Source: Bacteroidia bacterium (lineage in GTDB: Bacteria; Bacteroidota; Bacteroidia; AKYH767-A; OLB10). From it: 64,000 nucleotides of DNA. Numbering within the stretch: the first letter of the stretch is position 1; each line of letters begins with the position of its first letter. The position numbers were made by a program, and so were the translations under genes. Below are positions 1 to 64,000 of the stretch, one piece after another. The stretch is from positions 78,901 through 142,900 of the forward strand of contig DASUFP010000076.1 of NCBI GenBank assembly GCA_036274495.1, in the 5' to 3' direction. The notes beneath the pieces are model-generated. The model saw only the letters and a list, made by a program, of their open reading frames with translations. It made no database searches and was not told the origin of the DNA.

Positions 1-2061
1 CACAATGTGGTTGCTGAATTTAATGCGCCACTTACCATAAACGGGGGCACTTTCATGCTATCACAAACCGGTGGAACACTCACCGGAATATTTAACGACA
101 GCATCACCGTTCGTTCCGGAATATTTGTCCTGAAAGGCGAAAACGGTCCTTCAACCGTTGTCATGAACGGCCCGTACACACAATCAGGCGGTAATGTATG
201 GCTCTACTCCAATGCCTCACAGCCCGCAGTCACGCCGGTTAATTGTATCATCAACAACAATTTTAACCAATCGGGCGGCCACCTCACTTTTGACTCCAAT
301 CCGGCCAGTACCACTACGCATAAGTTAACACTCGGCGGTGAATCGTTTACTGTTTCTGACAGTGCTTATATCGGATCGGCTAATACCAATGGCTATTACG
401 GTTTACTGGAATACGGTTATCCGGGTACAATGCAGTATCATTCAACGGGCAGTGCATGGACCATCAGACAGGTTAAACAACAAATAAAATCAGGCTGCAT
501 CTTAAAACCTGTTACCGGAACTATTGTAATTGCTTCATCCGCAACTTATGTCGCTGATCTGTTCCAGGTGAACACCGGAGCCACTCTGGACCTGGGTGAT
601 GCTCAAATCCGCTCGAACGCATTGCAATTAAATTCGGGTTTAAGAGCAGCGTCCGGTTCCGTTATCCGGCTAAGCAGACAGCAGGGCTTTTATGATGGAA
701 GCCAGCAGGCTGCTGTTTCGGCGGCAGGAAACATAACCTGCTCGCTCGACGAAAACAGCACGGTTGAATATTATGGAGCAGGTCCCGTTACCCTTACCGG
801 GACAGGCACCGGAACCGCAAACAATGAATCAGCACAATACGGAATTTTAAAAATCAATCTTGATAACAATACTGCCATTGCAACTGCGGCATCCGATTAT
901 GTTATTGCAAGAACAAAAGTGCTGGTGCAATCCGGAATCCTTGATCTCTCCTCAAAAACAGTTACGGTAAGCGGTGGGCTGCCCGGCTCCGTTTCAACTG
1001 TAAACGGAATGATACGAAGTGAAGGTGATGGAAAAATAAAGGTACTGCAACCAAAGGCCGGTATTCATGGCTGGAATTTTTGTACGGCTTCAAATAAACC
1101 ACTCCCCTTTGCACTTTCCATTCAGTCAAATTCGAACAGCTACCTGTCTGTTTCAACACAGCCCTGCAGTGAAGCCAACTTCCCCTACCCTGCACCACCC
1201 GCAGGCGGACAAATTTCTAACCTGAATGTCGGGGGCAGTCATGCGGCCAACAGAATGATTGACCGCTGGTTTAAAATAGAAGCACCTGCCGTATCAGGAA
1301 CCTTAACACTGTCGTTTGCATCCGACGAAAACACTCTGCCTTCAAGTCTTACCGATGATAACATTGCCATTACCTGCTGGAAAAATACCATGTGGACAGA
1401 ACCTGAAGGCCAACGCGGTACCGGATCAAACAACATGAGTGTAACCGCCACCATGAACACCATTACCGGCATATATGCCATGGTTGCATGGCCTGAAAAC
1501 AGGCAGGCAAACCTGTTAACGTTTACAGCCGAAAAAGTTCAGCAGGATGTAATGCTGAAATGGAAAGTGAACCGCGATAATGATGCACGCAACTTTACCG
1601 CCGAACGTTCAGTCGACGGAACAACATATATTCCGGTTGGCACTGTATCAGCACTGCCGTCAGGACAGGAACACGCCTACGATATTGTCGATAAAAATCC
1701 GCTGAGTGGTGCATCGTGGTACCGCATTAAACAATATGACTATTCGGGCATGGTCCGTTATTCGCAAGCAGTACGCATCACATTAGGAAAGAACACAGAG
1801 GGACAGATTACCATTACAAGTGTCACTCCAAATCCGTTCCACAATCAATTTTCACTTGTTTGCGATTTTCCTGAGCCGGGACCCGTGACAATTCAGCTCC
1901 TATCATCGGGCGGACAGCTTATTGATACAAAAAACTATTCCGCAACCGACGGCGCAAATACATTCAGCTGGGAAGACAACCGAAATTTACCGGAAGGCAT
2001 TTACATACTAATTGTATCGGACGGAAAAAGAAAAAGCACATCTAAAATTTACAAACATTAA
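1..2061 (+). CDS. T9SS type A cargo protein, 5'-truncated: beta-helix-like N-terminal part, Fn3-like pre-CTD domain, Por secretion CTD
   Basis: The frame is open from position 1. It has repeated (Y/F)xQSGG motifs, a 'LLTFTAEK..VMLKW..F..ERS.DG..Y' module, and a C-terminal 'VTPNPFHNQF...LPEGIYILIV...SKIYKH' type A CTD. Confidence 0.85.
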   Translation, partial: HNVVAEFNAPLTINGGTFMLSQTGGTLTGIFNDSITVRSGIFVLKGENGPSTVVMNGPYTQSGGNVWLYSNASQPAVTPVNCIINNNFNQSGGHLTFDSNPASTTTHKLTLGGESFTVSDSAYIGSANTNGYYGLLEYGYPGTMQYHSTGSAWTIRQVKQQIKSGCILKPVTGTIVIASSATYVADLFQVNTGATLDLGDAQIRSNALQLNSGLRAASGSVIRLSRQQGFYDGSQQAAVSAAGNITCSLDENSTVEYYGAGPVTLTGTGTGTANNESAQYGILKINLDNNTAIATAASDYVIARTKVLVQSGILDLSSKTVTVSGGLPGSVSTVNGMIRSEGDGKIKVLQPKAGIHGWNFCTASNKPLPFALSIQSNSNSYLSVSTQPCSEANFPYPAPPAGGQISNLNVGGSHAANRMIDRWFKIEAPAVSGTLTLSFASDENTLPSSLTDDNIAITCWKNTMWTEPEGQRGTGSNNMSVTATMNTITGIYAMVAWPENRQANLLTFTAEKVQQDVMLKWKVNRDNDARNFTAERSVDGTTYIPVGTVSALPSGQEHAYDIVDKNPLSGASWYRIKQYDYSGMVRYSQAVRITLGKNTEGQITITSVTPNPFHNQFSLVCDFPEPGPVTIQLLSSGGQLIDTKNYSATDGANTFSWEDNRNLPEGIYILIVSDGKRKSTSKIYKH

Positions 2062-2071
2062 TTGCTGAAGC

Positions 2072-3202
2072 ATGGCAAACTATAAACTGAGAAGCAGACA
2101 AAAAATGCAAGCCATTAACAGGATGGTGTACCTGGTGGCAGGAACATCCATACTGGGACTGGCAGCGTACTACATGGTGGTGATTAACACTACTCAGGTA
2201 ACTGAAACACAAGCCGGAATTTTCAGGAATATGATGCTGGGATATGATTTAAATTCGGGTGATGTGATAAGCGCATTCAGCTGGGACGATGGTCAGATCT
2301 TAAAAGCGGAAATAGGCTCAAACGCATTGAGCGTATCAAAAGATGCTGTGTGCATGCAAGGCGGAACCGATAACACCAAAGGTATTGGTCCCGGAAAATC
2401 GGGAGATCCGCTCCGGCTGGAAATTTCATCATCAAAGGATCTTAACCTGAACGGCATTGACGTTGCGCTGGATTACAAAAGACTTGAAAGCAACTGCTCG
2501 TTTTTCTCAAGAGGAAAATCATTCGACTTCGGGATGTCCGATGGAAAGCTTTCGATAACCTATAAAATTGATACAGGTTCAAAAAAGCCGGAAACCATAA
2601 GCGCTGTTTCCCGATATGAGGTACCGGACGACGGCACCTACAGAAATTACCGGTTTATTTACACCCCAAATCGCGGCAAAGCGGAAATGTTTGTTAACGA
2701 TGTAGTGATATGGAGCAACGAAACAGATCCTGAAATGCCCCTTGCATGGGACGAAACAGCACCCATGATTGTTGGTGCCGATATGAAAGGCAACGGATCA
2801 GGACAACCCTGTGTCGACAATTTAGCAATACGTGCCACCCGCCAGGTGAATAAACTTCCTGTTACGCTTTTGAATTTTGAAGCACGTGCCGAAGAAAATT
2901 ATGTGATGATTACCTGGTACACAGCCGGCGAATCCAATATCGATTCCTTTATTGTGGAACGGTCGAGCGATGCCATTTCATTCAATGAAGTAGGACGCAT
3001 CAAGGCTGCCGGCAATTCATCGAGTCTGCTTGCTTATGCTATCGTCGACAAGCAACCCTCGCCAGGAGTTACCTACTACCGGCTTGTCCCCTCCAACCTG
3101 CCGTTACGATCGATGATGATCTCACTGATTGGTTATAAATACCGGGGAAAAACAGGTGATGTCAAGATTACCGACATCACGGAAGGAGAACCAAAAAATT
3201 AA
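2072..3202 (+). CDS. N-terminally membrane-anchored LamG/concanavalin-like protein with an LPVTLLNF Fn3-like module and no CTD
   Basis: Basic N-terminus, then a hydrophobic helix (VYLVAGTSILGLAAYYMVVI), a beta-sandwich-like region (YRFIYTP...AEMFVND...VDNLAI), and an LPVTLLNFEA...YYRL module. Confidence 0.6.
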   Translation: MANYKLRSRQKMQAINRMVYLVAGTSILGLAAYYMVVINTTQVTETQAGIFRNMMLGYDLNSGDVISAFSWDDGQILKAEIGSNALSVSKDAVCMQGGTDNTKGIGPGKSGDPLRLEISSSKDLNLNGIDVALDYKRLESNCSFFSRGKSFDFGMSDGKLSITYKIDTGSKKPETISAVSRYEVPDDGTYRNYRFIYTPNRGKAEMFVNDVVIWSNETDPEMPLAWDETAPMIVGADMKGNGSGQPCVDNLAIRATRQVNKLPVTLLNFEARAEENYVMITWYTAGESNIDSFIVERSSDAISFNEVGRIKAAGNSSSLLAYAIVDKQPSPGVTYYRLVPSNLPLRSMMISLIGYKYRGKTGDVKITDITEGEPKN

Positions 3203-3206
3203 CACC

Positions 3207-3231
3207 AACCCGGCATCGCCCGGGTTTTTTT
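3207..3231 (+). terminator. Intrinsic terminator
   Basis: AACCCGG-catcgc-CCGGGTT followed by TTTTT, 4 nt after the stop at 3202. Confidence 0.85.
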
Positions 3232-3263
3232 GTACCTATAAAATAATTAGTTTTACAGGTATC

Positions 3264-6200
3264 ATGCAGCGTGGTGCCCACCTCTCTATTTACCGTTCTT
3301 CTGCCGGATCAGGCAAGACCTTTACCCTTGTAAAGGAATACCTGAAGCTGGTGCTTGCCGACACAAAGGCTTACCGAAAAATTCTGGCTATTACTTTTAC
3401 TAATAAGGCGACTGAAGAGATGAAGTCGCGGATAATCGGACAGCTGATAAAAATTTCAGGGGGCGGAGAGGGCGGATACATCCGAACACACCTCGAACTT
3501 CCCTTTCCGGAAGAAGAAACAGCCGCTAAAGCCGCAGAGGTGCTTTCCAATATTATGCACGACTATTCGGGATTTGCCATCACTACCATTGATAGTTTTT
3601 TCAGCAGCATTGTCCGTAATCTCGCCAGGGAACTCAACCTCCCCATGCGTTTCGAAATGGAACTGAGTACCGATCATGTGATCCGGGAAATAACTTTCGA
3701 CCTGCTTGAGGAGAGCGATACCAATGAGGATCTGAGCAGCTGGCTGCAGGAGTATCTGCTGGATTTACTCGACAATGAAAAGGGTTGGAAAATAGAACCG
3801 AAAATTCATGAAACTGCCAAACAACTTTTTTCTGACGAATTCAGAAGATTACATGAAAATAAACCTCACAAGATTGTCAAATCATTTGTAAAAGAACTCA
3901 AACAAATCATAAACAGCACCGAGTCTGAGGCCAATTCATTTGCTGAAGCTTTTTTTACAATTTTAGATCAGCATTCACTCAGTGTAGAAGATCTGAAAAG
4001 AAAAAAATCGGGTCCTTCGGGAACTTTTATTAAATTAAAAAAAGGCAGTGCCACACTTCCGGAACTCAATCCGACATTCCTTAAAGCGGCGGAAAATGCA
4101 GAAGAGTGGTTTACAACATCGGCAGAAAATGCTGAATTAATACACGCCGTTGCAGAAGAAAAACTGCTTCCCCTGTCACAAAAAGTGCTGGAGTTTTATG
4201 AACGGCAGATTCCTTATTACAACGGAGCACTTGCGGTACTGAAGCTTATTTACCTTTCGGGACTCCTTGGCCGCCTCAACGAAAAGTTGCGCGATTACCG
4301 TGCAGCAACCGACACTATACTGCTGAGCGATGTCAACTACATGCTGAAGGATGCAATTGATGAACAGGATGCTCCTTTTATTTTCGAGAAAGCCGGAAAC
4401 AGGTACCTGCATTTTATGCTGGATGAGTTTCAGGATACATCACGCATGCAATGGCACAATTTGTATCCGCTGCTGTTGAACAGCCTCTCATTAGGAAACA
4501 GTTCACTTATCGTAGGGGATGCCAAACAATCGATTTATCGCTGGAGGGGAGGCGATATGGAATTGCTTCAAACAGGCGTCGAAAAAGACCTGCATCATTT
4601 TGAGAGTGTTATTGAATCAAAATTTCTGGGTGACAACTGGCGCAGCAGCGAAACAATTATTTCGTTTAACAACCTGTTCTTTCCGGATGCGGCAATATTC
4701 CTTGCCGGTAAACAGAGCGACCCGATGAGCACGCTTATCCGCGACGTCTACAAACCCGACCTTGTAACACAACAATTCAAAAAAGGGAAAGCCGGTGAGG
4801 GATTTGTAAGCATCAAGATATTTGACAGAAAAGAGGATGACGAGAAAAATACATCTGATGAAGAGGCTCCCTCAAAAGGGTGGGGTGACCGCAGTATGAC
4901 TGAAACCTGCAATACCATAAACGAACTGCTGAAGAAGGGATTCCGGCTGAGTGATATGGCCATCCTGTGCAGAACAAATCAGGACGCAATCTTTATTACC
5001 TCGCACCTTCTGCTCAACGGAATTACGAGTATTATAAGCCCCGAATCGTTACTGCTCACCGGCTCAAGAGAAGTGCGGCTGCTGATACGCCTGATACGGT
5101 ACCTGCAGGATGCCTCCGATGATATAACGCTTGCCCATATTTGTTGTTATGCCTCGTTGAAATCAGGTGAAGATATTGACGCCTTGTTAGCCGAAGGAAA
5201 ACATGCGATGGAGATGATGCTGCCGGAAGGATTTGTCAGAAGAAGAGATGCACTGCTCAACCTTACACTCTACGAACTGGTTGAAGAACTGTGTCTTTTG
5301 TTTAAGTTAAACAACAAACCCGACGCGTACATTCAGCGTTTTCACGATCTGGTTCAGGAATATGTGCAGAAAAATCCGCCCGGACTTTCCGACTTCCTGG
5401 AGTGGTGGGACGAAAACAACGATTCGGATGCCTGTTCCGTCAACTTCCCTGATGGCAAAAATGCCATCCGCATCATGAGCATTCACAAGTCGAAGGGACT
5501 CGAGTTCCGGATTGTTTTTATCCCGCTTTGCGGATGGAGTTTCGGATCCAGGCCGAATCAAACCATGTGGGCAACAAGCACTAAAAAGCCTTTTGATCAG
5601 CTGGAGGCGCACCTTGTAAATCCTGGCAAACGGCTGATAAATTCTGTTTTTTCAGAAGACAACGACAGGGAGTCAGGATTGCAGGCCATCGACAACCTGA
5701 ACCTGATGTATGTCGCATTTACGCGCGCCAAAGAGCAGTTGTATGTACACGCACAGGGTCCACCGAAAAACAGAAAAGAGGATACAGCATATAATGCCGG
5801 ACTGTTAGTGCTGGATGTGATCAATGGAAATGAGCAATGGAAAAGATTGCTCCACAATTCGGAAGATCATTCGGTTGAACTGGGCACAATTCCTGAACCC
5901 GCAGCCTCCGATGAAGTAAAAAAAGAAGGCGTTGAATTAACAAAATGGATTTCGGAACCCTGGAAAGACAAGTTGTGGCTTGGAGTAAACAAGAGAAAAA
6001 TTGCACGTGACGACCCGGAACATGCCGACACCGCTTATGGATTACTTTTTCATGATTACATGTCGAAGTTTGTACATACAAAAGAACCATCGGCCATTGC
6101 CGCAGCCATACAAAACTTAAATTTACCGGATGCAACCTTACGCGACCGGCTTATTAAGGAAGTGCATTATGTTGTATCGGAAGGGAGTGATCGAAATTGG

Positions 6201-6452
6201 TTTGCCGAATCAGCTGAAATTTTCTGCGAGCGCGAAATGCTGACACAGGACGGAAAGCTACTTCGTCCCGATCGTGTCGTTATTTCTGAGACGGGAGTTC
6301 AGGTAATCGACTACAAAACAGGGTCGGAAGAACCCTGGCATGCCGACCAGGTGAAAGTATACGGATCTGTGCTTAAAGAAATGGGCTATCCGGAGCCGCG
6401 CCTTTTTCTGGTTTATCCGGCGTTACGCAAAGTGGCGGAGGTAACAACATAA
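3264..6452 (+). CDS. addA: AddA-like UvrD helicase with C-terminal PD-(D/E)xK nuclease
   Basis: SAGSGKT Walker A, AITFTNKA, LDEFQDTS, VGDAKQSIYRWRG, MSIHKSKGLEF, YVAFTRAK and nuclease RPDRVV...IDYKTG. I chose the start at ATG 3264 because the 3129 extension runs through the upstream gene and its terminator. Confidence 0.88.
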   Translation: MQRGAHLSIYRSSAGSGKTFTLVKEYLKLVLADTKAYRKILAITFTNKATEEMKSRIIGQLIKISGGGEGGYIRTHLELPFPEEETAAKAAEVLSNIMHDYSGFAITTIDSFFSSIVRNLARELNLPMRFEMELSTDHVIREITFDLLEESDTNEDLSSWLQEYLLDLLDNEKGWKIEPKIHETAKQLFSDEFRRLHENKPHKIVKSFVKELKQIINSTESEANSFAEAFFTILDQHSLSVEDLKRKKSGPSGTFIKLKKGSATLPELNPTFLKAAENAEEWFTTSAENAELIHAVAEEKLLPLSQKVLEFYERQIPYYNGALAVLKLIYLSGLLGRLNEKLRDYRAATDTILLSDVNYMLKDAIDEQDAPFIFEKAGNRYLHFMLDEFQDTSRMQWHNLYPLLLNSLSLGNSSLIVGDAKQSIYRWRGGDMELLQTGVEKDLHHFESVIESKFLGDNWRSSETIISFNNLFFPDAAIFLAGKQSDPMSTLIRDVYKPDLVTQQFKKGKAGEGFVSIKIFDRKEDDEKNTSDEEAPSKGWGDRSMTETCNTINELLKKGFRLSDMAILCRTNQDAIFITSHLLLNGITSIISPESLLLTGSREVRLLIRLIRYLQDASDDITLAHICCYASLKSGEDIDALLAEGKHAMEMMLPEGFVRRRDALLNLTLYELVEELCLLFKLNNKPDAYIQRFHDLVQEYVQKNPPGLSDFLEWWDENNDSDACSVNFPDGKNAIRIMSIHKSKGLEFRIVFIPLCGWSFGSRPNQTMWATSTKKPFDQLEAHLVNPGKRLINSVFSEDNDRESGLQAIDNLNLMYVAFTRAKEQLYVHAQGPPKNRKEDTAYNAGLLVLDVINGNEQWKRLLHNSEDHSVELGTIPEPAASDEVKKEGVELTKWISEPWKDKLWLGVNKRKIARDDPEHADTAYGLLFHDYMSKFVHTKEPSAIAAAIQNLNLPDATLRDRLIKEVHYVVSEGSDRNWFAESAEIFCEREMLTQDGKLLRPDRVVISETGVQVIDYKTGSEEPWHADQVKVYGSVLKEMGYPEPRLFLVYPALRKVAEVTT

Positions 6453-6844
6453 TCCGCTACCCGGTTTCTCTTTTCTTTTACCGGAGCAGTTGGCTTGATC
6501 AGCAAACGGTAGTGTGTTGAATTATCATAAATCATCCAGATAAACCGTTCGGCACCCCGTGCATCTACCGTTTTCATAAAGGTGAAATCGCAAATGCTGT
6601 GATAATTCTGAAAGCGGAAGTCCAGATCAGGGTAAAAAATTGGCTCGTCGCTCCCCTCCTGCTTTTCTAATTCTTTAGCTACCGACAAAAGAAAGGGAAA
6701 ATAACGGGAGGCTTTCCCGGCATCCATGCCACTTACCGGAAAAAGGGAGTCGCAGCTGCCCAGAACCTTGCCCGATCGTTCAAACGTAACACATTGACAT
6801 TTAGCGTTTAATGACTTGTTTTCGATTAGGTAATCCTGTTCCAT
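6413..6844 (-). CDS. Hypothetical protein, possibly a stand-alone PAS-like domain
   Basis: A 143-aa ORF filling the addA-pruA gap. Its 'DFTFMK...FIWMIYDNSTHY' ending resembles PAS/PAC terminal strands. Confidence 0.5.
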   Translation of the reverse strand: MEQDYLIENKSLNAKCQCVTFERSGKVLGSCDSLFPVSGMDAGKASRYFPFLLSVAKELEKQEGSDEPIFYPDLDFRFQNYHSICDFTFMKTVDARGAERFIWMIYDNSTHYRLLIKPTAPVKEKRNRVADYVVTSATLRNAG

Positions 6845-6970
6845 AGGCTTGCAGTTTTGGATAACCGGTTTGTACTTGCTTTATACTCATGTCAATACAA
6901 AAAGTTACCTCATTCTTACAGGCCGGTACAGGTGTGAGAAGGGTTACAGACCGGACCGGCGTTTATTTGC

Positions 6971-6978
6971 TAATTTTG
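6971..6978 (+). promoter_or_regulatory. Bacteroidota sigma70 -7 element (TAnnTTTG) for pruA
   Basis: TAATTTTG, 21 nt before ATG 7000. Confidence 0.6.
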
Positions 6979-6999
6979 CACTTCCAAAATCTGCTATAT

Positions 7000-8631
7000 A
7001 TGTCAAACGGAATTTTCAGAGTACCCCGGGCGGTCAACGAACCGGTTTTAGATTACGCGCCGGGATCGCCGGAAAGAGCGGCACTTAAAAAGGCGATTGC
7101 CGATGCACGTGCCATGGAAAAAGATATACCGATGTATATCGACGGTAAAGAGGTAAGAACTGAAAAGAAGAAAAGGCTGAGTCCTCCGCACGATCATGGA
7201 CACACACTCGGATATTATTCGGAGGGCGATGCGTCGCATGTGAAAAACGCAATTGATGCGGCTTTGTGTGCCCGCGACAAATGGGCTGCCATGGACTGGG
7301 AACACAGAGCTTCCATTTTTCTAAAAGCTGCCGATCTCCTTGCCGGACCTTACCGTCCGGTTATTAATGCGGCTACCATGCTGGGTCAATCGAAAAGTGT
7401 ATTCCAGGCCGAAATTGATGCTGCCTGCGAAATGATCGATTTCCTCCGCTTTAATGTGCAATACATGGAAGAAATTTACCACCAACAGCCCGTTTCTTCA
7501 AAGGGAGTGTGGAACCGTGTGGAACAACGACCGCTTGAAGGATTTGTGTTCGCGCTGACACCATTTAACTTTACCGCAATTGCAGGCAACCTGCCTACAT
7601 CTGTTGCCATGATGGGAAATACTGTAGTATGGAAACCCTCCAACACACAGATCTATGCTGCCAATGTACTCATGGAAGTGTTTATAAAAGCGGGACTGCC
7701 CGCCGGTGTAATCAATCTGGTTTATGTATCGGGTCCCGTTGCCGGTGATGTCATTTTCAAACATCCCGATTTTGCCGGCATTCATTTTACCGGTTCCACA
7801 GATGTATTCAGAAACATCTGGGGTGAAATCGGAAAAAACATCAGTAGCTATAAAACCTATCCGAGAATTGTAGGCGAAACCGGCGGTAAGGATTTCATTT
7901 TTGCACATGCAACTGCCGATGTACCTGCACTTGTTACCGCACTGAGTCGTGGCGCCTTCGAATTCCAGGGTCAGAAATGCAGTGCCGCTTCCAGAGCCTA
8001 TATACCTGAAAGCTTATGGCCGGCAGTTAAAAAAGCACTGCTGAACGATATCGCCTCAATGAAAATGGGCGGCACCGAAGACTTCTCAAACTTCTTTAAT
8101 GCAGTTATTGACGAAAAATCGTTCGATAAGATTACAAACTATATTGCCAATGCCAAAAACAACAAAGATGTTGAGGTGATTGCAGGTGGCGGAAGCGATA
8201 AAAGCAAGGGTTATTTTGTTGAGCCGACCGTACTGGTGGCGAAGGATCCTTATTATATAACCATGTGCGAAGAGATCTTTGGTCCCGTATTGACTATCCA
8301 TGTATACCCCGACGACCGGTTTGAACCGATGCTCGAAATAGTCGACAAAACAGGAATTTATGCCTTAACGGGATCTATAATTGCCCAGGACCGGTATGTA
8401 ATTGACTTTGCCATGAAAAAACTGGTAAATGCCGCCGGCAATTTCTACATCAACGACAAATGTACCGGAGCCGTAGTCGGACAACAGCCATTTGGCGGAG
8501 CCCGTGGTTCAGGAACCAACGACAAAGCGGGTTCTATGATCAACCTGCTGCGCTGGGTATCGCCGCGAACCATCAAAGAAACGTTTGTGCCGGCTACCGA
8601 TTACAGATATCCGTTTTTGAAAGAGTCCTGA
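7000..8631 (+). CDS. pruA: 1-pyrroline-5-carboxylate dehydrogenase
   Basis: NEPVLDYAPGS, PFNFTAIAGN, FTGST, ETGGKDF, catalytic GQKCSAASR, EEIFGPVL, GNFYINDK.TGAVVGQQPFGG. Start at ATG 7000. Confidence 0.95.
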   Translation: MSNGIFRVPRAVNEPVLDYAPGSPERAALKKAIADARAMEKDIPMYIDGKEVRTEKKKRLSPPHDHGHTLGYYSEGDASHVKNAIDAALCARDKWAAMDWEHRASIFLKAADLLAGPYRPVINAATMLGQSKSVFQAEIDAACEMIDFLRFNVQYMEEIYHQQPVSSKGVWNRVEQRPLEGFVFALTPFNFTAIAGNLPTSVAMMGNTVVWKPSNTQIYAANVLMEVFIKAGLPAGVINLVYVSGPVAGDVIFKHPDFAGIHFTGSTDVFRNIWGEIGKNISSYKTYPRIVGETGGKDFIFAHATADVPALVTALSRGAFEFQGQKCSAASRAYIPESLWPAVKKALLNDIASMKMGGTEDFSNFFNAVIDEKSFDKITNYIANAKNNKDVEVIAGGGSDKSKGYFVEPTVLVAKDPYYITMCEEIFGPVLTIHVYPDDRFEPMLEIVDKTGIYALTGSIIAQDRYVIDFAMKKLVNAAGNFYINDKCTGAVVGQQPFGGARGSGTNDKAGSMINLLRWVSPRTIKETFVPATDYRYPFLKES

Positions 8632-8652
8632 AAACGGCCATTGATTTTCAAC

Positions 8653-8687
8653 AGAGGGCTGTAGATAAAATTTTACAGCCCTCTTTT
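8653..8687 (+). terminator. Intrinsic terminator after pruA
   Basis: AGAGGGCTGTA-N10-TACAGCCCTCT followed by TTT. Confidence 0.8.
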
Positions 8688-8718
8688 ACGTTCCAACCCT
8701 GTGTCTTAATTTAGTATC

Positions 8719-9030
8719 ATGAAAAAGCCTGCCTGGTTACCACCTGCACTCACACTCTTCCGCAACAAATACTTTCTTACGTTGCTGGCTTTTTTGATTT
8801 GGATGGCTTTTGTGGACCGGAATAATTTTTATACCCGTTACTCCTACCACAAGGAACTTCAGAAGCTGAAAGACGAACGCGAATATTACATCGGCGAAAT
8901 AGAAAGCACCCGCCGTAAGAGTCACGAGCTTATGTCGAACCCGGCGAATCTTGAAAAATTTGCAAGAGAAGAGTACCTGATGAAAAAAGACAACGAGGAT
9001 GTTTTTCTGATCCGTCGTCCTCAGAGTTAA
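8719..9030 (+). CDS. ftsB: Septum formation initiator (FtsB/DivIC family)
   Basis: RNKYF plus a TM helix, a coiled coil, and [19 protein letters not shown]. Confidence 0.85.
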
Positions 9031-10580
9031 CCGGTGTACTCGCCAAAGGTATTCCTGAGCCGGTCCGCAATTTCTCCCAGCGTACAATAGTTTTCTGCAC
9101 ATTCCAATATATACGGCATCAGGTTAGCTGTTCCGTTTGCCGCCGACTCCAGCTTATCCAGGCTTTCGTTCGCCAGTTCAGTATTACGGTTTGCTTTCAA
9201 TTTCCTGATTTGTTCCGACTGTACCTGCCGGATGGAATCATCTACCGAAAAAATCTTATCAAAAGGAGGTTCTTCCGTTACATTTTTGTTTAGCCCGATA
9301 ATTTCCTTTTCACCGCTTTCAATATCTTTCTGATACTTATATGCCGACGCGGCAATTTCATTTTGTATGTAACCGGCTTCAATAGCACGCACCGCTCCTC
9401 CCATTTCGTCAATCTTGCGAATGTAATCCCAAGCCAGCCGCTCCACTTCGGAGGTAAGCTGTTCCACATAATAGGAACCGCCCAACGGGTCAACTGTCAG
9501 GGTGGCTCCGCTTTCGGAGGCAATTACCTGTTGTGTCCGTAAAGCAATCGTTGCAGCTTCTTCGGTCGGAAGGGAGAGTGCTTCATCGTAGCCGTTGGTA
9601 TGCAGCGACTGTGTGCCGCCCAGCACTGCGGACAATGCCTGTATGGTAACCCGTACAATATTATTCATCGGCTGCTGGGCAGTAAGTGTGGATCCTCCTG
9701 TTTGCGTATGGAAACGAAGCATCTGTGCCCGCGGATCGGTTGCCCCGAGTTCTTTGGTGATGTGTGCCCACATCCTTCGTGCGGCACGAAACTTTGCAAC
9801 TTCTTCGAAGAGGTTGTTGTGTGCATTGAAGAAAAATGAGATGCGTTTGGCAAAAACATTTATGTCAAGTCCCTTTTCAAGTGCCGCTTTCAGATATGCT
9901 TTGCCATCGGCCAATGTAAATGCGAGTTCCTGTACCGCGTTGGCTCCGGCTTCACGTATATGATAACCCGAAACGGAAATGGTATTCCATTTCGGCACCT
10001 CCGCACTGCAGAACTCAAAAATATCGGTAATGATGCGCATAGAGGGCTCAGGCGGATAAATATAAGTGCCTCTTGCCGCATATTCCTTCAGAATATCGTT
10101 TTGAATAGTACCCGAAATATTTTTAAGATCTGCGCCCTGCTTTTTAGCCAGCGCAATGTACATGGCCAGCAAAATACCGGCAGTGGCGTTGATGGTCATC
10201 GAAGTGGTGACCTTTTCCAGTTCTATTCCGTCAAACAACACTTCCATATCAAGAAGCGAATCAATTGCCACCCCCGCTTTGCCTACTTCGCCTTCGGCAA
10301 GTGCGTGATCGGAATCGTAGCCGATTTGTGTCGGTAAATCAAATGCGACACTCAAGCCTGTGGTTCCCTGCGACAGCAAATAACGGTAACGCTCATTGGA
10401 AGCTGCGGCAGTGCTGAATCCGGCATACTGGCGCATGGTCCAAATTTTTGAACGATACATATCCGACTGAACTCCGCGTGTAAACGGAAATAAACCGGGT
10501 TGCTCTCCCTTTCCCTCTGCATCGGTATATACCCGTGCAATTTCAATACCGCTGTCGGTTACTATTTTTTTTTCGGACAT
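9027..10580 (-). CDS. Methylmalonyl-CoA mutase, substrate-binding (alpha) subunit without a B12-binding domain
   Basis: [15 protein letters not shown] (Tyr specificity residue), [30 protein letters not shown] (Arg), [19 protein letters not shown]. Confidence 0.92.
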
Positions 10581-10598
10581 AAATTGAAAATTAAAAAA

Positions 10599-11129
10599 TC
10601 AGAACAGTGTGTGCACTTCGTTCTTGATCTGATCAATTGCCTTATGCACCGGATGCTCCTCATAACCCATCAACTGTGCAAAAACTTTTTTGCTGAGTTC
10701 GGCTCCGGGGTCTGTCGGGTTGCATTCGGCATACGAGGTGTTGATCATTTTTACCACCTCATCACGGCACTGCCTCACAATATCCCAGGATTCATTTGTA
10801 ATATACACCTGCTGTGTGATATTGTGTTCGAATTCGGAACGGATTGCACTCAGCAGTTCACGGTGAAAATCGGAAACCTGCATACCCGGCTGATACATGC
10901 GGATGAGCAGGTTGTTGGGCGACATGCGCTCCAGAAATAATATAATACGCTCAAAAGCCTGAAGCCGCAACGGCAACAAATCTTTTTGCATTGCCCTTTT
11001 CAGCTCGAGGTATTTTATTTTCTGATCGGTATCCAGAAACCTGCGGACCAACAAATAGGCGATGCCAAAAACCAACAGGGATGGTGCCAGGTAAACCAGA
11101 AAATCGAGCCATGTCTCAGAGAGCTTCAT
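10599..11129 (-). CDS. Conserved Bacteroidota membrane-anchored hypothetical protein
   Basis: N-terminal TM helix and LPLRLQAFERIILFLER...IRSEFEHNITQQVY motif. Confidence 0.75.
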   Translation of the reverse strand: MKLSETWLDFLVYLAPSLLVFGIAYLLVRRFLDTDQKIKYLELKRAMQKDLLPLRLQAFERIILFLERMSPNNLLIRMYQPGMQVSDFHRELLSAIRSEFEHNITQQVYITNESWDIVRQCRDEVVKMINTSYAECNPTDPGAELSKKVFAQLMGYEEHPVHKAIDQIKNEVHTLF

Positions 11130-11455
11130 ATTACCTTATTCTATATGTCCGGCAAATATCGGAAAAAGGGATGATCTCCCTTATTAAATACCATATATTG
11201 TTGTTATTCAGTACATTACAATACAATAATGGCTTATTCAAAGATTATGGTTCCCAAGTCACTCAAATTCGTTTGAAATCAAAACAAGCACCGGATATCC
11301 GCTGCTGTATAATACAGAACATAACAGTTGTGCACAGGCATATCGTAATTACAGGTAATCACATCCATCGGCCTGCTTACATACTCCCTCAAAAGTTGCT
11401 AACGTATGGTGTGTAAATAACTTGTAGAGCGACGGCCCGCTACGCCCATTTTTGT

Positions 11456-11463
11456 TAGATTTG
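11456..11463 (+). promoter_or_regulatory. -7 element (TAnnTTTG) for the aspC operon
   Basis: TAGATTTG, 20 nt before ATG 11484. Confidence 0.6.
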
Positions 11464-11483
11464 CTTCGATTTTCATATAACGT

Positions 11484-12680
11484 ATGGCATTACAACCCGC
11501 CGACCGCCTCAATAAAATCTCTGAATCCCAAACCATTGCCATGGCCCGATTAAGCAGGGAATTGCAGGATCAGGGACATGATGTAATCAGTCTGAGTCTT
11601 GGTGAACCCGATTTTGTTACACCTGAAGATATTCGTGAGTCCGCTAAAAAAGCAATCGATGAGGGATTTACACATTACACGCCCATTTCGGGTTTTGCTG
11701 ATTTGCGCAAAGCCATCTCCGAAAAATTTAAAAACGAAAACGGGTTGGATTACGCCGTCGATCAGATTGTTGTATCGACAGGTGCCAAACAATCCATTGC
11801 CAATGTTGTACTTGCGTTGGTTAATCCCGGCGACGAGGTTATAGTGCCCACACCCTACTGGGTAAGCTACTCACAAATAATCAGCCTTGCAGAAGGTAAA
11901 GCTGTTTTTGTTCACAGCAGTGTCGACAACGATTACAAGATTACTCCGGAACAGCTGCGCAACTCCATCACAAAAAAATCGAAACTGTTCATTTTTTCAT
12001 CTCCCTGCAATCCTTCGGGTTCTGTTTATACAAGAGAAGAGCTGAAGGCTTTCGCGGATATATTTGCGGAGTTCCCCGATGTGCTTATTTTGTCGGATGA
12101 AATCTACGAGCATATAAATTTTACAGGCAAACACGAGAGCATCGCGCAGTTTGAATCGATACGTGACCGGGTGATCATTGTAAATGGCGTATCAAAAGGT
12201 TATGCGATGACCGGCTGGAGGATCGGATACATCGGCGCCCCCAAATGGGTTGCGCAGGCCTGCGATAAAATTCAGGGCCAATTCACTTCGGGAACATCCA
12301 GCATCTCGCAAAAAGCTGCGCTTGGCGCGTTAAAATCGGGATCGGCATTTTATAATATGATGCGCGACACCTATCTGCGGCGCCGCGACCTGATGCTGGA
12401 ACTGCTTCACCGGATTCCGGGCATGCGTATGAACGTTCCGCAGGGTGCATTTTATGTATTTCCCGATGTAAGCGCTTTCTTCGGCAAAAAATCGGGAAGC
12501 GAAACCATTCATAATGCTAACGACTTGTGTATGTACGTACTTCACGATGCAAAAGTGTCGATGGTGCCGGGCGAGGCCTTCGGCGACCCCGCCTGCGTCA
12601 GGCTCTCGTACGCCACATCCGATGAAAATATTCGTAAAGCAATAGAACGGATCAAAGCAAGTCTTGCCAAATTGAGCTGA
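11484..12680 (+). CDS. aspC: Aspartate aminotransferase (class I PLP-dependent)
   Basis: SLSLGEPDF, GAKQSI, SPCNPSG, SDEIYE and the PLP lysine motif SKGYAMTGWRIG. Confidence 0.92.
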   Translation: MALQPADRLNKISESQTIAMARLSRELQDQGHDVISLSLGEPDFVTPEDIRESAKKAIDEGFTHYTPISGFADLRKAISEKFKNENGLDYAVDQIVVSTGAKQSIANVVLALVNPGDEVIVPTPYWVSYSQIISLAEGKAVFVHSSVDNDYKITPEQLRNSITKKSKLFIFSSPCNPSGSVYTREELKAFADIFAEFPDVLILSDEIYEHINFTGKHESIAQFESIRDRVIIVNGVSKGYAMTGWRIGYIGAPKWVAQACDKIQGQFTSGTSSISQKAALGALKSGSAFYNMMRDTYLRRRDLMLELLHRIPGMRMNVPQGAFYVFPDVSAFFGKKSGSETIHNANDLCMYVLHDAKVSMVPGEAFGDPACVRLSYATSDENIRKAIERIKASLAKLS

Positions 12681-12691
12681 ACATTTCAAAC

Positions 12692-13696
12692 ATGCAGTAC
12701 CGGGAACAGATACGTGAGGTGATCAATCGTTTTGAAGGAACAAAAGTCCTGATAATCGGCGATGTGATGGTTGACTCCTACTTATGGGGTAAAGTCGACA
12801 GGATATCACCTGAAGCACCGGTTCCCGTTGTGCATATTCTGAAAGAAGAAAACAGACCGGGAGGTGCTGCAAATGTTGCCGTAAATGTGCTTTCGCTGGG
12901 CGCCGTTCCCATACTCTGTTCAATAACGGGTAACGACAGGCATGGCGATGAATTTAACCGGCTGCTGGATGCCGCAGGGATGACAGCAAAAGGAATCATC
13001 CGTTCGGCGGACCGCAAAACAACAGTAAAAACAAGGGTACTGGGCAATCACCATCAGTTAGTGCGTATAGATGATGAAACAACAGAAGAGCTTTCTTCTT
13101 CCGATTCAACTCAATTAAAAGAACGGATCTCAGCCCTTATACAATCCGAACGTCCGGGAGTAATCATCCTTGAAGATTATGACAAGGGGATTTTCAACAA
13201 AGAAATAATCGGTTTCATCACCGCATTAGCTTCAAAAGATGGCATTCCCGTTACCGTTGATCCGAAAAAGAAAAACTTTAACACTTATACCCATGTTACT
13301 CTTTTTAAACCGAATCTGAGCGAGCTCCGTGCCGGATTAAAACAGGAACACATTACACCGGACCTTAAGACGCTTGAACAGGCAGTAAAACCTTTTCTCG
13401 ACGAAAGAAATATCGAAATAGTGATGGTGACCCTTTCGGAACACGGTGTTTTTATTGCCGACAAAACCCGGTCGGTGCTGCTGCCTGCCCACATCAGAGA
13501 TATTGCTGATGTAAGCGGCGCCGGCGATACCGTAATCAGTGTGGCTTCGTTATGTCTCGCCGTACAACAACCAATTGATGTAATTGCCGGCCTTGCCAAC
13601 CTTGCGGGCGGACTGGTTTGTGAATCGGTGGGTGTTGTTCCCGTTGATAAAGAAAAGCTTATTAATGAAGCACCAAAAGCGCTCTCTTTTATATAG
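12692..13696 (+). CDS. rfaE1: D-glycero-beta-D-manno-heptose-7-phosphate kinase (stand-alone RfaE/HldE domain I, PfkB family)
   Basis: GDVMVDSY.WG.VDRISPEAPVPV, DYDKG, VDPK, PNL.E, DVSGAGDT. Confidence 0.88.
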   Translation: MQYREQIREVINRFEGTKVLIIGDVMVDSYLWGKVDRISPEAPVPVVHILKEENRPGGAANVAVNVLSLGAVPILCSITGNDRHGDEFNRLLDAAGMTAKGIIRSADRKTTVKTRVLGNHHQLVRIDDETTEELSSSDSTQLKERISALIQSERPGVIILEDYDKGIFNKEIIGFITALASKDGIPVTVDPKKKNFNTYTHVTLFKPNLSELRAGLKQEHITPDLKTLEQAVKPFLDERNIEIVMVTLSEHGVFIADKTRSVLLPAHIRDIADVSGAGDTVISVASLCLAVQQPIDVIAGLANLAGGLVCESVGVVPVDKEKLINEAPKALSFI

Positions 13697-13711
13697 CCGA
13701 AAGGCCTCTTC

Positions 13712-15523
13712 ATGTCAATAAACGAATTCAGGGAAAAAGTAAACCTCAGGCTTTTTAAAAGCAAGGACACGGTACTCTTTATTTTCGGAGTGCTGAGTTC
13801 ACTTATTGCTGTTCTGGCAGTAGGCCTTCTCATTTACAGCATAGGCTTTCCGCAAACACCTGCCCTGAGAAACGTTGAAATGTTTTTCATCAAAACGCTC
13901 TTCGGATTTTACATTCTGAATTTTATTGTCAGGTTCCTTTACACATTCGAGCCTTTATTGTTTCTTAAATCGAATACTCTTGAACTCGGACTGGTTTTAC
14001 TGCTGACGATTGAAGCATTCAGCTCGCTGTTGTTCAACAAACCCGTCTTTCAGACCTTACTGGAAGTGTCGGGATACGGTGCATACATCGGCACGTACAT
14101 TGTTACACTGCAGATGCTGCTGCTGATTTTGCTGGTGATAGACATTGCCAAGGCAACAACCTTCATGAATTTCGTCAAGCTGAAGCCCAGCTCGATGTTT
14201 ATTCTTTCGTTTCTCCTGCTTATTAGTATTGGGGCAGTAATGCTGATGTTACCCGAAATGACAACCGACAAGCAGGGTGCCGATGCAATGACCGCGATTT
14301 TTACTTCGACGAGTGCCAGTTGTGTCACGGGACTCATTGTTGTTGATACAGCTACCTTCTTTACACTGAAAGGGAAGCTGGTTATTATGTTCCTGATTCA
14401 GCTGGGCGGATTAAACATTATATCGTTTGCCACCTTTTTCGCATCCTTTTTCTCAAAGGGAGTTGGTTTAAAGCATCATTCGCTGATGCAGGATTTCTTC
14501 TCGTCGGGATCGCTGCTGGACGCCAAATCGTTACTGCGACAGATTATTTTCATGAGCATCACCATCGAGGTGATGGGCGCCATTGCCATTTATTCGCTCC
14601 TGGATCCATCCCTACCGTTCCACTCGGTGAAAGAAAAAGTATTCTTTTCGGTTTTCCACTCCATTTCCGCATTTAACAATGCAGGATTTTCACTTTATAC
14701 CAATGGCCTCTTTGAACCGGTGATAAAAGGCAATTATATTTTACACATCGCTTTCGCGGGATTGATATTTTTTGGAAGTCTCGGTTTTTCCACCATCAGG
14801 GATGTATTCAGTTTATCGGCTATGCGCGAGCGGATGCGGTTGCCGTGGAAACAATTTCAGCTGAGTACACAAATCTCGTTGTTCAGTTCAATTGTATTGG
14901 TCGTGTTTGGTGCAGTGGCTTTTTATCTGCTCGCAAATCACAACGTACTGGAAGGCAAAAAACCATTTGAGTCGACTGTTATCTCCATCTTTCAGTCGGT
15001 AACATGCCGCACTGCCGGATTTAATACCATTGATATCGGCTCGCTTACAACACCAACACTGATATTAATGATTCTGCTGATGTTTATCGGTGCCTCATCA
15101 GGATCAACAGGCGGTGGTATCAAAACCTCCACCTTCACTATTATCATTCTTTCGGCATTCTCAACCATCCGCGGCAAGCGGAACCTGGAACTGCTCAGAC
15201 ACAATATTGCCTGGGAACTGCTCAACAAAGCCTTTTCCATTTTTATATTTTCAGCGTCCTTTATTTTTGTCTGCACATTTATTTTATCGATGCAGGAACC
15301 GGGCATCGATATGATGAAGTTGTTGTTTGAGGAAGTTTCGGCATTTGGAACGGTAGGACTCAGTACCGGTATTACATCTGCACTTACCGATCCTGCAAAA
15401 ACAACTATCATCATCAGCATGTTTGTCGGCAGAATCGGAACACTTACCATTGCGCTGGCACTGAGTTCACAGGTGGCGAATGTAGATTACAAATACCCGA
15501 ACGCACACTTCATGGTGGGTTAA
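13712..15523 (+). CDS. trkH: TrkH/KtrB family K+ transporter with an N-terminal multi-TM extension
   Basis: Four pore loops: SASCVTGL, AFNNAGF, CRTAGF and SAFGTVGLS. Also FIGASSGSTGGGIK. Confidence 0.9.
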   Translation: MSINEFREKVNLRLFKSKDTVLFIFGVLSSLIAVLAVGLLIYSIGFPQTPALRNVEMFFIKTLFGFYILNFIVRFLYTFEPLLFLKSNTLELGLVLLLTIEAFSSLLFNKPVFQTLLEVSGYGAYIGTYIVTLQMLLLILLVIDIAKATTFMNFVKLKPSSMFILSFLLLISIGAVMLMLPEMTTDKQGADAMTAIFTSTSASCVTGLIVVDTATFFTLKGKLVIMFLIQLGGLNIISFATFFASFFSKGVGLKHHSLMQDFFSSGSLLDAKSLLRQIIFMSITIEVMGAIAIYSLLDPSLPFHSVKEKVFFSVFHSISAFNNAGFSLYTNGLFEPVIKGNYILHIAFAGLIFFGSLGFSTIRDVFSLSAMRERMRLPWKQFQLSTQISLFSSIVLVVFGAVAFYLLANHNVLEGKKPFESTVISIFQSVTCRTAGFNTIDIGSLTTPTLILMILLMFIGASSGSTGGGIKTSTFTIIILSAFSTIRGKRNLELLRHNIAWELLNKAFSIFIFSASFIFVCTFILSMQEPGIDMMKLLFEEVSAFGTVGLSTGITSALTDPAKTTIIISMFVGRIGTLTIALALSSQVANVDYKYPNAHFMVG

Positions 15524-15538
15524 GCCGTTATACTACAG

Positions 15539-16300
15539 ATGAACTCAACCCTTAAACCTTCTGAAAACGTAAAACCCTATGGCATAGCGACCAAAGGCAA
15601 GAAGGAGGAAGTTGAATTGATGTTTGACTCCATCTCGGGTCGTTATGACCTGTTGAATCATCTGTTGTCGATGGGAATCGATAAGGGATGGAGGCGCAAG
15701 GCTATCGACCTGCTGCGAAATATGCACCCCGCAACTATTTTGGACGTCGCCACAGGCACTGCCGATTTTGCCATTGCGGCACTGAGTACAGGCGCCGGAC
15801 AGATAACCGGTATCGATATTTCGAACGGCATGCTGGAAGTAGGCAGACAAAAAATTAAAGCTCAAAAGCTGGAAGATACCATTTGCCTGATTCAGGGCGA
15901 CTCGGAGGCGCTGCCTTTCGGCGATAATTCTTTTGATGCCGTTACGGCGGCATTTGGAGTACGCAATTTCGAAAACCTGAAAAAAGGGCTGACCGAAATG
16001 TACCGTGTACTGCGCCCCGGCGGTAAAGTGGTGATCCTAGAATTCAGCCGGCCAAAATATTTCCCGGTGAGGCAACTTTACTGGTTTTACTTTCGTTCCA
16101 TTTTGCCGGCAGTTGGTCGGATAATCTCTAAAGACCGGTCTGCCTATAGCTACCTTCCCGAGTCGGTTAATGCCTTTCCGGATGGTAAAGATTTTCTTAA
16201 AATATTGAATGCCAGTGGCTTTGTGAACGAGTCGCAAAAACAACTTACCTTTGGGATCGCATCCATCTATTCCGGACAAAAAAGCCGGCCGAATGCCTGA
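15539..16300 (+). CDS. ubiE: Demethylmenaquinone methyltransferase (MenG/UbiE)
   Basis: MFDSISGRYDLLNHLLSMG, LDVATGTAD, AFGVRNF, YSYLPESV. Confidence 0.93.
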   Translation: MNSTLKPSENVKPYGIATKGKKEEVELMFDSISGRYDLLNHLLSMGIDKGWRRKAIDLLRNMHPATILDVATGTADFAIAALSTGAGQITGIDISNGMLEVGRQKIKAQKLEDTICLIQGDSEALPFGDNSFDAVTAAFGVRNFENLKKGLTEMYRVLRPGGKVVILEFSRPKYFPVRQLYWFYFRSILPAVGRIISKDRSAYSYLPESVNAFPDGKDFLKILNASGFVNESQKQLTFGIASIYSGQKSRPNA

Positions 16301-17045
16301 GCAAGCCTACGTTAGCGTGAAAAAAAACAGCCGTCTTTTCTTATCCATCACCTTATTCCTGATTGCACTGCTGCTTCTGTTTGGAGGGACGACCGTTTAT
16401 GCGCAGCGGGAGAAAGTTCAAAATCTTCCCAATTACGATCGTCAGAAGATTCACTTTGGCTTTCTGCTGGGAATTAACACTACCGATTTTGTAATTGGCA
16501 GGATTCCGGAATTCAATATGCTCGACACCTTATACAGTGTTGAATCGGAGCCTCAGACAGGTTTTAACCTCGGCATTATTGTTAACTTCAAACTGAGCGA
16601 ACATTTCGATCTTCGTTTTGTTCCCGACCTCTCTTTTTCGCAGCGTAACCTTAATTACAGTTTTCACACTCCCGTAAAAAATTATTCCATCGTAAAAAAT
16701 GTTGAATCAACATTTCTTGAGTTTCCCTTAGACCTCAAATTCAAATCGAAACGGGTAAATAACTACCGCGTATATGTGCTTGCGGGTGCCAAGTACACCA
16801 TTGACATGGTGTCGCAAGCCAAGGTCGAGAACAAGGACAAGCAATTTGTAAAACTTGAAAAGAAAGATTACGGGTATGAAATAGGACTCGGATTCGATTT
16901 TTACCTGGAGCGATTTAAGTTTTCACCTGAAATAAAAATGTTTCACGGGCTCAACAACCTGCTTGTCGACGACAGCGCCATCTATTCCACTTCGCTCAAA
17001 TCGCTTCGCTCTAAAATTTTTGTCTTTTCAATTACATTCGAATAG
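16293..17045 (+). CDS. porT: T9SS outer-membrane beta-barrel protein PorT/SprT
   Basis: Signal peptide, 'NLPNYDRQKIHFGFLLGIN', 'DLRFVPDLSFSQR', 'FPLDLKFKSKRVNN', and a C-terminal aromatic barrel strand. It follows ubiE, as I recall for other Bacteroidota. Confidence 0.85.
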   Translation: MPEQAYVSVKKNSRLFLSITLFLIALLLLFGGTTVYAQREKVQNLPNYDRQKIHFGFLLGINTTDFVIGRIPEFNMLDTLYSVESEPQTGFNLGIIVNFKLSEHFDLRFVPDLSFSQRNLNYSFHTPVKNYSIVKNVESTFLEFPLDLKFKSKRVNNYRVYVLAGAKYTIDMVSQAKVENKDKQFVKLEKKDYGYEIGLGFDFYLERFKFSPEIKMFHGLNNLLVDDSAIYSTSLKSLRSKIFVFSITFE

Positions 17046-17066
17046 CACACATGCGCTAACCGTTAA

Positions 17067-18644
17067 ATGATAAAACGAATCGATCTCGTTCTTCCGCCCG
17101 AAGAGGCGGCAAACGAATCAGGTTACCTGAAACTCCTTTCCTCAGCTGCCGGCATTCCCGAGAGTGAAATTATCCATTTTTCACTTCGCAAGCGTTCCAT
17201 CGACGCACGCAGCAAGCATCCAAAAGTGCTCCTCTCATTCGATGTGTATACCGAAGTTGCGGATATCCCAGCAGCTCCTCCTGATGCCGGGTACCAAAAT
17301 GTTACCAATGGTAAAACAGTAGCCATAGTAGGATGCGGGCCTGCTGGACTTTTTGCGGCGCTGCGCCTGTTGCAGGCGGGCTGCAAACCGGTAATTATTG
17401 AACGGGGGAAAAATGTCCGCGACCGCCGACGCAATTTGGCCGCACTGAACAAACTGCACACCGTTAATCCCCACTCCAACTATTGTTTTGGTGAAGGGGG
17501 TGCGGGCACTTACTCCGATGGAAAACTCTACACCCGGTCGGACAAAAGAGGTAACGTAAAAAATATTCTTGATGTGCTGGTGCGTTTCGGTGCCGATCCG
17601 ACAATTTCCGTCGACGCACACCCGCATATCGGCACCAACAAACTGCCCGGTATTATTTCCGCTATCAGAGAAATGATTTTGGACTGCGGGGGCGAAATAG
17701 TATTTAACACACTGGTATCGGATATCAGCATTAAAGGTGGCGCTGTAAGCCACCTGATACTGCAACCCGTTTCAGGCGGCACACCATACACGTTGCAAGC
17801 CGAATCAGTCATACTTGCCACGGGCCATTCGGCGCGCGACATATATGAAATGCTGTTCAGAAACAAAATCACCATTCAAAGTAAACCGTTTGCACTTGGC
17901 GTTCGTGTTGAACACCCGCAGCCGCTCATTGACCGTATCCAGTACCATTGCGACATAAGAGGTCCCTATCTGCCTGCGGCATCCTATTCATTATCGGCAC
18001 AGGTTTCAGGAGCAGGCGTCTACTCCTTTTGTATGTGTCCGGGAGGTATTATTGCTCCCGCGGCAACAGCACCGGGCGAAGTGGTTGTAAATGGCTGGTC
18101 GCCCTCGAAACGAAACAACCCCTATGCAAATTCCGGTTTGGTAATGAGTGTTGACGAATCGGACTTTAAACCTTTTTCGGAATTTGGTCCCTTACGGGCG
18201 ATGTATTTTCAATCGTCGGTCGAACAACTTGCCTTTACCGCGGCAGGGAGTAATCTGAGTGGTCCCGCGCAACGCCTGATGGACTTTATAGACGGTAAAT
18301 ATTCTTCGGTCCTTCCCGACTGCTCTTATGTCCCGGGCATCACATCCGTTGCACTCGATCAGGTACTTCCTTCAAAAATTGCATCGGGTTTGCGCGAAGG
18401 GCTGAAATTGTTCGGTAAAAAAATGCGGGGCTATCTTACAAATGAAGCCGTGCTGGTTGCCACTGAATCGCGTACCTCATCTCCTGTGAGAATTCCACGT
18501 GATCCTGATACACTGATGCACCCCGAAGTAAAAGGACTTTTTCCCTGCGGTGAAGGTGCAGGATATGCAGGTGGTATTATGTCGGCGGCAATTGACGGCG
18601 AACGGTGCGCTGAAGCGGCTATTGCATTTTATGGGAAGCAGTAA
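17067..18644 (+). CDS. Uncharacterized FAD-dependent oxidoreductase (COG2509-like)
   Basis: VGCGPAG dinucleotide fold, FGEGGAGTYSDGKL, HPHIGTNKL, YSFCMCPGG, ESRTSSPVRI, GEGAGYAGGIMSAA. Confidence 0.88.
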   Translation: MIKRIDLVLPPEEAANESGYLKLLSSAAGIPESEIIHFSLRKRSIDARSKHPKVLLSFDVYTEVADIPAAPPDAGYQNVTNGKTVAIVGCGPAGLFAALRLLQAGCKPVIIERGKNVRDRRRNLAALNKLHTVNPHSNYCFGEGGAGTYSDGKLYTRSDKRGNVKNILDVLVRFGADPTISVDAHPHIGTNKLPGIISAIREMILDCGGEIVFNTLVSDISIKGGAVSHLILQPVSGGTPYTLQAESVILATGHSARDIYEMLFRNKITIQSKPFALGVRVEHPQPLIDRIQYHCDIRGPYLPAASYSLSAQVSGAGVYSFCMCPGGIIAPAATAPGEVVVNGWSPSKRNNPYANSGLVMSVDESDFKPFSEFGPLRAMYFQSSVEQLAFTAAGSNLSGPAQRLMDFIDGKYSSVLPDCSYVPGITSVALDQVLPSKIASGLREGLKLFGKKMRGYLTNEAVLVATESRTSSPVRIPRDPDTLMHPEVKGLFPCGEGAGYAGGIMSAAIDGERCAEAAIAFYGKQ

Positions 18645-18650
18645 GCTTAT

Positions 18651-20708
18651 TCATTTTCCAAACGTATACCGAAACTGTAATTTTATTTCTGACTTCACAC
18701 TTCCTTCAATCTCCTCATATCCCGAACCGATGTGATCTCTGTTCTCGTAAACCGAAACAGCGTATTTTAGCCACGCCGAAAGTGCTGATGAGAAATTAAA
18801 ACGTACAAGAACATATATTCTGGAACCGGTATAATAGTATGCAGGCACCGAATAACTTCCCGGCACATCTGCCTCATAGGCATATATTCGGCTACCGTAC
18901 CCCGTGGTTTCAAACCAGGCATATCGCAGGGTTACCTGCCAGGGCGATTGCAGCGGCCGCCAGGAAGCCTCATTCAGAAACAGCATTCCCTGTTCAGGTT
19001 TACCGACGCCCGAAACAGACAACAACTCCACTCTTGTTTTCATTGTTAAATAACGGGACAACTGATAACCGGCATGAAGCCGCCACCCGTTGTAACGGCT
19101 AAACGTTATCGCCTGCAATGGAAGATCACTTTCGGTATCGTTCGAACTTTTACAGGAACTGCGATACCTGATATACAATTCGCTTTTGCGGGAGGGCTGC
19201 CATGAGAGCCGCACATTGATTTCACGTCCTTTTGAAGGAGCATCGGCATAATAGGTAAGCCAGGGAAAAATATAGCTGTCGCACGAACCCGACAGCAGTA
19301 CATTTTTATTTAGGTTAAACGTTATTCCGGCGTATATACCCTGCTCATTTGCATTCTGACTTCTTTGTCCGGAAGCCCCTGTGTAAACCGGAATAAAATC
19401 CCTGTCGAACATCCGAGCCGACAAACTGAAACTCATGAAACGGTCGGCACTCACCATGAGACCTGCTAAAAAAGCTGTTGCATCATTTGATGACCGGGCC
19501 ACTTCGCCAAAAAACACAATGTTGCCAACCAGCTTCCAGCAATCAATTCCTCCTCTTGAAAATGCGGTACCCGAAAAATCGAATCGGTTATACGGATGTG
19601 GTGTTTTGATGACAGGAATGGAGTATTCGGCATGCACGAATGTTAAGCCGATTGCGCCGCTGCTGTTACTGAATGCCAATCTGCCTCCTCCCATCCTTTC
19701 GGTGATGGCACCCTTATCTTCAATTTCCCACCAGGTGCGATGATAGCCCGATGTTTGTAATGAAGAAACAGTAGCATTTCCGAAGAGTGAATCGGTATCG
19801 CTTCGGATGTTCGCGTCGATGTTGTGTTTAGAAACAAAAAGATCGAGGGTACTGTTTTTAAAAGGAGTAACCGACAAGGCCGCACCACGCTGAAACCCAC
19901 TCTCGCCGGTTGAACTGTAGGGTTTGATTCCCGGCAGGTTTCGTTTTACGAATACGGGATCACCCGAAAAACCACCGTTTCCCGTGTTGAGTGTAAGTCC
20001 CTGTCCATAGCATAACTGATAGTCGCCAACCACTAACATATTCAGTCTCCCCATCTGCTTCAGCGCAACATGAAACGAATAAAAATCGAACCCATCAGGA
20101 TTTGAACCGGCAAAAAATTCTTCGCCGGGATCTTTTTCGGCAGTAAATGCAAGAGAAATATGTTTTGCCAGTGTATACCTGTAACGCAGTAACGATCCAA
20201 ACGAAGACCCTTTGTAAACGGAATAGGGTGCGCCGGCATAACCCGCTTTTTGCTCTAAAACACGCTGCACCCGGTAAATAAAATAATGATCACCTTCACC
20301 GGAAAGGGTTTTAATATCTTTTCCCTTTAAATCGGATGTCTTACAGCATATATACGGTAACAGCGAACGAATATATGTATACGAAAACCCGTCAACCTGC
20401 TGCAGTTCTTCGAGGGCGATAAACGGCCCGCAGGATCTGACATGTTCTTCGATAGCCTTCAGCTGAACATCGTTAAACAATCCTGATTTCCTAAAATCGT
20501 TCATATTACCGTTACAAATATTAAATGGATGACGTGCCAGCTCTTCCACATTTTCGGTGAACGCCGAAAAATCTCCCTGGTCGTCATCGCCGGCAACGGA
20601 TTCGATTTTATCTTCAAGTGTCTGACTCATCTCCGCCGGCACCTGACAGAATGAAAAACCACATAGGGCATTCAGCGACACAAATAAAATACACCGTATC
20701 AGTTTCAT
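18651..20708 (-). CDS. Outer-membrane helix-hairpin-helix (ComEA-like) domain protein
   Basis: Signal peptide, HhH-like 'GPFIALEELQQVDGF', and a beta-strand-rich C-terminus ending KLQFRYTF. I chose the start at 20708 from the ATGA overlap with the upstream stop. Confidence 0.75.
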   Translation of the reverse strand: MKLIRCILFVSLNALCGFSFCQVPAEMSQTLEDKIESVAGDDDQGDFSAFTENVEELARHPFNICNGNMNDFRKSGLFNDVQLKAIEEHVRSCGPFIALEELQQVDGFSYTYIRSLLPYICCKTSDLKGKDIKTLSGEGDHYFIYRVQRVLEQKAGYAGAPYSVYKGSSFGSLLRYRYTLAKHISLAFTAEKDPGEEFFAGSNPDGFDFYSFHVALKQMGRLNMLVVGDYQLCYGQGLTLNTGNGGFSGDPVFVKRNLPGIKPYSSTGESGFQRGAALSVTPFKNSTLDLFVSKHNIDANIRSDTDSLFGNATVSSLQTSGYHRTWWEIEDKGAITERMGGGRLAFSNSSGAIGLTFVHAEYSIPVIKTPHPYNRFDFSGTAFSRGGIDCWKLVGNIVFFGEVARSSNDATAFLAGLMVSADRFMSFSLSARMFDRDFIPVYTGASGQRSQNANEQGIYAGITFNLNKNVLLSGSCDSYIFPWLTYYADAPSKGREINVRLSWQPSRKSELYIRYRSSCKSSNDTESDLPLQAITFSRYNGWRLHAGYQLSRYLTMKTRVELLSVSGVGKPEQGMLFLNEASWRPLQSPWQVTLRYAWFETTGYGSRIYAYEADVPGSYSVPAYYYTGSRIYVLVRFNFSSALSAWLKYAVSVYENRDHIGSGYEEIEGSVKSEIKLQFRYTFGK

Positions 20709-21520
20709 TTTCGTTTTATCCATGAGAGGGAAACCGAAGGAGTGATTCCAAGGAGCTGATGGTAACCGGTAGCCACATCTACCGAAAGAGCACCTGCGAG
20801 AAAACTGAATCCTAAAGAAAAAGGTATAAATGAATTGGAAACACCGGCTCTGAACGAAAATTTCGGATTAGGCTTGTACTCGGTTCCCGCTCTGAAAAAG
20901 GGAGGAACACCGGGAATTTTTTCAATTTCGAAGAGACATGAGGCTGCTGCAGAAACATCCCATTTCATTCCCGATTTAAACTGCGACGGAATACGGACAT
21001 CTGAGTGGTTGTACTTTGCTCGGGTCGGATTCACTACACTTATACCTAACGAAGACTTGCCCGTTATTTTGATGATGGCTCCGCAGGAAGCAGTTACTCC
21101 CGATCCGGTGTTATAATCACTTGTAAAACGCAATGAATGATATTCGAATCTGACACCGGCCTGTATTTTTTCTCCAAAAGTCCGGGCCATCGCACAGACA
21201 AACACCTGATCGGCGAAATTGGCATTACCGAAACTGCTGCAGGCAAGTGCAGCTGTTGTAGAGGAAACCGGAAATGCGGTCACACATCCCTTTTGCAGGG
21301 TTCCCGGAATCAGAAAACGTGATTCGGCATATGTTCCCGCTCCAAAGGAATGGATTGTTGAAAGTCCGGCGGGGTTATTCAGTGCCGACCACAATCCTGA
21401 CTGGGTAACTGTTGCTCCGGCAAGTGCCAGCGACTGCGATCCTGCGGGAGCGAGACCGCCGAATACTTCCTGAAAATAGAGGAGACTACACAGTGAAACA
21501 AAAAAGCACCGTAAAATCAT
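20705..21520 (-). CDS. Hypothetical outer-membrane beta-barrel (PorV/FadL-like N-terminus)
   Basis: Signal peptide, 'GSQSLALAG...NNPAGL' motif, amphipathic strands, C-terminal SVSLSW. Confidence 0.65.
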   Translation of the reverse strand: MILRCFFVSLCSLLYFQEVFGGLAPAGSQSLALAGATVTQSGLWSALNNPAGLSTIHSFGAGTYAESRFLIPGTLQKGCVTAFPVSSTTAALACSSFGNANFADQVFVCAMARTFGEKIQAGVRFEYHSLRFTSDYNTGSGVTASCGAIIKITGKSSLGISVVNPTRAKYNHSDVRIPSQFKSGMKWDVSAAASCLFEIEKIPGVPPFFRAGTEYKPNPKFSFRAGVSNSFIPFSLGFSFLAGALSVDVATGYHQLLGITPSVSLSWIKRK

Positions 21521-21551
21521 GTCAATAAAATTTAAAAGCGGCTATTGCCGT

Positions 21552-21570
21552 AAAAAAAGGGGCGACCCCT
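21552..21570 (-). terminator. Probable intrinsic terminator after purE
   Basis: Minus strand reads AGGGG-tcg-CCCCT followed by a T-run, 10 nt after the purE stop. Confidence 0.55.
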
Positions 21571-21580
21571 GTTGAAAAGC

Positions 21581-22099
21581 TTATTTTTTTGTCACCGGCT
21601 TAGCTTTCATATCGGCATCGGCCTTCAACACTTTCGTTTTGAGTTCGTTTTTAAACCGGACAATGCGCTGCTGCACCTTTTTGTCGGAAGCGCCTATTAC
21701 CTGTGCTGCCAGTATTCCGGCATTTTGAGCGGCATTCAAGGCAACTGTCGCTACCGGCACACCGTTTGGCATTTGCAGAATCGATAACACCGAGTCCCAG
21801 CCATCAATAGAGTTGGATGATTTTACCGGTACACCAATCACCGGCAAGGGGGTAATAGAGGCTACCATCCCGGGAAGGTGGGCAGCCCCTCCGGCTCCGG
21901 CAATAATGACTTTGAGTCCCCTTCCGGCAGCAGCCTGGGCATATTCGAACATACGGGCGGGAGTACGGTGGGCGGAAACTACCGAAAGTTCACAGGGTAT
22001 TTCCAGTTGCTCGAGAATATCGGCGGCGGCCTGCATCACCGATAAATCGGAAGAAGAACCCATGATAATACCTACCAGTGGTTTTGATTTTTTTGCCAT
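21581..22099 (-). CDS. purE: N5-CAIR mutase
   Basis: VGIIMGSSSD, VVSAHRTP, AGAGGAAHLPGM, LQMPNGVPVATV. Confidence 0.97.
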   Translation of the reverse strand: MAKKSKPLVGIIMGSSSDLSVMQAAADILEQLEIPCELSVVSAHRTPARMFEYAQAAAGRGLKVIIAGAGGAAHLPGMVASITPLPVIGVPVKSSNSIDGWDSVLSILQMPNGVPVATVALNAAQNAGILAAQVIGASDKKVQQRIVRFKNELKTKVLKADADMKAKPVTKK

Positions 22100-22106
22100 A
22101 TCACGA

Positions 22107-22114
22107 CAAAGATA
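22107..22114 (-). promoter_or_regulatory. -7 element (TAnnTTTG) for purE
   Basis: Minus-strand TATCTTTG ending 7 nt before the purE ATG. Confidence 0.6.
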
Positions 22115-22122
22115 CGGATGCT

Positions 22123-22176
22123 TTCGGAATCGCCACCATCGTAAACGATTACAAACGTTTACGATACTTTTCCGAA
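22123..22176. repeat. Inverted repeat / candidate operator between purE and the giant adhesin
   Basis: ATCGTAAACG-N8-CGTTTACGAT (22138-22165) with outer arms TTCGGAA/TTCCGAA. Confidence 0.6.
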
Positions 22177-22616
22177 GTCAAGCAAGTTTTGAAATCCGCA
22201 CCGTCGCATGGTTTCATCGATTCCGGCCCCATAGTGTACAGTCAATAAAAAGTTCGTTAAATACAATTACGGGGTTTTCTGCAAAAAACATACATTTTGC
22301 TGTTTTACAAATATTTATGAACAATGCTTTAAAATTTCAAATCCTTTATTTATTATTACAACAGTATCATAAAAGCTATCCCCCGGCGCAAGAACAAGGA
22401 CCAGTAAATGTAATACCAATTCGTTGTTAGTGAAACTACTCACTCAAACTGAATGAATGCACTTTACTGAATTATTTTTCCTCTTTTCAACCCTCATGTA
22501 CGGGTTTCATGCAGGCTGGCTGTATGAGATCGCCTGCAAATTCAGTTTTTCATTCAGCTGCCCTCCCCCGGCAGACGTGTGCTTATTTCCGGCCAACTTT
22601 AAAATCCTGATAGCAG

Positions 22617-25600
22617 ATGGTAATAAGATACCTGAAAGCAGTTAGCTTATTTCTGCTTGTAAGCCTGTCGGCATACAGCCAGAATTACAACATCACCAAT
22701 TCAACGGTGAACACCTGCGGAGGTAATTTTTACGACTCCGGCGGGAACGGAGGTGCCTACGGCAACAACGAAAATGTTGTAATGACGTTTTGTTCAAACA
22801 GCGCGGGGAATTGTATCCGGCTCACTTTTTCACAATTCAATATCGAAAGCGGTTATGATTTTTTAACCGTTTACAACGGCCCTAACACCGCTTCGCCGGT
22901 GCTTGGGGTTTATACGGGCACTGCAATACCTCCGGTGCTTACTGCGACTACCGGTTGCCTTACCGTTCAATTTACATCCGATCTGGTTATTACCGCGGCC
23001 GGGTGGGCAGCCACCCTATCGTGCGTACCCTGCCCCGCATCCGCATGTCCGACCTGCAACGGCGGTGCTCCGCCTCCAAATGACGCCTGCTCAGGCGCAC
23101 AAAACCTTGGAGCCCTTCCCGTGCCTGCCGCATGTCCTAACGGAGTAGGCGCATGGGCTAACTTTAGTACAACAAACATCTGCGCAACTGCCGAAAATCC
23201 GTATACAACACTGACCGGTTGTCAGCCTGCCGGCAACATGGCTTCACCTGCTACTGATGTATGGTACAGGTTTACTATCACGGGACCTACCCTTAATATC
23301 AATATAGCGGGACTTCAGTCACCCAATATCGGTTTGTATGCAGGCACCAATTGCAGTAACCTCATCGGAAGAGGATGTGCTGTTGGCGGAGGTGGTGTGT
23401 TAAACACCTCTTTCGGAGGACTTGCACCGGGAACCTATTATCTGCAGGTTAGTGGCGGCAATCTGAACGACCAGTGCGATTTTACCTTATCACTTCAGAA
23501 CAATTACGACTGCGCCGGATGTGTCATACAAAGTAATTTCACCGCCAACCCTCCTCCGGTAAACGGCACCTATGCCGCAGGACAAACGGTTGATTTTTGT
23601 TTTAGCATCACCGATTACAACCAGACTTCTGTTAACTGGCTGCATGGCGTTGTTCCATCATTTGGTGCAGGCTGGGATCTTACAACATTAACTACCACAC
23701 CTCCTACCTCCTGTTCGGGTCAGGGCACCTGGTCGTGGTACAATACCACTGTTACCAGCACAGCAACCGGACTGGTAACAGGCCCGGGATTTTATTTCGA
23801 GTCGCCGCTGGGAAATGTGTTAGGAGTTACAGATGGCAATCCCGGAAACAATTACGGTGACAACAATCCGTCAAATTTATGCGACTGGACATTTTGCTGG
23901 ACCATAACCACACTGCCACCGGGGGCGTGCGTCCAAGGCGCTTCGCTTAATATTTCTGTCGACACCTATGGCGACGGAGAGTCGGGCTCATGGACATCTC
24001 TCGCTTGTGTTGGTGATCCGATCCTCGATTTCTTCGCTACGCTGGTATGCTGTACTCCACCTCAAATTGCGGTGGTGAATCCGGTATGCCCGGGTGTTAA
24101 CAATGGGTTGGCAACAGGAACCGGACAAGGCAACGCCCCATGGGATTATGTATGGAAGGACGCATCGGGGACCACCATCCAAACCGCAAACAACATCAAC
24201 GGTTCTAATACACTGAGCAATCTGGCACCCGGCAACTATACGCTTACCGTTACCGACAATGCCAACTGCATTTCCTCCGTAAACTTTACCATTACGGCAC
24301 CGGCACCAATTGCTGCTAATCTTACACTCACACATGTGAGCTGCAACGGTGCGGCAAACGGATCGATAAGTGTTAATGCAAACGGGGGAGTTGCTCCGCT
24401 GTCGTATAGTATTAACGGAGGAGGACAGCAGGCCTCAACACAATTCAACGGACTCGCAGCCGGAAATTATGCTGTTACCGTTACCGATGCAAACGGATGC
24501 ACTTTTGTTGTGAACGGTGTTATCAATCAACCCCCTCCGCTTGTAATTGGTGTTGTTGTGGTAAATGCGTTGTGCGATGGCGCTTCAAACGGATCGGTTA
24601 CCGCAAACGCAAACGGTGGAACTGGCGCACTTACCTACTCTCTTAACGGCGGGCCACAACAGGCATCGGGAACATTTGGAATATTACCGGCAGGAAATTA
24701 CACAGTTGTAGTTACCGATACCAAAGGATGTACGGCATCGGCAGTTGGTGTTGTAAATCAGCCTCCGCCACTTCAGATAGCAGCAGTGTCCGCCAACACT
24801 TTATGCAACAACACTCCAACAGGAACAATTACTGCAAATGCGAACGGAGGAACGGGAGCGCTTGTATATGCTGTCAACGGCGGCGCCAATCAGGCTTCAC
24901 CCGTATTCAACGGATTAAACATCGGCCTTTATAATGTTGTTGTCACTGATGCTAACGGATGTCAGGCATCCGTAAATGTAAACATCAATCAGCCGCCGGT
25001 ATTGCAGGCCGCAATTGCCGGAACCGATATTCTTTGCAATGGCGGAGCAGATGGAACCATTACAGCGAATGCCAACGGCGGCACTGCTGTTTATTCGTAT
25101 TCACTAAACGGCGGAGCAGGACAACCCTCAGGGTCGTTCGCAAACATTACTGCCGGAAATTATACAGTCATTGTCACCGATGCAAACGGATGTACTGTTT
25201 CTGTCAGCACCACATTAAACGAGCCGGCATTATTACAACAAGTAATAGCATCAACAGACGCGCTCTGTTTCGGAAGCAGTAACGGATCGGCAACATCCAA
25301 TGCAAACGGAGGCACTACCCCCTATTCCTATTCGTTGAATGGCGGTGCCGGACAACCATCAGGGGTATTTAACGGACTTACCGCCGGCAACTACACCATA
25401 GTGGTTACTGATGCCAACGGCTGTTCAATAACTGCCAATGTTGCAGTAAACGAACCAACAATGTTGCAGTCGGCAATTGCCGCAACAGACGCTTTGTGTA
25501 ACGGCAGCAGCGACGGAACAATAACTGCAAATGCAAACGGAGGCGTTGCACCCTACACGTATGCACTCAATGGGGGTGCAGGACAACCAACCGGAACTTT

Positions 25601-28600
25601 TACAGGATTAACAGCAGGGAATTATACTGTTGTTGTTACCGATGCAAACGGATGTACGTTCTCATCCGGAACTTCGGTAGCGGAACCTGCCCTGTTGCAA
25701 ACTGCCGCAATAACCTCTGATGCATTGTGTAATGGCAATGGTGATGGTTCGGTAACCGTAAATGCCAACGGCGGAACTGCACCGTATAGTTTTTCATTGA
25801 ATGGTGGCGCATCACAGCCTTCGGGAACATTCAATAACCTTACGGCCGGAAACTATACTGTAATAGTTACAGATGCAAACGGATGCACCGCTACTTCTAT
25901 AAGTGTAATAAGCGAGCCTGTATTACTGCAGTCCGTAATTTCAGCTACCGATGCATTGTGCAACAGCAGTGCCGACGGTACTGTAACGGCAAATGCCAAT
26001 GGAGGCACCACCCCCTATTCCTATTCGCTGAACGGTGGTGCAGGCCAGCCGACGGGAGCATTCAACAGCCTTCCCGCAGGGAACTACACCATTGTGATAA
26101 CAGATGCAAACGGATGTACTACATCGGTAAGTGATGTTATAAATGAACCGGCTGTTCTGCAAATAGCTGCCGTTTCATCCGATGCTCTTTGCTCAGGCAG
26201 TAGCAATGGCTCTGTTACGACAAACGCTAACGGAGGAACTGCGCCTTATACCTTTGCCATGAACGGAGGAGCAGGACAACCCTCAGGAGCTTTCACAGGA
26301 TTACCGGCAGGAAACTACACAGTTGTTGTTACCGACGCAAACGGATGTACCGCTTCGGTAAACAGCAGCGTGAACGAGCCGGCATTACTGCAGGCTGTAT
26401 CAGCAGCAACCGATGCGTTATGCAATGGCAGCAGCGACGGAACAGTGACCTCAAACGCCAATGGGGGAACATTGCCGTACAGCTACACGCTTAACGGCGG
26501 CACATCACAACCCACCGGCTTATTTTCAGGACTTACAGCCGGTAACTATACCGTTGTTGTGACTGATGCAAACGGATGTACAGTATCCAGTAGCACGGTT
26601 ATTAATGAACCTGCAGTGCTTCAAATGGCATTAGCTGCATCTGATGCATTGTGTAACGGAAGTGCTGACGGTACATTAAATACCAATGTAAGCGGCGGAA
26701 CAACCCCCTATTCCTATTCGGTAAACGGAGGCGCTGCGCAAGCCGCAAATAATTTTAACAGCTTACCTGCTGGTAATTATGCAATTACCGTTACCGATGC
26801 TAATGGCTGTTCATTGACCGTAAACAGTGTAATAAACGAACCTGCTCTTTTACAGGCCGGCATAGGCGCAACGGACGCACTCTGTTCGGGCAGCGGCGAC
26901 GGTTCGGTGACGGTAAATGCGAATGGAGGAACAACTCCTTATGGCTATGTGCTCAATGGCGGAACCTCACAAGTGTCGGGTGTATTCTCCGGGTTAACAG
27001 CCGGCAATTATGCCGTGGTAGTAACTGATGCAAACGGATGTACAGTTGCTGTCAATACAACAATCAATGAACCTGCACTGCTTGTTGCGGGCATTTCCGC
27101 CACAGATGCACTTTGTAACGGCAGCAACGATGGCAGCGTTACCGCAAATTCAAATGGCGGGACAACTCCTTACTCCTACTCACTCAACGGTGGCAGTTCA
27201 CAGCCGGCAGGAATTTTTAATAATCTCACAGCAGGAAATTATTCGGTAGTAATTACAGATGCCAATATGTGTACAGCGAGTGTAAGTATAGCAGTTACCG
27301 AGCCACCTGTTTTGCAATCGGCTATTGCCGCAACCGATGCACTTTGTAACTCCAGTGCCGATGGCTCTGTCAGTGCAAATGCAAATGGCGGAACGCCTCC
27401 TTACACGTACTCGCTGAACGGTGGTGCAGGACAACCGGCAGGAATGTTTGCTGCATTAACAGCCGGCAATTACTCAGTTACAGTTTCCGATATCAACGGT
27501 TGCACTGCAGTGTCATCAGTTGCTGTTGGTGAACCAACCGCAATACAGGCAAACACCAACACCACCCCTGCCTCATGCGGCGGCAACGATGGTACTGTGA
27601 CGGTTATAGCAAACGGCGGCACATTGCCCTACCAATACAGCATCGACAACGGTGCTACCTGGCAAGCGACCACAAACTTTGCGGGACTTACTTCAGGCAA
27701 TTATACTGTTTTAGTTGAAGATGCCAACGGCTGTACTTTTTCGGCACCGGCAGCTGTAAACAACACTGCTGCGCCGGTGATCACCGGATCGCCGACTGTT
27801 AACCTCACTTGCTGGAATGCAGCAAACGGCAGTATCACCATTAACAGCAACGGCGGTACCAGTCCGCTTCAATTCAGCATCGACAATGGAGTTACTTTGC
27901 AGCCGGGTAACTTCTTCGGTAATCTGAGTGCAGGATTGTACAACCTGGTGGTAATAGATGTACTGGGCTGTCAGGCAACCGCTAATGTTTCGATTACTCA
28001 GCCGGCGCAACTCACCGTAAACACACAAACCACCAACACAACCTGTTCATACAGCAATGGATCACTCACCTTAAATGCTAACGGCGGAACAGGAGCCTAT
28101 CAGTATAGTGCTAACGGCGGAACAACCTTTCAGAACGGGGCACTCTTTAACGGACTGGCGGCAGGCAACTACCCGGTAGTAGTTACAGATGCCAACAACT
28201 GTACCGCCACTTCCAACGCTGTGATTACAGATGCACCCGGACCGAACCTGAATAACATCACGGTTACCAATGTAACCTGCAACAGTGCCGGCAACGGACA
28301 ACTTACCGTTACGGCAAACGGAGGCTCAGCGCCATTGCAATACAGTATTGACAACGGAGTAACCAATCAGGCCACAGCCCTATTTACCGGTTTAACACCC
28401 GGCAACTATACCGTGTTAGTAACTGATGTCAACGGATGTACAGCCTCTTCGCCCGCTTCCATTACCGAGCCGGCTGCAATACAGTACAGCACTTCAACTA
28501 CTCCGGCCACCTGCGGTAACAGCGATGGCACCTTAACATTTAATGCATCCGGAGGAACAGGATCACTCACTTACAGCATAAATAACGGAACCACCTTCCA

Positions 28601-31600
28601 GGCAGGAGCAGTATTCAACAACCTGCTTGCAAACACCTACAACCTTGTTGTGCAGGATGCAAACGGATGCCAGCTTACGGCAACCGCAACCGTAAACAAT
28701 GCCGCCGCCCCATCCATCTCAACAGCTGCCGGTGTAAACAGTACCTGTAACGGTTCACAAAACGGGACTATCACCATCAATGCCACCGGCGGAACCGGCA
28801 CCTTGCAATACAGTATCAACAATGGTTCAACTTTCCAGTCGTCGTCAGTGTTCACGAATCTGGGGCCGGGAAATTATGCGATAATTGTTGAAGATAACAA
28901 TGGATGTCAGGCTACATCAAATGTGGTACTCACAGATCCGGTTGCTGTTACCTTTTCGGTTGCATCAACCAACTCTGTATGCGGTTATGGAAACGGCACC
29001 GCACTTATTTCCGCATCCGGCGGCACAGGAACACTTACCTACAGCATCAACAACGGCACTACTTACCAATCCGATTCTTTATTTAGTTCATTAGCCGCAG
29101 GCAATTATCAAATTGTGGTGATAGACGCGAACAATTGTACAGCAACCGCCGCGCTGAACATTACCGATGCCCCCGGTCCGGCATTGCAAACTGCAACTGT
29201 TACCAATCTGACCTGCAACGGATCCGATGATGGCGCCTTAGCTTTCATCACCAGCGGCGGCACCGCCCCATTGCAATTCAGCATAGATAACGGAACTACC
29301 TATTCATCTGCATCTGTTTTCAGTGGCCTTACGCCAGGAATTTATCAGGTAGTAATTATGGATGCAAACGGTTGTACCGTCACCGCATCACCAAACATCA
29401 CCGAACCTGCACCCATAAGTGCTTCAGCGGTATCAACACCTGCAACGTGCGGAAGCAACGATGGTACCGTAACTGTTAATGCTTCCGGAGGAAGCGGATC
29501 GCTCACCTACAGCATCAATAACGGTACAACTTTTCAGGCGACCACTTTGTTCAACGCATTAACAACGGGCAACTACAACATTCTCATTGAAGACGCAAAC
29601 GGATGTCAGCTCTCCATAAGCACAACAGTAAATAACAGTGCGGCACCCGTTATTCAGTCGTTTGCTGTTACTGATGTCACCTGCAACGGAAGTGCAAACG
29701 GAACCATTACCATTAACGGCACCGGAGGTACGGCACCACTTAACTTCAGTATCAACAACGGGTTTTCGTTCCAAAGCGGAAATACGTTCAGCAATCTTGG
29801 TCCGGGAACATACAACCTGTTGGTCACCGACGCAAACGGCTGTAATGCTGCTGCACAAGTTCAGGTGCTGGAACCTGCCGCGCTCCAGGCAAATACCTTA
29901 ACAACTCCCGCCACCTGCGGCAATGCAAACGGAACTATTTCTGTAAATGCATCGGGCGGAACAGGTACATTAAACTACTCCGCAAACGGCGGTACTGCCG
30001 TTACCGGGTCGCTCTTTTCGAACCTCGCTCCCGGCCCATATGCAATAACCGTTACCGATGGCAATGGTTGTGTCAAGAATATAAATGCCAATGTCGCAAA
30101 TGCACCCGGACCTGCAGTATCGCTTGTGCTATCCACCAACATTCTCTGTTTTGGCATGGACAACGGCTCTATAGTGGTACTTGCAAACGGTGGTACTGCT
30201 CCGCTGCAGTACAGCATAAATGGCGGCATTAACTTTTATACCACACATGTATTTGATTCGATTGGCCCCGGAAATTATTCTATAATTGTTTCGGATGCTA
30301 ATGGATGTACCGTAACCGGCAACTCCATCATTACCCAACCCACACAGGTGAATTTTACGGTGAACGTTGCTGATGCTACTTGCGGAAACAACAACGGAAC
30401 CATCACCTTTAACGCAAGCGGCGGATCGGGCAACTACACCTACAGCATCGATAATGGTTTAACTTACCAGGCTTCAAATGTTTTCAGCGGACTGTACGCG
30501 GCAAATTACGATGCTGTGGTGAGAGACGGAACCGATTGCACGAGCTACAACATGGTGCCGGTAAACAACACCTCCTCCCCTGCAATTAATTCAATGCCTG
30601 TAAACAACATCAGTTGTTTTGGTGCCGGAAACGGTTCAATTCAGGTGAATGCCACCGGTGGTGCTGCCCCGTTATCCTATTCGGTAAACGGCGGATTCAG
30701 CTGGCAATCATCGGGTGCATTTAACAACCTGAGTCCGGGGAGCTATCAGATAATAGTGACAGATGCCAACGGCTGCAGTGTTACTTCAGCGGCACAGCTT
30801 ACACAACCCGCGGCCATTGTTGCAAATGTTACTACTACAACAGCTACATGCGGAAACAGTGACGGCACACTTTCGGCGGTCGCAAACGGCGGATCGGGAG
30901 CATTAAGTTACAGCGTAAACAGCGGACCTGCTCAGCCTTCGGGACAATTTACCAATCTCGCTGCCGGAAATTATAATATTGTGATAACGGATGCTACCGG
31001 ATGTTCTCTTTCGGCAGTCGGATCCGTAAGCAACACCAATTCTCCGGTTATTTCTGCTGTCAGTTCTGCATCACCCAATTGTAACGGTTCAGCAAACGGA
31101 TTTATTTCCATCACCGCTGGAGGTGGTACCGGATTGCTGAATTATAGTATAAACAACGGGACTAGTTATCAGCCCGCCGGTATGTTTAACGGATTGTCAG
31201 GAGGATCCTATTCTATAGTAGTCCTTGATTCAACCAATTGCATTACCACTGCAAACGTAACCCTCATTGAGCCTGCTCTGCTTTCAATCAACCTGCTGGC
31301 AACCAATGCCACCTGCGGTACTAACAATGGAACATTAGCTATTTTGAGTTCCGGTGGAACAGGGGCCCTTTCGTTTAGCATCGACAATGGTGTAACCTAT
31401 CAGGCAGTAACTAATTATCCGGCACTTGCACCGGCAACTTACCAGGTAGTAGTGATGGATAACAATGGATGTTCAGCAAGCGCTTCTTCCGCAATTGTGA
31501 ATATTCCCGGACCAGTTGTCAGTACTTTGACAGCGCATCAGATTACCTGTCATGGAGCAGCAAATGGCGCTATAACTATTAATATGACAGGCGGTACCGC

Positions 31601-34367
31601 ACCATTAATGTACAGCCTTAACGGCGGAACAACCAATCAGAATGCAAATGTTTTTAGCAGTCTTGCACCGGGGACATTCCAGATTGTAATTACCGACGAT
31701 AACGGCTGTACAGCCGACACCTCCATGCTAATTACAGAACCTCCTCCCATATTGTTTAATGTATCGGCAACGCAGTCGGTTTGCAGTGATGCTAATGGTT
31801 CTATAAACATTACTGCTTCGGGAGGCAACGGAGGATTCAGTTACAGCGTCGACAGCGGGTATACCTATCAGAGTAATGCTGTTTTCACAGGACTCTATTC
31901 CGGAATCTACCCGATCGTAATTCATGATTCAGTCGGATGCACAAAATTCACTTCTGCATTTGTTAACGATGCACCCGGACCCATAATTGATACAGTTCAA
32001 ACAACCAACATCAGTTGTTTTGGTTATGGAAACGGAACCTTGTCGGTGCTTTCTAACGGAGGCACCGGTCCGTTCAATTATTCTATTGACAATGGAGCTT
32101 CATTTCAACCGACAGGTCAGTTTGCAAACCTTGTTCCCGGCAATTATCCGGTTGTTATAACGGATGCTAACGGTTGTTCGGCATCTGCTGCAGCTTTGTT
32201 AACGCAACCGGCACTGCTATCAAGTCTTTCTGCTGCAACTTCCACGCTTTGTAACGGATTGTCCGACGGCACTGCTTCGTTGCTGGTATCAGGAGGTACA
32301 AGTCCGTACCAATATAACTGGACAGGGCTCTCGCAGAATTCTGCCACGCAATCGGGCCTACCGGCAGGGAGTTATACTGTTATAATTACAGACAACAATG
32401 GATGCACTACTTCTGATTCCGTTACGGTCAATGAGCCGCTTCCGGTGAGTTTGTCGGCCACAATAACTGATGTTAACTGTTATGGTGAGCACAACGGCTC
32501 CATCAACGTAAGCGGCACAGGAGGTACCGGGGTAATGAGTTACAACTGGAGCGGACTTAATTTCTCGGGCAGTCTTATGGTTAACGCCGCTGCCGGCACT
32601 TATCAGGTAACTGCTACAGATGCCAATGGTTGCAGTGCTCAGCAATCATACATTGTTTCTGAACCCGCTCTGCTCGCTGTTGCGCTGACCACCACAAATG
32701 TTGCATGCTTTGGCGGAAGTACAGGCATTGCTCTTACAACACCTTCAGGAGGCACTTCACCTTATTATTATAACTGGTCGAACGGAGCATCTTCAGGAAA
32801 CTTATCAGGAGTAACAGCCGGTTCTTATGTACTTACGCTTACTGATGATCATGATTGCGAAACCAGTACCACCGCGGTTATATCTGAACCGGCACTGCTT
32901 ACCGCCAATGCCGCCGCCACGCCATTAACCTGCTTCAATTCAGGTAACGGAAGTGCAGCCATTGCCGTTGCAGGAGGCACCACTCCCTACAGCTACCTGT
33001 GGAGTAACGGCGCATCGACTTCGGTAATCACAGGCTTGTCATCTGCAACCTATACCACCACTGTTACCGACGCGAATGGTTGTACCGTCTTAAGCAATGT
33101 GGCCGTGACGCAACCGGCACAGCTGGTGCTGAATGTTACAGGTAACGCTACCATTTGTATCGGACAGCAGACATTGCTCAATGCTTCGGCTACCGGCGGT
33201 AACAGCAATTACACTTTCAACTGGAGTAATGGTGTTACTTCCGCTTCCCAATCGGTGAGTCCTGCAGTCAGCACAACATATACAGTCACCGTTACAGACA
33301 TTTACGGTTGTACCGCACCAGCTTCTTTTTTAACAATTACAGTACACCCGCCACTGTCGCTTACCCTTTCTGATCCCGACACCATTTGTTTTGGTGATCA
33401 AACCGTATTATCTGCTTTGGCAGGAGGTGGTAACGGGGGACCGTATACCTATAACTGGACCAATGTTTCCACTTCAGCAGCACAGGCAACGGTAACACCT
33501 CAGGCAACAACATTATTTGGAGTAACCGTTGCCGATGGTTGCGGCACACCGGCGGTATCAGCCGCAGTAGAAATTGTTGTTAACCCGTTGCCTGTAGTGG
33601 TCTTTGAACCACTGCCTGCAAGCGGATGCGCTCCCCTGCCGGTACAATTTTCAAATTCGAGCACTACGCAATCGGGGGTAGCTGTATACAACTGGCAATT
33701 TGGTGATCAGACGTTATCGGGCGACTTTGAGCCCTTCCATTTATATGAGTTGCCCGGTTATTACACGGTAGCACTTGAGGTGACGTCGGCAGAAGGATGC
33801 CGTAATCAGCTCACCCTTCCGAATGCCGTTCATGTTTATCCGGTACCTGATGCAGCCTTTAATGCAACACCTGCAAAAGCTTCCATATTAGATCCGGTAA
33901 TCACCTTCTCCGACCAGAGTATTGGTGCAACATGGTGGAAATGGGATTTTGGCGATGGTGAAAACGGATTTGACCCTTACATGCGTCATCAATATTCCGA
34001 CACAGGTGCATATGCCATTGCGCTGTATGTTGTAAACGATTACGGATGCAGGGACACCGCTTACGGCGAAGTGGTAATTGAAGGCGAAACAACAGTATAT
34101 ATTCCCAATGCCTTTACTCCGAATAACGATGGCAAAAACGATACGTTTACGGTTTCGGGAATCGGGATTACCGATATTGAAATGTCGATTTTTAACAGAT
34201 GGGGCAATGTAATTTACCGTGGCCACAATCTGCTGGCTGCATGGGACGGCAAAGATTTGTATACAGGTGCCGATTGCCAGGACGATGTTTACATTTATAC
34301 CGTAAGGGTCCGTAATCTTTCAGGAACCTTTAGTGATTTCTCAGGCAGGGTGACACTGATACGGTAA
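22617..34367 (+). CDS. Giant T9SS type B cargo adhesin (3916 aa): CUB, PPC-like, unknown domain, 39 SprB repeats, 2 Ig-like, 2 PKD, gliding-motility CTD
   Basis: Signal peptide, CUB (FYDSGG...GYDFLTVYNG...FTSD...GW), repeats C..G.....GG..PY.Y.......F.GL..G.Y.V.VTDANGC, PKD (WQFGD, WDFGDG), and CTD 'YIPNAFTPNNDGKNDTF...IFNRWG...WDG...YIY'. Confidence 0.93.
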   Translation: MVIRYLKAVSLFLLVSLSAYSQNYNITNSTVNTCGGNFYDSGGNGGAYGNNENVVMTFCSNSAGNCIRLTFSQFNIESGYDFLTVYNGPNTASPVLGVYTGTAIPPVLTATTGCLTVQFTSDLVITAAGWAATLSCVPCPASACPTCNGGAPPPNDACSGAQNLGALPVPAACPNGVGAWANFSTTNICATAENPYTTLTGCQPAGNMASPATDVWYRFTITGPTLNINIAGLQSPNIGLYAGTNCSNLIGRGCAVGGGGVLNTSFGGLAPGTYYLQVSGGNLNDQCDFTLSLQNNYDCAGCVIQSNFTANPPPVNGTYAAGQTVDFCFSITDYNQTSVNWLHGVVPSFGAGWDLTTLTTTPPTSCSGQGTWSWYNTTVTSTATGLVTGPGFYFESPLGNVLGVTDGNPGNNYGDNNPSNLCDWTFCWTITTLPPGACVQGASLNISVDTYGDGESGSWTSLACVGDPILDFFATLVCCTPPQIAVVNPVCPGVNNGLATGTGQGNAPWDYVWKDASGTTIQTANNINGSNTLSNLAPGNYTLTVTDNANCISSVNFTITAPAPIAANLTLTHVSCNGAANGSISVNANGGVAPLSYSINGGGQQASTQFNGLAAGNYAVTVTDANGCTFVVNGVINQPPPLVIGVVVVNALCDGASNGSVTANANGGTGALTYSLNGGPQQASGTFGILPAGNYTVVVTDTKGCTASAVGVVNQPPPLQIAAVSANTLCNNTPTGTITANANGGTGALVYAVNGGANQASPVFNGLNIGLYNVVVTDANGCQASVNVNINQPPVLQAAIAGTDILCNGGADGTITANANGGTAVYSYSLNGGAGQPSGSFANITAGNYTVIVTDANGCTVSVSTTLNEPALLQQVIASTDALCFGSSNGSATSNANGGTTPYSYSLNGGAGQPSGVFNGLTAGNYTIVVTDANGCSITANVAVNEPTMLQSAIAATDALCNGSSDGTITANANGGVAPYTYALNGGAGQPTGTFTGLTAGNYTVVVTDANGCTFSSGTSVAEPALLQTAAITSDALCNGNGDGSVTVNANGGTAPYSFSLNGGASQPSGTFNNLTAGNYTVIVTDANGCTATSISVISEPVLLQSVISATDALCNSSADGTVTANANGGTTPYSYSLNGGAGQPTGAFNSLPAGNYTIVITDANGCTTSVSDVINEPAVLQIAAVSSDALCSGSSNGSVTTNANGGTAPYTFAMNGGAGQPSGAFTGLPAGNYTVVVTDANGCTASVNSSVNEPALLQAVSAATDALCNGSSDGTVTSNANGGTLPYSYTLNGGTSQPTGLFSGLTAGNYTVVVTDANGCTVSSSTVINEPAVLQMALAASDALCNGSADGTLNTNVSGGTTPYSYSVNGGAAQAANNFNSLPAGNYAITVTDANGCSLTVNSVINEPALLQAGIGATDALCSGSGDGSVTVNANGGTTPYGYVLNGGTSQVSGVFSGLTAGNYAVVVTDANGCTVAVNTTINEPALLVAGISATDALCNGSNDGSVTANSNGGTTPYSYSLNGGSSQPAGIFNNLTAGNYSVVITDANMCTASVSIAVTEPPVLQSAIAATDALCNSSADGSVSANANGGTPPYTYSLNGGAGQPAGMFAALTAGNYSVTVSDINGCTAVSSVAVGEPTAIQANTNTTPASCGGNDGTVTVIANGGTLPYQYSIDNGATWQATTNFAGLTSGNYTVLVEDANGCTFSAPAAVNNTAAPVITGSPTVNLTCWNAANGSITINSNGGTSPLQFSIDNGVTLQPGNFFGNLSAGLYNLVVIDVLGCQATANVSITQPAQLTVNTQTTNTTCSYSNGSLTLNANGGTGAYQYSANGGTTFQNGALFNGLAAGNYPVVVTDANNCTATSNAVITDAPGPNLNNITVTNVTCNSAGNGQLTVTANGGSAPLQYSIDNGVTNQATALFTGLTPGNYTVLVTDVNGCTASSPASITEPAAIQYSTSTTPATCGNSDGTLTFNASGGTGSLTYSINNGTTFQAGAVFNNLLANTYNLVVQDANGCQLTATATVNNAAAPSISTAAGVNSTCNGSQNGTITINATGGTGTLQYSINNGSTFQSSSVFTNLGPGNYAIIVEDNNGCQATSNVVLTDPVAVTFSVASTNSVCGYGNGTALISASGGTGTLTYSINNGTTYQSDSLFSSLAAGNYQIVVIDANNCTATAALNITDAPGPALQTATVTNLTCNGSDDGALAFITSGGTAPLQFSIDNGTTYSSASVFSGLTPGIYQVVIMDANGCTVTASPNITEPAPISASAVSTPATCGSNDGTVTVNASGGSGSLTYSINNGTTFQATTLFNALTTGNYNILIEDANGCQLSISTTVNNSAAPVIQSFAVTDVTCNGSANGTITINGTGGTAPLNFSINNGFSFQSGNTFSNLGPGTYNLLVTDANGCNAAAQVQVLEPAALQANTLTTPATCGNANGTISVNASGGTGTLNYSANGGTAVTGSLFSNLAPGPYAITVTDGNGCVKNINANVANAPGPAVSLVLSTNILCFGMDNGSIVVLANGGTAPLQYSINGGINFYTTHVFDSIGPGNYSIIVSDANGCTVTGNSIITQPTQVNFTVNVADATCGNNNGTITFNASGGSGNYTYSIDNGLTYQASNVFSGLYAANYDAVVRDGTDCTSYNMVPVNNTSSPAINSMPVNNISCFGAGNGSIQVNATGGAAPLSYSVNGGFSWQSSGAFNNLSPGSYQIIVTDANGCSVTSAAQLTQPAAIVANVTTTTATCGNSDGTLSAVANGGSGALSYSVNSGPAQPSGQFTNLAAGNYNIVITDATGCSLSAVGSVSNTNSPVISAVSSASPNCNGSANGFISITAGGGTGLLNYSINNGTSYQPAGMFNGLSGGSYSIVVLDSTNCITTANVTLIEPALLSINLLATNATCGTNNGTLAILSSGGTGALSFSIDNGVTYQAVTNYPALAPATYQVVVMDNNGCSASASSAIVNIPGPVVSTLTAHQITCHGAANGAITINMTGGTAPLMYSLNGGTTNQNANVFSSLAPGTFQIVITDDNGCTADTSMLITEPPPILFNVSATQSVCSDANGSINITASGGNGGFSYSVDSGYTYQSNAVFTGLYSGIYPIVIHDSVGCTKFTSAFVNDAPGPIIDTVQTTNISCFGYGNGTLSVLSNGGTGPFNYSIDNGASFQPTGQFANLVPGNYPVVITDANGCSASAAALLTQPALLSSLSAATSTLCNGLSDGTASLLVSGGTSPYQYNWTGLSQNSATQSGLPAGSYTVIITDNNGCTTSDSVTVNEPLPVSLSATITDVNCYGEHNGSINVSGTGGTGVMSYNWSGLNFSGSLMVNAAAGTYQVTATDANGCSAQQSYIVSEPALLAVALTTTNVACFGGSTGIALTTPSGGTSPYYYNWSNGASSGNLSGVTAGSYVLTLTDDHDCETSTTAVISEPALLTANAAATPLTCFNSGNGSAAIAVAGGTTPYSYLWSNGASTSVITGLSSATYTTTVTDANGCTVLSNVAVTQPAQLVLNVTGNATICIGQQTLLNASATGGNSNYTFNWSNGVTSASQSVSPAVSTTYTVTVTDIYGCTAPASFLTITVHPPLSLTLSDPDTICFGDQTVLSALAGGGNGGPYTYNWTNVSTSAAQATVTPQATTLFGVTVADGCGTPAVSAAVEIVVNPLPVVVFEPLPASGCAPLPVQFSNSSTTQSGVAVYNWQFGDQTLSGDFEPFHLYELPGYYTVALEVTSAEGCRNQLTLPNAVHVYPVPDAAFNATPAKASILDPVITFSDQSIGATWWKWDFGDGENGFDPYMRHQYSDTGAYAIALYVVNDYGCRDTAYGEVVIEGETTVYIPNAFTPNNDGKNDTFTVSGIGITDIEMSIFNRWGNVIYRGHNLLAAWDGKDLYTGADCQDDVYIYTVRVRNLSGTFSDFSGRVTLIR
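24072..33117 (+). repeat. Coding tandem array of 39 SprB-type repeats of about 75-78 aa, each with two Cys
   Basis: Counted by hand from the recurring xxC...TDxNGC motif in the translation. Confidence 0.9.
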
Positions 34368-34495
34368 TTCTCAATCACAGCAATACTGTAATAATTAATT
34401 ATATCGGATGGTAATTTATCCTGCCATCTGTATTAATTCAAGTGAAGCACCCTTTTGACGTGCTGTGAATTTTTCCTTTTCTTTCAACTTAATAC

Positions 34496-34531
34496 ATGAT
34501 ATTAATCAGTTTTTAGAATGATTCCAATCAT
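34496..34531. promoter_or_regulatory. Two tandem Crp/Fnr-type boxes upstream of the nos operon
   Basis: ATGAT-ATTA-ATCAG (34496-34509) and ATGAT-TCCA-ATCAT (34518-34531), with centres 22 bp apart. The FNR consensus is TTGAT-N4-ATCAA. Confidence 0.6.
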
Positions 34532-34583
34532 GTTGGCTAATAAAAGGTTATGTGATCTTTGACACACATAAACCGTCTTAGCT

Positions 34584-35147
34584 ATGAAAAACAAATATTT
34601 TGCCATTCAAATTCTTGCAATAGCGCTGATTTTGGTATCCTGCGGAAATACCACTCAGGAAAACATTCAACAACAGACAGCAAATGATCAACCTGCTACC
34701 CCTCTCACGGGACAATCAGGTGTGAAAGACGACGAATCCCAAAAAAACATAGTAGGTGTTGCAGTCAGCTCACCCGATCATACCACGTTGGTGGCAGCGG
34801 TACAGGCAGCCGAATTGGTAGATGTGCTTTCCAATGCAGGTCCATTTACAGTATTTGCTCCAACTAACAGTGCATTTGAGGCACTACCTGCCGGCACAGT
34901 TGAAAGTCTGCTGAAACCCGAAAACAAAGAAAAATTACAGGATATTCTTCAATATCATGTAGCAGTTGCGGTTTTTAAACCCGAAATGCTCAAAGACGGG
35001 CAAAAGCTGGAAATGGTTAATGGTGGTTATGTTGAAATCCGGAAAGAGGGTGAAAAGACAATGGTTAATGATGCTACTATAATAGGCACAGTAGCCGCCT
35101 CCAATGGCATCATCCATATAATAGATAAAGTACTATTACCAAAATAA
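34584..35147 (+). CDS. Fasciclin (FAS1) domain lipoprotein
   Basis: Lipobox LILVSC, 'TLVAAVQAAELVDVL...GPFTVFAPTNSAF', 'ILQYHV', 'ASNGIIHIIDKVLLP'. Confidence 0.92.
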   Translation: MKNKYFAIQILAIALILVSCGNTTQENIQQQTANDQPATPLTGQSGVKDDESQKNIVGVAVSSPDHTTLVAAVQAAELVDVLSNAGPFTVFAPTNSAFEALPAGTVESLLKPENKEKLQDILQYHVAVAVFKPEMLKDGQKLEMVNGGYVEIRKEGEKTMVNDATIIGTVAASNGIIHIIDKVLLPK

Positions 35148-35181
35148 TTTTCGTGTTAATCAACATCTAAAATCAATACCC

Positions 35182-35664
35182 ATGAAATCGTATAAAATTC
35201 TGCTGGCATCCTGTTCTCTACTAATGGTTATATCATGTGGAGGTAATAAAGAAGAAACAAAGGATACCAGTGCTGAAACCAAAGACATTAAAAGCATGTA
35301 TCCTGACCAAACCGCGGCAACTGATGCAAAAGGTGTAGGTAAATTTAAAGACATTACCTTACCTGCAACACTTGACTCCAAGAAAGCGGATGCCGGTCAG
35401 GCCATATACGATATGAAATGTTCAGCTTGCCACCGTTTGGAAGGGGACCGTCTGGTTGGCCCAACCTGGAAAGGAGTTACTACCCGTCGCGAGCCGGCCT
35501 GGATTCTCAACTTTATCACCAATGTGGATGAAATGCTCAATAAAGATCCCATGGCTATGGCACAATTGGAGGAATGTCTGGTACGCATGCCCAATCAAAA
35601 CTTAACTGACGATGACGCATATGCCATTTTGGAATACATGCGCAAAAATGACGGAGTAAAATAA
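35182..35664 (+). CDS. Monohaem cytochrome c lipoprotein (nos-associated)
   Basis: Lipobox MVISC, CSACH haem motif, LVGP, and RMPNQ distal Met. Confidence 0.92.
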   Translation: MKSYKILLASCSLLMVISCGGNKEETKDTSAETKDIKSMYPDQTAATDAKGVGKFKDITLPATLDSKKADAGQAIYDMKCSACHRLEGDRLVGPTWKGVTTRREPAWILNFITNVDEMLNKDPMAMAQLEECLVRMPNQNLTDDDAYAILEYMRKNDGVK

Positions 35665-35690
35665 TATCATACATCATAAACAACCCAGCA

Positions 35691-37667
35691 ATGTTACACA
35701 TCAAGATATTCAAATCTGCTGCCCTGATTGGCACCAGCGTTCTTTTAGCTTTACAATGGGGATGCAAACCCAATACCGTTCAAACTGCTGCTACCGGAGA
35801 TGCAGCTTCAAAAGTTTATGTTGCCCCGGGCACCTACGACGAACTTTACAATTTCGTATCTGGCGGATTTAACGGACAATTATCTGTTTATGGACTTCCG
35901 TCAGGAAGACTGTTCCGGAGTATTCCTGTATATTCGGTTGATCCTGAAAAAGGGTATGGATTCAGTGAAGAAACTAAGCCTATGCTCAACACTTCACATG
36001 GATTTGTTCCATGGGATGATGCTCACCACCCTGACTTCTCCTACACAAAAGGAGAAATTGACGGTCGATGGGTATTCATAAACGGCAACAACACCCCAAG
36101 GGTGGCGCGGATAAATCTGGTTACATTCAAAACAGACGAAATACTGGAAATTCCAAACAGTGCCGGAAATCACTCTTCTCCTTTTGTAACTCCCAACACC
36201 GAGTATGTTGTAGCCGGCACACGTTTCAGTATTCCACTTGGTAAAAATACTGACGTCTCCATTAAATCTTACAAAGAAAATTTTAAAGGCACTTTGTCAT
36301 TTATTAAAGTTGATCCTTCCTCCGGAGCATTAAGTATTGCATTTCAGTTGTTGATGCCAGGTATGGATTTTGATCTGAGTTGTGCCGGAAAAGGACCGAG
36401 CGAAGGTTGGTCATTCTTCTCCTGTTACAACAGTGAACAGGCCCGCACTTTAAAAGAGGTGTACGCATCACAACGTGATAAGGATTTTATTATAGCAGTG
36501 AACTGGAAAAAAGCAGAAGAATATGTGAAAGCCGGTAAAGGAGAGAAATGGCCTGCAAGGTATGCACACAATACCTATAATGAAAAAACACATTCAGCTA
36601 CCTCTGTGATGGAAACTGAAGTCCTGGTTTTAAATCCGGCGCAACTGGCGGATATGGTTTACCTGATTCCTTGTCCTAAATCACCTCATGGAGTTGATGT
36701 TGATCCTACCGGTGAATATATTGTGGGCAGTGGTAAATTAGCCGCCGTTATGCCGGTTTTTGCCTATTCGAAAATGATTAAAGCTATTGCAGACAAAGCT
36801 TTCGACGGCGAGTACCAAGGGTTACCTGTTATCAAATACGAAGCTGCATTATACGGAGAGGTTCAAAAAGCCGGGTTAGGCCCCTTACATACTCAGTTCG
36901 ATAATAATGGAAATGCATACACCTCTATGTTTGTATCCTCCGAAATCGTTAAATGGAACATAAAAGATCTTAAAGTAATTGACCGTATTCCTACCTATTA
37001 TTCAATAGGCCACCTCTGTGTACCCGGAGCACATTCAGTGAAACCATATGGAAAATATGTGATTGCCTATAATAAGATCACCAAAGACCGCTACCTGCCA
37101 ACTGGTCCTGAGTTAACTCAATCGGCACAGTTATATGATATTACAGGTGAAAAAATGAAACTGCTGCTCGACTTTCCAACTGTTGGTGAACCCCACTATG
37201 CAGTAGCTTGTCCGGCCGAACTGATTAAAAATAATTCCAAAAAGTTCTATAAAATAGAAGATAACGAAAATCCATATGCAGCGAAAGGAGAAAAAGAGGC
37301 CAAAGTAGTCAGGAAAGGTAACGAAGTGCATGTATACATGACTTCGATACGGTCCCATTTTGCTCCTGATAATATTGAAGGTGTAAAAGTTGGAGATGAC
37401 GTTTACTTTCACGTTACTAACCTGGAACAGGATTGGGATATTCCTCATGGATTTGCCATAAGGGGTGCTAACAATGCCGAGTTACTCATTATGCCCGGAG
37501 AAACGCAAACTTTAAAATGGAAAGCGACTGAAGTGGGTGTGATACCATTTTATTGCACCGATTTTTGTAGTGCACTCCATCAGGAAATGCAGGGCTATTT
37601 AAGAGTATCTCCTTCCGGAAGTAATGTCCCCATTTCATTTAGTGTTGGCGACAACGATTCAGAATAA
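35691..37667 (+). CDS. nosZ: Sec-dependent (clade II) nitrous-oxide reductase, probable lipoprotein
   Basis: No twin-Arg signal, and LQWGC lipobox-like. The seven CuZ His lie in DAHHP, GNHSS, SPHG, GPLH, IGHL and EPHY. CuA is in IPHG and FYCTDFCSALHQEM. Confidence 0.96.
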   Translation: MLHIKIFKSAALIGTSVLLALQWGCKPNTVQTAATGDAASKVYVAPGTYDELYNFVSGGFNGQLSVYGLPSGRLFRSIPVYSVDPEKGYGFSEETKPMLNTSHGFVPWDDAHHPDFSYTKGEIDGRWVFINGNNTPRVARINLVTFKTDEILEIPNSAGNHSSPFVTPNTEYVVAGTRFSIPLGKNTDVSIKSYKENFKGTLSFIKVDPSSGALSIAFQLLMPGMDFDLSCAGKGPSEGWSFFSCYNSEQARTLKEVYASQRDKDFIIAVNWKKAEEYVKAGKGEKWPARYAHNTYNEKTHSATSVMETEVLVLNPAQLADMVYLIPCPKSPHGVDVDPTGEYIVGSGKLAAVMPVFAYSKMIKAIADKAFDGEYQGLPVIKYEAALYGEVQKAGLGPLHTQFDNNGNAYTSMFVSSEIVKWNIKDLKVIDRIPTYYSIGHLCVPGAHSVKPYGKYVIAYNKITKDRYLPTGPELTQSAQLYDITGEKMKLLLDFPTVGEPHYAVACPAELIKNNSKKFYKIEDNENPYAAKGEKEAKVVRKGNEVHVYMTSIRSHFAPDNIEGVKVGDDVYFHVTNLEQDWDIPHGFAIRGANNAELLIMPGETQTLKWKATEVGVIPFYCTDFCSALHQEMQGYLRVSPSGSNVPISFSVGDNDSE

Positions 37668-37679
37668 TAAGTTTACCAG

Positions 37680-37707
37680 GCAGGGGGCAGATTGAAAATC
37701 CCCCTGC
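37680..37707 (+). terminator. GC-rich hairpin between nosZ and nosB-nosL (partial terminator or mRNA stabiliser)
   Basis: GCAGGGGG-N12-CCCCCTGC followed only by TTCTGTT. Confidence 0.6.
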
Positions 37708-37725
37708 TTCTGTTAAAGAAAAGTC

Positions 37726-38769
37726 ATGCAACTCACCAAATCATCCCGAATAATAATAGCTATAGCTGCTCTAAGTCTGATAGTCACCAACTTTGTACCA
37801 TTATGGAGAATTGAGTTGAACGCTCCACAATATCCCGAGGGTTTAACCATGGAAATCTGGACGTTTAAGCTTGCCGGAGATGTAGACGTGATAAACGGAC
37901 TCAACCACTACATTGGCATGAGCACTATGCACTCAGAAGATTTTATTGAATTCACGATACTACCCTATCTGATAGGCTTTACAATTGTATTCGGATTAAT
38001 TGTTGCCATTGCGGGGAAAAAAGGCCCTTTGTATACCTATGCAAGTTGGGTGATTTTATTCGGCATTGTTGCAATGGCAGACTTTTACAAATGGGAATAC
38101 GATTACGGTCATCATCTGAATCCCAATGCTCCCATACAGGTACCGGGGATGACCTACCAGCCACCGTTTATCGGCTTTAAACAATTGCTTAATTTTGGCG
38201 CCTTTTCCATACCTGATATCGGAGGTTTTATTTTTATCTTAAATGCATTGCTGGTGGTGGCAGTCACCTTTTTTATATGGAAAACAGCAAACAAAAAAAG
38301 GATGATTAGCTATGCCGCTCCCATCTTATTCCTGACTTGTTTATCCACTCTTTCAGGTTGTAGTATCGAACCAAAACCAATAGCATATGGTAAAGATCCC
38401 TGCGAATTCTGTCGGATGACCATTATGGACAATAAATTTGGAGGTGAGATTCTAACTAAAACAGGAAAAGCTTATAAATTTGATGATGCGAAATGTTTGA
38501 CAGCATTTATCCAACGCGAATATGTCAGACCCGAAAAAATAGCCAAAATTTATCTAACCGATTTCAAGAATGGAAACCTTTTCATTGCAGTTCCTTCCAC
38601 TGTAGTACTTTATAATATAAATTTCAAAAGTCCGATGGCAGGTAACATTGCAGCGTTTGAAATTCCGGAGGAGTTAAATCAAACCCAACATCAGTTGGGA
38701 GGCTCCCCTTTAACATGGATGGAGGCTTCAAATAAATTAAAGGAACAAGAGGCGCGGATAGGATTATGA
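37726..38769 (+). CDS. nosL: NosB-like membrane protein fused to the NosL copper chaperone
   Basis: The N-half has LWRIELNAPQYPEGL, INGLNHYIGM and TM helices. The C-half has LSGC, CEFCRMTIMD, KFDDAKCL and SPMAG (NosL). Confidence 0.88.
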   Translation: MQLTKSSRIIIAIAALSLIVTNFVPLWRIELNAPQYPEGLTMEIWTFKLAGDVDVINGLNHYIGMSTMHSEDFIEFTILPYLIGFTIVFGLIVAIAGKKGPLYTYASWVILFGIVAMADFYKWEYDYGHHLNPNAPIQVPGMTYQPPFIGFKQLLNFGAFSIPDIGGFIFILNALLVVAVTFFIWKTANKKRMISYAAPILFLTCLSTLSGCSIEPKPIAYGKDPCEFCRMTIMDNKFGGEILTKTGKAYKFDDAKCLTAFIQREYVRPEKIAKIYLTDFKNGNLFIAVPSTVVLYNINFKSPMAGNIAAFEIPEELNQTQHQLGGSPLTWMEASNKLKEQEARIGL

Positions 38770-39998
38770 AGTACTTATGGGTTTTACTAATCTGTTTTCC
38801 TCATCAACTTTTATCGGCGACATACCGAATAACAGGAATTACTTCCAGTATTGAAGCTGTTCAGCATCTGCTTGATCAATGTGCTCCTTTTGATACGATC
38901 CGTATTAATAGTGGCACCTATAAATGGCATGATTTGATTGTAAATAAACCTTTATACATTGAAGGAGATGGTCAGCCAATACTTGATGGCGAAAACTTAG
39001 GAAACGTCATTACTGTAAAGTCATCTGATGTGACGTTAAAGAATATTCATGTTAAAAATTCAGCGCCCTCATCATATAGTGATCCTGCCGGAATAAAGAT
39101 TGAATCCGGAGAAAACATACAGGTATTGGATTGTATTATAGAGAATTGCCTGTTTGGAATCTATTATTCGGACGTATCCGGAGGTCTGATCCGCGGTAAC
39201 CATATTTACTCGAATAAAACAACAGAAACCGCTTCCGGAAATGGCATTCACCTCTGGAAATGTAAAGATATTGCCATTCGGGGTAATATAATAAATGGAC
39301 ACCGTGACGGGATCTACCTGGAGTTTACGACTCACTCGGTAATATCCGGAAACATCAGCCAAAACAATATCCGCTACGGGCTTCACTTCATGTTTTCGCA
39401 TCAGGATTCCTATATTAAAAACACGTTTAGAAATAATGGGGCCGGAGTAGCTGTAATGTATACCAAAGGAGTAAAAATGGTTGAGAATAATTTTATTGAT
39501 AATTCCGGAACTTCATCGTATGGATTATTATTGAAAGACATTACAGACAGTAAAATAATTAGAAATCATTTTACCAATAATACCTGCGCCATCACTATGG
39601 AAGAGTGCAACAGAATTAATGTCCAAAAAAACACATTTGAGAGAAACGGATGGGCCATGCGAATCCAGGCCAGTTGCAGCGACAATAACATACAATGGAA
39701 TAATTTCTTTGGCAACACATTTGACATTACTACTAATGGAACTTTAGTAATGAATACGTTTAATTCCAATTATTGGGATAAATATACCGGATACGATTTG
39801 AACCGAGATCAAACAGGTGATGTCCCTTACCATCCGGTGAGTATGTATGCAGTAATAGTAGATCAGATTCCGGTTGCCATGATTCTTTATCGTAGTTTCG
39901 TGGTTACTCTGCTGGAACAAATGGAAAAAATAATCCCCAGTATTACTCCTGCTCAGTTAATCGACAGGACTCCTCGAATGAAACCGGTAGCTATATGA
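38766..39998 (+). CDS. nosD: Nitrous-oxide reductase maturation protein NosD
   Basis: Parallel beta-helix repeats, GNGIHLW, HRDGIYLEF, RYGLHFMFS, NYWDKYTGYDLNRD..GDVPY. ATGA overlap with nosL. Confidence 0.95.
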   Translation: MKYLWVLLICFPHQLLSATYRITGITSSIEAVQHLLDQCAPFDTIRINSGTYKWHDLIVNKPLYIEGDGQPILDGENLGNVITVKSSDVTLKNIHVKNSAPSSYSDPAGIKIESGENIQVLDCIIENCLFGIYYSDVSGGLIRGNHIYSNKTTETASGNGIHLWKCKDIAIRGNIINGHRDGIYLEFTTHSVISGNISQNNIRYGLHFMFSHQDSYIKNTFRNNGAGVAVMYTKGVKMVENNFIDNSGTSSYGLLLKDITDSKIIRNHFTNNTCAITMEECNRINVQKNTFERNGWAMRIQASCSDNNIQWNNFFGNTFDITTNGTLVMNTFNSNYWDKYTGYDLNRDQTGDVPYHPVSMYAVIVDQIPVAMILYRSFVVTLLEQMEKIIPSITPAQLIDRTPRMKPVAI

Positions 39999-40708
39999 TT
40001 TCCATCGGCCAACTTTGTAAAAGATATGGAAAATTACCAGTACTCAATAACATTAGCCTGGAATTGAATGCGGGGTCGTGCATTTCGTTGATTGGACCTA
40101 ATGCATCCGGTAAAACAACGCTACTAAAAATCATTCTTGGTATTGTCAGACCCGATTCAGGTACTATTGGTGTGGCCGGAACCAATGCTTTAGAAGGATA
40201 CCGTTACCGAGAAAACATTGGGTATATGCCTCAAATCGCAAAGTATCCTGATAATATGAGAGTTGGACAGGTAATTAATCTTTTGAAAAGTTTAAGGCCC
40301 TCAGGAATTGGGTATGATGAAGAGTTGTATACTACCTTTCGAATTAATGAAATCAGCAATAAACCGTTGCGTTCGCTTTCGGGAGGAACCCGACAGAAAG
40401 TAAGCGCCTGCCTTGCTTTTATGTTCAAAGCTCCTATTCTGATACTTGATGAACCTACTGCAGGGCTGGATCCATTGTCGGCTGAATTATTGAAAGCTAA
40501 AATTAAGAAAGAGGCCGGTGCAGATAAATTAATAATTGTAACATCCCATATATTAAGTGATCTGGAAGACATATCTACCCACATTGTTTATCTCCATGAG
40601 GGAAAAATACTATTTCATGAGACCATTTCAGAGATTCTTAAAAGAACCCGCACAACTTCCCTTTCCCTGGCTGTGGCAGAAATAATGCGCAATTCTTCTC
40701 ATGTTTAA
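39995..40708 (+). CDS. nosF: ABC ATPase NosF
   Basis: GPNASGKT, LSGGTRQK, LILDEPT, SH switch. It lies between nosD and nosY. Confidence 0.92.
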   Translation: MISIGQLCKRYGKLPVLNNISLELNAGSCISLIGPNASGKTTLLKIILGIVRPDSGTIGVAGTNALEGYRYRENIGYMPQIAKYPDNMRVGQVINLLKSLRPSGIGYDEELYTTFRINEISNKPLRSLSGGTRQKVSACLAFMFKAPILILDEPTAGLDPLSAELLKAKIKKEAGADKLIIVTSHILSDLEDISTHIVYLHEGKILFHETISEILKRTRTTSLSLAVAEIMRNSSHV

Positions 40709-41468
40709 AATCGTAAAATATATTCTTGCCGATATCCTAAAAAGCAGGGTAATATTGGCATATACTATTTTTTTAGCAACTATTTCAACAAGTTTATATT
40801 TACTCGATAGTAACCCCGATAAAAGCACCATCAGTCTGGTAAATATCAATTTAATCATCATTCCATTGATGAGCATAATTTTTACCACCATTCATTATTA
40901 CAATTCGTATGAATTCATCGAGTTGTTAGTAGCACAGCCAATTAGCCGCAATAGAATAGTGATGAGTGAATATGTGGCTGTTACATTATCTTTATTAATT
41001 GCCTTTATGGCAGGTGTTGGTATACCTATTATACTATTTAATATGAATACAGCCGGATGGTCAGTAATATATTCCGGACTTATGATAACCATTATTTTTT
41101 CATCATTGGCATTTCTTTGCTCCGTACTAACCAGAGACAAGACAAGAGGAATAGGCGCTGCATTGCTGGTTTGGCTGTTTTTTTCGATCATTTATGATGG
41201 TCTGATATTATTTATCCTATTTTCTTTCAATGACTATCCGATAGAACCTTTAATTATGGTTATAACGCACCTGAACCCTGTTGACCTGGCCAGAATTTTT
41301 ATGCTGATAAGATTGGATGTTTCCGCCATGATGGGATATACCGGTGCTTTGTATTTGGAATATTTTGGCGCTACAACGGGTATGTTCCTGTCTTCCATAG
41401 TAATGGTTTTATGGGCTGTTATACCCGTAACGATCGGCGTTAAAGTGTTTCGAAATAAAGATCTTTGA
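40701..41468 (+). CDS. nosY: ABC permease NosY
   Basis: Multi-TM, 'EFIELLVAQPISR', 'LNPVDLARI', 'MGYTGA'. Confidence 0.92.
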   Translation: MFKIVKYILADILKSRVILAYTIFLATISTSLYLLDSNPDKSTISLVNINLIIIPLMSIIFTTIHYYNSYEFIELLVAQPISRNRIVMSEYVAVTLSLLIAFMAGVGIPIILFNMNTAGWSVIYSGLMITIIFSSLAFLCSVLTRDKTRGIGAALLVWLFFSIIYDGLILFILFSFNDYPIEPLIMVITHLNPVDLARIFMLIRLDVSAMMGYTGALYLEYFGATTGMFLSSIVMVLWAVIPVTIGVKVFRNKDL

Positions 41469-41592
41469 GCGTAACCGTCTGAATCATCAAACACTACAGT
41501 TAAGCTGTGTTTTTGGTCAAAAAGTTATGGTTGGTTCCGGTTTTCCCTAATTTCATAACTTAGGGCCATGATATTCTTTTTTAAGGTGGCTT

Positions 41593-42996
41593 ATGAAGGG
41601 TAAATCCGTCGACTTTTCAAACATGAAGGATATTCGAATTTGGATTCTCCTTTTTTTTCTCATCCGCCTTATCGGAATCACCAATCCTCCGCTCGAAAAA
41701 GGGCACAACTGGAGGCAATCGCTTACTTGCATGATTACCCGCAATTTTGTTGAAGGCGGTCCCGATTTACTTTATCCGCGGATTGATATGGCCGGCGATC
41801 AAACAGGTATTATCGGGTCAGAGTTTCCGTTTTTTAATTATCTCTGTTACTTATGCAGTAAAGCATTCGGGTACACGCATTGGTATGGAAGACTTATCAA
41901 CCTGCTGATTTCATCCGCCGGTATTTTTTGTTTTTTCCTGTTGTCGAAAAAAATAATTGGTGACCGTGCAGCAGGCTATGCCGGCATACTGCTGCTTACT
42001 TCAATATGGTTTGCCTTTTCAAGAAAATCGATGCCGGATACGTTTAGCATTTCACTGGTGCTGATAGGACTGCATTTTTGTTCAGTATATTATTCATCCG
42101 GCAAAGTGTGGCACCTGTTGCTCTATTTTATCTTCACAACGCTTGGAACACTTTGTAAACTCCCGGCTATACTCTGGCTGGTGCCTGTAATTGCAACGCT
42201 TGTGATACCTGCCTTTCCAAAACAAAACAGGTTGTATACCGGTTTTGCGACAGTTATTTCCATGATAATCACCGGAGGCTGGTATTTTATATGGGTACCC
42301 CACCTGGTTGAAACCTATCATTACCAGCTTTACTTTCCAAAAAGTTTGGGCGAAGGACTGCATGAGATAGCCGGCGAAGTCCCGGGTTTGCTTAAGAACT
42401 TTTATTTTAATGCCTTCAGCTCCTATCTGGCATTCGCCTGTTTTGCAGCAGGTATTTATGTTTTTATCAGAAAATACAGCGATTATATATTAAAGACTAC
42501 AGCGGCTATTACTGTTGTTTTTTTTCTGTTCATCCTAAAAACCGGTGCGGTGTTTCCGCTACACAACTACTACATCATTCCATTTGTTCCGGTAATGGCC
42601 ATTATTGCAGCTGTCTTCCTGGATGCCATTCGTTTTAAAGTTGCATTGCTGATCCTTATTGCTGCTTCGGCCGAGGGTATTCTGAATCAGCAGCACGATT
42701 TCTTTATAAAACAAGATCAGGTTTATAAGCTCAGCCTTGAAACACTGCTTGACAAAAACACCTCCAAAAATGAACTTATAATTATTAACGGCGGACAAAA
42801 CCCACAACTCATGTATATGGCGCATCGAAAAGGATGGAGTGTGGATAATGATGTAATCGGCAATCAATCTAAAATAAAAGAGATGCAGTCAAAGGGCGCA
42901 ACCGTACTGGTTGTTGACAAAACCGAAGGTGTAACCGAACCGAATGACTACCATTTGATTGGTTCTGATGAACACTTTTGTGTTTACCGTCTGTAA
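41593..42996 (+). CDS. GT-C fold glycosyltransferase (ArnT/PMT-like, GT39/GT83)
   Basis: First loop 'HNWRQSLT', 'EFPFFNYL', 'GRLINL', 'MPDTFS', 'KLPA', multiple TM helices and a soluble C-terminal domain. Confidence 0.8.
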   Translation: MKGKSVDFSNMKDIRIWILLFFLIRLIGITNPPLEKGHNWRQSLTCMITRNFVEGGPDLLYPRIDMAGDQTGIIGSEFPFFNYLCYLCSKAFGYTHWYGRLINLLISSAGIFCFFLLSKKIIGDRAAGYAGILLLTSIWFAFSRKSMPDTFSISLVLIGLHFCSVYYSSGKVWHLLLYFIFTTLGTLCKLPAILWLVPVIATLVIPAFPKQNRLYTGFATVISMIITGGWYFIWVPHLVETYHYQLYFPKSLGEGLHEIAGEVPGLLKNFYFNAFSSYLAFACFAAGIYVFIRKYSDYILKTTAAITVVFFLFILKTGAVFPLHNYYIIPFVPVMAIIAAVFLDAIRFKVALLILIAASAEGILNQQHDFFIKQDQVYKLSLETLLDKNTSKNELIIINGGQNPQLMYMAHRKGWSVDNDVIGNQSKIKEMQSKGATVLVVDKTEGVTEPNDYHLIGSDEHFCVYRL

Positions 42997-43008
42997 CGTG
43001 TAAGGTGA

Positions 43009-44151
43009 TTATGCTTTTATTTTCAAAAGCTGCTGAATCTGTTTTGCTATTTTAAAAGCTGTATCGCGCGAAGCGGCTGTTACTGTTGCATGACCCATTT
43101 TACGGAAGGGCTTTGTAAGTTTTTTGCCATACAAGTGAATGTGCGCTCCGGGAAGTGCCATAACATCGCTGAAGCCCTCATAAACGGCGGGGCCGCTATA
43201 GCCCTTTTCACCCAAGAGATTTACCATTACCGAAGGCATTAAAGGGGAAGTATCGCCGAAAGGCATGTCTAAAATTGCGCGAAGATGCTGTTCATATTGT
43301 GAAGTAACATTCCCTTCTATTGTCTGGTGTCCGCTGTTGTGGGGACGCGGTGCGATTTCGTTGACAAGCACCTCTCCTTTTTTTGTGATGAACATTTCTA
43401 CTGCCAGCAGTCCAACCATTTCAAGTTTGTTGATTAACCCGGTGGCAATGGCAGCAGCATCTGCCGCGATTTTGTCATCAACAACAGCAGGCGAAAATAA
43501 AAATTCAACCAGGTTTGCTTCCGCATTAAATTCCATCTCAACCAGCGGAAATACCGCCACCTCTCCTTTTGCGTTTCTCGAAACAATACACGACACCTCC
43601 CTATCCATATCAACAAATTGCTCGAGCACCGAAGGCTCATCAAATGCTTTCGATGTATCAGCTGTCTGTTTCAACGCAACAACACCTTTGCCGTCGTAAC
43701 CCGCTTTTCTGGTTTTCTGCATAACCGGAAACATGGATACATGGCTTTCCACCTCCTTTTTTCCGTTTACCAAAACAAAGGGAGCGGTAGGAATTCCATG
43801 CTCCCGGTAAAAGGTTTTCTGCAATCCCTTATCCTGTACCATCCTAAGTATTGCCGGCTGAGGATAAACCTTCTTGCCCATCGCCTCCAGCTTTTCAAGC
43901 GCCTCCACATTTACATGCTCTATCTCAACAGTTATCACATCTGCCAATTCTCCAAGACGCATCACTGCATCATAATCACGAAAATCGCCGTGCAAAAAAA
44001 TATCACATATAGCTGCACAAGGCGCCTCCACATCGGGATCCAACACAATGGTGGTAATATTGAAATCAATGGCTTTCTGAATCAGCATCCTGCCCAACTG
44101 ACCTCCTCCGAGAATACCAATCCGGGTTTTACTTCCTAAAAATGAGCTCAT
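43009..44151 (-). CDS. purK: N5-CAIR synthase
   Basis: IGILGGGQLGRM, TVEIEHV, GYDGKG, NEIAPRPHNSGH, LYGK...PFRKMGH. Confidence 0.97.
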   Translation of the reverse strand: MSSFLGSKTRIGILGGGQLGRMLIQKAIDFNITTIVLDPDVEAPCAAICDIFLHGDFRDYDAVMRLGELADVITVEIEHVNVEALEKLEAMGKKVYPQPAILRMVQDKGLQKTFYREHGIPTAPFVLVNGKKEVESHVSMFPVMQKTRKAGYDGKGVVALKQTADTSKAFDEPSVLEQFVDMDREVSCIVSRNAKGEVAVFPLVEMEFNAEANLVEFLFSPAVVDDKIAADAAAIATGLINKLEMVGLLAVEMFITKKGEVLVNEIAPRPHNSGHQTIEGNVTSQYEQHLRAILDMPFGDTSPLMPSVMVNLLGEKGYSGPAVYEGFSDVMALPGAHIHLYGKKLTKPFRKMGHATVTAASRDTAFKIAKQIQQLLKIKA

Positions 44152-44298
44152 TATAAAAAATATTACTGCTTTTATTTATGCGACAATGTTAACCATTGCT
44201 GTGCGAACATCAAAACGGAAGGCCTGCAGAACCCCACCCGCTTTTTTGTATCTTGTGCCAACAAATGCCGGATTAATCATAACCTACTGACAACCTGT

Positions 44299-44847
44299 AT
44301 GTTAACGACAAATGTAACCGTCGGCAACAAGCCTTTTAAACCTTTAATTACGGAGGCCGAATTGCAGACAAGAGTTCGTGCAATGGGCAGACAGATTACG
44401 ACCGATTACAGTGATCGGAATCCGGTGCTCATAGGAGTATTAAAAGGAGCTGCAATTTTTCTATCAGACCTGATAAGAGAAGTAAAAGTCCCTTGCAGCA
44501 TGACATTTATGCGCATTAAATCCTATTCCGGAACGCAATCAACCGGCAAAATTTCTAAGGAACTCGAATTTACCGAAGACATTGAAGGCCGGCATGTGAT
44601 AATTGTTGAAGACATTGTTGATACAGGAAACACTGCGCGGTTTCTCTTTGAAGAATTGAAAAAACACCGGCCTGCCACTATTGCCCTGGCAACATTATTA
44701 TTTAAACCAATGGCACTGCTTTACCCATTTAAACCCGACTACACGGCATTTGAAATTGGGAATGATTTTGTAGTAGGTTATGGACTGGATTACGACGAAC
44801 ACGGAAGAAACCTGAAAGATATTTATGTAATGGAAAGTGTTTCATAA
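44299..44847 (+). CDS. hpt: Hypoxanthine phosphoribosyltransferase
   Basis: GVLKGA, VIIVEDIVDTG, FVVGYGLDYDE.GRNL. Confidence 0.95.
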   Translation: MLTTNVTVGNKPFKPLITEAELQTRVRAMGRQITTDYSDRNPVLIGVLKGAAIFLSDLIREVKVPCSMTFMRIKSYSGTQSTGKISKELEFTEDIEGRHVIIVEDIVDTGNTARFLFEELKKHRPATIALATLLFKPMALLYPFKPDYTAFEIGNDFVVGYGLDYDEHGRNLKDIYVMESVS

Positions 44848-44915
44848 AAAAATATTTAGTGCTGAAATCAGGCAAATTTAAAATCCGATAATACTATTCT
44901 CAAAAATTTACAACT

Positions 44916-45497
44916 ATGATCAATCTGGTTCTCTTTGGTCCTCCCGGCGCTGGAAAAGGCACACAATCTGCACAGCTGATTGACAAATACAACCTGGTAC
45001 ACTTATCCACCGGTGATATTCTCCGTGGCGAAATCGCGAACGGGACCAAATTAGGTATGGAGGCAAAAAAACTAATGGACCAGGGAGTATTGGTACCCGA
45101 CGATGTGGTGATTGGGATGATCCGTAACAAGCTGGAACAAAATAAAAATGCGGGAGGCTTTATTTTCGATGGCTTTCCCAGAACTGCGGCACAGGCTGTT
45201 GCACTCGATGCTTTGCTGGAAGAGTCAGGAAATCCCATTGACTATATGCTTGCGTTAGATGTTCCCGACGAGGAGCTGATCAAAAGAATATTAAACCGGG
45301 GTAAAGATTCGGGTCGTTCAGACGACAGTGATCCGGCAATTATTAAAAAGCGAATTGAAGAGTACAATGCAAAGACCGCTCCTCTGATTGACTATTATAA
45401 AAAACAAAACAAACTGCATCTAATCGACGGTCTCGGAACCGTTGAACATATTTTTGACTTGTTGTGTGAAGCAGTTGATTCTCTTGGTAAATATTAA
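44916..45497 (+). CDS. adk: Adenylate kinase (short LID)
   Basis: GPPGAGKGTQ, HLSTGDILR, FDGFPR, GRSDD. Confidence 0.96.
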   Translation: MINLVLFGPPGAGKGTQSAQLIDKYNLVHLSTGDILRGEIANGTKLGMEAKKLMDQGVLVPDDVVIGMIRNKLEQNKNAGGFIFDGFPRTAAQAVALDALLEESGNPIDYMLALDVPDEELIKRILNRGKDSGRSDDSDPAIIKKRIEEYNAKTAPLIDYYKKQNKLHLIDGLGTVEHIFDLLCEAVDSLGKY

Positions 45498-45511
45498 TGT
45501 AACACCCCTAA

Positions 45512-46525
45512 GTGGCAGACTCTAATTTTATTGATTACGTAAAAATCTGCTGCCGTTCGGGAGCGGGCGGTGGCGGCTCCATGCATTTTCATCGCGACAA
45601 GCTTACAGCAAAAGGCGGTCCTGACGGAGGGAACGGAGGAAAAGGCGGCGATATTATTGTGAAGGGTAATGCTCAATTATGGACACTGCTTCATCTCAAG
45701 TATCGCAAACATGTTATTGCCAAGCCGGGTGGTTCGGGCAGCAGTGCCTTAAAGACCGGGGCCGATGGTGAAGATATTATTCTGGAAGTGCCGCTGGGAA
45801 CCATTGCGCGCGATTTTGATACCAATAAATTCTTATTCGAAATAGATCGCGACGGACAAACCGAAACGCTGGTGAGTGGCGGCCGTGGCGGTATGGGTAA
45901 TGCCTTTTTTAAATCATCCACCCAACAGACACCCCGCTTTTCACAACCCGGTGAGCCCGGAAAAGAGGAGTGGAAAATTCTTGAGCTGAAGCTGATGGCC
46001 GATGTGGGGCTGGTTGGATTCCCCAACGCAGGCAAATCAACATTGCTAAGTGTTGTAAGTGCCGCCAAACCCGAAATAGCCGACTACGCTTTTACAACCC
46101 TGGTTCCCAATCTGGGTATAGTGCGTTACCGTGACGACCGTTCATTTGTTATGGCCGACATTCCGGGTATAATTGAAGGAGCCCATACGGGAAAAGGATT
46201 AGGTCTTCGTTTTCTGCGTCATATTGAACGCAACTCGGTGTTGTTGTTTATGATACCGGCTGATGCCGCCGATATTAAAAAAGAGTACAACATCCTTAAA
46301 AAAGAATTACGGCTTCATAATCCTGAACTGCTCGACAAGCGCCGCCTGATTGCCATAACAAAAAGCGATATGCTGGACGAAGAACTCAAAACAGCCATAA
46401 AAAAGGAATTACCTAAAGACAAAACGGCTGACGGAAACAAGGTGCCATGCATTTTTATATCTTCGGTGACAGGAACCGGAATACAGGAATTAAAAGATGA
46501 GCTCTGGAAAACATTAACTGACTGA
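45512..46525 (+). CDS. obgE: GTPase ObgE
   Basis: [45 protein letters not shown]. Confidence 0.97.
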
Positions 46526-46527
46526 CC

Positions 46528-47112
46528 ATGTTCGAAACACTGGTAAATATCGACTGGAGTTTATTCAAGGCCATCAACAGCCTTCATAGTGAATTTATGG
46601 ATTTGCTTATGTGGTGGGCCGCCGATCGTTTTTTCTGGATTCCCCTTTACCTTTTTCTTGCCTATTTCCTGTACCGTAAATATGGGCGGCTTGGATTGGT
46701 AATGATTGTATTTGCAGCATTGCTGATTGTCATCAGCGACCAGACTTCAGTTGTTATTAAAAACCTCGTTCAACGCGAACGTCCCTGCCATAATGAGGCA
46801 CTGGCCTTTGATGTGCATCTGGTACACGATAATTGTGGCGGCATGTACGGCTTTGTGTCATCGCATGCTGCCAACACCATGGCGCTGGCACTGTACATAA
46901 TGCTGCTTACAAAAATGCGGTTCAGGTGGCTGAACCGGACGCTTTTGTTTTATGCCGGTGTAGTGGCTTATTCAAGAGTGTACCTCGGCAACCATTACCC
47001 TGCCGATATTGTTGGCGGCTGGATAGTGGGATTTTTCGCAGCAATGGTTACCTATTACTTTTACCGGTCGCTTGCCGGAGAAAAATTTGACACTACGGAT
47101 TCAGAAACATGA
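46528..47112 (+). CDS. PAP2 family phosphatase (possible undecaprenyl-PP phosphatase)
   Basis: KNLVQRERP, FVSSHAAN, SRVYLGNHYPAD. Confidence 0.9.
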   Translation: MFETLVNIDWSLFKAINSLHSEFMDLLMWWAADRFFWIPLYLFLAYFLYRKYGRLGLVMIVFAALLIVISDQTSVVIKNLVQRERPCHNEALAFDVHLVHDNCGGMYGFVSSHAANTMALALYIMLLTKMRFRWLNRTLLFYAGVVAYSRVYLGNHYPADIVGGWIVGFFAAMVTYYFYRSLAGEKFDTTDSET

Positions 47113-47480
47113 ATAGTTTCCTGCTTGTATTTCTTGGTGGAGGACTTGGAAGTGTATTGCGGTACGGCATTTCCGTTATGCTGAAATCAACTGCAACCCT
47201 GTTCCCTGTAGCCACACTTGCCGCAAACGGGGCCAGTTCTTTTGTGCTCGGACTCATCATGGGATTTTTATCGGCACGCGAAGGCCACACCACACCCGTT
47301 ACACTATTTCTGGCAGCCGGATTTTGCGGTGGCTTCAGCACGTTCAGTACTTTCAGTGCCGAAACATTTGAATTTCTGAAACACGGTCAGCTTTCCTATG
47401 CGCTGTTGAATATTGCGGCTAATCTGCTTATCTGCCTGGTGGCGATTGGAGCCGGAATGTTTTTATCAAAAAATTTCTGA
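47109..47480 (+). CDS. crcB: Fluoride channel Fluc/CrcB
   Basis: GGGLGSVLRY, ATLAAN, GFCGGFSTFSTF. ATGA overlap with the PAP2 gene. Confidence 0.93.
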   Translation: MNSFLLVFLGGGLGSVLRYGISVMLKSTATLFPVATLAANGASSFVLGLIMGFLSAREGHTTPVTLFLAAGFCGGFSTFSTFSAETFEFLKHGQLSYALLNIAANLLICLVAIGAGMFLSKNF

Positions 47481-47493
47481 ATCGCAATTAAAA

Positions 47494-47529
47494 CAGCAAA
47501 GCCCGACTGCTGACAGACGGGCTTTGCTG
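47494..47529. terminator. Hairpin between convergent crcB and the T9SS gene (likely bidirectional terminator)
   Basis: CAGCAAAGCCCG-N12-CGGGCTTTGCTG, a perfect 12-bp stem. Confidence 0.8.
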
Positions 47530-47545
47530 ATGTATTCAATTGCTG

Positions 47546-50209
47546 TTACATCTTGAGCACCTTGGTTCGGTAAACCGAATTGTTGGAGCGTATTTCAATT
47601 GAATAGGTTCCTGCGGGCAGGTTAAATTCCAGATCGTTTTTCGCCTGATGAATCTCAATGGTCCTGACCAATCCGCCAAGGACATTATAAATAGTAACTA
47701 CTGCACGGTCATTAACGGGAGCCGCAAGTTCAATGGTCAGTTTGTCGGCAACAGGGTTTGGATAAACCGCAAATCCGTTTTGCGAAAGCAGTTCCTGGAT
47801 GCCGGTTGTAAATACCTGCTGTGATGTTGCTGTGCAGCCATTGGCACCTGTTACCACAACCGTATAGGTACCCGATTGTGTGGCAACGTATACCTGACCC
47901 GTTGCTCCCGGAATCGGATTACCATTGAGGTACCATTGATTACCGGTTGGCGACGATGAAGTTAAGGTATTCCACAATGGTGAAATGGTTGGTGTTGGAG
48001 GAAGCGGCAACACTACTCCCGTTACCGGGATGCGGTTGCTTTTACATCCTTCGGTTACAACCCAGTCGTAGAAGAAATAATAGAACGTACCTGCTGAATA
48101 ATTCGGATTAATCTGTCCTGTTAAAGTAATCGGACTGTTTGAAACTGTGTAGGGATATAATGCGCCAAATGAGTTATAGTAACACGCTGCACTGCCTGCG
48201 GCAAGTTCCAGCCTGTACCCTGTTCCGGGGTTTATGGTAAAGCCAAGGGGAACAGCTACCAATCCCGAATTGGCCGTTACAGGAACGGTAACGGTATTCA
48301 ACACAGGCCCGCCTGCTGCATCGCGCAGGTTAATGGTAATGTTTCCCGATGTTGCGCCGGGAGAAACATACACCCGTTCTAACGTACATTGCGCAAGTGC
48401 ATCAAACTGTATTCCCCAGTCGTTGCCCGGCAGGGTAAATTGTGTACCGATACTTGGGTTGGGGGCACCAACATTGTAGGTACCTCCTGCAGCCGCTTCC
48501 ACATAATAAGTTGTTGTGTTTGTTAAGGACGGTGAATAGGTATTGCCCTGGAACACATTCAACCCGCCACTTGCAGTAGTAAACCAACTCATGATTCCTA
48601 CCCCCGTGGCCGTAAGGTTAGCAGCTCCCGGCCCGCATATCGTATCGTTTGAGACGACCGGATCGGTTATTGCCAAGACCTCCACGCTCAGTTCAACTGT
48701 GGTATCGGCATCGCAACCGCCGCTGGTGACGACTGCTCTGTAGGTAGAATACGTAGTTGGTGTTACCTGATATTGAGCTGTTGTGCTGCCCGGTCCGGTT
48801 TCATTCACCCAGCTGCTTCCATTGTAGCTCTGCCATTGAATGGCACCGGTAGATCCGGTTAAAAACAACGTAGCGTTATCGCCCAAACAAACCGTATCGG
48901 ATGAAATAATTGCATTTCCCGCTACCGAGGGCGAACCGGTCACAATCAGAATACTGTCAATATAGCCGCAAACGCCATCATCACTTACTAATGTAATATA
49001 GGTACTTCCCGTTCCAACCGGTGTGTACGTAACAGTTGTTCCTGTAGTAGCACTTAACCCTGCCGATGGAGACCATGTGTAAGTGTAACCTGAGTTGGTG
49101 CTGTTTGCAGTGAGTGTAGCAGACTGACCCAGACACAAGGCTGTGGGTACAGATGAAATGGTTGCGGGAGTAGCAGTATTTACCGTTGCAATTACAGGGG
49201 TGCGTGCGCTTTCACAGCCGGCCGAATATAAAATTCTTCCGTTGAATATGCGGGGGAAATTGGTCAGAGCAAAATAGGCGCCGCCGTAACCTTCTTTAAA
49301 TTCGATGTTCGCATCCTGAGCAAATATGTTTCCTAAAGCAGTTCCGTCGGTATACGTTATGCCACCTGAACCATGCACGTAAAAGGCATAGGTTTGTCCT
49401 GCCGGAATGGTAACGTTAACAAATACATTTATAGATGTACCGGGCGCACCATTACCGGTTGATGTATAAGGAGCCGTTCCTGCAAGTGTCCAACCGGCAT
49501 TGCTGTTGGTAAAACCAACGTGTGTTCCCGGACGGTACCAGATTTCGGCAGTGCCTGATCCTGCATTAAAATTCGCCGCAAAGCTGTCGATGGTAACTGT
49601 GTTAATAGCGGTAATATCAAACATATTTCCGTCAAACCCGTTTCCTCCGGCAAAGGTGGTTGTCATGGGCGATGGCGGCCCTCCGCCTAACGTAGAGGCT
49701 GCATAAAAGGTAGTAGTGGCAGACACAACAGGAGTGAATGTAGTTCCTGTTCCAAGCTGCGCACCGCCCGATGCAACATTATACCATTTGATGCCCGATC
49801 CTGTTGCTGACAAAGTAACAGGACCATAACCACACCGTGAAGCACCTGCAGTAGTTGGTGCACTTACCCCTACCGTTATAGTAACAAGTGCTGATGTATC
49901 AGGGTCGCAGCCCGATGCAGTTACTACCGCTCTGTAATCGGTTGTCATTCCCGGAGAAACTGTATAAGTGTCGGTAGTAGCTCCGGTGCCGGTTTCATCT
50001 GTCCAGTTGGTTCCATCAAACGACTGCCATTGGATGTTGCCGATGTAAGAGGTAAGCAACAGGTCAGTGCTGCCCATAGGACAAATTGAATCCAAGGAAG
50101 CCGAAGCCGTTCCGGCATCACTGCAAGGCTGTGCCATACCTGCTCCCGAAAAAATAAATAAATACGACAGCAAGGTTGTTGCTGTTACTTTGAGTAAAAA
50201 TGTTTTCAT
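47546..50209 (-). CDS. T9SS type A cargo with Ig-like repeats (paralogue A)
   Basis: Signal peptide from ATG 50209 (MKTFLLK...AQ), Ig-like 'TTAGASRCGYGPVTL...WY...GG' modules, and CTD 'VYPNPVADKL...NVLGG...AGTYSIEI...KVLKM'. Confidence 0.88.
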   Translation of the reverse strand: MKTFLLKVTATTLLSYLFIFSGAGMAQPCSDAGTASASLDSICPMGSTDLLLTSYIGNIQWQSFDGTNWTDETGTGATTDTYTVSPGMTTDYRAVVTASGCDPDTSALVTITVGVSAPTTAGASRCGYGPVTLSATGSGIKWYNVASGGAQLGTGTTFTPVVSATTTFYAASTLGGGPPSPMTTTFAGGNGFDGNMFDITAINTVTIDSFAANFNAGSGTAEIWYRPGTHVGFTNSNAGWTLAGTAPYTSTGNGAPGTSINVFVNVTIPAGQTYAFYVHGSGGITYTDGTALGNIFAQDANIEFKEGYGGAYFALTNFPRIFNGRILYSAGCESARTPVIATVNTATPATISSVPTALCLGQSATLTANSTNSGYTYTWSPSAGLSATTGTTVTYTPVGTGSTYITLVSDDGVCGYIDSILIVTGSPSVAGNAIISSDTVCLGDNATLFLTGSTGAIQWQSYNGSSWVNETGPGSTTAQYQVTPTTYSTYRAVVTSGGCDADTTVELSVEVLAITDPVVSNDTICGPGAANLTATGVGIMSWFTTASGGLNVFQGNTYSPSLTNTTTYYVEAAAGGTYNVGAPNPSIGTQFTLPGNDWGIQFDALAQCTLERVYVSPGATSGNITINLRDAAGGPVLNTVTVPVTANSGLVAVPLGFTINPGTGYRLELAAGSAACYYNSFGALYPYTVSNSPITLTGQINPNYSAGTFYYFFYDWVVTEGCKSNRIPVTGVVLPLPPTPTISPLWNTLTSSSPTGNQWYLNGNPIPGATGQVYVATQSGTYTVVVTGANGCTATSQQVFTTGIQELLSQNGFAVYPNPVADKLTIELAAPVNDRAVVTIYNVLGGLVRTIEIHQAKNDLEFNLPAGTYSIEIRSNNSVYRTKVLKM

Positions 50210-50385
50210 TGATCCTTGATTTTTGTGGTTGGACTCAGCTTTTAAAATTAGGTAAAATACTTTGAGCAACGTCAAACACTTTTATGCAGTTTCTACCGGC
50301 AGTTTGTGGATTTCCATGCTTATATAAGTCGTCCGGAACAAACTGTGTTGTAAAGCATTAGAACCTGAAACGTTTGGTTAACCAT

Positions 50386-50418
50386 AAAAAATGCCTGCCG
50401 AAAGAATCCGGCAGGCAT
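50386..50418 (-). terminator. Intrinsic terminator after paralogue B
   Basis: ATGCCTGCCG-N8-CGGCAGGCAT with a T5 run on the minus strand. Confidence 0.85.
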
Positions 50419-50441
50419 CAGATTATGCGGAGTACCTGAAG

Positions 50442-53117
50442 TTACATCTTCAGCACCTTGGTGCGGTAAACCGAGTCGTTGGCACGTATCTCAATTGAAT
50501 AGGTTCCGGCAGGCAGGTTAAAGTCTAAATCGTTTTTCGACTGATGAATCACAATCGTCTTAACCAATCCGCCAAGCACATTATAAATATTAACAACAGC
50601 TCTGTCTTTTACGGGAGATGCAAGTTCTATTGTCAGTTTGTCGGCAACAGGATTAGGATAAACAGCAAATCCGTTTTGCGAAAGCAGTTCCTGAATGCCG
50701 GTTGTAAACACTTGCTGTGAAGTAGCTGTGCAACCATTTGCTCCTGTTACCACAACAGTGTATGTACCCGATTGCGTAGCTACATACACCTGTCCTGTCG
50801 CACCCGGAATAGGATTACCATTCAGGTACCACTGATTTCCTGTAGGTGAAGAGGAAGTTAAAGTGTTCCATTGCGGAGCAATGGTAGGTGTAGGCGGTAA
50901 TGGGAGCACGGCACCTGTTACAGGTATGCGGTTGCTTTTGCATCCCTCTGTAACAACCCAGTCGTAGAAGAAATAATAGAATGTACCGGCAGAATAGTTC
51001 GGGTTGATTTGTCCTGTTAAGGTAATCGGACCGTTAGGTACCGAATAAGGATATGCGGCCCCGAAAGAATTATAATAACATGGGGTACTTCCTGCAGCAA
51101 GTTCCAGACGGTAGCCTTGACCTGGATTCACGGTAAAGCCAAGGGTAACAGGTACTAAACCGGAACTGGCCGTTACAGGCACCGTTACGGTATTCAGAAT
51201 CGGACCGCCTTGTGAACTGCGCAAATTGATCGTTATGTTTCCGGATGTAGGCCCGGGTGAAACATAAACCCGTTCCAGGGTACACTGAGCAAGTGCATCG
51301 AACTGGATTCCCCAGTCGTTACCCGGCAACGTGAAAAACGTACCTATGCTTAAATCGGGCGCCCCCACATGATAGGTCCCACCCGCGGCGGCTTCCACAT
51401 AATAGGTGGTTGTGTTTGTCAGCGACGGCGAATAGGTGCTGCCCTGGAATACATTTAATCCGCCGGTTGGCGTGGTATACCAACTCATAATACCCGCACC
51501 GGTGGCCGTCAGGTTGGCCGTTCCCGGCCCGCATATCGTATCGCCTGTGACCAGCGGATCGGTTATGGCCAAGACCTCAACGCTAAGTTCAATGGATGTA
51601 TCAGGATCACAGCCACCGCTGGTGACCACGGCCCTGAAAGTGGAAAAGGTTGTTGGAGTAACCTGGTATTGTGCAGTAGTATTGCCCGGCCCGGTTTCAT
51701 TCACCCAGTTGGTTCCATTAAAACTCTGCCACTGGATTGATCCGGTAGAACCTGTTAAAAACAACGATGCATTATCGCCCAGACAAACGGTATCGGACGA
51801 AATAATTGCCGTACCGGCAACCGAAGGCGAACCGGTTACAATCTGAATGCTATCGATGTATCCGCAAACCCCATCGTCTCCAACGAGGGTAATATAGGTG
51901 CTGCCTGTTCCAACCGGAGTATAGGTAACTGTAGCTCCGGTAGTGGTATTTAAACCGGCCGATGGCGACCAGGTATAGTTATAACCGGTGTTGGAACTGC
52001 TGGCGGTAATGGTGGCTGACTGACCTAGGCACAAAGCAGGAGGAACGGATGTAATGGTAACCGGCACAGGAGGATTCACTGTTGCTACAGCAGGTGTGCG
52101 TGAACTCTCGCAACCTACCTCGTAGGTAATTTCGAGCCGCGAGATAGAACCACCTACTTCCTGCCATATGTCCTGAGGGGCAATAGTGGCAAGCGGGAAT
52201 TGCATACCCATACGTGCAATGGTTACTGATTGTCCGTCGATGGTGGTTGTTGCGGGACCATTCGCATAAGAGTTCACATCAGCACCGCGAGTGGCAAGTA
52301 CACCTATTACATCGCCGGCAGCAATGGAAATGTTTACCGGAATTACACCGGTCGCCGGATTGTTTTGAGTTAAAAACAGTGTTGAGAAAGCATTGGTGGT
52401 GGCAGCAAAAACCGGAGGCGGTATCTGGTTGTCGAAACGGATGACAGCAATATTCTGGTTACCGGTATTGGGACCGGGTACAAAGAGGCCTGTTATGTTA
52501 AAGTCGGAAGGAGCGGTAAAAAAGTATCCCCGCGCATTTCCTGCGAAAGTTGTAACCTCCGCCGGCATTGGCGTGGTGCCTGATCCGCCGCCATTGGATG
52601 ATGCGGATGCATAAAAGGTTGTAGTGTTATTCACATTCGTTACCAGGTTGGTCCCGAAACCTACAGGAGTACCGCCTGTGGGCACATCATACCATCGGAT
52701 ACCGGAGCCTGCTGCCGTCAGCGACACCGGTCCGTATCCGCACCGGGTATCACCTATAGTAGTAGGAGCCGTTACGCCAACAACTATTGTAAGGATGGTA
52801 GAAGTATCGGGATCACATCCGGAGGCTGTAACTACAGCGCGATAGTCAATTGTCGCGGCAGGGGTAACCAGATAATTATCTGTTGTAGCACCCGGACCCG
52901 TCTCATCTATCCAGTTGGTTCCGTTGTACGATTGCCATTGGATGTTACCGATATAGGCTGTCAGTAACAGATTGGTACTGCCTCCGACACAGATAGAATC
53001 CTCAGTTGTAGAAGGTGTTCCTGCATCGGAACAGGGTTGGGCATTGGCGGGTGCCGTTAGGAAAAAAGCTGCAGCAACAGCAAAAACCGACAACATTCGA
53101 AGTACATTTATTTTCAT
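50442..53117 (-). CDS. T9SS type A cargo with Ig-like repeats (paralogue B)
   Basis: Same architecture and near-identical C-terminal two-thirds to paralogue A, plus a type A CTD. Confidence 0.9.
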   Translation of the reverse strand: MKINVLRMLSVFAVAAAFFLTAPANAQPCSDAGTPSTTEDSICVGGSTNLLLTAYIGNIQWQSYNGTNWIDETGPGATTDNYLVTPAATIDYRAVVTASGCDPDTSTILTIVVGVTAPTTIGDTRCGYGPVSLTAAGSGIRWYDVPTGGTPVGFGTNLVTNVNNTTTFYASASSNGGGSGTTPMPAEVTTFAGNARGYFFTAPSDFNITGLFVPGPNTGNQNIAVIRFDNQIPPPVFAATTNAFSTLFLTQNNPATGVIPVNISIAAGDVIGVLATRGADVNSYANGPATTTIDGQSVTIARMGMQFPLATIAPQDIWQEVGGSISRLEITYEVGCESSRTPAVATVNPPVPVTITSVPPALCLGQSATITASSSNTGYNYTWSPSAGLNTTTGATVTYTPVGTGSTYITLVGDDGVCGYIDSIQIVTGSPSVAGTAIISSDTVCLGDNASLFLTGSTGSIQWQSFNGTNWVNETGPGNTTAQYQVTPTTFSTFRAVVTSGGCDPDTSIELSVEVLAITDPLVTGDTICGPGTANLTATGAGIMSWYTTPTGGLNVFQGSTYSPSLTNTTTYYVEAAAGGTYHVGAPDLSIGTFFTLPGNDWGIQFDALAQCTLERVYVSPGPTSGNITINLRSSQGGPILNTVTVPVTASSGLVPVTLGFTVNPGQGYRLELAAGSTPCYYNSFGAAYPYSVPNGPITLTGQINPNYSAGTFYYFFYDWVVTEGCKSNRIPVTGAVLPLPPTPTIAPQWNTLTSSSPTGNQWYLNGNPIPGATGQVYVATQSGTYTVVVTGANGCTATSQQVFTTGIQELLSQNGFAVYPNPVADKLTIELASPVKDRAVVNIYNVLGGLVKTIVIHQSKNDLDFNLPAGTYSIEIRANDSVYRTKVLKM

Positions 53118-53230
53118 AGCTCAGGTAGGTTAATGAGTTTGGTTAATACGCTATCAAATTAAGTAAAAAATATCCGAATATTCTCTAATCGTAAATTCAA
53201 ATATCAAAGAATCATTAAATATCCCTGAAA

Positions 53231-53262
53231 TTTGCTTTGCGTTTAATTATGATGTATATTTG
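53231..53262 (+). promoter_or_regulatory. Consensus Bacteroidota promoter TTTG-N20-TAnnTTTG
   Basis: TTTG at 53231-53234 and TATATTTG at 53255-53262, upstream of the methyltransferase. Confidence 0.7.
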
Positions 53263-53329
53263 ACTGGTAATCAATCGCTCTGCCTTTAAGGTACAGTCAT
53301 ACAAACCGACAAGACCCCCAAAATTACAT

Positions 53330-53968
53330 ATGGCTCAAGTATACGTGCAGTACGGCTGCGGCTTATCAGCACCGGTTGAATGGACCAATTTTGACGCTTC
53401 CCCGACGCTTCGCATTCAAAAAACCCCACTGGTAGGGTCGATTTTAAAGAGCCGTCTCAATGTTACCTTCCCGAAGAATGTAAAATACGGCGACATCGTT
53501 TCCGGATTACCTGTAGCGGCAGATAGCTGTGACGGATTGTATTGCTCGCATGTACTTGAACATTTATCGTTACAGGACTTCAGGGCCGCATTAAAAAATT
53601 CTTTTAAAATCCTCAAAAAAGGAGGCCTTTTCAGGTGTGTCGTACCCGATCTTGAGAAACTTGCCAGAGAATACATCACCTCTTTGGATCAGGGTGATGC
53701 ACAGGCGAGTGTTAAATTTGTCGGATTTAATACCATCCTGGGCACCGAATCGAGACCTAAAGGATTCAAAGGCCTTATCAATAATTTTTTAGGAAATGCC
53801 AATCACCTATGGATGTGGGATCATCTTTCGTTAAGCGAAGAATTAAAAAAAGCCGGGTTCATCAATATACGCAGATGTAAATACAACGACAGCAGCGACC
53901 CGATGTTTAAATACGTTGAAGATCCGGTACGTTTTGAGGGCGCAGTAGCACTCGAGTGCAGCAAGTGA
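53330..53968 (+). CDS. Class I SAM-dependent methyltransferase (Methyltransf_11-like)
   Basis: QYGCG motif I, 'GDIVSGLP', 'YCSHVLEHL', 'LKKGG.FRCVVPDL', 'HLWMWD'. Confidence 0.85.
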   Translation: MAQVYVQYGCGLSAPVEWTNFDASPTLRIQKTPLVGSILKSRLNVTFPKNVKYGDIVSGLPVAADSCDGLYCSHVLEHLSLQDFRAALKNSFKILKKGGLFRCVVPDLEKLAREYITSLDQGDAQASVKFVGFNTILGTESRPKGFKGLINNFLGNANHLWMWDHLSLSEELKKAGFINIRRCKYNDSSDPMFKYVEDPVRFEGAVALECSK

Positions 53969-54070
53969 TTCCGGAATTCTTTTTAACGGTTACCTGTTCT
54001 GTTTTTAAATGATGTGGATTAAACGATTCACAAAACGGCATCTACAGTTGCAATACATGCATCAAAAGCA

Positions 54071-55279
54071 ATGACCACTACTGCCAAAAATGTAGTTTTT
54101 TTATTACTGGTGCTGGCAGCAATGGCGGCAATATTTCCTTTTTTCGGCAATGCCAAATTGCTTGTCGATGAGAACGACAACTATGCGCAGATTACCAATT
54201 TTCTGCACCACGATTTCAGGTTACTCGAAATTTCGGCATTGCCGGGATACCACTTTTTAGTGACTGCGATTGCAATGCTGTTTGGTTTTTCATCGGTTTA
54301 CGAAATCAGAATCGTAACTGCAGTTATTGGATATTTATCGGTTTGTGTCTACCTGTTTTTATCAGTAAAAATTCACGGGAAAACAGATTTTACAGGGACA
54401 CTTCAATACCTGCTGATGCCCATAATTTTTGTTTTTCTTTTTTTGATTTATACCGACATAGCATCACTTATGGCAGTAATGCTGATGGTTCATGCGGTAC
54501 TTGACAGAAAATATACACTGGCAGCCTTGTACGGACTTGCAAGCATGTTGTTTCGGCAGAACAATGTTATTTGGATCCTTTTTGCGATGACATTATCCTA
54601 TGCCGAACAGTACGGACATACACTTTCAATCAGCAATCTGAAAGCCTCCATCAGCAGGTTCTGGTTGTTTTTGGTTTGTGTAATGCTGTTTATTTTATTT
54701 GTCATTTTCAATCATGGTGTTGCTGTTGGTGATGCGGCCAGTCATCCGGCATTCAAATTTTCGACCGGCAACATTTTCTTTTTACTCTTTACCATTTTTG
54801 TAATGTTGCTGCCGCTGCAGGCAGCTGCACTTCCGAAAGTGTATAGCCTTTTAACAGAACATAAATGGCTCTTTGCTCTTTTGCTGATTATCTTTATTCT
54901 CTACTGGTTCTCTTATCATCCCGATCACCCCTACAACCGGATTGAACCTCAGTATTACATGCGGAATTTAATTCTGACCAGAGTTCAGCTTAATTCAGTG
55001 TATAAACTATGTTTCTTTTTCCCTGTGGCATATGCCCTTCTTTTTCTGATGGTCACCCCTTTCATTTCATCCAAATACTACCTTATTTATCCTTTTACCA
55101 TCCTTTTCCTTGCTCCAAGCTGGCTGGTTGAACAGCGTTATTATCTGATTCCCTTGGTTTTACTGATGAGTTTCAGAAAAAAAAGCAGTGTGTTGGCCGA
55201 GTGGATAACCATTGGATGGTTTTTGGTAATTCTGTATTTAATGTTACCTTTATTGTGGCAGGAAAGAATTTTCTTTTGA
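54071..55279 (+). CDS. ALG10/DIE2-like (GT59) multi-TM glucosyltransferase homologue
   Basis: Collinear ALG10 motifs: VDE..Y.Q, SALPG, FLIYTD, FRQNNVIW, FNHGVAVGDAASH, HPY, LVEQRYYLIP. Confidence 0.8.
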   Translation: MTTTAKNVVFLLLVLAAMAAIFPFFGNAKLLVDENDNYAQITNFLHHDFRLLEISALPGYHFLVTAIAMLFGFSSVYEIRIVTAVIGYLSVCVYLFLSVKIHGKTDFTGTLQYLLMPIIFVFLFLIYTDIASLMAVMLMVHAVLDRKYTLAALYGLASMLFRQNNVIWILFAMTLSYAEQYGHTLSISNLKASISRFWLFLVCVMLFILFVIFNHGVAVGDAASHPAFKFSTGNIFFLLFTIFVMLLPLQAAALPKVYSLLTEHKWLFALLLIIFILYWFSYHPDHPYNRIEPQYYMRNLILTRVQLNSVYKLCFFFPVAYALLFLMVTPFISSKYYLIYPFTILFLAPSWLVEQRYYLIPLVLLMSFRKKSSVLAEWITIGWFLVILYLMLPLLWQERIFF

Positions 55280-55292
55280 TTTCGTACCACAA

Positions 55293-55835
55293 ATGAAAAA
55301 GACGTTTTTAGCATATTTGTTTTCCATACTGTATAGCCTTTCCTTTGGGCAGGCATTTACATTGGTCAGCGCGGATGCATCGGGAAACGTACCGGCCAAA
55401 ATGGTTTACAACGGCTATGGTTGTGACGGCGATAATATATCACCTCAATTAAGCTGGACAAATGCTCCTGAAGGAACACGCAGCTTTGCCGTGACCATGT
55501 TCGATCCCGATGCTCCTGTAAACAATGGCTGGTGGCATTGGATCTGCTTTAACATTCCCGCAGGTGTACACGAATTACCATCAGGCGCCGGTTCTGTTGA
55601 AAAAAAACTCGCTCCCGAGGGCACCATTCAAAGCATGACCGACTTTGGCAAGCCCGGTTATGGCGGACCATGTCCTCCTGAAGGAAGTGATTACCATCAT
55701 TATGTTATTACCGTTTACGCACTGAAAACCGACAAACTCAATTTAGACAGTACTGCCGCACCGGATGTTGTAAAAAGCGCAATCGATGCCGGCACCATTG
55801 CCAAAGCAACGCTAATACTTCAATACAAAAGATAA
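55293..55835 (+). CDS. YbhB/YbcL family (PEBP/Raf kinase inhibitor-like) periplasmic protein
   Basis: Signal peptide, GDNISPQLSW, FDPDAP...WWHW, YGGPCPP, HHYVITVYAL. Confidence 0.93.
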   Translation: MKKTFLAYLFSILYSLSFGQAFTLVSADASGNVPAKMVYNGYGCDGDNISPQLSWTNAPEGTRSFAVTMFDPDAPVNNGWWHWICFNIPAGVHELPSGAGSVEKKLAPEGTIQSMTDFGKPGYGGPCPPEGSDYHHYVITVYALKTDKLNLDSTAAPDVVKSAIDAGTIAKATLILQYKR

Positions 55836-55945
55836 ATTTATCAGAAACACAATTAAGTAACGCACCTCCTATGAGCAATACTGCATTTTAACAAAATGCG
55901 TGTCTTTCCCAAATAAAACTGATTCCTTTTAGCCCAACCAAACAC

Positions 55946-58156
55946 ATGAAAAAATTTCTTTTAGCTTCCTTTTTGTTTGCGTATGTTTCAGCTACAGCAC
56001 AAAACCTGGTACCTAATCCGGGCTTTGAAAATACCACACCAAGCTGCGGTATTTTCGGATTGGGAATGTTCAGCTCCACCACTCCTCCCTGGATCAGCCC
56101 CAACGCAGGTTCACCCGATATATGCCATTCTTCACTGGCATTAAGTTGTCCCAATACTACAGTTGGCTCAACAAGTTTTTCGGCATGGGGTTCCGAACCA
56201 CCACACGGGGGCAGCGCCTACGCTGCAATGATTACCTATTGTTCAGGTTGCGCTTCTGAAACCAGGGAATACCTTCAGGTTCAGTTGTCGAGTCCATTGG
56301 TAGTCGGACAAACATACGCAGTTGAATTTTATGTTTCACCCGGCGAACAGTGCCAATGGATCACAAATAACATCGGCGCTTATTTGTCTACCACCCCACC
56401 TACCTCTTCCACCTGGCCCAGCTTACCTTATACGCCTCAGATAAATTATACGAGTGTAATATCAAACACAAACGGCTGGACACAAATAGCAGGAACAGTT
56501 ACTGCTACTGCGCCCTATTCGTACATTACCATTGGCAACTTTTTTACAGATGCCAATACCACTATTAACACTGGTGCAGGTTCGCTTATCTGGGCAGTTT
56601 ATTTTGTTGATGACATCTCCGTAACACTTGCCGTTCCGGTATTAACGGTAAACGGCGATTCCACTATCTGTGCGGGAGATTCTGCTGTTATCAATGCCAA
56701 TTTTGGAACCACCTATGCCTGGGCAAACGCTGCAAATCCGGGAACAATAATTTCAACCGACTCCACTATTGTGGTGTACCCGGCAGCAACAACTACCTAT
56801 TTGGTTTACGGAGCTACTGATACACTCTCGTTTACCGTTAATGTTTTAAATACACCAACCGTTTCGCTGGGAGCAGACACCTTGTTGTGTTCCGGACAAA
56901 CCCTGCAACTCTCTGCAGCCTATCCGGGAGCTACCTATCTCTGGCAAAACGGCACCACCGATTCACTATTTAACGTAAACCAATCAGGCATCTATTCGGT
57001 AACAGTAACAAATGCATGCGGCTCCAACACGGATGCCATTCAGGTATTGTACATTAATGCCCCTGCGGTTTTTCTGGGTAACGACACATTAATGTGCAAC
57101 GGCACTTCATTAACCTTAAATGCAACTTCAACCGGGGCACAATACCTGTGGCAGAACGGAGCCACTACTTCTTCAATCAATGTAAACCAGCCCGGAACTT
57201 ATTATGTCGGTGTTTTAAATCAATGCGGGTTTGCAACCGATACCATTAACATCAGTTACCAAAATATACCGCAAGTTTATCTGGGCAACGATACCACCAT
57301 TTGTCAGGGCAACTCAATTGTACTCGATCCCGGACTTTCCAATGTCACTTACTTATGGCAAAACGGAAGTATGACTCCTACCCTATCAGTAAACGCGGCA
57401 GGAAGTTACTGGCTGACCGCTGCAAATGCGTGCGGCACGAATTCAGACACCATCAACGTTCAGATCACCAACCTGCCGGCAGTAACGCTTGGCAGTGATA
57501 CCTCATTTTGTTTTGGCTCATCCATTGTTCTCGACGCTACTTCTGCCGGAGGCAGTTATGCGTGGAGTGACGGTTCTACAACATCCGCTATTCAGGTTTC
57601 CCAGACAGGTAACTACTCCGTTACCGTTACAAACAACTGCGGCTCTTCTACCGCTTCTGTTTCAATAACTGTGATTGCATTACCGGTAGTTAATCTGGGA
57701 GCCGACACCTCGCTGTGTACCGGCGACACCCTGTTGCTTGACGCGACTGAGCCCAATGCCGGCTACCTGTGGCAGGACGGTTCGGGAAATCCGGTTTTCC
57801 AGGTAACAACACAGGGTGTATATGCCGTTACGGTAACTGCTGACGGATGCTCGGCTGCTGATTCAATAATTGTTTCAGAGGGACTTTGTGATGTGCTAAT
57901 TGAAATGCCTGTTGTATTTTCGCCTAACGGTGATGGGATAAACGACCACTATGTTCCGCTTACCTACATTGGAATTGAATCAGCCAGATTAACGCTGTTC
58001 AATCGCTGGGGAAATCAAATCGCGGAAACATCAAACCTGGAGTCCGGTTGGGATGGCGGCGATCATCCTCAGGGCACCTATTTCTGGATTGTAAATTATA
58101 CCGATATCAATAATAACAGCGGCCAGCTGAAAGGCTACCTTACCTTGTTACGTTAA
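55946..58156 (+). CDS. T9SS type B cargo: CBM-like N-terminal domain, six ~65-aa Ig-like repeats, gliding-motility CTD
   Basis: QNLVPNPGFE...REYLQVQLSSPLVVGQTY, repeats P.V.LG.DT.LC.G...YLWQ.G, and CTD 'MPVVFSPNGDGIND...FNRWG...WDG...GTYFW'. Confidence 0.88.
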   Translation: MKKFLLASFLFAYVSATAQNLVPNPGFENTTPSCGIFGLGMFSSTTPPWISPNAGSPDICHSSLALSCPNTTVGSTSFSAWGSEPPHGGSAYAAMITYCSGCASETREYLQVQLSSPLVVGQTYAVEFYVSPGEQCQWITNNIGAYLSTTPPTSSTWPSLPYTPQINYTSVISNTNGWTQIAGTVTATAPYSYITIGNFFTDANTTINTGAGSLIWAVYFVDDISVTLAVPVLTVNGDSTICAGDSAVINANFGTTYAWANAANPGTIISTDSTIVVYPAATTTYLVYGATDTLSFTVNVLNTPTVSLGADTLLCSGQTLQLSAAYPGATYLWQNGTTDSLFNVNQSGIYSVTVTNACGSNTDAIQVLYINAPAVFLGNDTLMCNGTSLTLNATSTGAQYLWQNGATTSSINVNQPGTYYVGVLNQCGFATDTINISYQNIPQVYLGNDTTICQGNSIVLDPGLSNVTYLWQNGSMTPTLSVNAAGSYWLTAANACGTNSDTINVQITNLPAVTLGSDTSFCFGSSIVLDATSAGGSYAWSDGSTTSAIQVSQTGNYSVTVTNNCGSSTASVSITVIALPVVNLGADTSLCTGDTLLLDATEPNAGYLWQDGSGNPVFQVTTQGVYAVTVTADGCSAADSIIVSEGLCDVLIEMPVVFSPNGDGINDHYVPLTYIGIESARLTLFNRWGNQIAETSNLESGWDGGDHPQGTYFWIVNYTDINNNSGQLKGYLTLLR

Positions 58157-58180
58157 CCATTCGATTATAAATTAAATTAT

Positions 58181-58909
58181 ATGAAATGTATTGCAGCTGC
58201 ACTGTTCAGCTTAATTACCATGTGTGCATTTGGTCAGGACACAACGTATTACAGTTCTGAAGGCAAAAAAGTTGAAACCATACACGAAGCGGATTATTGC
58301 GAAATGGTGGTTTTTACTGCGAGTGACAGCTCGGCAGCAAGCCTGCAGCAATTTTTTACCAACGGCGTAAAGAAATCGGAAGCTTCGTATGTTGATTATA
58401 AAAAGGACAAGAAAACGGGAGTAAATAAATCCTGGTACAGAAACGGGGAATTACATACCGAAATTCATTATAACAACGGCAAACGCGACGGAAAACTATC
58501 ATCGTGGTGGGAAAACGGCAAACTTAAACGAGAAGATCTTTACAGTAATGATTCGCTCATCAGCGGTAAGTGTTACGATTCAACCGGAACAGCTGTCGCC
58601 TATTATCCCTATGAGGTGTTGCCTGAATTTCCAGGAGGTGAAACGGCATTGATAAAATACCTCGGTCATGAATTGAAATACCCGGTGACCGCACGAGAGA
58701 ATGGGATACAGGGTAGTGTTTATGTTTATTTTTTTGTAGACCGGAACGGCAACATCGTTGAATCGGGAATACTGGACAGTCCCGCTGATGACCTGAGCAC
58801 CGAGGCACTGCGTGTGGTTAACAGAATGCCAAAATGGAAGCCGGGATTGGTAGATGGCGAAAAAACCGGAACACGATACAATCTTCCGATACGGTTTGCT
58901 TTGAGATAA
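58181..58909 (+). CDS. MORN-repeat plus TonB C-terminal domain protein
   Basis: Signal peptide, MORN-like 'SWYRNGELH', 'G.L.SWWENGKLK', and TonB_C 'PEFPGGE..L.KYL..LKYP..ARENGIQG.V.V.F.VDRNG...MPKWKPG'. Confidence 0.88.
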   Translation: MKCIAAALFSLITMCAFGQDTTYYSSEGKKVETIHEADYCEMVVFTASDSSAASLQQFFTNGVKKSEASYVDYKKDKKTGVNKSWYRNGELHTEIHYNNGKRDGKLSSWWENGKLKREDLYSNDSLISGKCYDSTGTAVAYYPYEVLPEFPGGETALIKYLGHELKYPVTARENGIQGSVYVYFFVDRNGNIVESGILDSPADDLSTEALRVVNRMPKWKPGLVDGEKTGTRYNLPIRFALR

Positions 58910-58986
58910 ACTTCAGGATACCCGCTTCCCGGTTATTAAATTATCATCTTTTCCTGTTCCACCTATCAGAGAGGCGTTTTCTGCCT

Positions 58987-58994
58987 TACCTTTG
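58987..58994 (+). promoter_or_regulatory. -7 element (TAnnTTTG) for the PafA-like gene
   Basis: TACCTTTG ending 5 nt before ATG 59000. Confidence 0.55.
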
Positions 58995-58999
58995 CCGGA

Positions 59000-60646
59000 A
59001 TGAAACGTAACTTTCAAAAATTTGCAGGGGCATTTATCAGCCTGCTGTTAATTGGGTCCGTTACAGTAGCAGGAGGCCCGGGCGCATCCCAAAAACCTAA
59101 ATTGATTGTGGGGATTGTTGTCGATCAAATGCGCTTTGACTACCTCACCCGGTACTGGGAAAAATTCGGGAATGACGGATTCAGAAAAATGGTTACAGCG
59201 GGTGCAACGTGTATCAATACCCACTTTGACTATATTCCTACCTATACGGCTCCGGGACTTACCAGCATTTACACAGGCACCACACCATCGGTGCACGGTA
59301 TAATTTCAAACAACTGGTACGACAGATCGCACGATACCATTGTTTATGTAACCGACGACAACACCGTTTCGGGAACCAATGGGGAAGCATCAGGCAAAAT
59401 GTCACCTGCCAGATTGCTTACTACAACTGTCACGGATGAACTGCGCATTTGGTCCAATTTCAAATCAAAAGTAATCGGGGTTGCGTTAAAGGACCGCAGT
59501 GCAATACTCCCTGCCGGCTATACCGGCAATGCTGCTTATTGGTTCGATGCTCCTTCCGGTAACTGGATATCAAGTACCTGGTACATGAAATCGCTGCCCA
59601 AATGGGTACAGCAATTCAATGCGGAAACATACCCTGCTAAAATGCTGAAAACCCCATGGAAACCGCTGCTTTCGCTGGATCAATATACAGAAAGCACTGC
59701 CGACAGCACCGTTTACGAGGAACCCTTTGCAGGTGAATCAGCACCGGTATTCCCACACGACTTAAGCAAATCAACTACTCCCGGATATGAACTCATTAAA
59801 AGGTGTCCTGCCGGAGATACCTTTACCAAAGATTTCGCGGTGGCGGCAATGCGAGGCGAACATTTGGGGAAAAATGAATCTACAGATTTTCTTGCGATAA
59901 GTTTTTCGTCGACCGATTATGTCGGACATCAGTTTGGCACACATGCAGCAGAAACTGAGGATACCTATCTGAGACTGGACCGTGATCTGGCGGATTTAAT
60001 TGAGCAGGTTGAAGATTATGTTGGAAAAGGAAATGTACTTTTTTTTCTGACCGCAGATCATGGAGCTCTTCCCAATCCCGTTTTTTTAAACGACCACAAA
60101 GTACCTGCCGGATTCTTTAACTACAAAGCACTGCAGGATTCACTTGTAAAGTTTGTTGCTTCCAGATTTGGCTCAGGAGAATTTGTGAAAATTATTGATA
60201 ACGACCAGGTGTTCCTGGACCGCGAAAAAATAGTATCCGAAAACAGGGACTTTGGACAGATGTGCAGGGAAATAGCAGACTGGCTGCTGACTGTTCCCGG
60301 TATTTCGAGGGCTCTTACTCGTAATGAACTTACTGCCGGGTGTAATGCATCCAAAGCGGAGTTGTTTATGAAGAACGGATTTAATCCTTCCAGAAGCGGC
60401 GATGTATTTTTTATGCTCGAATCGGGATATATTGAATGGGGGTCAAAAGGCACTACTCACGGTTCGGGGTATACGTACGACACTCATGTACCGCTGATAC
60501 TGTACGGCTCCTCTGTGAATGCAGGAGTATATGAACAAAAAGTAAACATTACAGATATTGCTCCTACACTTTCCCTCTTACTCGGAATACAGCCTCCCAG
60601 CGGCTGTACAGGAGAGGCCATTATGGGGATGATAAAGTATCACTGA
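59000..60646 (+). CDS. pafA: PafA/PhoK-type alkaline phosphatase family protein
   Basis: IVVDQMR, PTYTAPG (nucleophile Thr), SNNWY, ALKDRSAIL, STDYVGHQFG, TADHG, TTHGS. Confidence 0.9.
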   Translation: MKRNFQKFAGAFISLLLIGSVTVAGGPGASQKPKLIVGIVVDQMRFDYLTRYWEKFGNDGFRKMVTAGATCINTHFDYIPTYTAPGLTSIYTGTTPSVHGIISNNWYDRSHDTIVYVTDDNTVSGTNGEASGKMSPARLLTTTVTDELRIWSNFKSKVIGVALKDRSAILPAGYTGNAAYWFDAPSGNWISSTWYMKSLPKWVQQFNAETYPAKMLKTPWKPLLSLDQYTESTADSTVYEEPFAGESAPVFPHDLSKSTTPGYELIKRCPAGDTFTKDFAVAAMRGEHLGKNESTDFLAISFSSTDYVGHQFGTHAAETEDTYLRLDRDLADLIEQVEDYVGKGNVLFFLTADHGALPNPVFLNDHKVPAGFFNYKALQDSLVKFVASRFGSGEFVKIIDNDQVFLDREKIVSENRDFGQMCREIADWLLTVPGISRALTRNELTAGCNASKAELFMKNGFNPSRSGDVFFMLESGYIEWGSKGTTHGSGYTYDTHVPLILYGSSVNAGVYEQKVNITDIAPTLSLLLGIQPPSGCTGEAIMGMIKYH

Positions 60647-60653
60647 CCCGGTA

Positions 60654-61892
60654 TTATTTTTCAAATGTTACCTTAAATCCTGCTTTAACCAGGTCATCGT
60701 AATAATGAGGATAGGATTTGGAAACCACTTCCGGGTTTTCAATTATTACCGGTCCGGCAACAAGCGACAAAGGAGCCAATGCCATTGCTACCCGGTGATC
60801 GTGATAGGTTTTGATTATTCTTGAGGAGGGCCTGATGCCGGCACCGGCGTAAACCTTAAACTTTGAACCTCCGCAAAAGTCGGTATGCACATTAAAATTA
60901 TATAATTCGCGCTGAAAAACAGCGGCCCTGTCGCTCTCTTTTAATCTGAAGTTTTTTAAACCGGGAAAATCTGCCGTCCTGTTTAACCCGGCACTCGCAC
61001 ATATCATGGCAGGTGCAACATCCGGACAACCGGTATGATCCTCGGTAATTTTATCGGGGTAATTGGTTTCGGCACCACTGCTCAGCACCAGCCCCTCATG
61101 GTTTTCAATTGTTGTTACTCCGAGATGGCTCATCATTTTTGCCACTGCCGCGTCGCCCTGAATTGAATGCAGGCTTAATCCTGACAACGTAATGTTGCTG
61201 CCCTTACTCAGCGCTGCAATTTCGAACCAGTAAGAAGCCGCCGACCAATCGGGTTCAACTGTGTACCGAGCCGCTGAATATTTTCCTTGCGGAATAGCAA
61301 TTACCGCACCTTCTGTTTTTGGCGTAACACCAAACACCTTCATAACATTTGCAGTCATCATGATATAAGGCAGCGAAAGTGTTTCACCTGTTATCCTGAT
61401 GGTAATGCCGTTTTTTATGTACGGACCAATCAGCATCAGCGCACTGATAAACTGACTGCTCACATTACCGGGAACTTCAATTTCGGAATTGCTGACAAGC
61501 CCTGAAGAAACCATGCGGACCGGTAATCTTCCATCCTGTTCCAGATAGGTAATTGAAGCACCCAAAGCAGTCAGCGCCGACGCCAGTTCACTAAAGGGTC
61601 GTGCCCTAAGTGAGGGTGCCGCTGTAATCACAACATCTCCGCCCCGGACTGCCAGATAAGCCGTTGTAAACCGGAGTGTGGTACCGCCTTCACCACAATT
61701 GTATTCGCCGGAAACGGAACTTAATAGTTCAATTAATTTTTGGGTATCTGCGGCTGTTGAAAGATTTTCAATCGGAAAAGCTTCACCCGATAGTGCCCTG
61801 ATGATAAGCGCCCGGTTGCTGATGCTTTTCGAAGCAGGCAGTATAACGGTTGCCTTTACAGGATTTACAGGAGCGGCAACAGTACAGGTCAT
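60654..61892 (-). CDS. aroA: EPSP synthase
   Basis: ASKSISNR, GGTTLRF, SSQFISAL, KESDR, DHRVAM, VSKSYP. Confidence 0.95.
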   Translation of the reverse strand: MTCTVAAPVNPVKATVILPASKSISNRALIIRALSGEAFPIENLSTAADTQKLIELLSSVSGEYNCGEGGTTLRFTTAYLAVRGGDVVITAAPSLRARPFSELASALTALGASITYLEQDGRLPVRMVSSGLVSNSEIEVPGNVSSQFISALMLIGPYIKNGITIRITGETLSLPYIMMTANVMKVFGVTPKTEGAVIAIPQGKYSAARYTVEPDWSAASYWFEIAALSKGSNITLSGLSLHSIQGDAAVAKMMSHLGVTTIENHEGLVLSSGAETNYPDKITEDHTGCPDVAPAMICASAGLNRTADFPGLKNFRLKESDRAAVFQRELYNFNVHTDFCGGSKFKVYAGAGIRPSSRIIKTYHDHRVAMALAPLSLVAGPVIIENPEVVSKSYPHYYDDLVKAGFKVTFEK

Positions 61893-62959
61893 GTTAATGA
61901 CGAATAATAATGCAACGATTCTGCAAGTAACGGAACAGAACAGGGAACTTTGCTGACGGGCTCTCCGGGTGCTTTCAGGAGCGATAGATTTATGGTTCCG
62001 GAATGAGCCTTTTTATCGAAACGAATTTTTTCAATGATGTGACCTCTTGCCTCTCCGTTTAATTTGATGGGTGCATACAGCCCGTGTATTACGTTGGCCA
62101 CATCACGCATTGCATCAGCAGGAAATTCACTCAACTTAACCGACAGAAATGCTTCGCAAACCATTCCGGCAGCAACTGCTTCGCCATGTGTAACAGGATC
62201 GTTTCCCTGTTCAAGCGACCACGATTCGATGGCATGTCCAACGGTATGTCCGAAGTTCAAAATGGCCCTTATCCCCTTTTCATTCGGGTCAGCTGCAACA
62301 ATTCGCAATTTGGTCGCCGCGGAAATCTGAATACGTTCGGTAAAAAAATTTCTTACCGTTTGTTTCTCCGGATTACCGTTCATCATCAATACCAGCTCCG
62401 CCCAGCTTTGTTTATCGTCGAGCAAGATGTGTTTTATCATCTCGGCATAACCGCCATGCCATTCGCGGGCAGGCAAGGTATCGAGAAAAGGCAGATGGGC
62501 AATGGTAATTTCGGGTTCGGCAAATGAACCGATGATGTTTTTTGCTCCACCAAAATCGATTCCTGTTTTGCCTCCGATTGCCGCATCAACCATTCCCAAA
62601 AGAGAAGTCGGAAGATTGATAAACCGAATCCCTCTCATAAATCCTGCTGCTGCAAATCCCCCTATATCGGTCACCACTCCGCCGCCTAAATTAATCAGCA
62701 TGGAACTTCTGTCCGCTCCGGCCTCCAGCAGCTGACTCCAGATGGCTGATGCTGTTTGTAATGTTTTATGATGTTCCCCTGCTCCTATTATTATCAGCCG
62801 GTCAGGTTTTATGCCTGCCGCCTCTATCAACGGGTAACAGTGGTTGTGTGTGTTGCTATCGCAAAGAATGAATACCGAAGACCAGTCGTCTTTCTGTTTG
62901 TCAAGAAAACCCGAAAGCACTTCCAGCGCATCCGTTCCGGCCCAGTATCTGTTTTCCAT
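61889..62959 (-). CDS. aroB: 3-dehydroquinate synthase
   Basis: GEHHKTL, LGGGVVTDIGGF, PTSLLGMVDAAIGGKTG, AEMIKH, LNFGHTVGHAIE, HGEAVA. Confidence 0.96.
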   Translation of the reverse strand: MENRYWAGTDALEVLSGFLDKQKDDWSSVFILCDSNTHNHCYPLIEAAGIKPDRLIIIGAGEHHKTLQTASAIWSQLLEAGADRSSMLINLGGGVVTDIGGFAAAGFMRGIRFINLPTSLLGMVDAAIGGKTGIDFGGAKNIIGSFAEPEITIAHLPFLDTLPAREWHGGYAEMIKHILLDDKQSWAELVLMMNGNPEKQTVRNFFTERIQISAATKLRIVAADPNEKGIRAILNFGHTVGHAIESWSLEQGNDPVTHGEAVAAGMVCEAFLSVKLSEFPADAMRDVANVIHGLYAPIKLNGEARGHIIEKIRFDKKAHSGTINLSLLKAPGEPVSKVPCSVPLLAESLHYYSSLT

Positions 62960-62997
62960 TGGCTTCTATTAACACAACCATAAAATTGTTGCGTTCG

Positions 62998-63005
62998 CAA
63001 ATGTA
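62998..63005 (-). promoter_or_regulatory. -7 element for aroB-aroA
   Basis: Minus-strand TACATTTG, 38 nt upstream of the aroB ATG. Confidence 0.6.
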
Positions 63006-63144
63006 ACGCTTAGGTATCTAAATAATGCATCATTGGAGCGGATGAACAGGCAAATAACAGGGCGCATTTGTCCGGCTGAATTATAGATAGCTATTTGTTT
63101 ATCAATACATTATATAACTCAAGCGGTTCTCTGATCGCATTTTC

Positions 63145-63152
63145 TATCTTTG
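63145..63152 (+). promoter_or_regulatory. -7 element for proline dehydrogenase
   Basis: TATCTTTG, 20 nt before ATG 63173. Confidence 0.6.
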
Positions 63153-63172
63153 CATTTCTTCTTCTCCGGTCC

Positions 63173-64000
63173 ATGATCGAAACAGCCTCACCCGCCACCT
63201 CAATTGCATTTAACAACCTGCAAAATGCATTCGCAACAAAAAGCGACAGAGATCTCAGAAAAGCATACTGGTTATTTAAAGCAATGGGGTCAAATCTGCT
63301 GGTGCGAAACGGTCCTGTTTTGCTCGACATTGCCCTGAAGCTGCATATTCCTGTGTTGCCGGTGATAAGGGCAACCCTTTTCAAACATTTCTGTGGCGGC
63401 GAAAATATTGCAGAATGCAACAACACTATTGCCGCATTGCACCGAGCCGGAATAGGCAGTGTATTGGATTACTCCATTGAAGGAGAAGAAAAAGAATCGG
63501 TTTTTGATTCCACAACAAAAGAATTACTTGCGACAATTGACAGAGCTAAAGGCGACCCTGCTGTTCCCTTTTGTGTTTTCAAAGTAACGGGTATTGCCCG
63601 TTTCACCTGTCTCGAAAAAATAAGTTCAGGCAACGCGGTGGCAGAAAGTGATAACCGGGAATTCGAAAAAATCCGACAACGCGTACTTACCATTTGTGAA
63701 CACGCCGCTACAGCAAGGGTGCGTATTTTTATTGATGCGGAAGAATCGTGGATTCAGCCTGCCATTGATGCGCTTGCCGATGAAATGATGAAGCGATTTA
63801 ACAAAGAAGGACAGGCAGTTGTGTTTAACACCATTCAGCTGTACCGCAGCGACAGGCTTGCCTTCTTAAAGGAATCGCATCAAAAGGCCGTTCAGGAAGG
63901 ATATAAACTCGGTTTAAAGCTGGTGCGCGGAGCGTATATGGAAAAAGAAAGGGAACGGGCATTAAAAAACAACTACCCTTCACCTATTCAACCCAACTGG
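63173..64000 (+). CDS. Monofunctional proline dehydrogenase, 3'-truncated (absent from the ORF track)
   Basis: Hand translation gives MIETASPATSIAFNNLQNAF...FKHFCGGE...LDYSIEG...FKVTG...IDAEESWIQPAID...NTIQLYR...GLKLVRGAYMEKE. The frame is open to the window edge. Confidence 0.93.
   Translation, partial: MIETASPATSIAFNNLQNAFATKSDRDLRKAYWLFKAMGSNLLVRNGPVLLDIALKLHIPVLPVIRATLFKHFCGGENIAECNNTIAALHRAGIGSVLDYSIEGEEKESVFDSTTKELLATIDRAKGDPAVPFCVFKVTGIARFTCLEKISSGNAVAESDNREFEKIRQRVLTICEHAATARVRIFIDAEESWIQPAIDALADEMMKRFNKEGQAVVFNTIQLYRSDRLAFLKESHQKAVQEGYKLGLKLVRGAYMEKERERALKNNYPSPIQPNW

What the first reader, a model, noticed from the sequence alone, without database searches (positions are those of the whole stretch)
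53330..55279. Bacterial homologue of the eukaryotic ER glucosyltransferase ALG10/DIE2 (GT59), downstream of a methyltransferase
The 402-aa multi-TM protein matches human ALG10, as I recall its sequence, motif by motif and in order: VDENDNYAQ~MDEIFHLPQ, ISALPGY~ITTLPGL, IRIV~LRFV, PIIFVFLFLIYTDIAS~PTLYFFNFLYYTEAGS, FRQNNVIW~FRQTNIIW, FVIFNHGVAVGDAASH~FVVVNGGIVIGDRSSH, HPY~HKY, LVEQRYYLIP~LLEFRYFILP, and a terminal RIFF~RFMW. ALG10 adds the last glucose to the dolichol-linked N-glycan precursor using Dol-P-Glc, a pathway bacteria lack. This copy must therefore use another donor and acceptor, perhaps undecaprenyl-P-Glc with an O-glycan, LPS or T9SS-cargo glycan. It lies behind a consensus promoter and a glycan-type methyltransferase, next to T9SS cargo genes. 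It is the best candidate here for an undescribed glycosylation step, and is relevant to the origin of GT59.
Basis: partly seen in the sequence, partly recalled or inferred. Interest (0 to 1): 0.72.

Follow-up and report, generated by a model that had tools for sequence, protein, structure and literature searches.

The report
Bacterial ALG10-family membrane glycosyltransferase gene
A soil Bacteroidota genome encodes a true relative of ALG10, the eukaryotic enzyme that adds the last glucose to the N-glycan precursor. It belongs to a large, unstudied prokaryotic branch of a family that the papers I could search call eukaryote-only, and its target sugar chain is unknown.

Summary
ORF 54071-55279 (+, 402 aa) matches Pfam PF04922 DIE2/ALG10 at 102 bits against a cut-off of 27. 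It aligns over its full length with real eukaryotic ALG10s (hhalign probability 100, E 4e-46, 374 columns). It keeps about 30 positions conserved in both domains, including the loop-1 Asp-Glu pair. AlphaFold2 gives a confident model (pLDDT 95) whose best matches are all GT-C enzymes.

It is neither contamination nor a recent transfer from a eukaryote. In my tree, 66 prokaryotic sequences separate from 20 eukaryotic ones on a long branch with 100% support. GC3 equals that of the neighbouring genes, and dN/dS against a 78% orthologue is 0.13.

The prokaryotic branch is large (1045 50%-identity clusters at E<=1e-30, eukaryotes included) and patchy across Bacteria, CPR and DPANN archaea.

The only recurrent neighbour is a small GT2 polyprenyl-phosphate sugar synthase, and one protein is a GT2-ALG10 fusion. 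The donor is therefore most likely a polyprenyl-P-hexose. The acceptor is unknown.

The methyltransferase link is not supported. The methyltransferase is generic, and it sits beside the gene only in this contig and its 78% relative. Adjacency to T9SS cargo genes is real but unconserved.

The gene is a member of a family already auto-annotated in databases, but no prokaryotic member has been characterised. Interest is moderate.

The parts
54071..55279 (+). ALG10/DIE2-family (GT59-type) GT-C membrane glycosyltransferase, 402 aa. Positions conserved with eukaryotic ALG10 include D33-E34, Q40, P58-G59, R80, P117, Y127-T128-D129, R162-Q163-N165-W168, N214, G216, G220, H225, H286, E354, R356-Y357 and P361. 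N37 replaces a His that is present in 100% of the eukaryotic and 85% of the prokaryotic sequences.
   Evidence: ORF; Pfam PF04922 102 bits; hhalign probability 100, E 4e-46 against eukaryotic ALG10s; conserved columns; AF2 pLDDT 95.3, pTM 0.94; best Foldseek hits are ArnT, STT3/PglB, ALG12 and Pmt4; dN/dS 0.13 against the L065 orthologue.
53330..53968 (+). Generic class I SAM-dependent methyltransferase, 212 aa, starting at motif I (YGCG). It lies upstream, on the same strand, separated by a 102-bp gap. The link to the glycosyltransferase is not conserved.
   Evidence: Pfam Methyltransf_23 and Methyltransf_11 at 31 bits; only sub-threshold NCBIfam hits; best PDB hit E 0.011; homologue present only in L065 and L067 among all loci.
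53231..53262 (+). Bacteroidota-type promoter-like motif TTTG-N20-TATATTTG, 68 bp upstream of the methyltransferase ATG.
   Evidence: Pattern count: 2 such motifs on the + strand of the window. The generic sigma-70 scan was not enriched over shuffles. Function is inferred only.
55293..55835 (+). PEBP/YbhB-family protein with an N-terminal signal-like segment, starting 13 bp after the glycosyltransferase stop. It is probably co-transcribed. The synteny is conserved only in the 78% relative.
   Evidence: Pfam PBP E 3.5e-42; NCBIfam TIGR00481 148 bits; synteny in L065 and L067.
50442..53117 (-). T9SS cargo protein (Ig_7 repeats plus a Por_Secre_tail C-terminal domain), divergently transcribed. It is context, not shown to be part of a unit. 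Its paralogue lies at 47546-50275 (-).
   Evidence: Pfam.
55946..58156 (+). T9SS cargo protein with a CHU_C (type B) C-terminal domain. It is context only.
   Evidence: Pfam.

Best explanation
ORF 54071-55279 encodes a functional inner-membrane glycosyltransferase of the GT-C fold. It belongs to the prokaryotic sister branch of eukaryotic ALG10 (Pfam PF04922, CAZy GT59 type).

Inferred mechanism:
- A cytoplasmic-face GT2 enzyme of the Dpm1/GtrB/ArnC type loads a hexose onto a polyprenyl (undecaprenyl) phosphate.
- The lipid-linked sugar is flipped to the periplasmic face.
- The ALG10-like enzyme transfers that single sugar, with inversion, to a glycan acceptor. The Asp33-Glu34 pair in its first periplasmic loop and the other conserved loop residues would carry out this step.

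Shown here: family membership, full-length homology, conservation of the family's signature residues, the GT-C fold, purifying selection, and native (non-eukaryotic) origin.

Inferred: the donor class, from GT2 neighbours and one GT2 fusion in relatives; and the side of the membrane, from the known GT-C families.

Unknown: the identity of the sugar (glucose is only the precedent from ALG10) and the acceptor. The family also occurs in CPR bacteria and DPANN archaea, which have no LPS. If relatives share an acceptor type, it is more likely a lipid-linked or protein/S-layer glycan than LPS itself.

The upstream methyltransferase and the flanking T9SS cargo genes are most likely unrelated neighbours.
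For: - Pfam PF04922 at 102 bits against a cut-off of 27, as the only family matched.
- hhalign of prokaryotic against eukaryotic profiles: probability 100, E 4.3e-46, 374 columns.
- About 30 columns are conserved at >=80% in both domains and kept in the window protein, including D33, E34, Y127-T128-D129, R162-Q163, E354 and R356-Y357.
- AF2 model with pLDDT 95.3 and pTM 0.94. The top Foldseek hits are all lipid-linked-sugar GT-C enzymes: ArnT, PglB/STT3/AglB, ALG12 and Pmt4.
- GT59 is classed as an inverting family that uses a lipid-P-monosaccharide (PMC10920833).
- Small GT2 genes are the commonest neighbour family. They are concentrated next to the gene: 5 of the 12 GT2-like ORFs found in the loci are immediately adjacent and 8 of 12 lie within two genes (Fisher p 0.012 and 0.002).
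- The best solved relatives of these GT2s are ArnC, GtrB (sll0501) and Dol-P-Man synthase.
- P0089 is a GT2-ALG10 fusion whose GT2 half also matches ArnC and GtrB best.
- dN/dS is 0.13 against the 78% orthologue.
- In the tree, the window protein sits in a Bacteroidota subclade (95% support) inside a prokaryotic clade separated from eukaryotes at 100% support.
- GC3 is 0.439, the same as the neighbouring genes.
Against: - No GT2 of the polyprenyl-phosphate type is found anywhere in the 64-kb window (tblastn). The rest of the genome could not be searched because the genome search was shut.
- Only about 1 in 7 relatives has such a GT2 nearby. Most sit among unrelated housekeeping genes.
- His37, invariant in the eukaryotic sequences and present in 85% of the prokaryotic ones, is Asn here and in some relatives.
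- No member of the prokaryotic branch has been characterised, so donor, sugar, linkage and acceptor are all extrapolated.
- Foldseek matches are weak (TM 0.4-0.5, E >= 5e-3) because no ALG10 structure turned up, by sequence or by fold.
Confidence: 0.72

Rival explanations
1. The methyltransferase and the ALG10-like enzyme form a two-gene glycan-decoration module. The module would add a sugar and methylate it on an O-glycan, LPS or the glycan of the neighbouring T9SS cargo proteins.
For: - The two genes are on the same strand with a 102-bp gap, behind one Bacteroidota-type promoter motif.
- The arrangement is kept in the 78% relative L065.
- T9SS cargo genes flank the pair.
Against: - No homologue of the methyltransferase occurs in any of the 64 genome loci or in the 48% Bacteroidota relative's locus.
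- No methyltransferase family appears among the 25 commonest families in the +-2 neighbours.
- The methyltransferase matches only generic SAM models.
- It has no signal peptide or TM segment visible in its sequence, so it would act in the cytoplasm while the GT-C acts outside.
- The L065 synteny extends over the whole region, including aroA, aroB and proline dehydrogenase. It therefore reflects close kinship, not functional linkage.
Confidence: 0.12
2. It is a GtrC-like serotype-converting enzyme. It would add a side-branch hexose from Und-P-hexose onto the O-antigen or LPS core in the periplasm.
For: - It has the GT-C fold, and relatives sit next to GtrB/ArnC-like GT2 genes.
- Tandem paralogue arrays in L041 and the patchy distribution resemble accessory surface-variation genes.
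- Wzy_C, Polysacc_synt and sugar-nucleotide genes lie nearby in a few loci.
Against: - The family is also present in CPR bacteria and DPANN archaea, which have no LPS (established knowledge).
- No GtrA-type flippase appears among the commonest neighbour families.
- There is no gtrB-like gene or O-antigen cluster in this window.
Confidence: 0.2
3. The gene is eukaryotic contamination or a recent horizontal transfer from a eukaryote.
For: The only characterised members of the family are eukaryotic. A 2016 survey reported no prokaryotic BLAST homologues of the luminal glycosyltransferases (PMC4973528).
Against: - All 66 prokaryotic sequences lie on one side of a branch with 100% support and a length of about 2 changes per site, away from the 20 eukaryotic sequences.
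- Identity to eukaryotic ALG10 is only about 25-28%.
- The protein lacks the eukaryotic insert of about 35 residues and the C-terminal extension.
- GC3 equals that of the neighbours.
- The gene lies on a 170-kb bacterial contig among aro, nos, pur and T9SS genes.
- An orthologue in conserved synteny occurs in an independent metagenome.
Confidence: 0.01
4. The protein has lost or changed catalysis. It would then be, for example, a lipid-linked-sugar binding or scaffolding protein, because the conserved His37 of the DExxH loop-1 motif is Asn.
For: The window protein has N37 where His stands in 100% of the eukaryotic and 85% of the prokaryotic sequences.
Against: - All other signature residues are retained.
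- The same His-to-Asn change is shared by several diverged relatives (P0002, P0003, P0006, P0007, P0010, P0021) that are otherwise conserved.
- dN/dS of 0.13 shows constraint.
Confidence: 0.05

Closest known systems
Eukaryotic ALG10/DIE2 (Dol-P-Glc:Glc2Man9GlcNAc2-PP-Dol alpha-1,2-glucosyltransferase; CAZy GT59; Pfam PF04922)
   Same: - Same Pfam family, above the curated cut-off.
- Homology along the whole length.
- The same conserved loop motifs: DE..(H)..Q, PG, R, YTD/E, RQ.N..W, N.G...GD...H, H.Y and LE.RY...P.
- GT-C fold.
- Probably the same chemistry, namely inverting transfer of one sugar from a polyprenyl-phosphate sugar.
   Different: - Only 25-28% identity.
- A separate clade on a long, fully supported branch.
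- 402 aa against about 470 aa. It lacks an insert of about 35 residues after residue 183 and the C-terminal WPN...QRFMW extension.
- N37 in place of His.
- The lipid carrier must be a bacterial polyprenol rather than dolichol, and the eukaryotic acceptor does not exist in bacteria (established knowledge).
- Sugar and acceptor are unknown.
GtrA/GtrB/GtrC O-antigen glucosylation system of Shigella/Salmonella phages, and ArnC/ArnT lipid A modification
   Same: The logic is the same. A GT2 enzyme makes Und-P-sugar, and a periplasm-facing GT-C enzyme transfers that sugar to an envelope glycan. Relatives of the window gene sit next to, or are fused with, GtrB/ArnC-like GT2s. ArnT is the best structural match.
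   Different: - There is no sequence-level membership. PF04922 is the only Pfam hit.
- This window contains no GT2 partner or flippase.
- The family extends to organisms without LPS.
Other uncharacterised prokaryotic PF04922 proteins (for example the Teredinibacter turnerae hypothetical protein P0062, the Spirochaetes MAG protein P0033 and JGI 'alpha-1,2-glucosyltransferase' calls)
   Same: Same clade, length and motifs. They are labelled automatically from the eukaryotic family name.
   Different: The window protein belongs to a small Bacteroidota subclade (window, P0002, P0003, P0004, L056). It is only 26-48% identical to every relative found except its 78% orthologue P0002.

Membership tests
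DIE2/ALG10 family (Pfam PF04922; CAZy GT59 type) | Score above the curated Pfam gathering threshold | tested here: met
   102 bits against a cut-off of 27, E 5.7e-29, two stretches, and the only family hit.
DIE2/ALG10 family (Pfam PF04922; CAZy GT59 type) | Full-length homology to bona fide eukaryotic ALG10 sequences | tested here: met
   hhalign of A1 (35 prokaryotic) against A3 (16 eukaryotic): probability 100, E 4.3e-46, 374 columns, window residues 26-400 aligned to 34-465 of the 478-residue mammalian sequence P0286. BLASTP gives 9e-9 against the mammalian and 4e-16 against the fungal protein.
DIE2/ALG10 family (Pfam PF04922; CAZy GT59 type) | Conserved acidic motif in the first extracytoplasmic loop (DE..H..Q) and the other signature loop residues | tested here: met
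   D33, E34, Q40, P58, G59, R80, P117, Y127, T128, D129, R162, Q163, N165, W168, N214, G216, G220, H225, H286, E354, R356, Y357 and P361 are all present. The one exception is N37 in place of His.
DIE2/ALG10 family (Pfam PF04922; CAZy GT59 type) | GT-C fold (polytopic membrane protein; catalytic loop after TM1) | tested here: met
   AF2 model with pLDDT 95.3 and pTM 0.94, all-helical. Foldseek top hits are ArnT, STT3/PglB/AglB, ALG12 and Pmt4, but TM-scores are only 0.4-0.5. No ALG10 structure turned up: no PDB sequence match and none among the Foldseek hits.
DIE2/ALG10 family (Pfam PF04922; CAZy GT59 type) | Activity: alpha-1,2 transfer of glucose from Dol-P-Glc to Glc2Man9GlcNAc2-PP-Dol | not testable with these tools
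   Bacteria do not make this acceptor (established knowledge). The donor class is inferred from GT2 neighbours and a fusion.
DIE2/ALG10 family (Pfam PF04922; CAZy GT59 type) | Eukaryote-type architecture (about 470 aa, with the central insert and the C-terminal WPN...QRFMW tail) | tested here: not met
   The protein is 402 aa. The insert after residue 183 and the C-terminal tail are absent in all prokaryotic members. Prokaryotes form a separate clade. This defines a subfamily and does not exclude the protein from the family.
Gtr-type (GtrA/GtrB/GtrC) or Arn-type two-step envelope glycosylation module | Polyprenyl-phosphate GT2 synthase encoded next to the GT-C transferase | tested here: not met
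   No such GT2 occurs in the 64-kb window (tblastn with 8 GT2 queries, E<1e-3). It is met in a minority of relatives (8 of 59 loci within 6 genes) and by one fusion.
Gtr-type (GtrA/GtrB/GtrC) or Arn-type two-step envelope glycosylation module | Small GtrA-family flippase nearby | tested here: inconclusive
   It is not among the 25 commonest Pfam families of the +-2 neighbours. Rarer hits are not listed by the tool, and the window itself was not scanned gene by gene for it.
   Only the generic Methyltransf_11 and Methyltransf_23 models match, at 31 bits. The MftM oligosaccharide methyltransferase model scores 11.8 bits against a cut-off of 200. The best PDB hit is E 0.011. Linkage is seen only in the 78% relative.

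The most novel reading that the evidence does not exclude
The prokaryotic ALG10-like clade may be the stock from which the eukaryotic ER-luminal glucosyltransferase arose. This Bacteroidota gene is one member of that clade, which runs to hundreds or more 50%-identity clusters across Bacteria, CPR and DPANN archaea. [quoted passage not shown] That would be a prokaryotic counterpart of the luminal phase of N-glycan precursor assembly. In Bacteroidota the target could be the precursor of the general protein O-glycan. If so, both the origin of GT59 and an undescribed periplasmic glycan-extension step become testable in cultured carriers such as Chitiniphilus, Tahibacter, Dyella and Teredinibacter.
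Probability: 0.15. Interest if true: 0.8.

Novelty: new variant of a known kind. Interest (0 to 1): 0.45.

Why it matters
The papers I could search treat ALG10 and the other ER-luminal glycosyltransferases as eukaryotic inventions without prokaryotic homologues (PMC4973528). No paper in the held library mentions prokaryotic PF04922 members.

This gene adds a Bacteroidota example to a deep, well-populated prokaryotic sister branch. That branch bears on where the luminal half of the N-glycan pathway came from. It also points to an uncharacterised extracytoplasmic glycosylation step in many bacteria and ultra-small archaea.

The weight of this single finding is limited for three reasons:
- The family is already in Pfam, and pipelines label its members automatically.
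- The same branch has been met repeatedly in this scan.
- Nothing in this window reveals the acceptor.

Tried and rejected
- A PDB sequence search with the protein gave no hit even at E 10. No ALG10 structure turned up to compare with.
- The search for related loci with the 35-sequence alignment failed because no conserved stretch was found. I repeated it with 12 closer sequences.
- A word-based homologue search from the window protein and from the most Pfam-like bacterial member, P0165, returned no eukaryote. It pulled real eukaryotic ALG10s. The probe was used for retrieval only, and every comparison used the real sequences.
- I looked for a conserved operon. All-vs-all clustering of +-6 neighbours in 60 loci found only GT2 recurring across lineages. 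The other recurrent neighbours (rpoA/rplQ in Xanthomonadales-type genomes, ribosomal S3Ae/L44 in DPANN) are lineage synteny.
- tblastn of the GT2 partners against the window gave no hit.
- The low GC of the gene (0.393) is not evidence for foreign origin. GC3 is normal, and the other GT-C in the window is similarly low.
- The generic sigma-70 promoter and terminator scan was no better than shuffles.
- The sequencing-run search found only one soil-metagenome DNA run and no RNA, so I could not test expression.
- The model coordinates are not exposed, so I could not verify on which membrane face the conserved residues cluster.
- The genome search and the fetch from genomes were shut, so I could not search the rest of the genome for the GT2, flippase or glycan clusters.
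Full report
**What is there**

The finding spans two ORFs on the + strand. One is a 212-aa protein at 53330-53968 and the other a 402-aa polytopic protein at 54071-55279, separated by a 102-bp gap.

- A 180-aa PEBP/YbhB-family gene follows 13 bp after the second ORF, at 55293-55835.
- Upstream and divergent lie two roughly 900-aa paralogues with Ig_7 repeats and a Por_Secre_tail T9SS sorting domain (47546-50275 and 50442-53117).
- Downstream lie a CHU_C-tailed T9SS cargo protein, a TonB_C protein, a phosphodiesterase, aroA and aroB.
- The T9SS domains and a TTTG-N20-TAnnTTTG promoter motif at 53231-53262 mark the host as a Bacteroidota bacterium. That motif is one of two on the + strand of the window.
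- The only public run holding this stretch is a soil metagenome.

**Checking the observation**

- The 402-aa protein matches Pfam PF04922 (DIE2/ALG10) at E 5.7e-29 and 102 bits, against a gathering score of 27. Nothing else matches.
I used a search-only probe for this and then compared the true window protein with them.
- A fungal Alg10 aligns over the C-terminal 250 residues, including the GD..H, HP(Y/F) and LE.RY..P blocks.
- A profile of 35 prokaryotic relatives against a profile of 16 eukaryotic ALG10s gives hhalign probability 100, E 4.3e-46, over 374 columns. This covers residues 26-400 of the window protein.
- In a joint alignment, about 30 columns are conserved at >=80% in both domains and carry the same residue in the window protein: D33, E34, Q40, P58, G59, R80, P117, Y127, T128, D129, R162, Q163, N165, W168, N214, G216, G220, H225, H286, E354, R356, Y357 and P361.
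- The one signature position that deviates is 37. His stands there in all eukaryotic and 85% of prokaryotic sequences, but the window protein and some relatives have Asn.
RFMW lies in a eukaryote-only C-terminal tail.

**Fold**

With the 35-sequence alignment, AlphaFold2 gives a very confident all-helical model (mean pLDDT 95.3, pTM 0.94). The best Foldseek matches in the PDB are all GT-C enzymes that use lipid-linked sugars: ArnT, PglB/STT3/AglB, ALG12, Pmt4, ALG3/9 and EmbB/C. TM-scores are only 0.4-0.5. No ALG10 structure turned up, either by sequence or among the Foldseek hits.

**Native or foreign?**

- A maximum-likelihood tree (LG+C20, 86 sequences) puts all 66 prokaryotic sequences on one side, and the 12 named plus 8 unnamed eukaryotic-type sequences on the other, of a branch with 100% SH-aLRT support. 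The branch is about 2 changes per site long.
- The window protein sits with P0002 (78% identity), P0003, P0004 and a Bacteroidota MAG protein (L056) in a subclade with 95% support.
- Its GC3 (0.439) equals that of its neighbours (0.43-0.47). Its low total GC (0.393) comes from its hydrophobic composition, as for the other GT-C in the window.
- The 78% orthologue lies in the same gene order in an independent JGI metagenome. dN/dS between the two is 0.13, with dS about 1.

Contamination or recent transfer from a eukaryote is excluded. The gene is under purifying selection.

**How big and how known is the prokaryotic branch?**

- A profile search of 1.84 billion cluster representatives finds 4131 proteins at E<=1e-3 and 1045 at E<=1e-30. 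The best 150 are mostly about 400 aa, like the prokaryotic form; a few are longer because of N-terminal extensions.
- Among species-representative genomes, 64 loci were confirmed in Acidobacteriota (Vicinamibacterales), Pseudomonadota, Bacteroidota, Planctomycetota, Verrucomicrobiota, Omnitrophota, Elusimicrobiota, Spirochaetota, Myxococcota and Gemmatimonadota.
- The loci also include CPR groups (Peribacteria, Microgenomates, Shapirobacteria) and DPANN archaea (Nanoarchaeota, Woesearchaeota).
- Cultured carriers are Chitiniphilus, Deefgea, Tahibacter and Dyella.
- The phylogeny does not follow taxonomy: archaea are nested among bacteria. This implies exchange among prokaryotes.
- Source pipelines already name many members 'alpha-1,2-glucosyltransferase' by transfer from the eukaryotic family.
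- A 2016 study of the pathway's origins says the luminal glycosyltransferases appear unique to eukaryotes and that BLAST finds no prokaryotic homologues (PMC4973528). I found no paper on prokaryotic PF04922 members.
- Earlier notes of this scan report the same family in at least six other genomes. They agree with my reading but are not independent evidence.

**What does it do?**

GT59 is an inverting family that takes a lipid-phosphate monosaccharide donor (PMC10920833). I looked for genomic partners in 60 loci.

- The only neighbour family that recurs across lineages is a small GT2. Of the 12 GT2-like ORFs found in the loci, 5 are immediately adjacent and 8 lie within two genes. Fisher tests against the positions of all other ORFs in the same loci give p 0.012 and 0.002.
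- Pfam tallies of the +-2 neighbours put Glycos_transf_2 first on both sides.
- The closest solved relatives of these GT2s are ArnC, GtrB (sll0501) and archaeal Dol-P-Man synthase. All are polyprenyl-phosphate glycosyltransferases.
- One metagenomic protein, P0089, is a GT2-ALG10 fusion whose GT2 half again matches ArnC and GtrB best.
- Other neighbours seen a few times are further GT-C enzymes (PMT_2, PMT, GT87, Wzy_C), Wzx-type flippases and sugar-nucleotide enzymes.
- An Omnitrophota locus has five or six tandem paralogues.

The best-supported mechanism is a two-step, Gtr/Arn-like scheme. A GT2 enzyme loads a hexose on undecaprenyl (polyprenyl) phosphate. [quoted passage not shown]

The sugar and the acceptor are unknown. 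The family also occurs in organisms without LPS, so LPS cannot be its general acceptor.

Several cautions apply. Most loci, including this one, show no glycan context at all. The window holds no GT2 partner.

**The methyltransferase and the T9SS neighbours**

- The 212-aa protein is a class I SAM methyltransferase by generic models only (31 bits). There is no glycan-specific family match and no informative solved relative.
- A homologue lies next to the ALG10-like gene only on this contig and in the 78% relative. That relative shares the whole region's gene order, so the arrangement reflects kinship.
- The 48% Bacteroidota relative sits between an acyl-CoA dehydrogenase gene and a BNR/sortilin gene. 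None of the 64 genome loci encodes a homologue.

The 'glycan methyltransferase plus glycosyltransferase' module and the link to T9SS cargo are therefore unsupported, though not excluded for this genus.

**Comparison with what is known, and verdict**

The protein passes every sequence and fold test for the DIE2/ALG10 family. It belongs to a prokaryote-specific subfamily with these differences:

- It is shorter and lacks the eukaryotic insert and tail.
- It lies on a long separate branch.
- It necessarily uses a bacterial polyprenol and a different acceptor.

It works most like a GtrC/ArnT-type enzyme but is not a member of those families.

I rate it a new variant of a known kind. The family is real and uncharacterised in prokaryotes, and it is relevant to the origin of the luminal N-glycan steps. 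But it is already catalogued in Pfam and by pipelines, it has been met repeatedly in this scan, and this window gives no clue to its substrate. Interest is 0.45.

Noticed in passing
window 35691-42996 (+): There is a nitrous-oxide reductase cluster: nosZ with nos_propeller, nosL, nosD, an ABC ATPase and an ABC-2 permease. It is followed directly by a second GT-C membrane glycosyltransferase (41593-42996, 467 aa, PMT_2/ArnT-like, E 2.7e-11). Whether that GT-C is linked to the nos genes is unknown.
   Followed up: no
window 46528-47480 (+): A PAP2-family lipid phosphatase (46528-47112) overlaps by 4 bp with a CrcB fluoride channel gene (47109-47480).
   Followed up: no
window 47546-53117 (-): Two tandem paralogues of about 900 aa encode T9SS cargo proteins. 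Their N- and C-terminal thirds are nearly identical and their middle parts are divergent. Both have Ig_7 repeats and a Por_Secre_tail.
   Followed up: partly
L041 (Omnitrophota MAG JAKLFP010000004.1), about 1-11200: Five full-length ALG10-like paralogues of about 405 aa and one truncated copy stand head to tail.
   Followed up: partly
L004 (Methanosarcinales MAG) and L010 (Woesearchaeota): Their ALG10-like proteins are almost identical (end branches 0.026 and 0.046) although the bins belong to different archaeal phyla. The likely explanation is a mis-binned contig or a very recent transfer.
   Followed up: no
P0089; also P0130 and P0162 (metagenomic proteins; the P0162 cluster includes Vicinamibacterales members): P0089 fuses an ArnC/GtrB-like GT2 domain to the ALG10-like domain. 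P0130 and P0162 (747-768 aa; longer members of the P0162 cluster reach 805 aa) carry N-terminal extensions of about 350 aa with no Pfam match.
   Followed up: partly
L026, L030, L045, L063, L064 (Lysobacterales/Rhodanobacteraceae and other Gammaproteobacteria): In several of these genomes the ALG10-like gene lies close downstream of rpoA and rplQ, at the end of the ribosomal protein region. L055 and L064 carry a second paralogue beside it.
   Followed up: no
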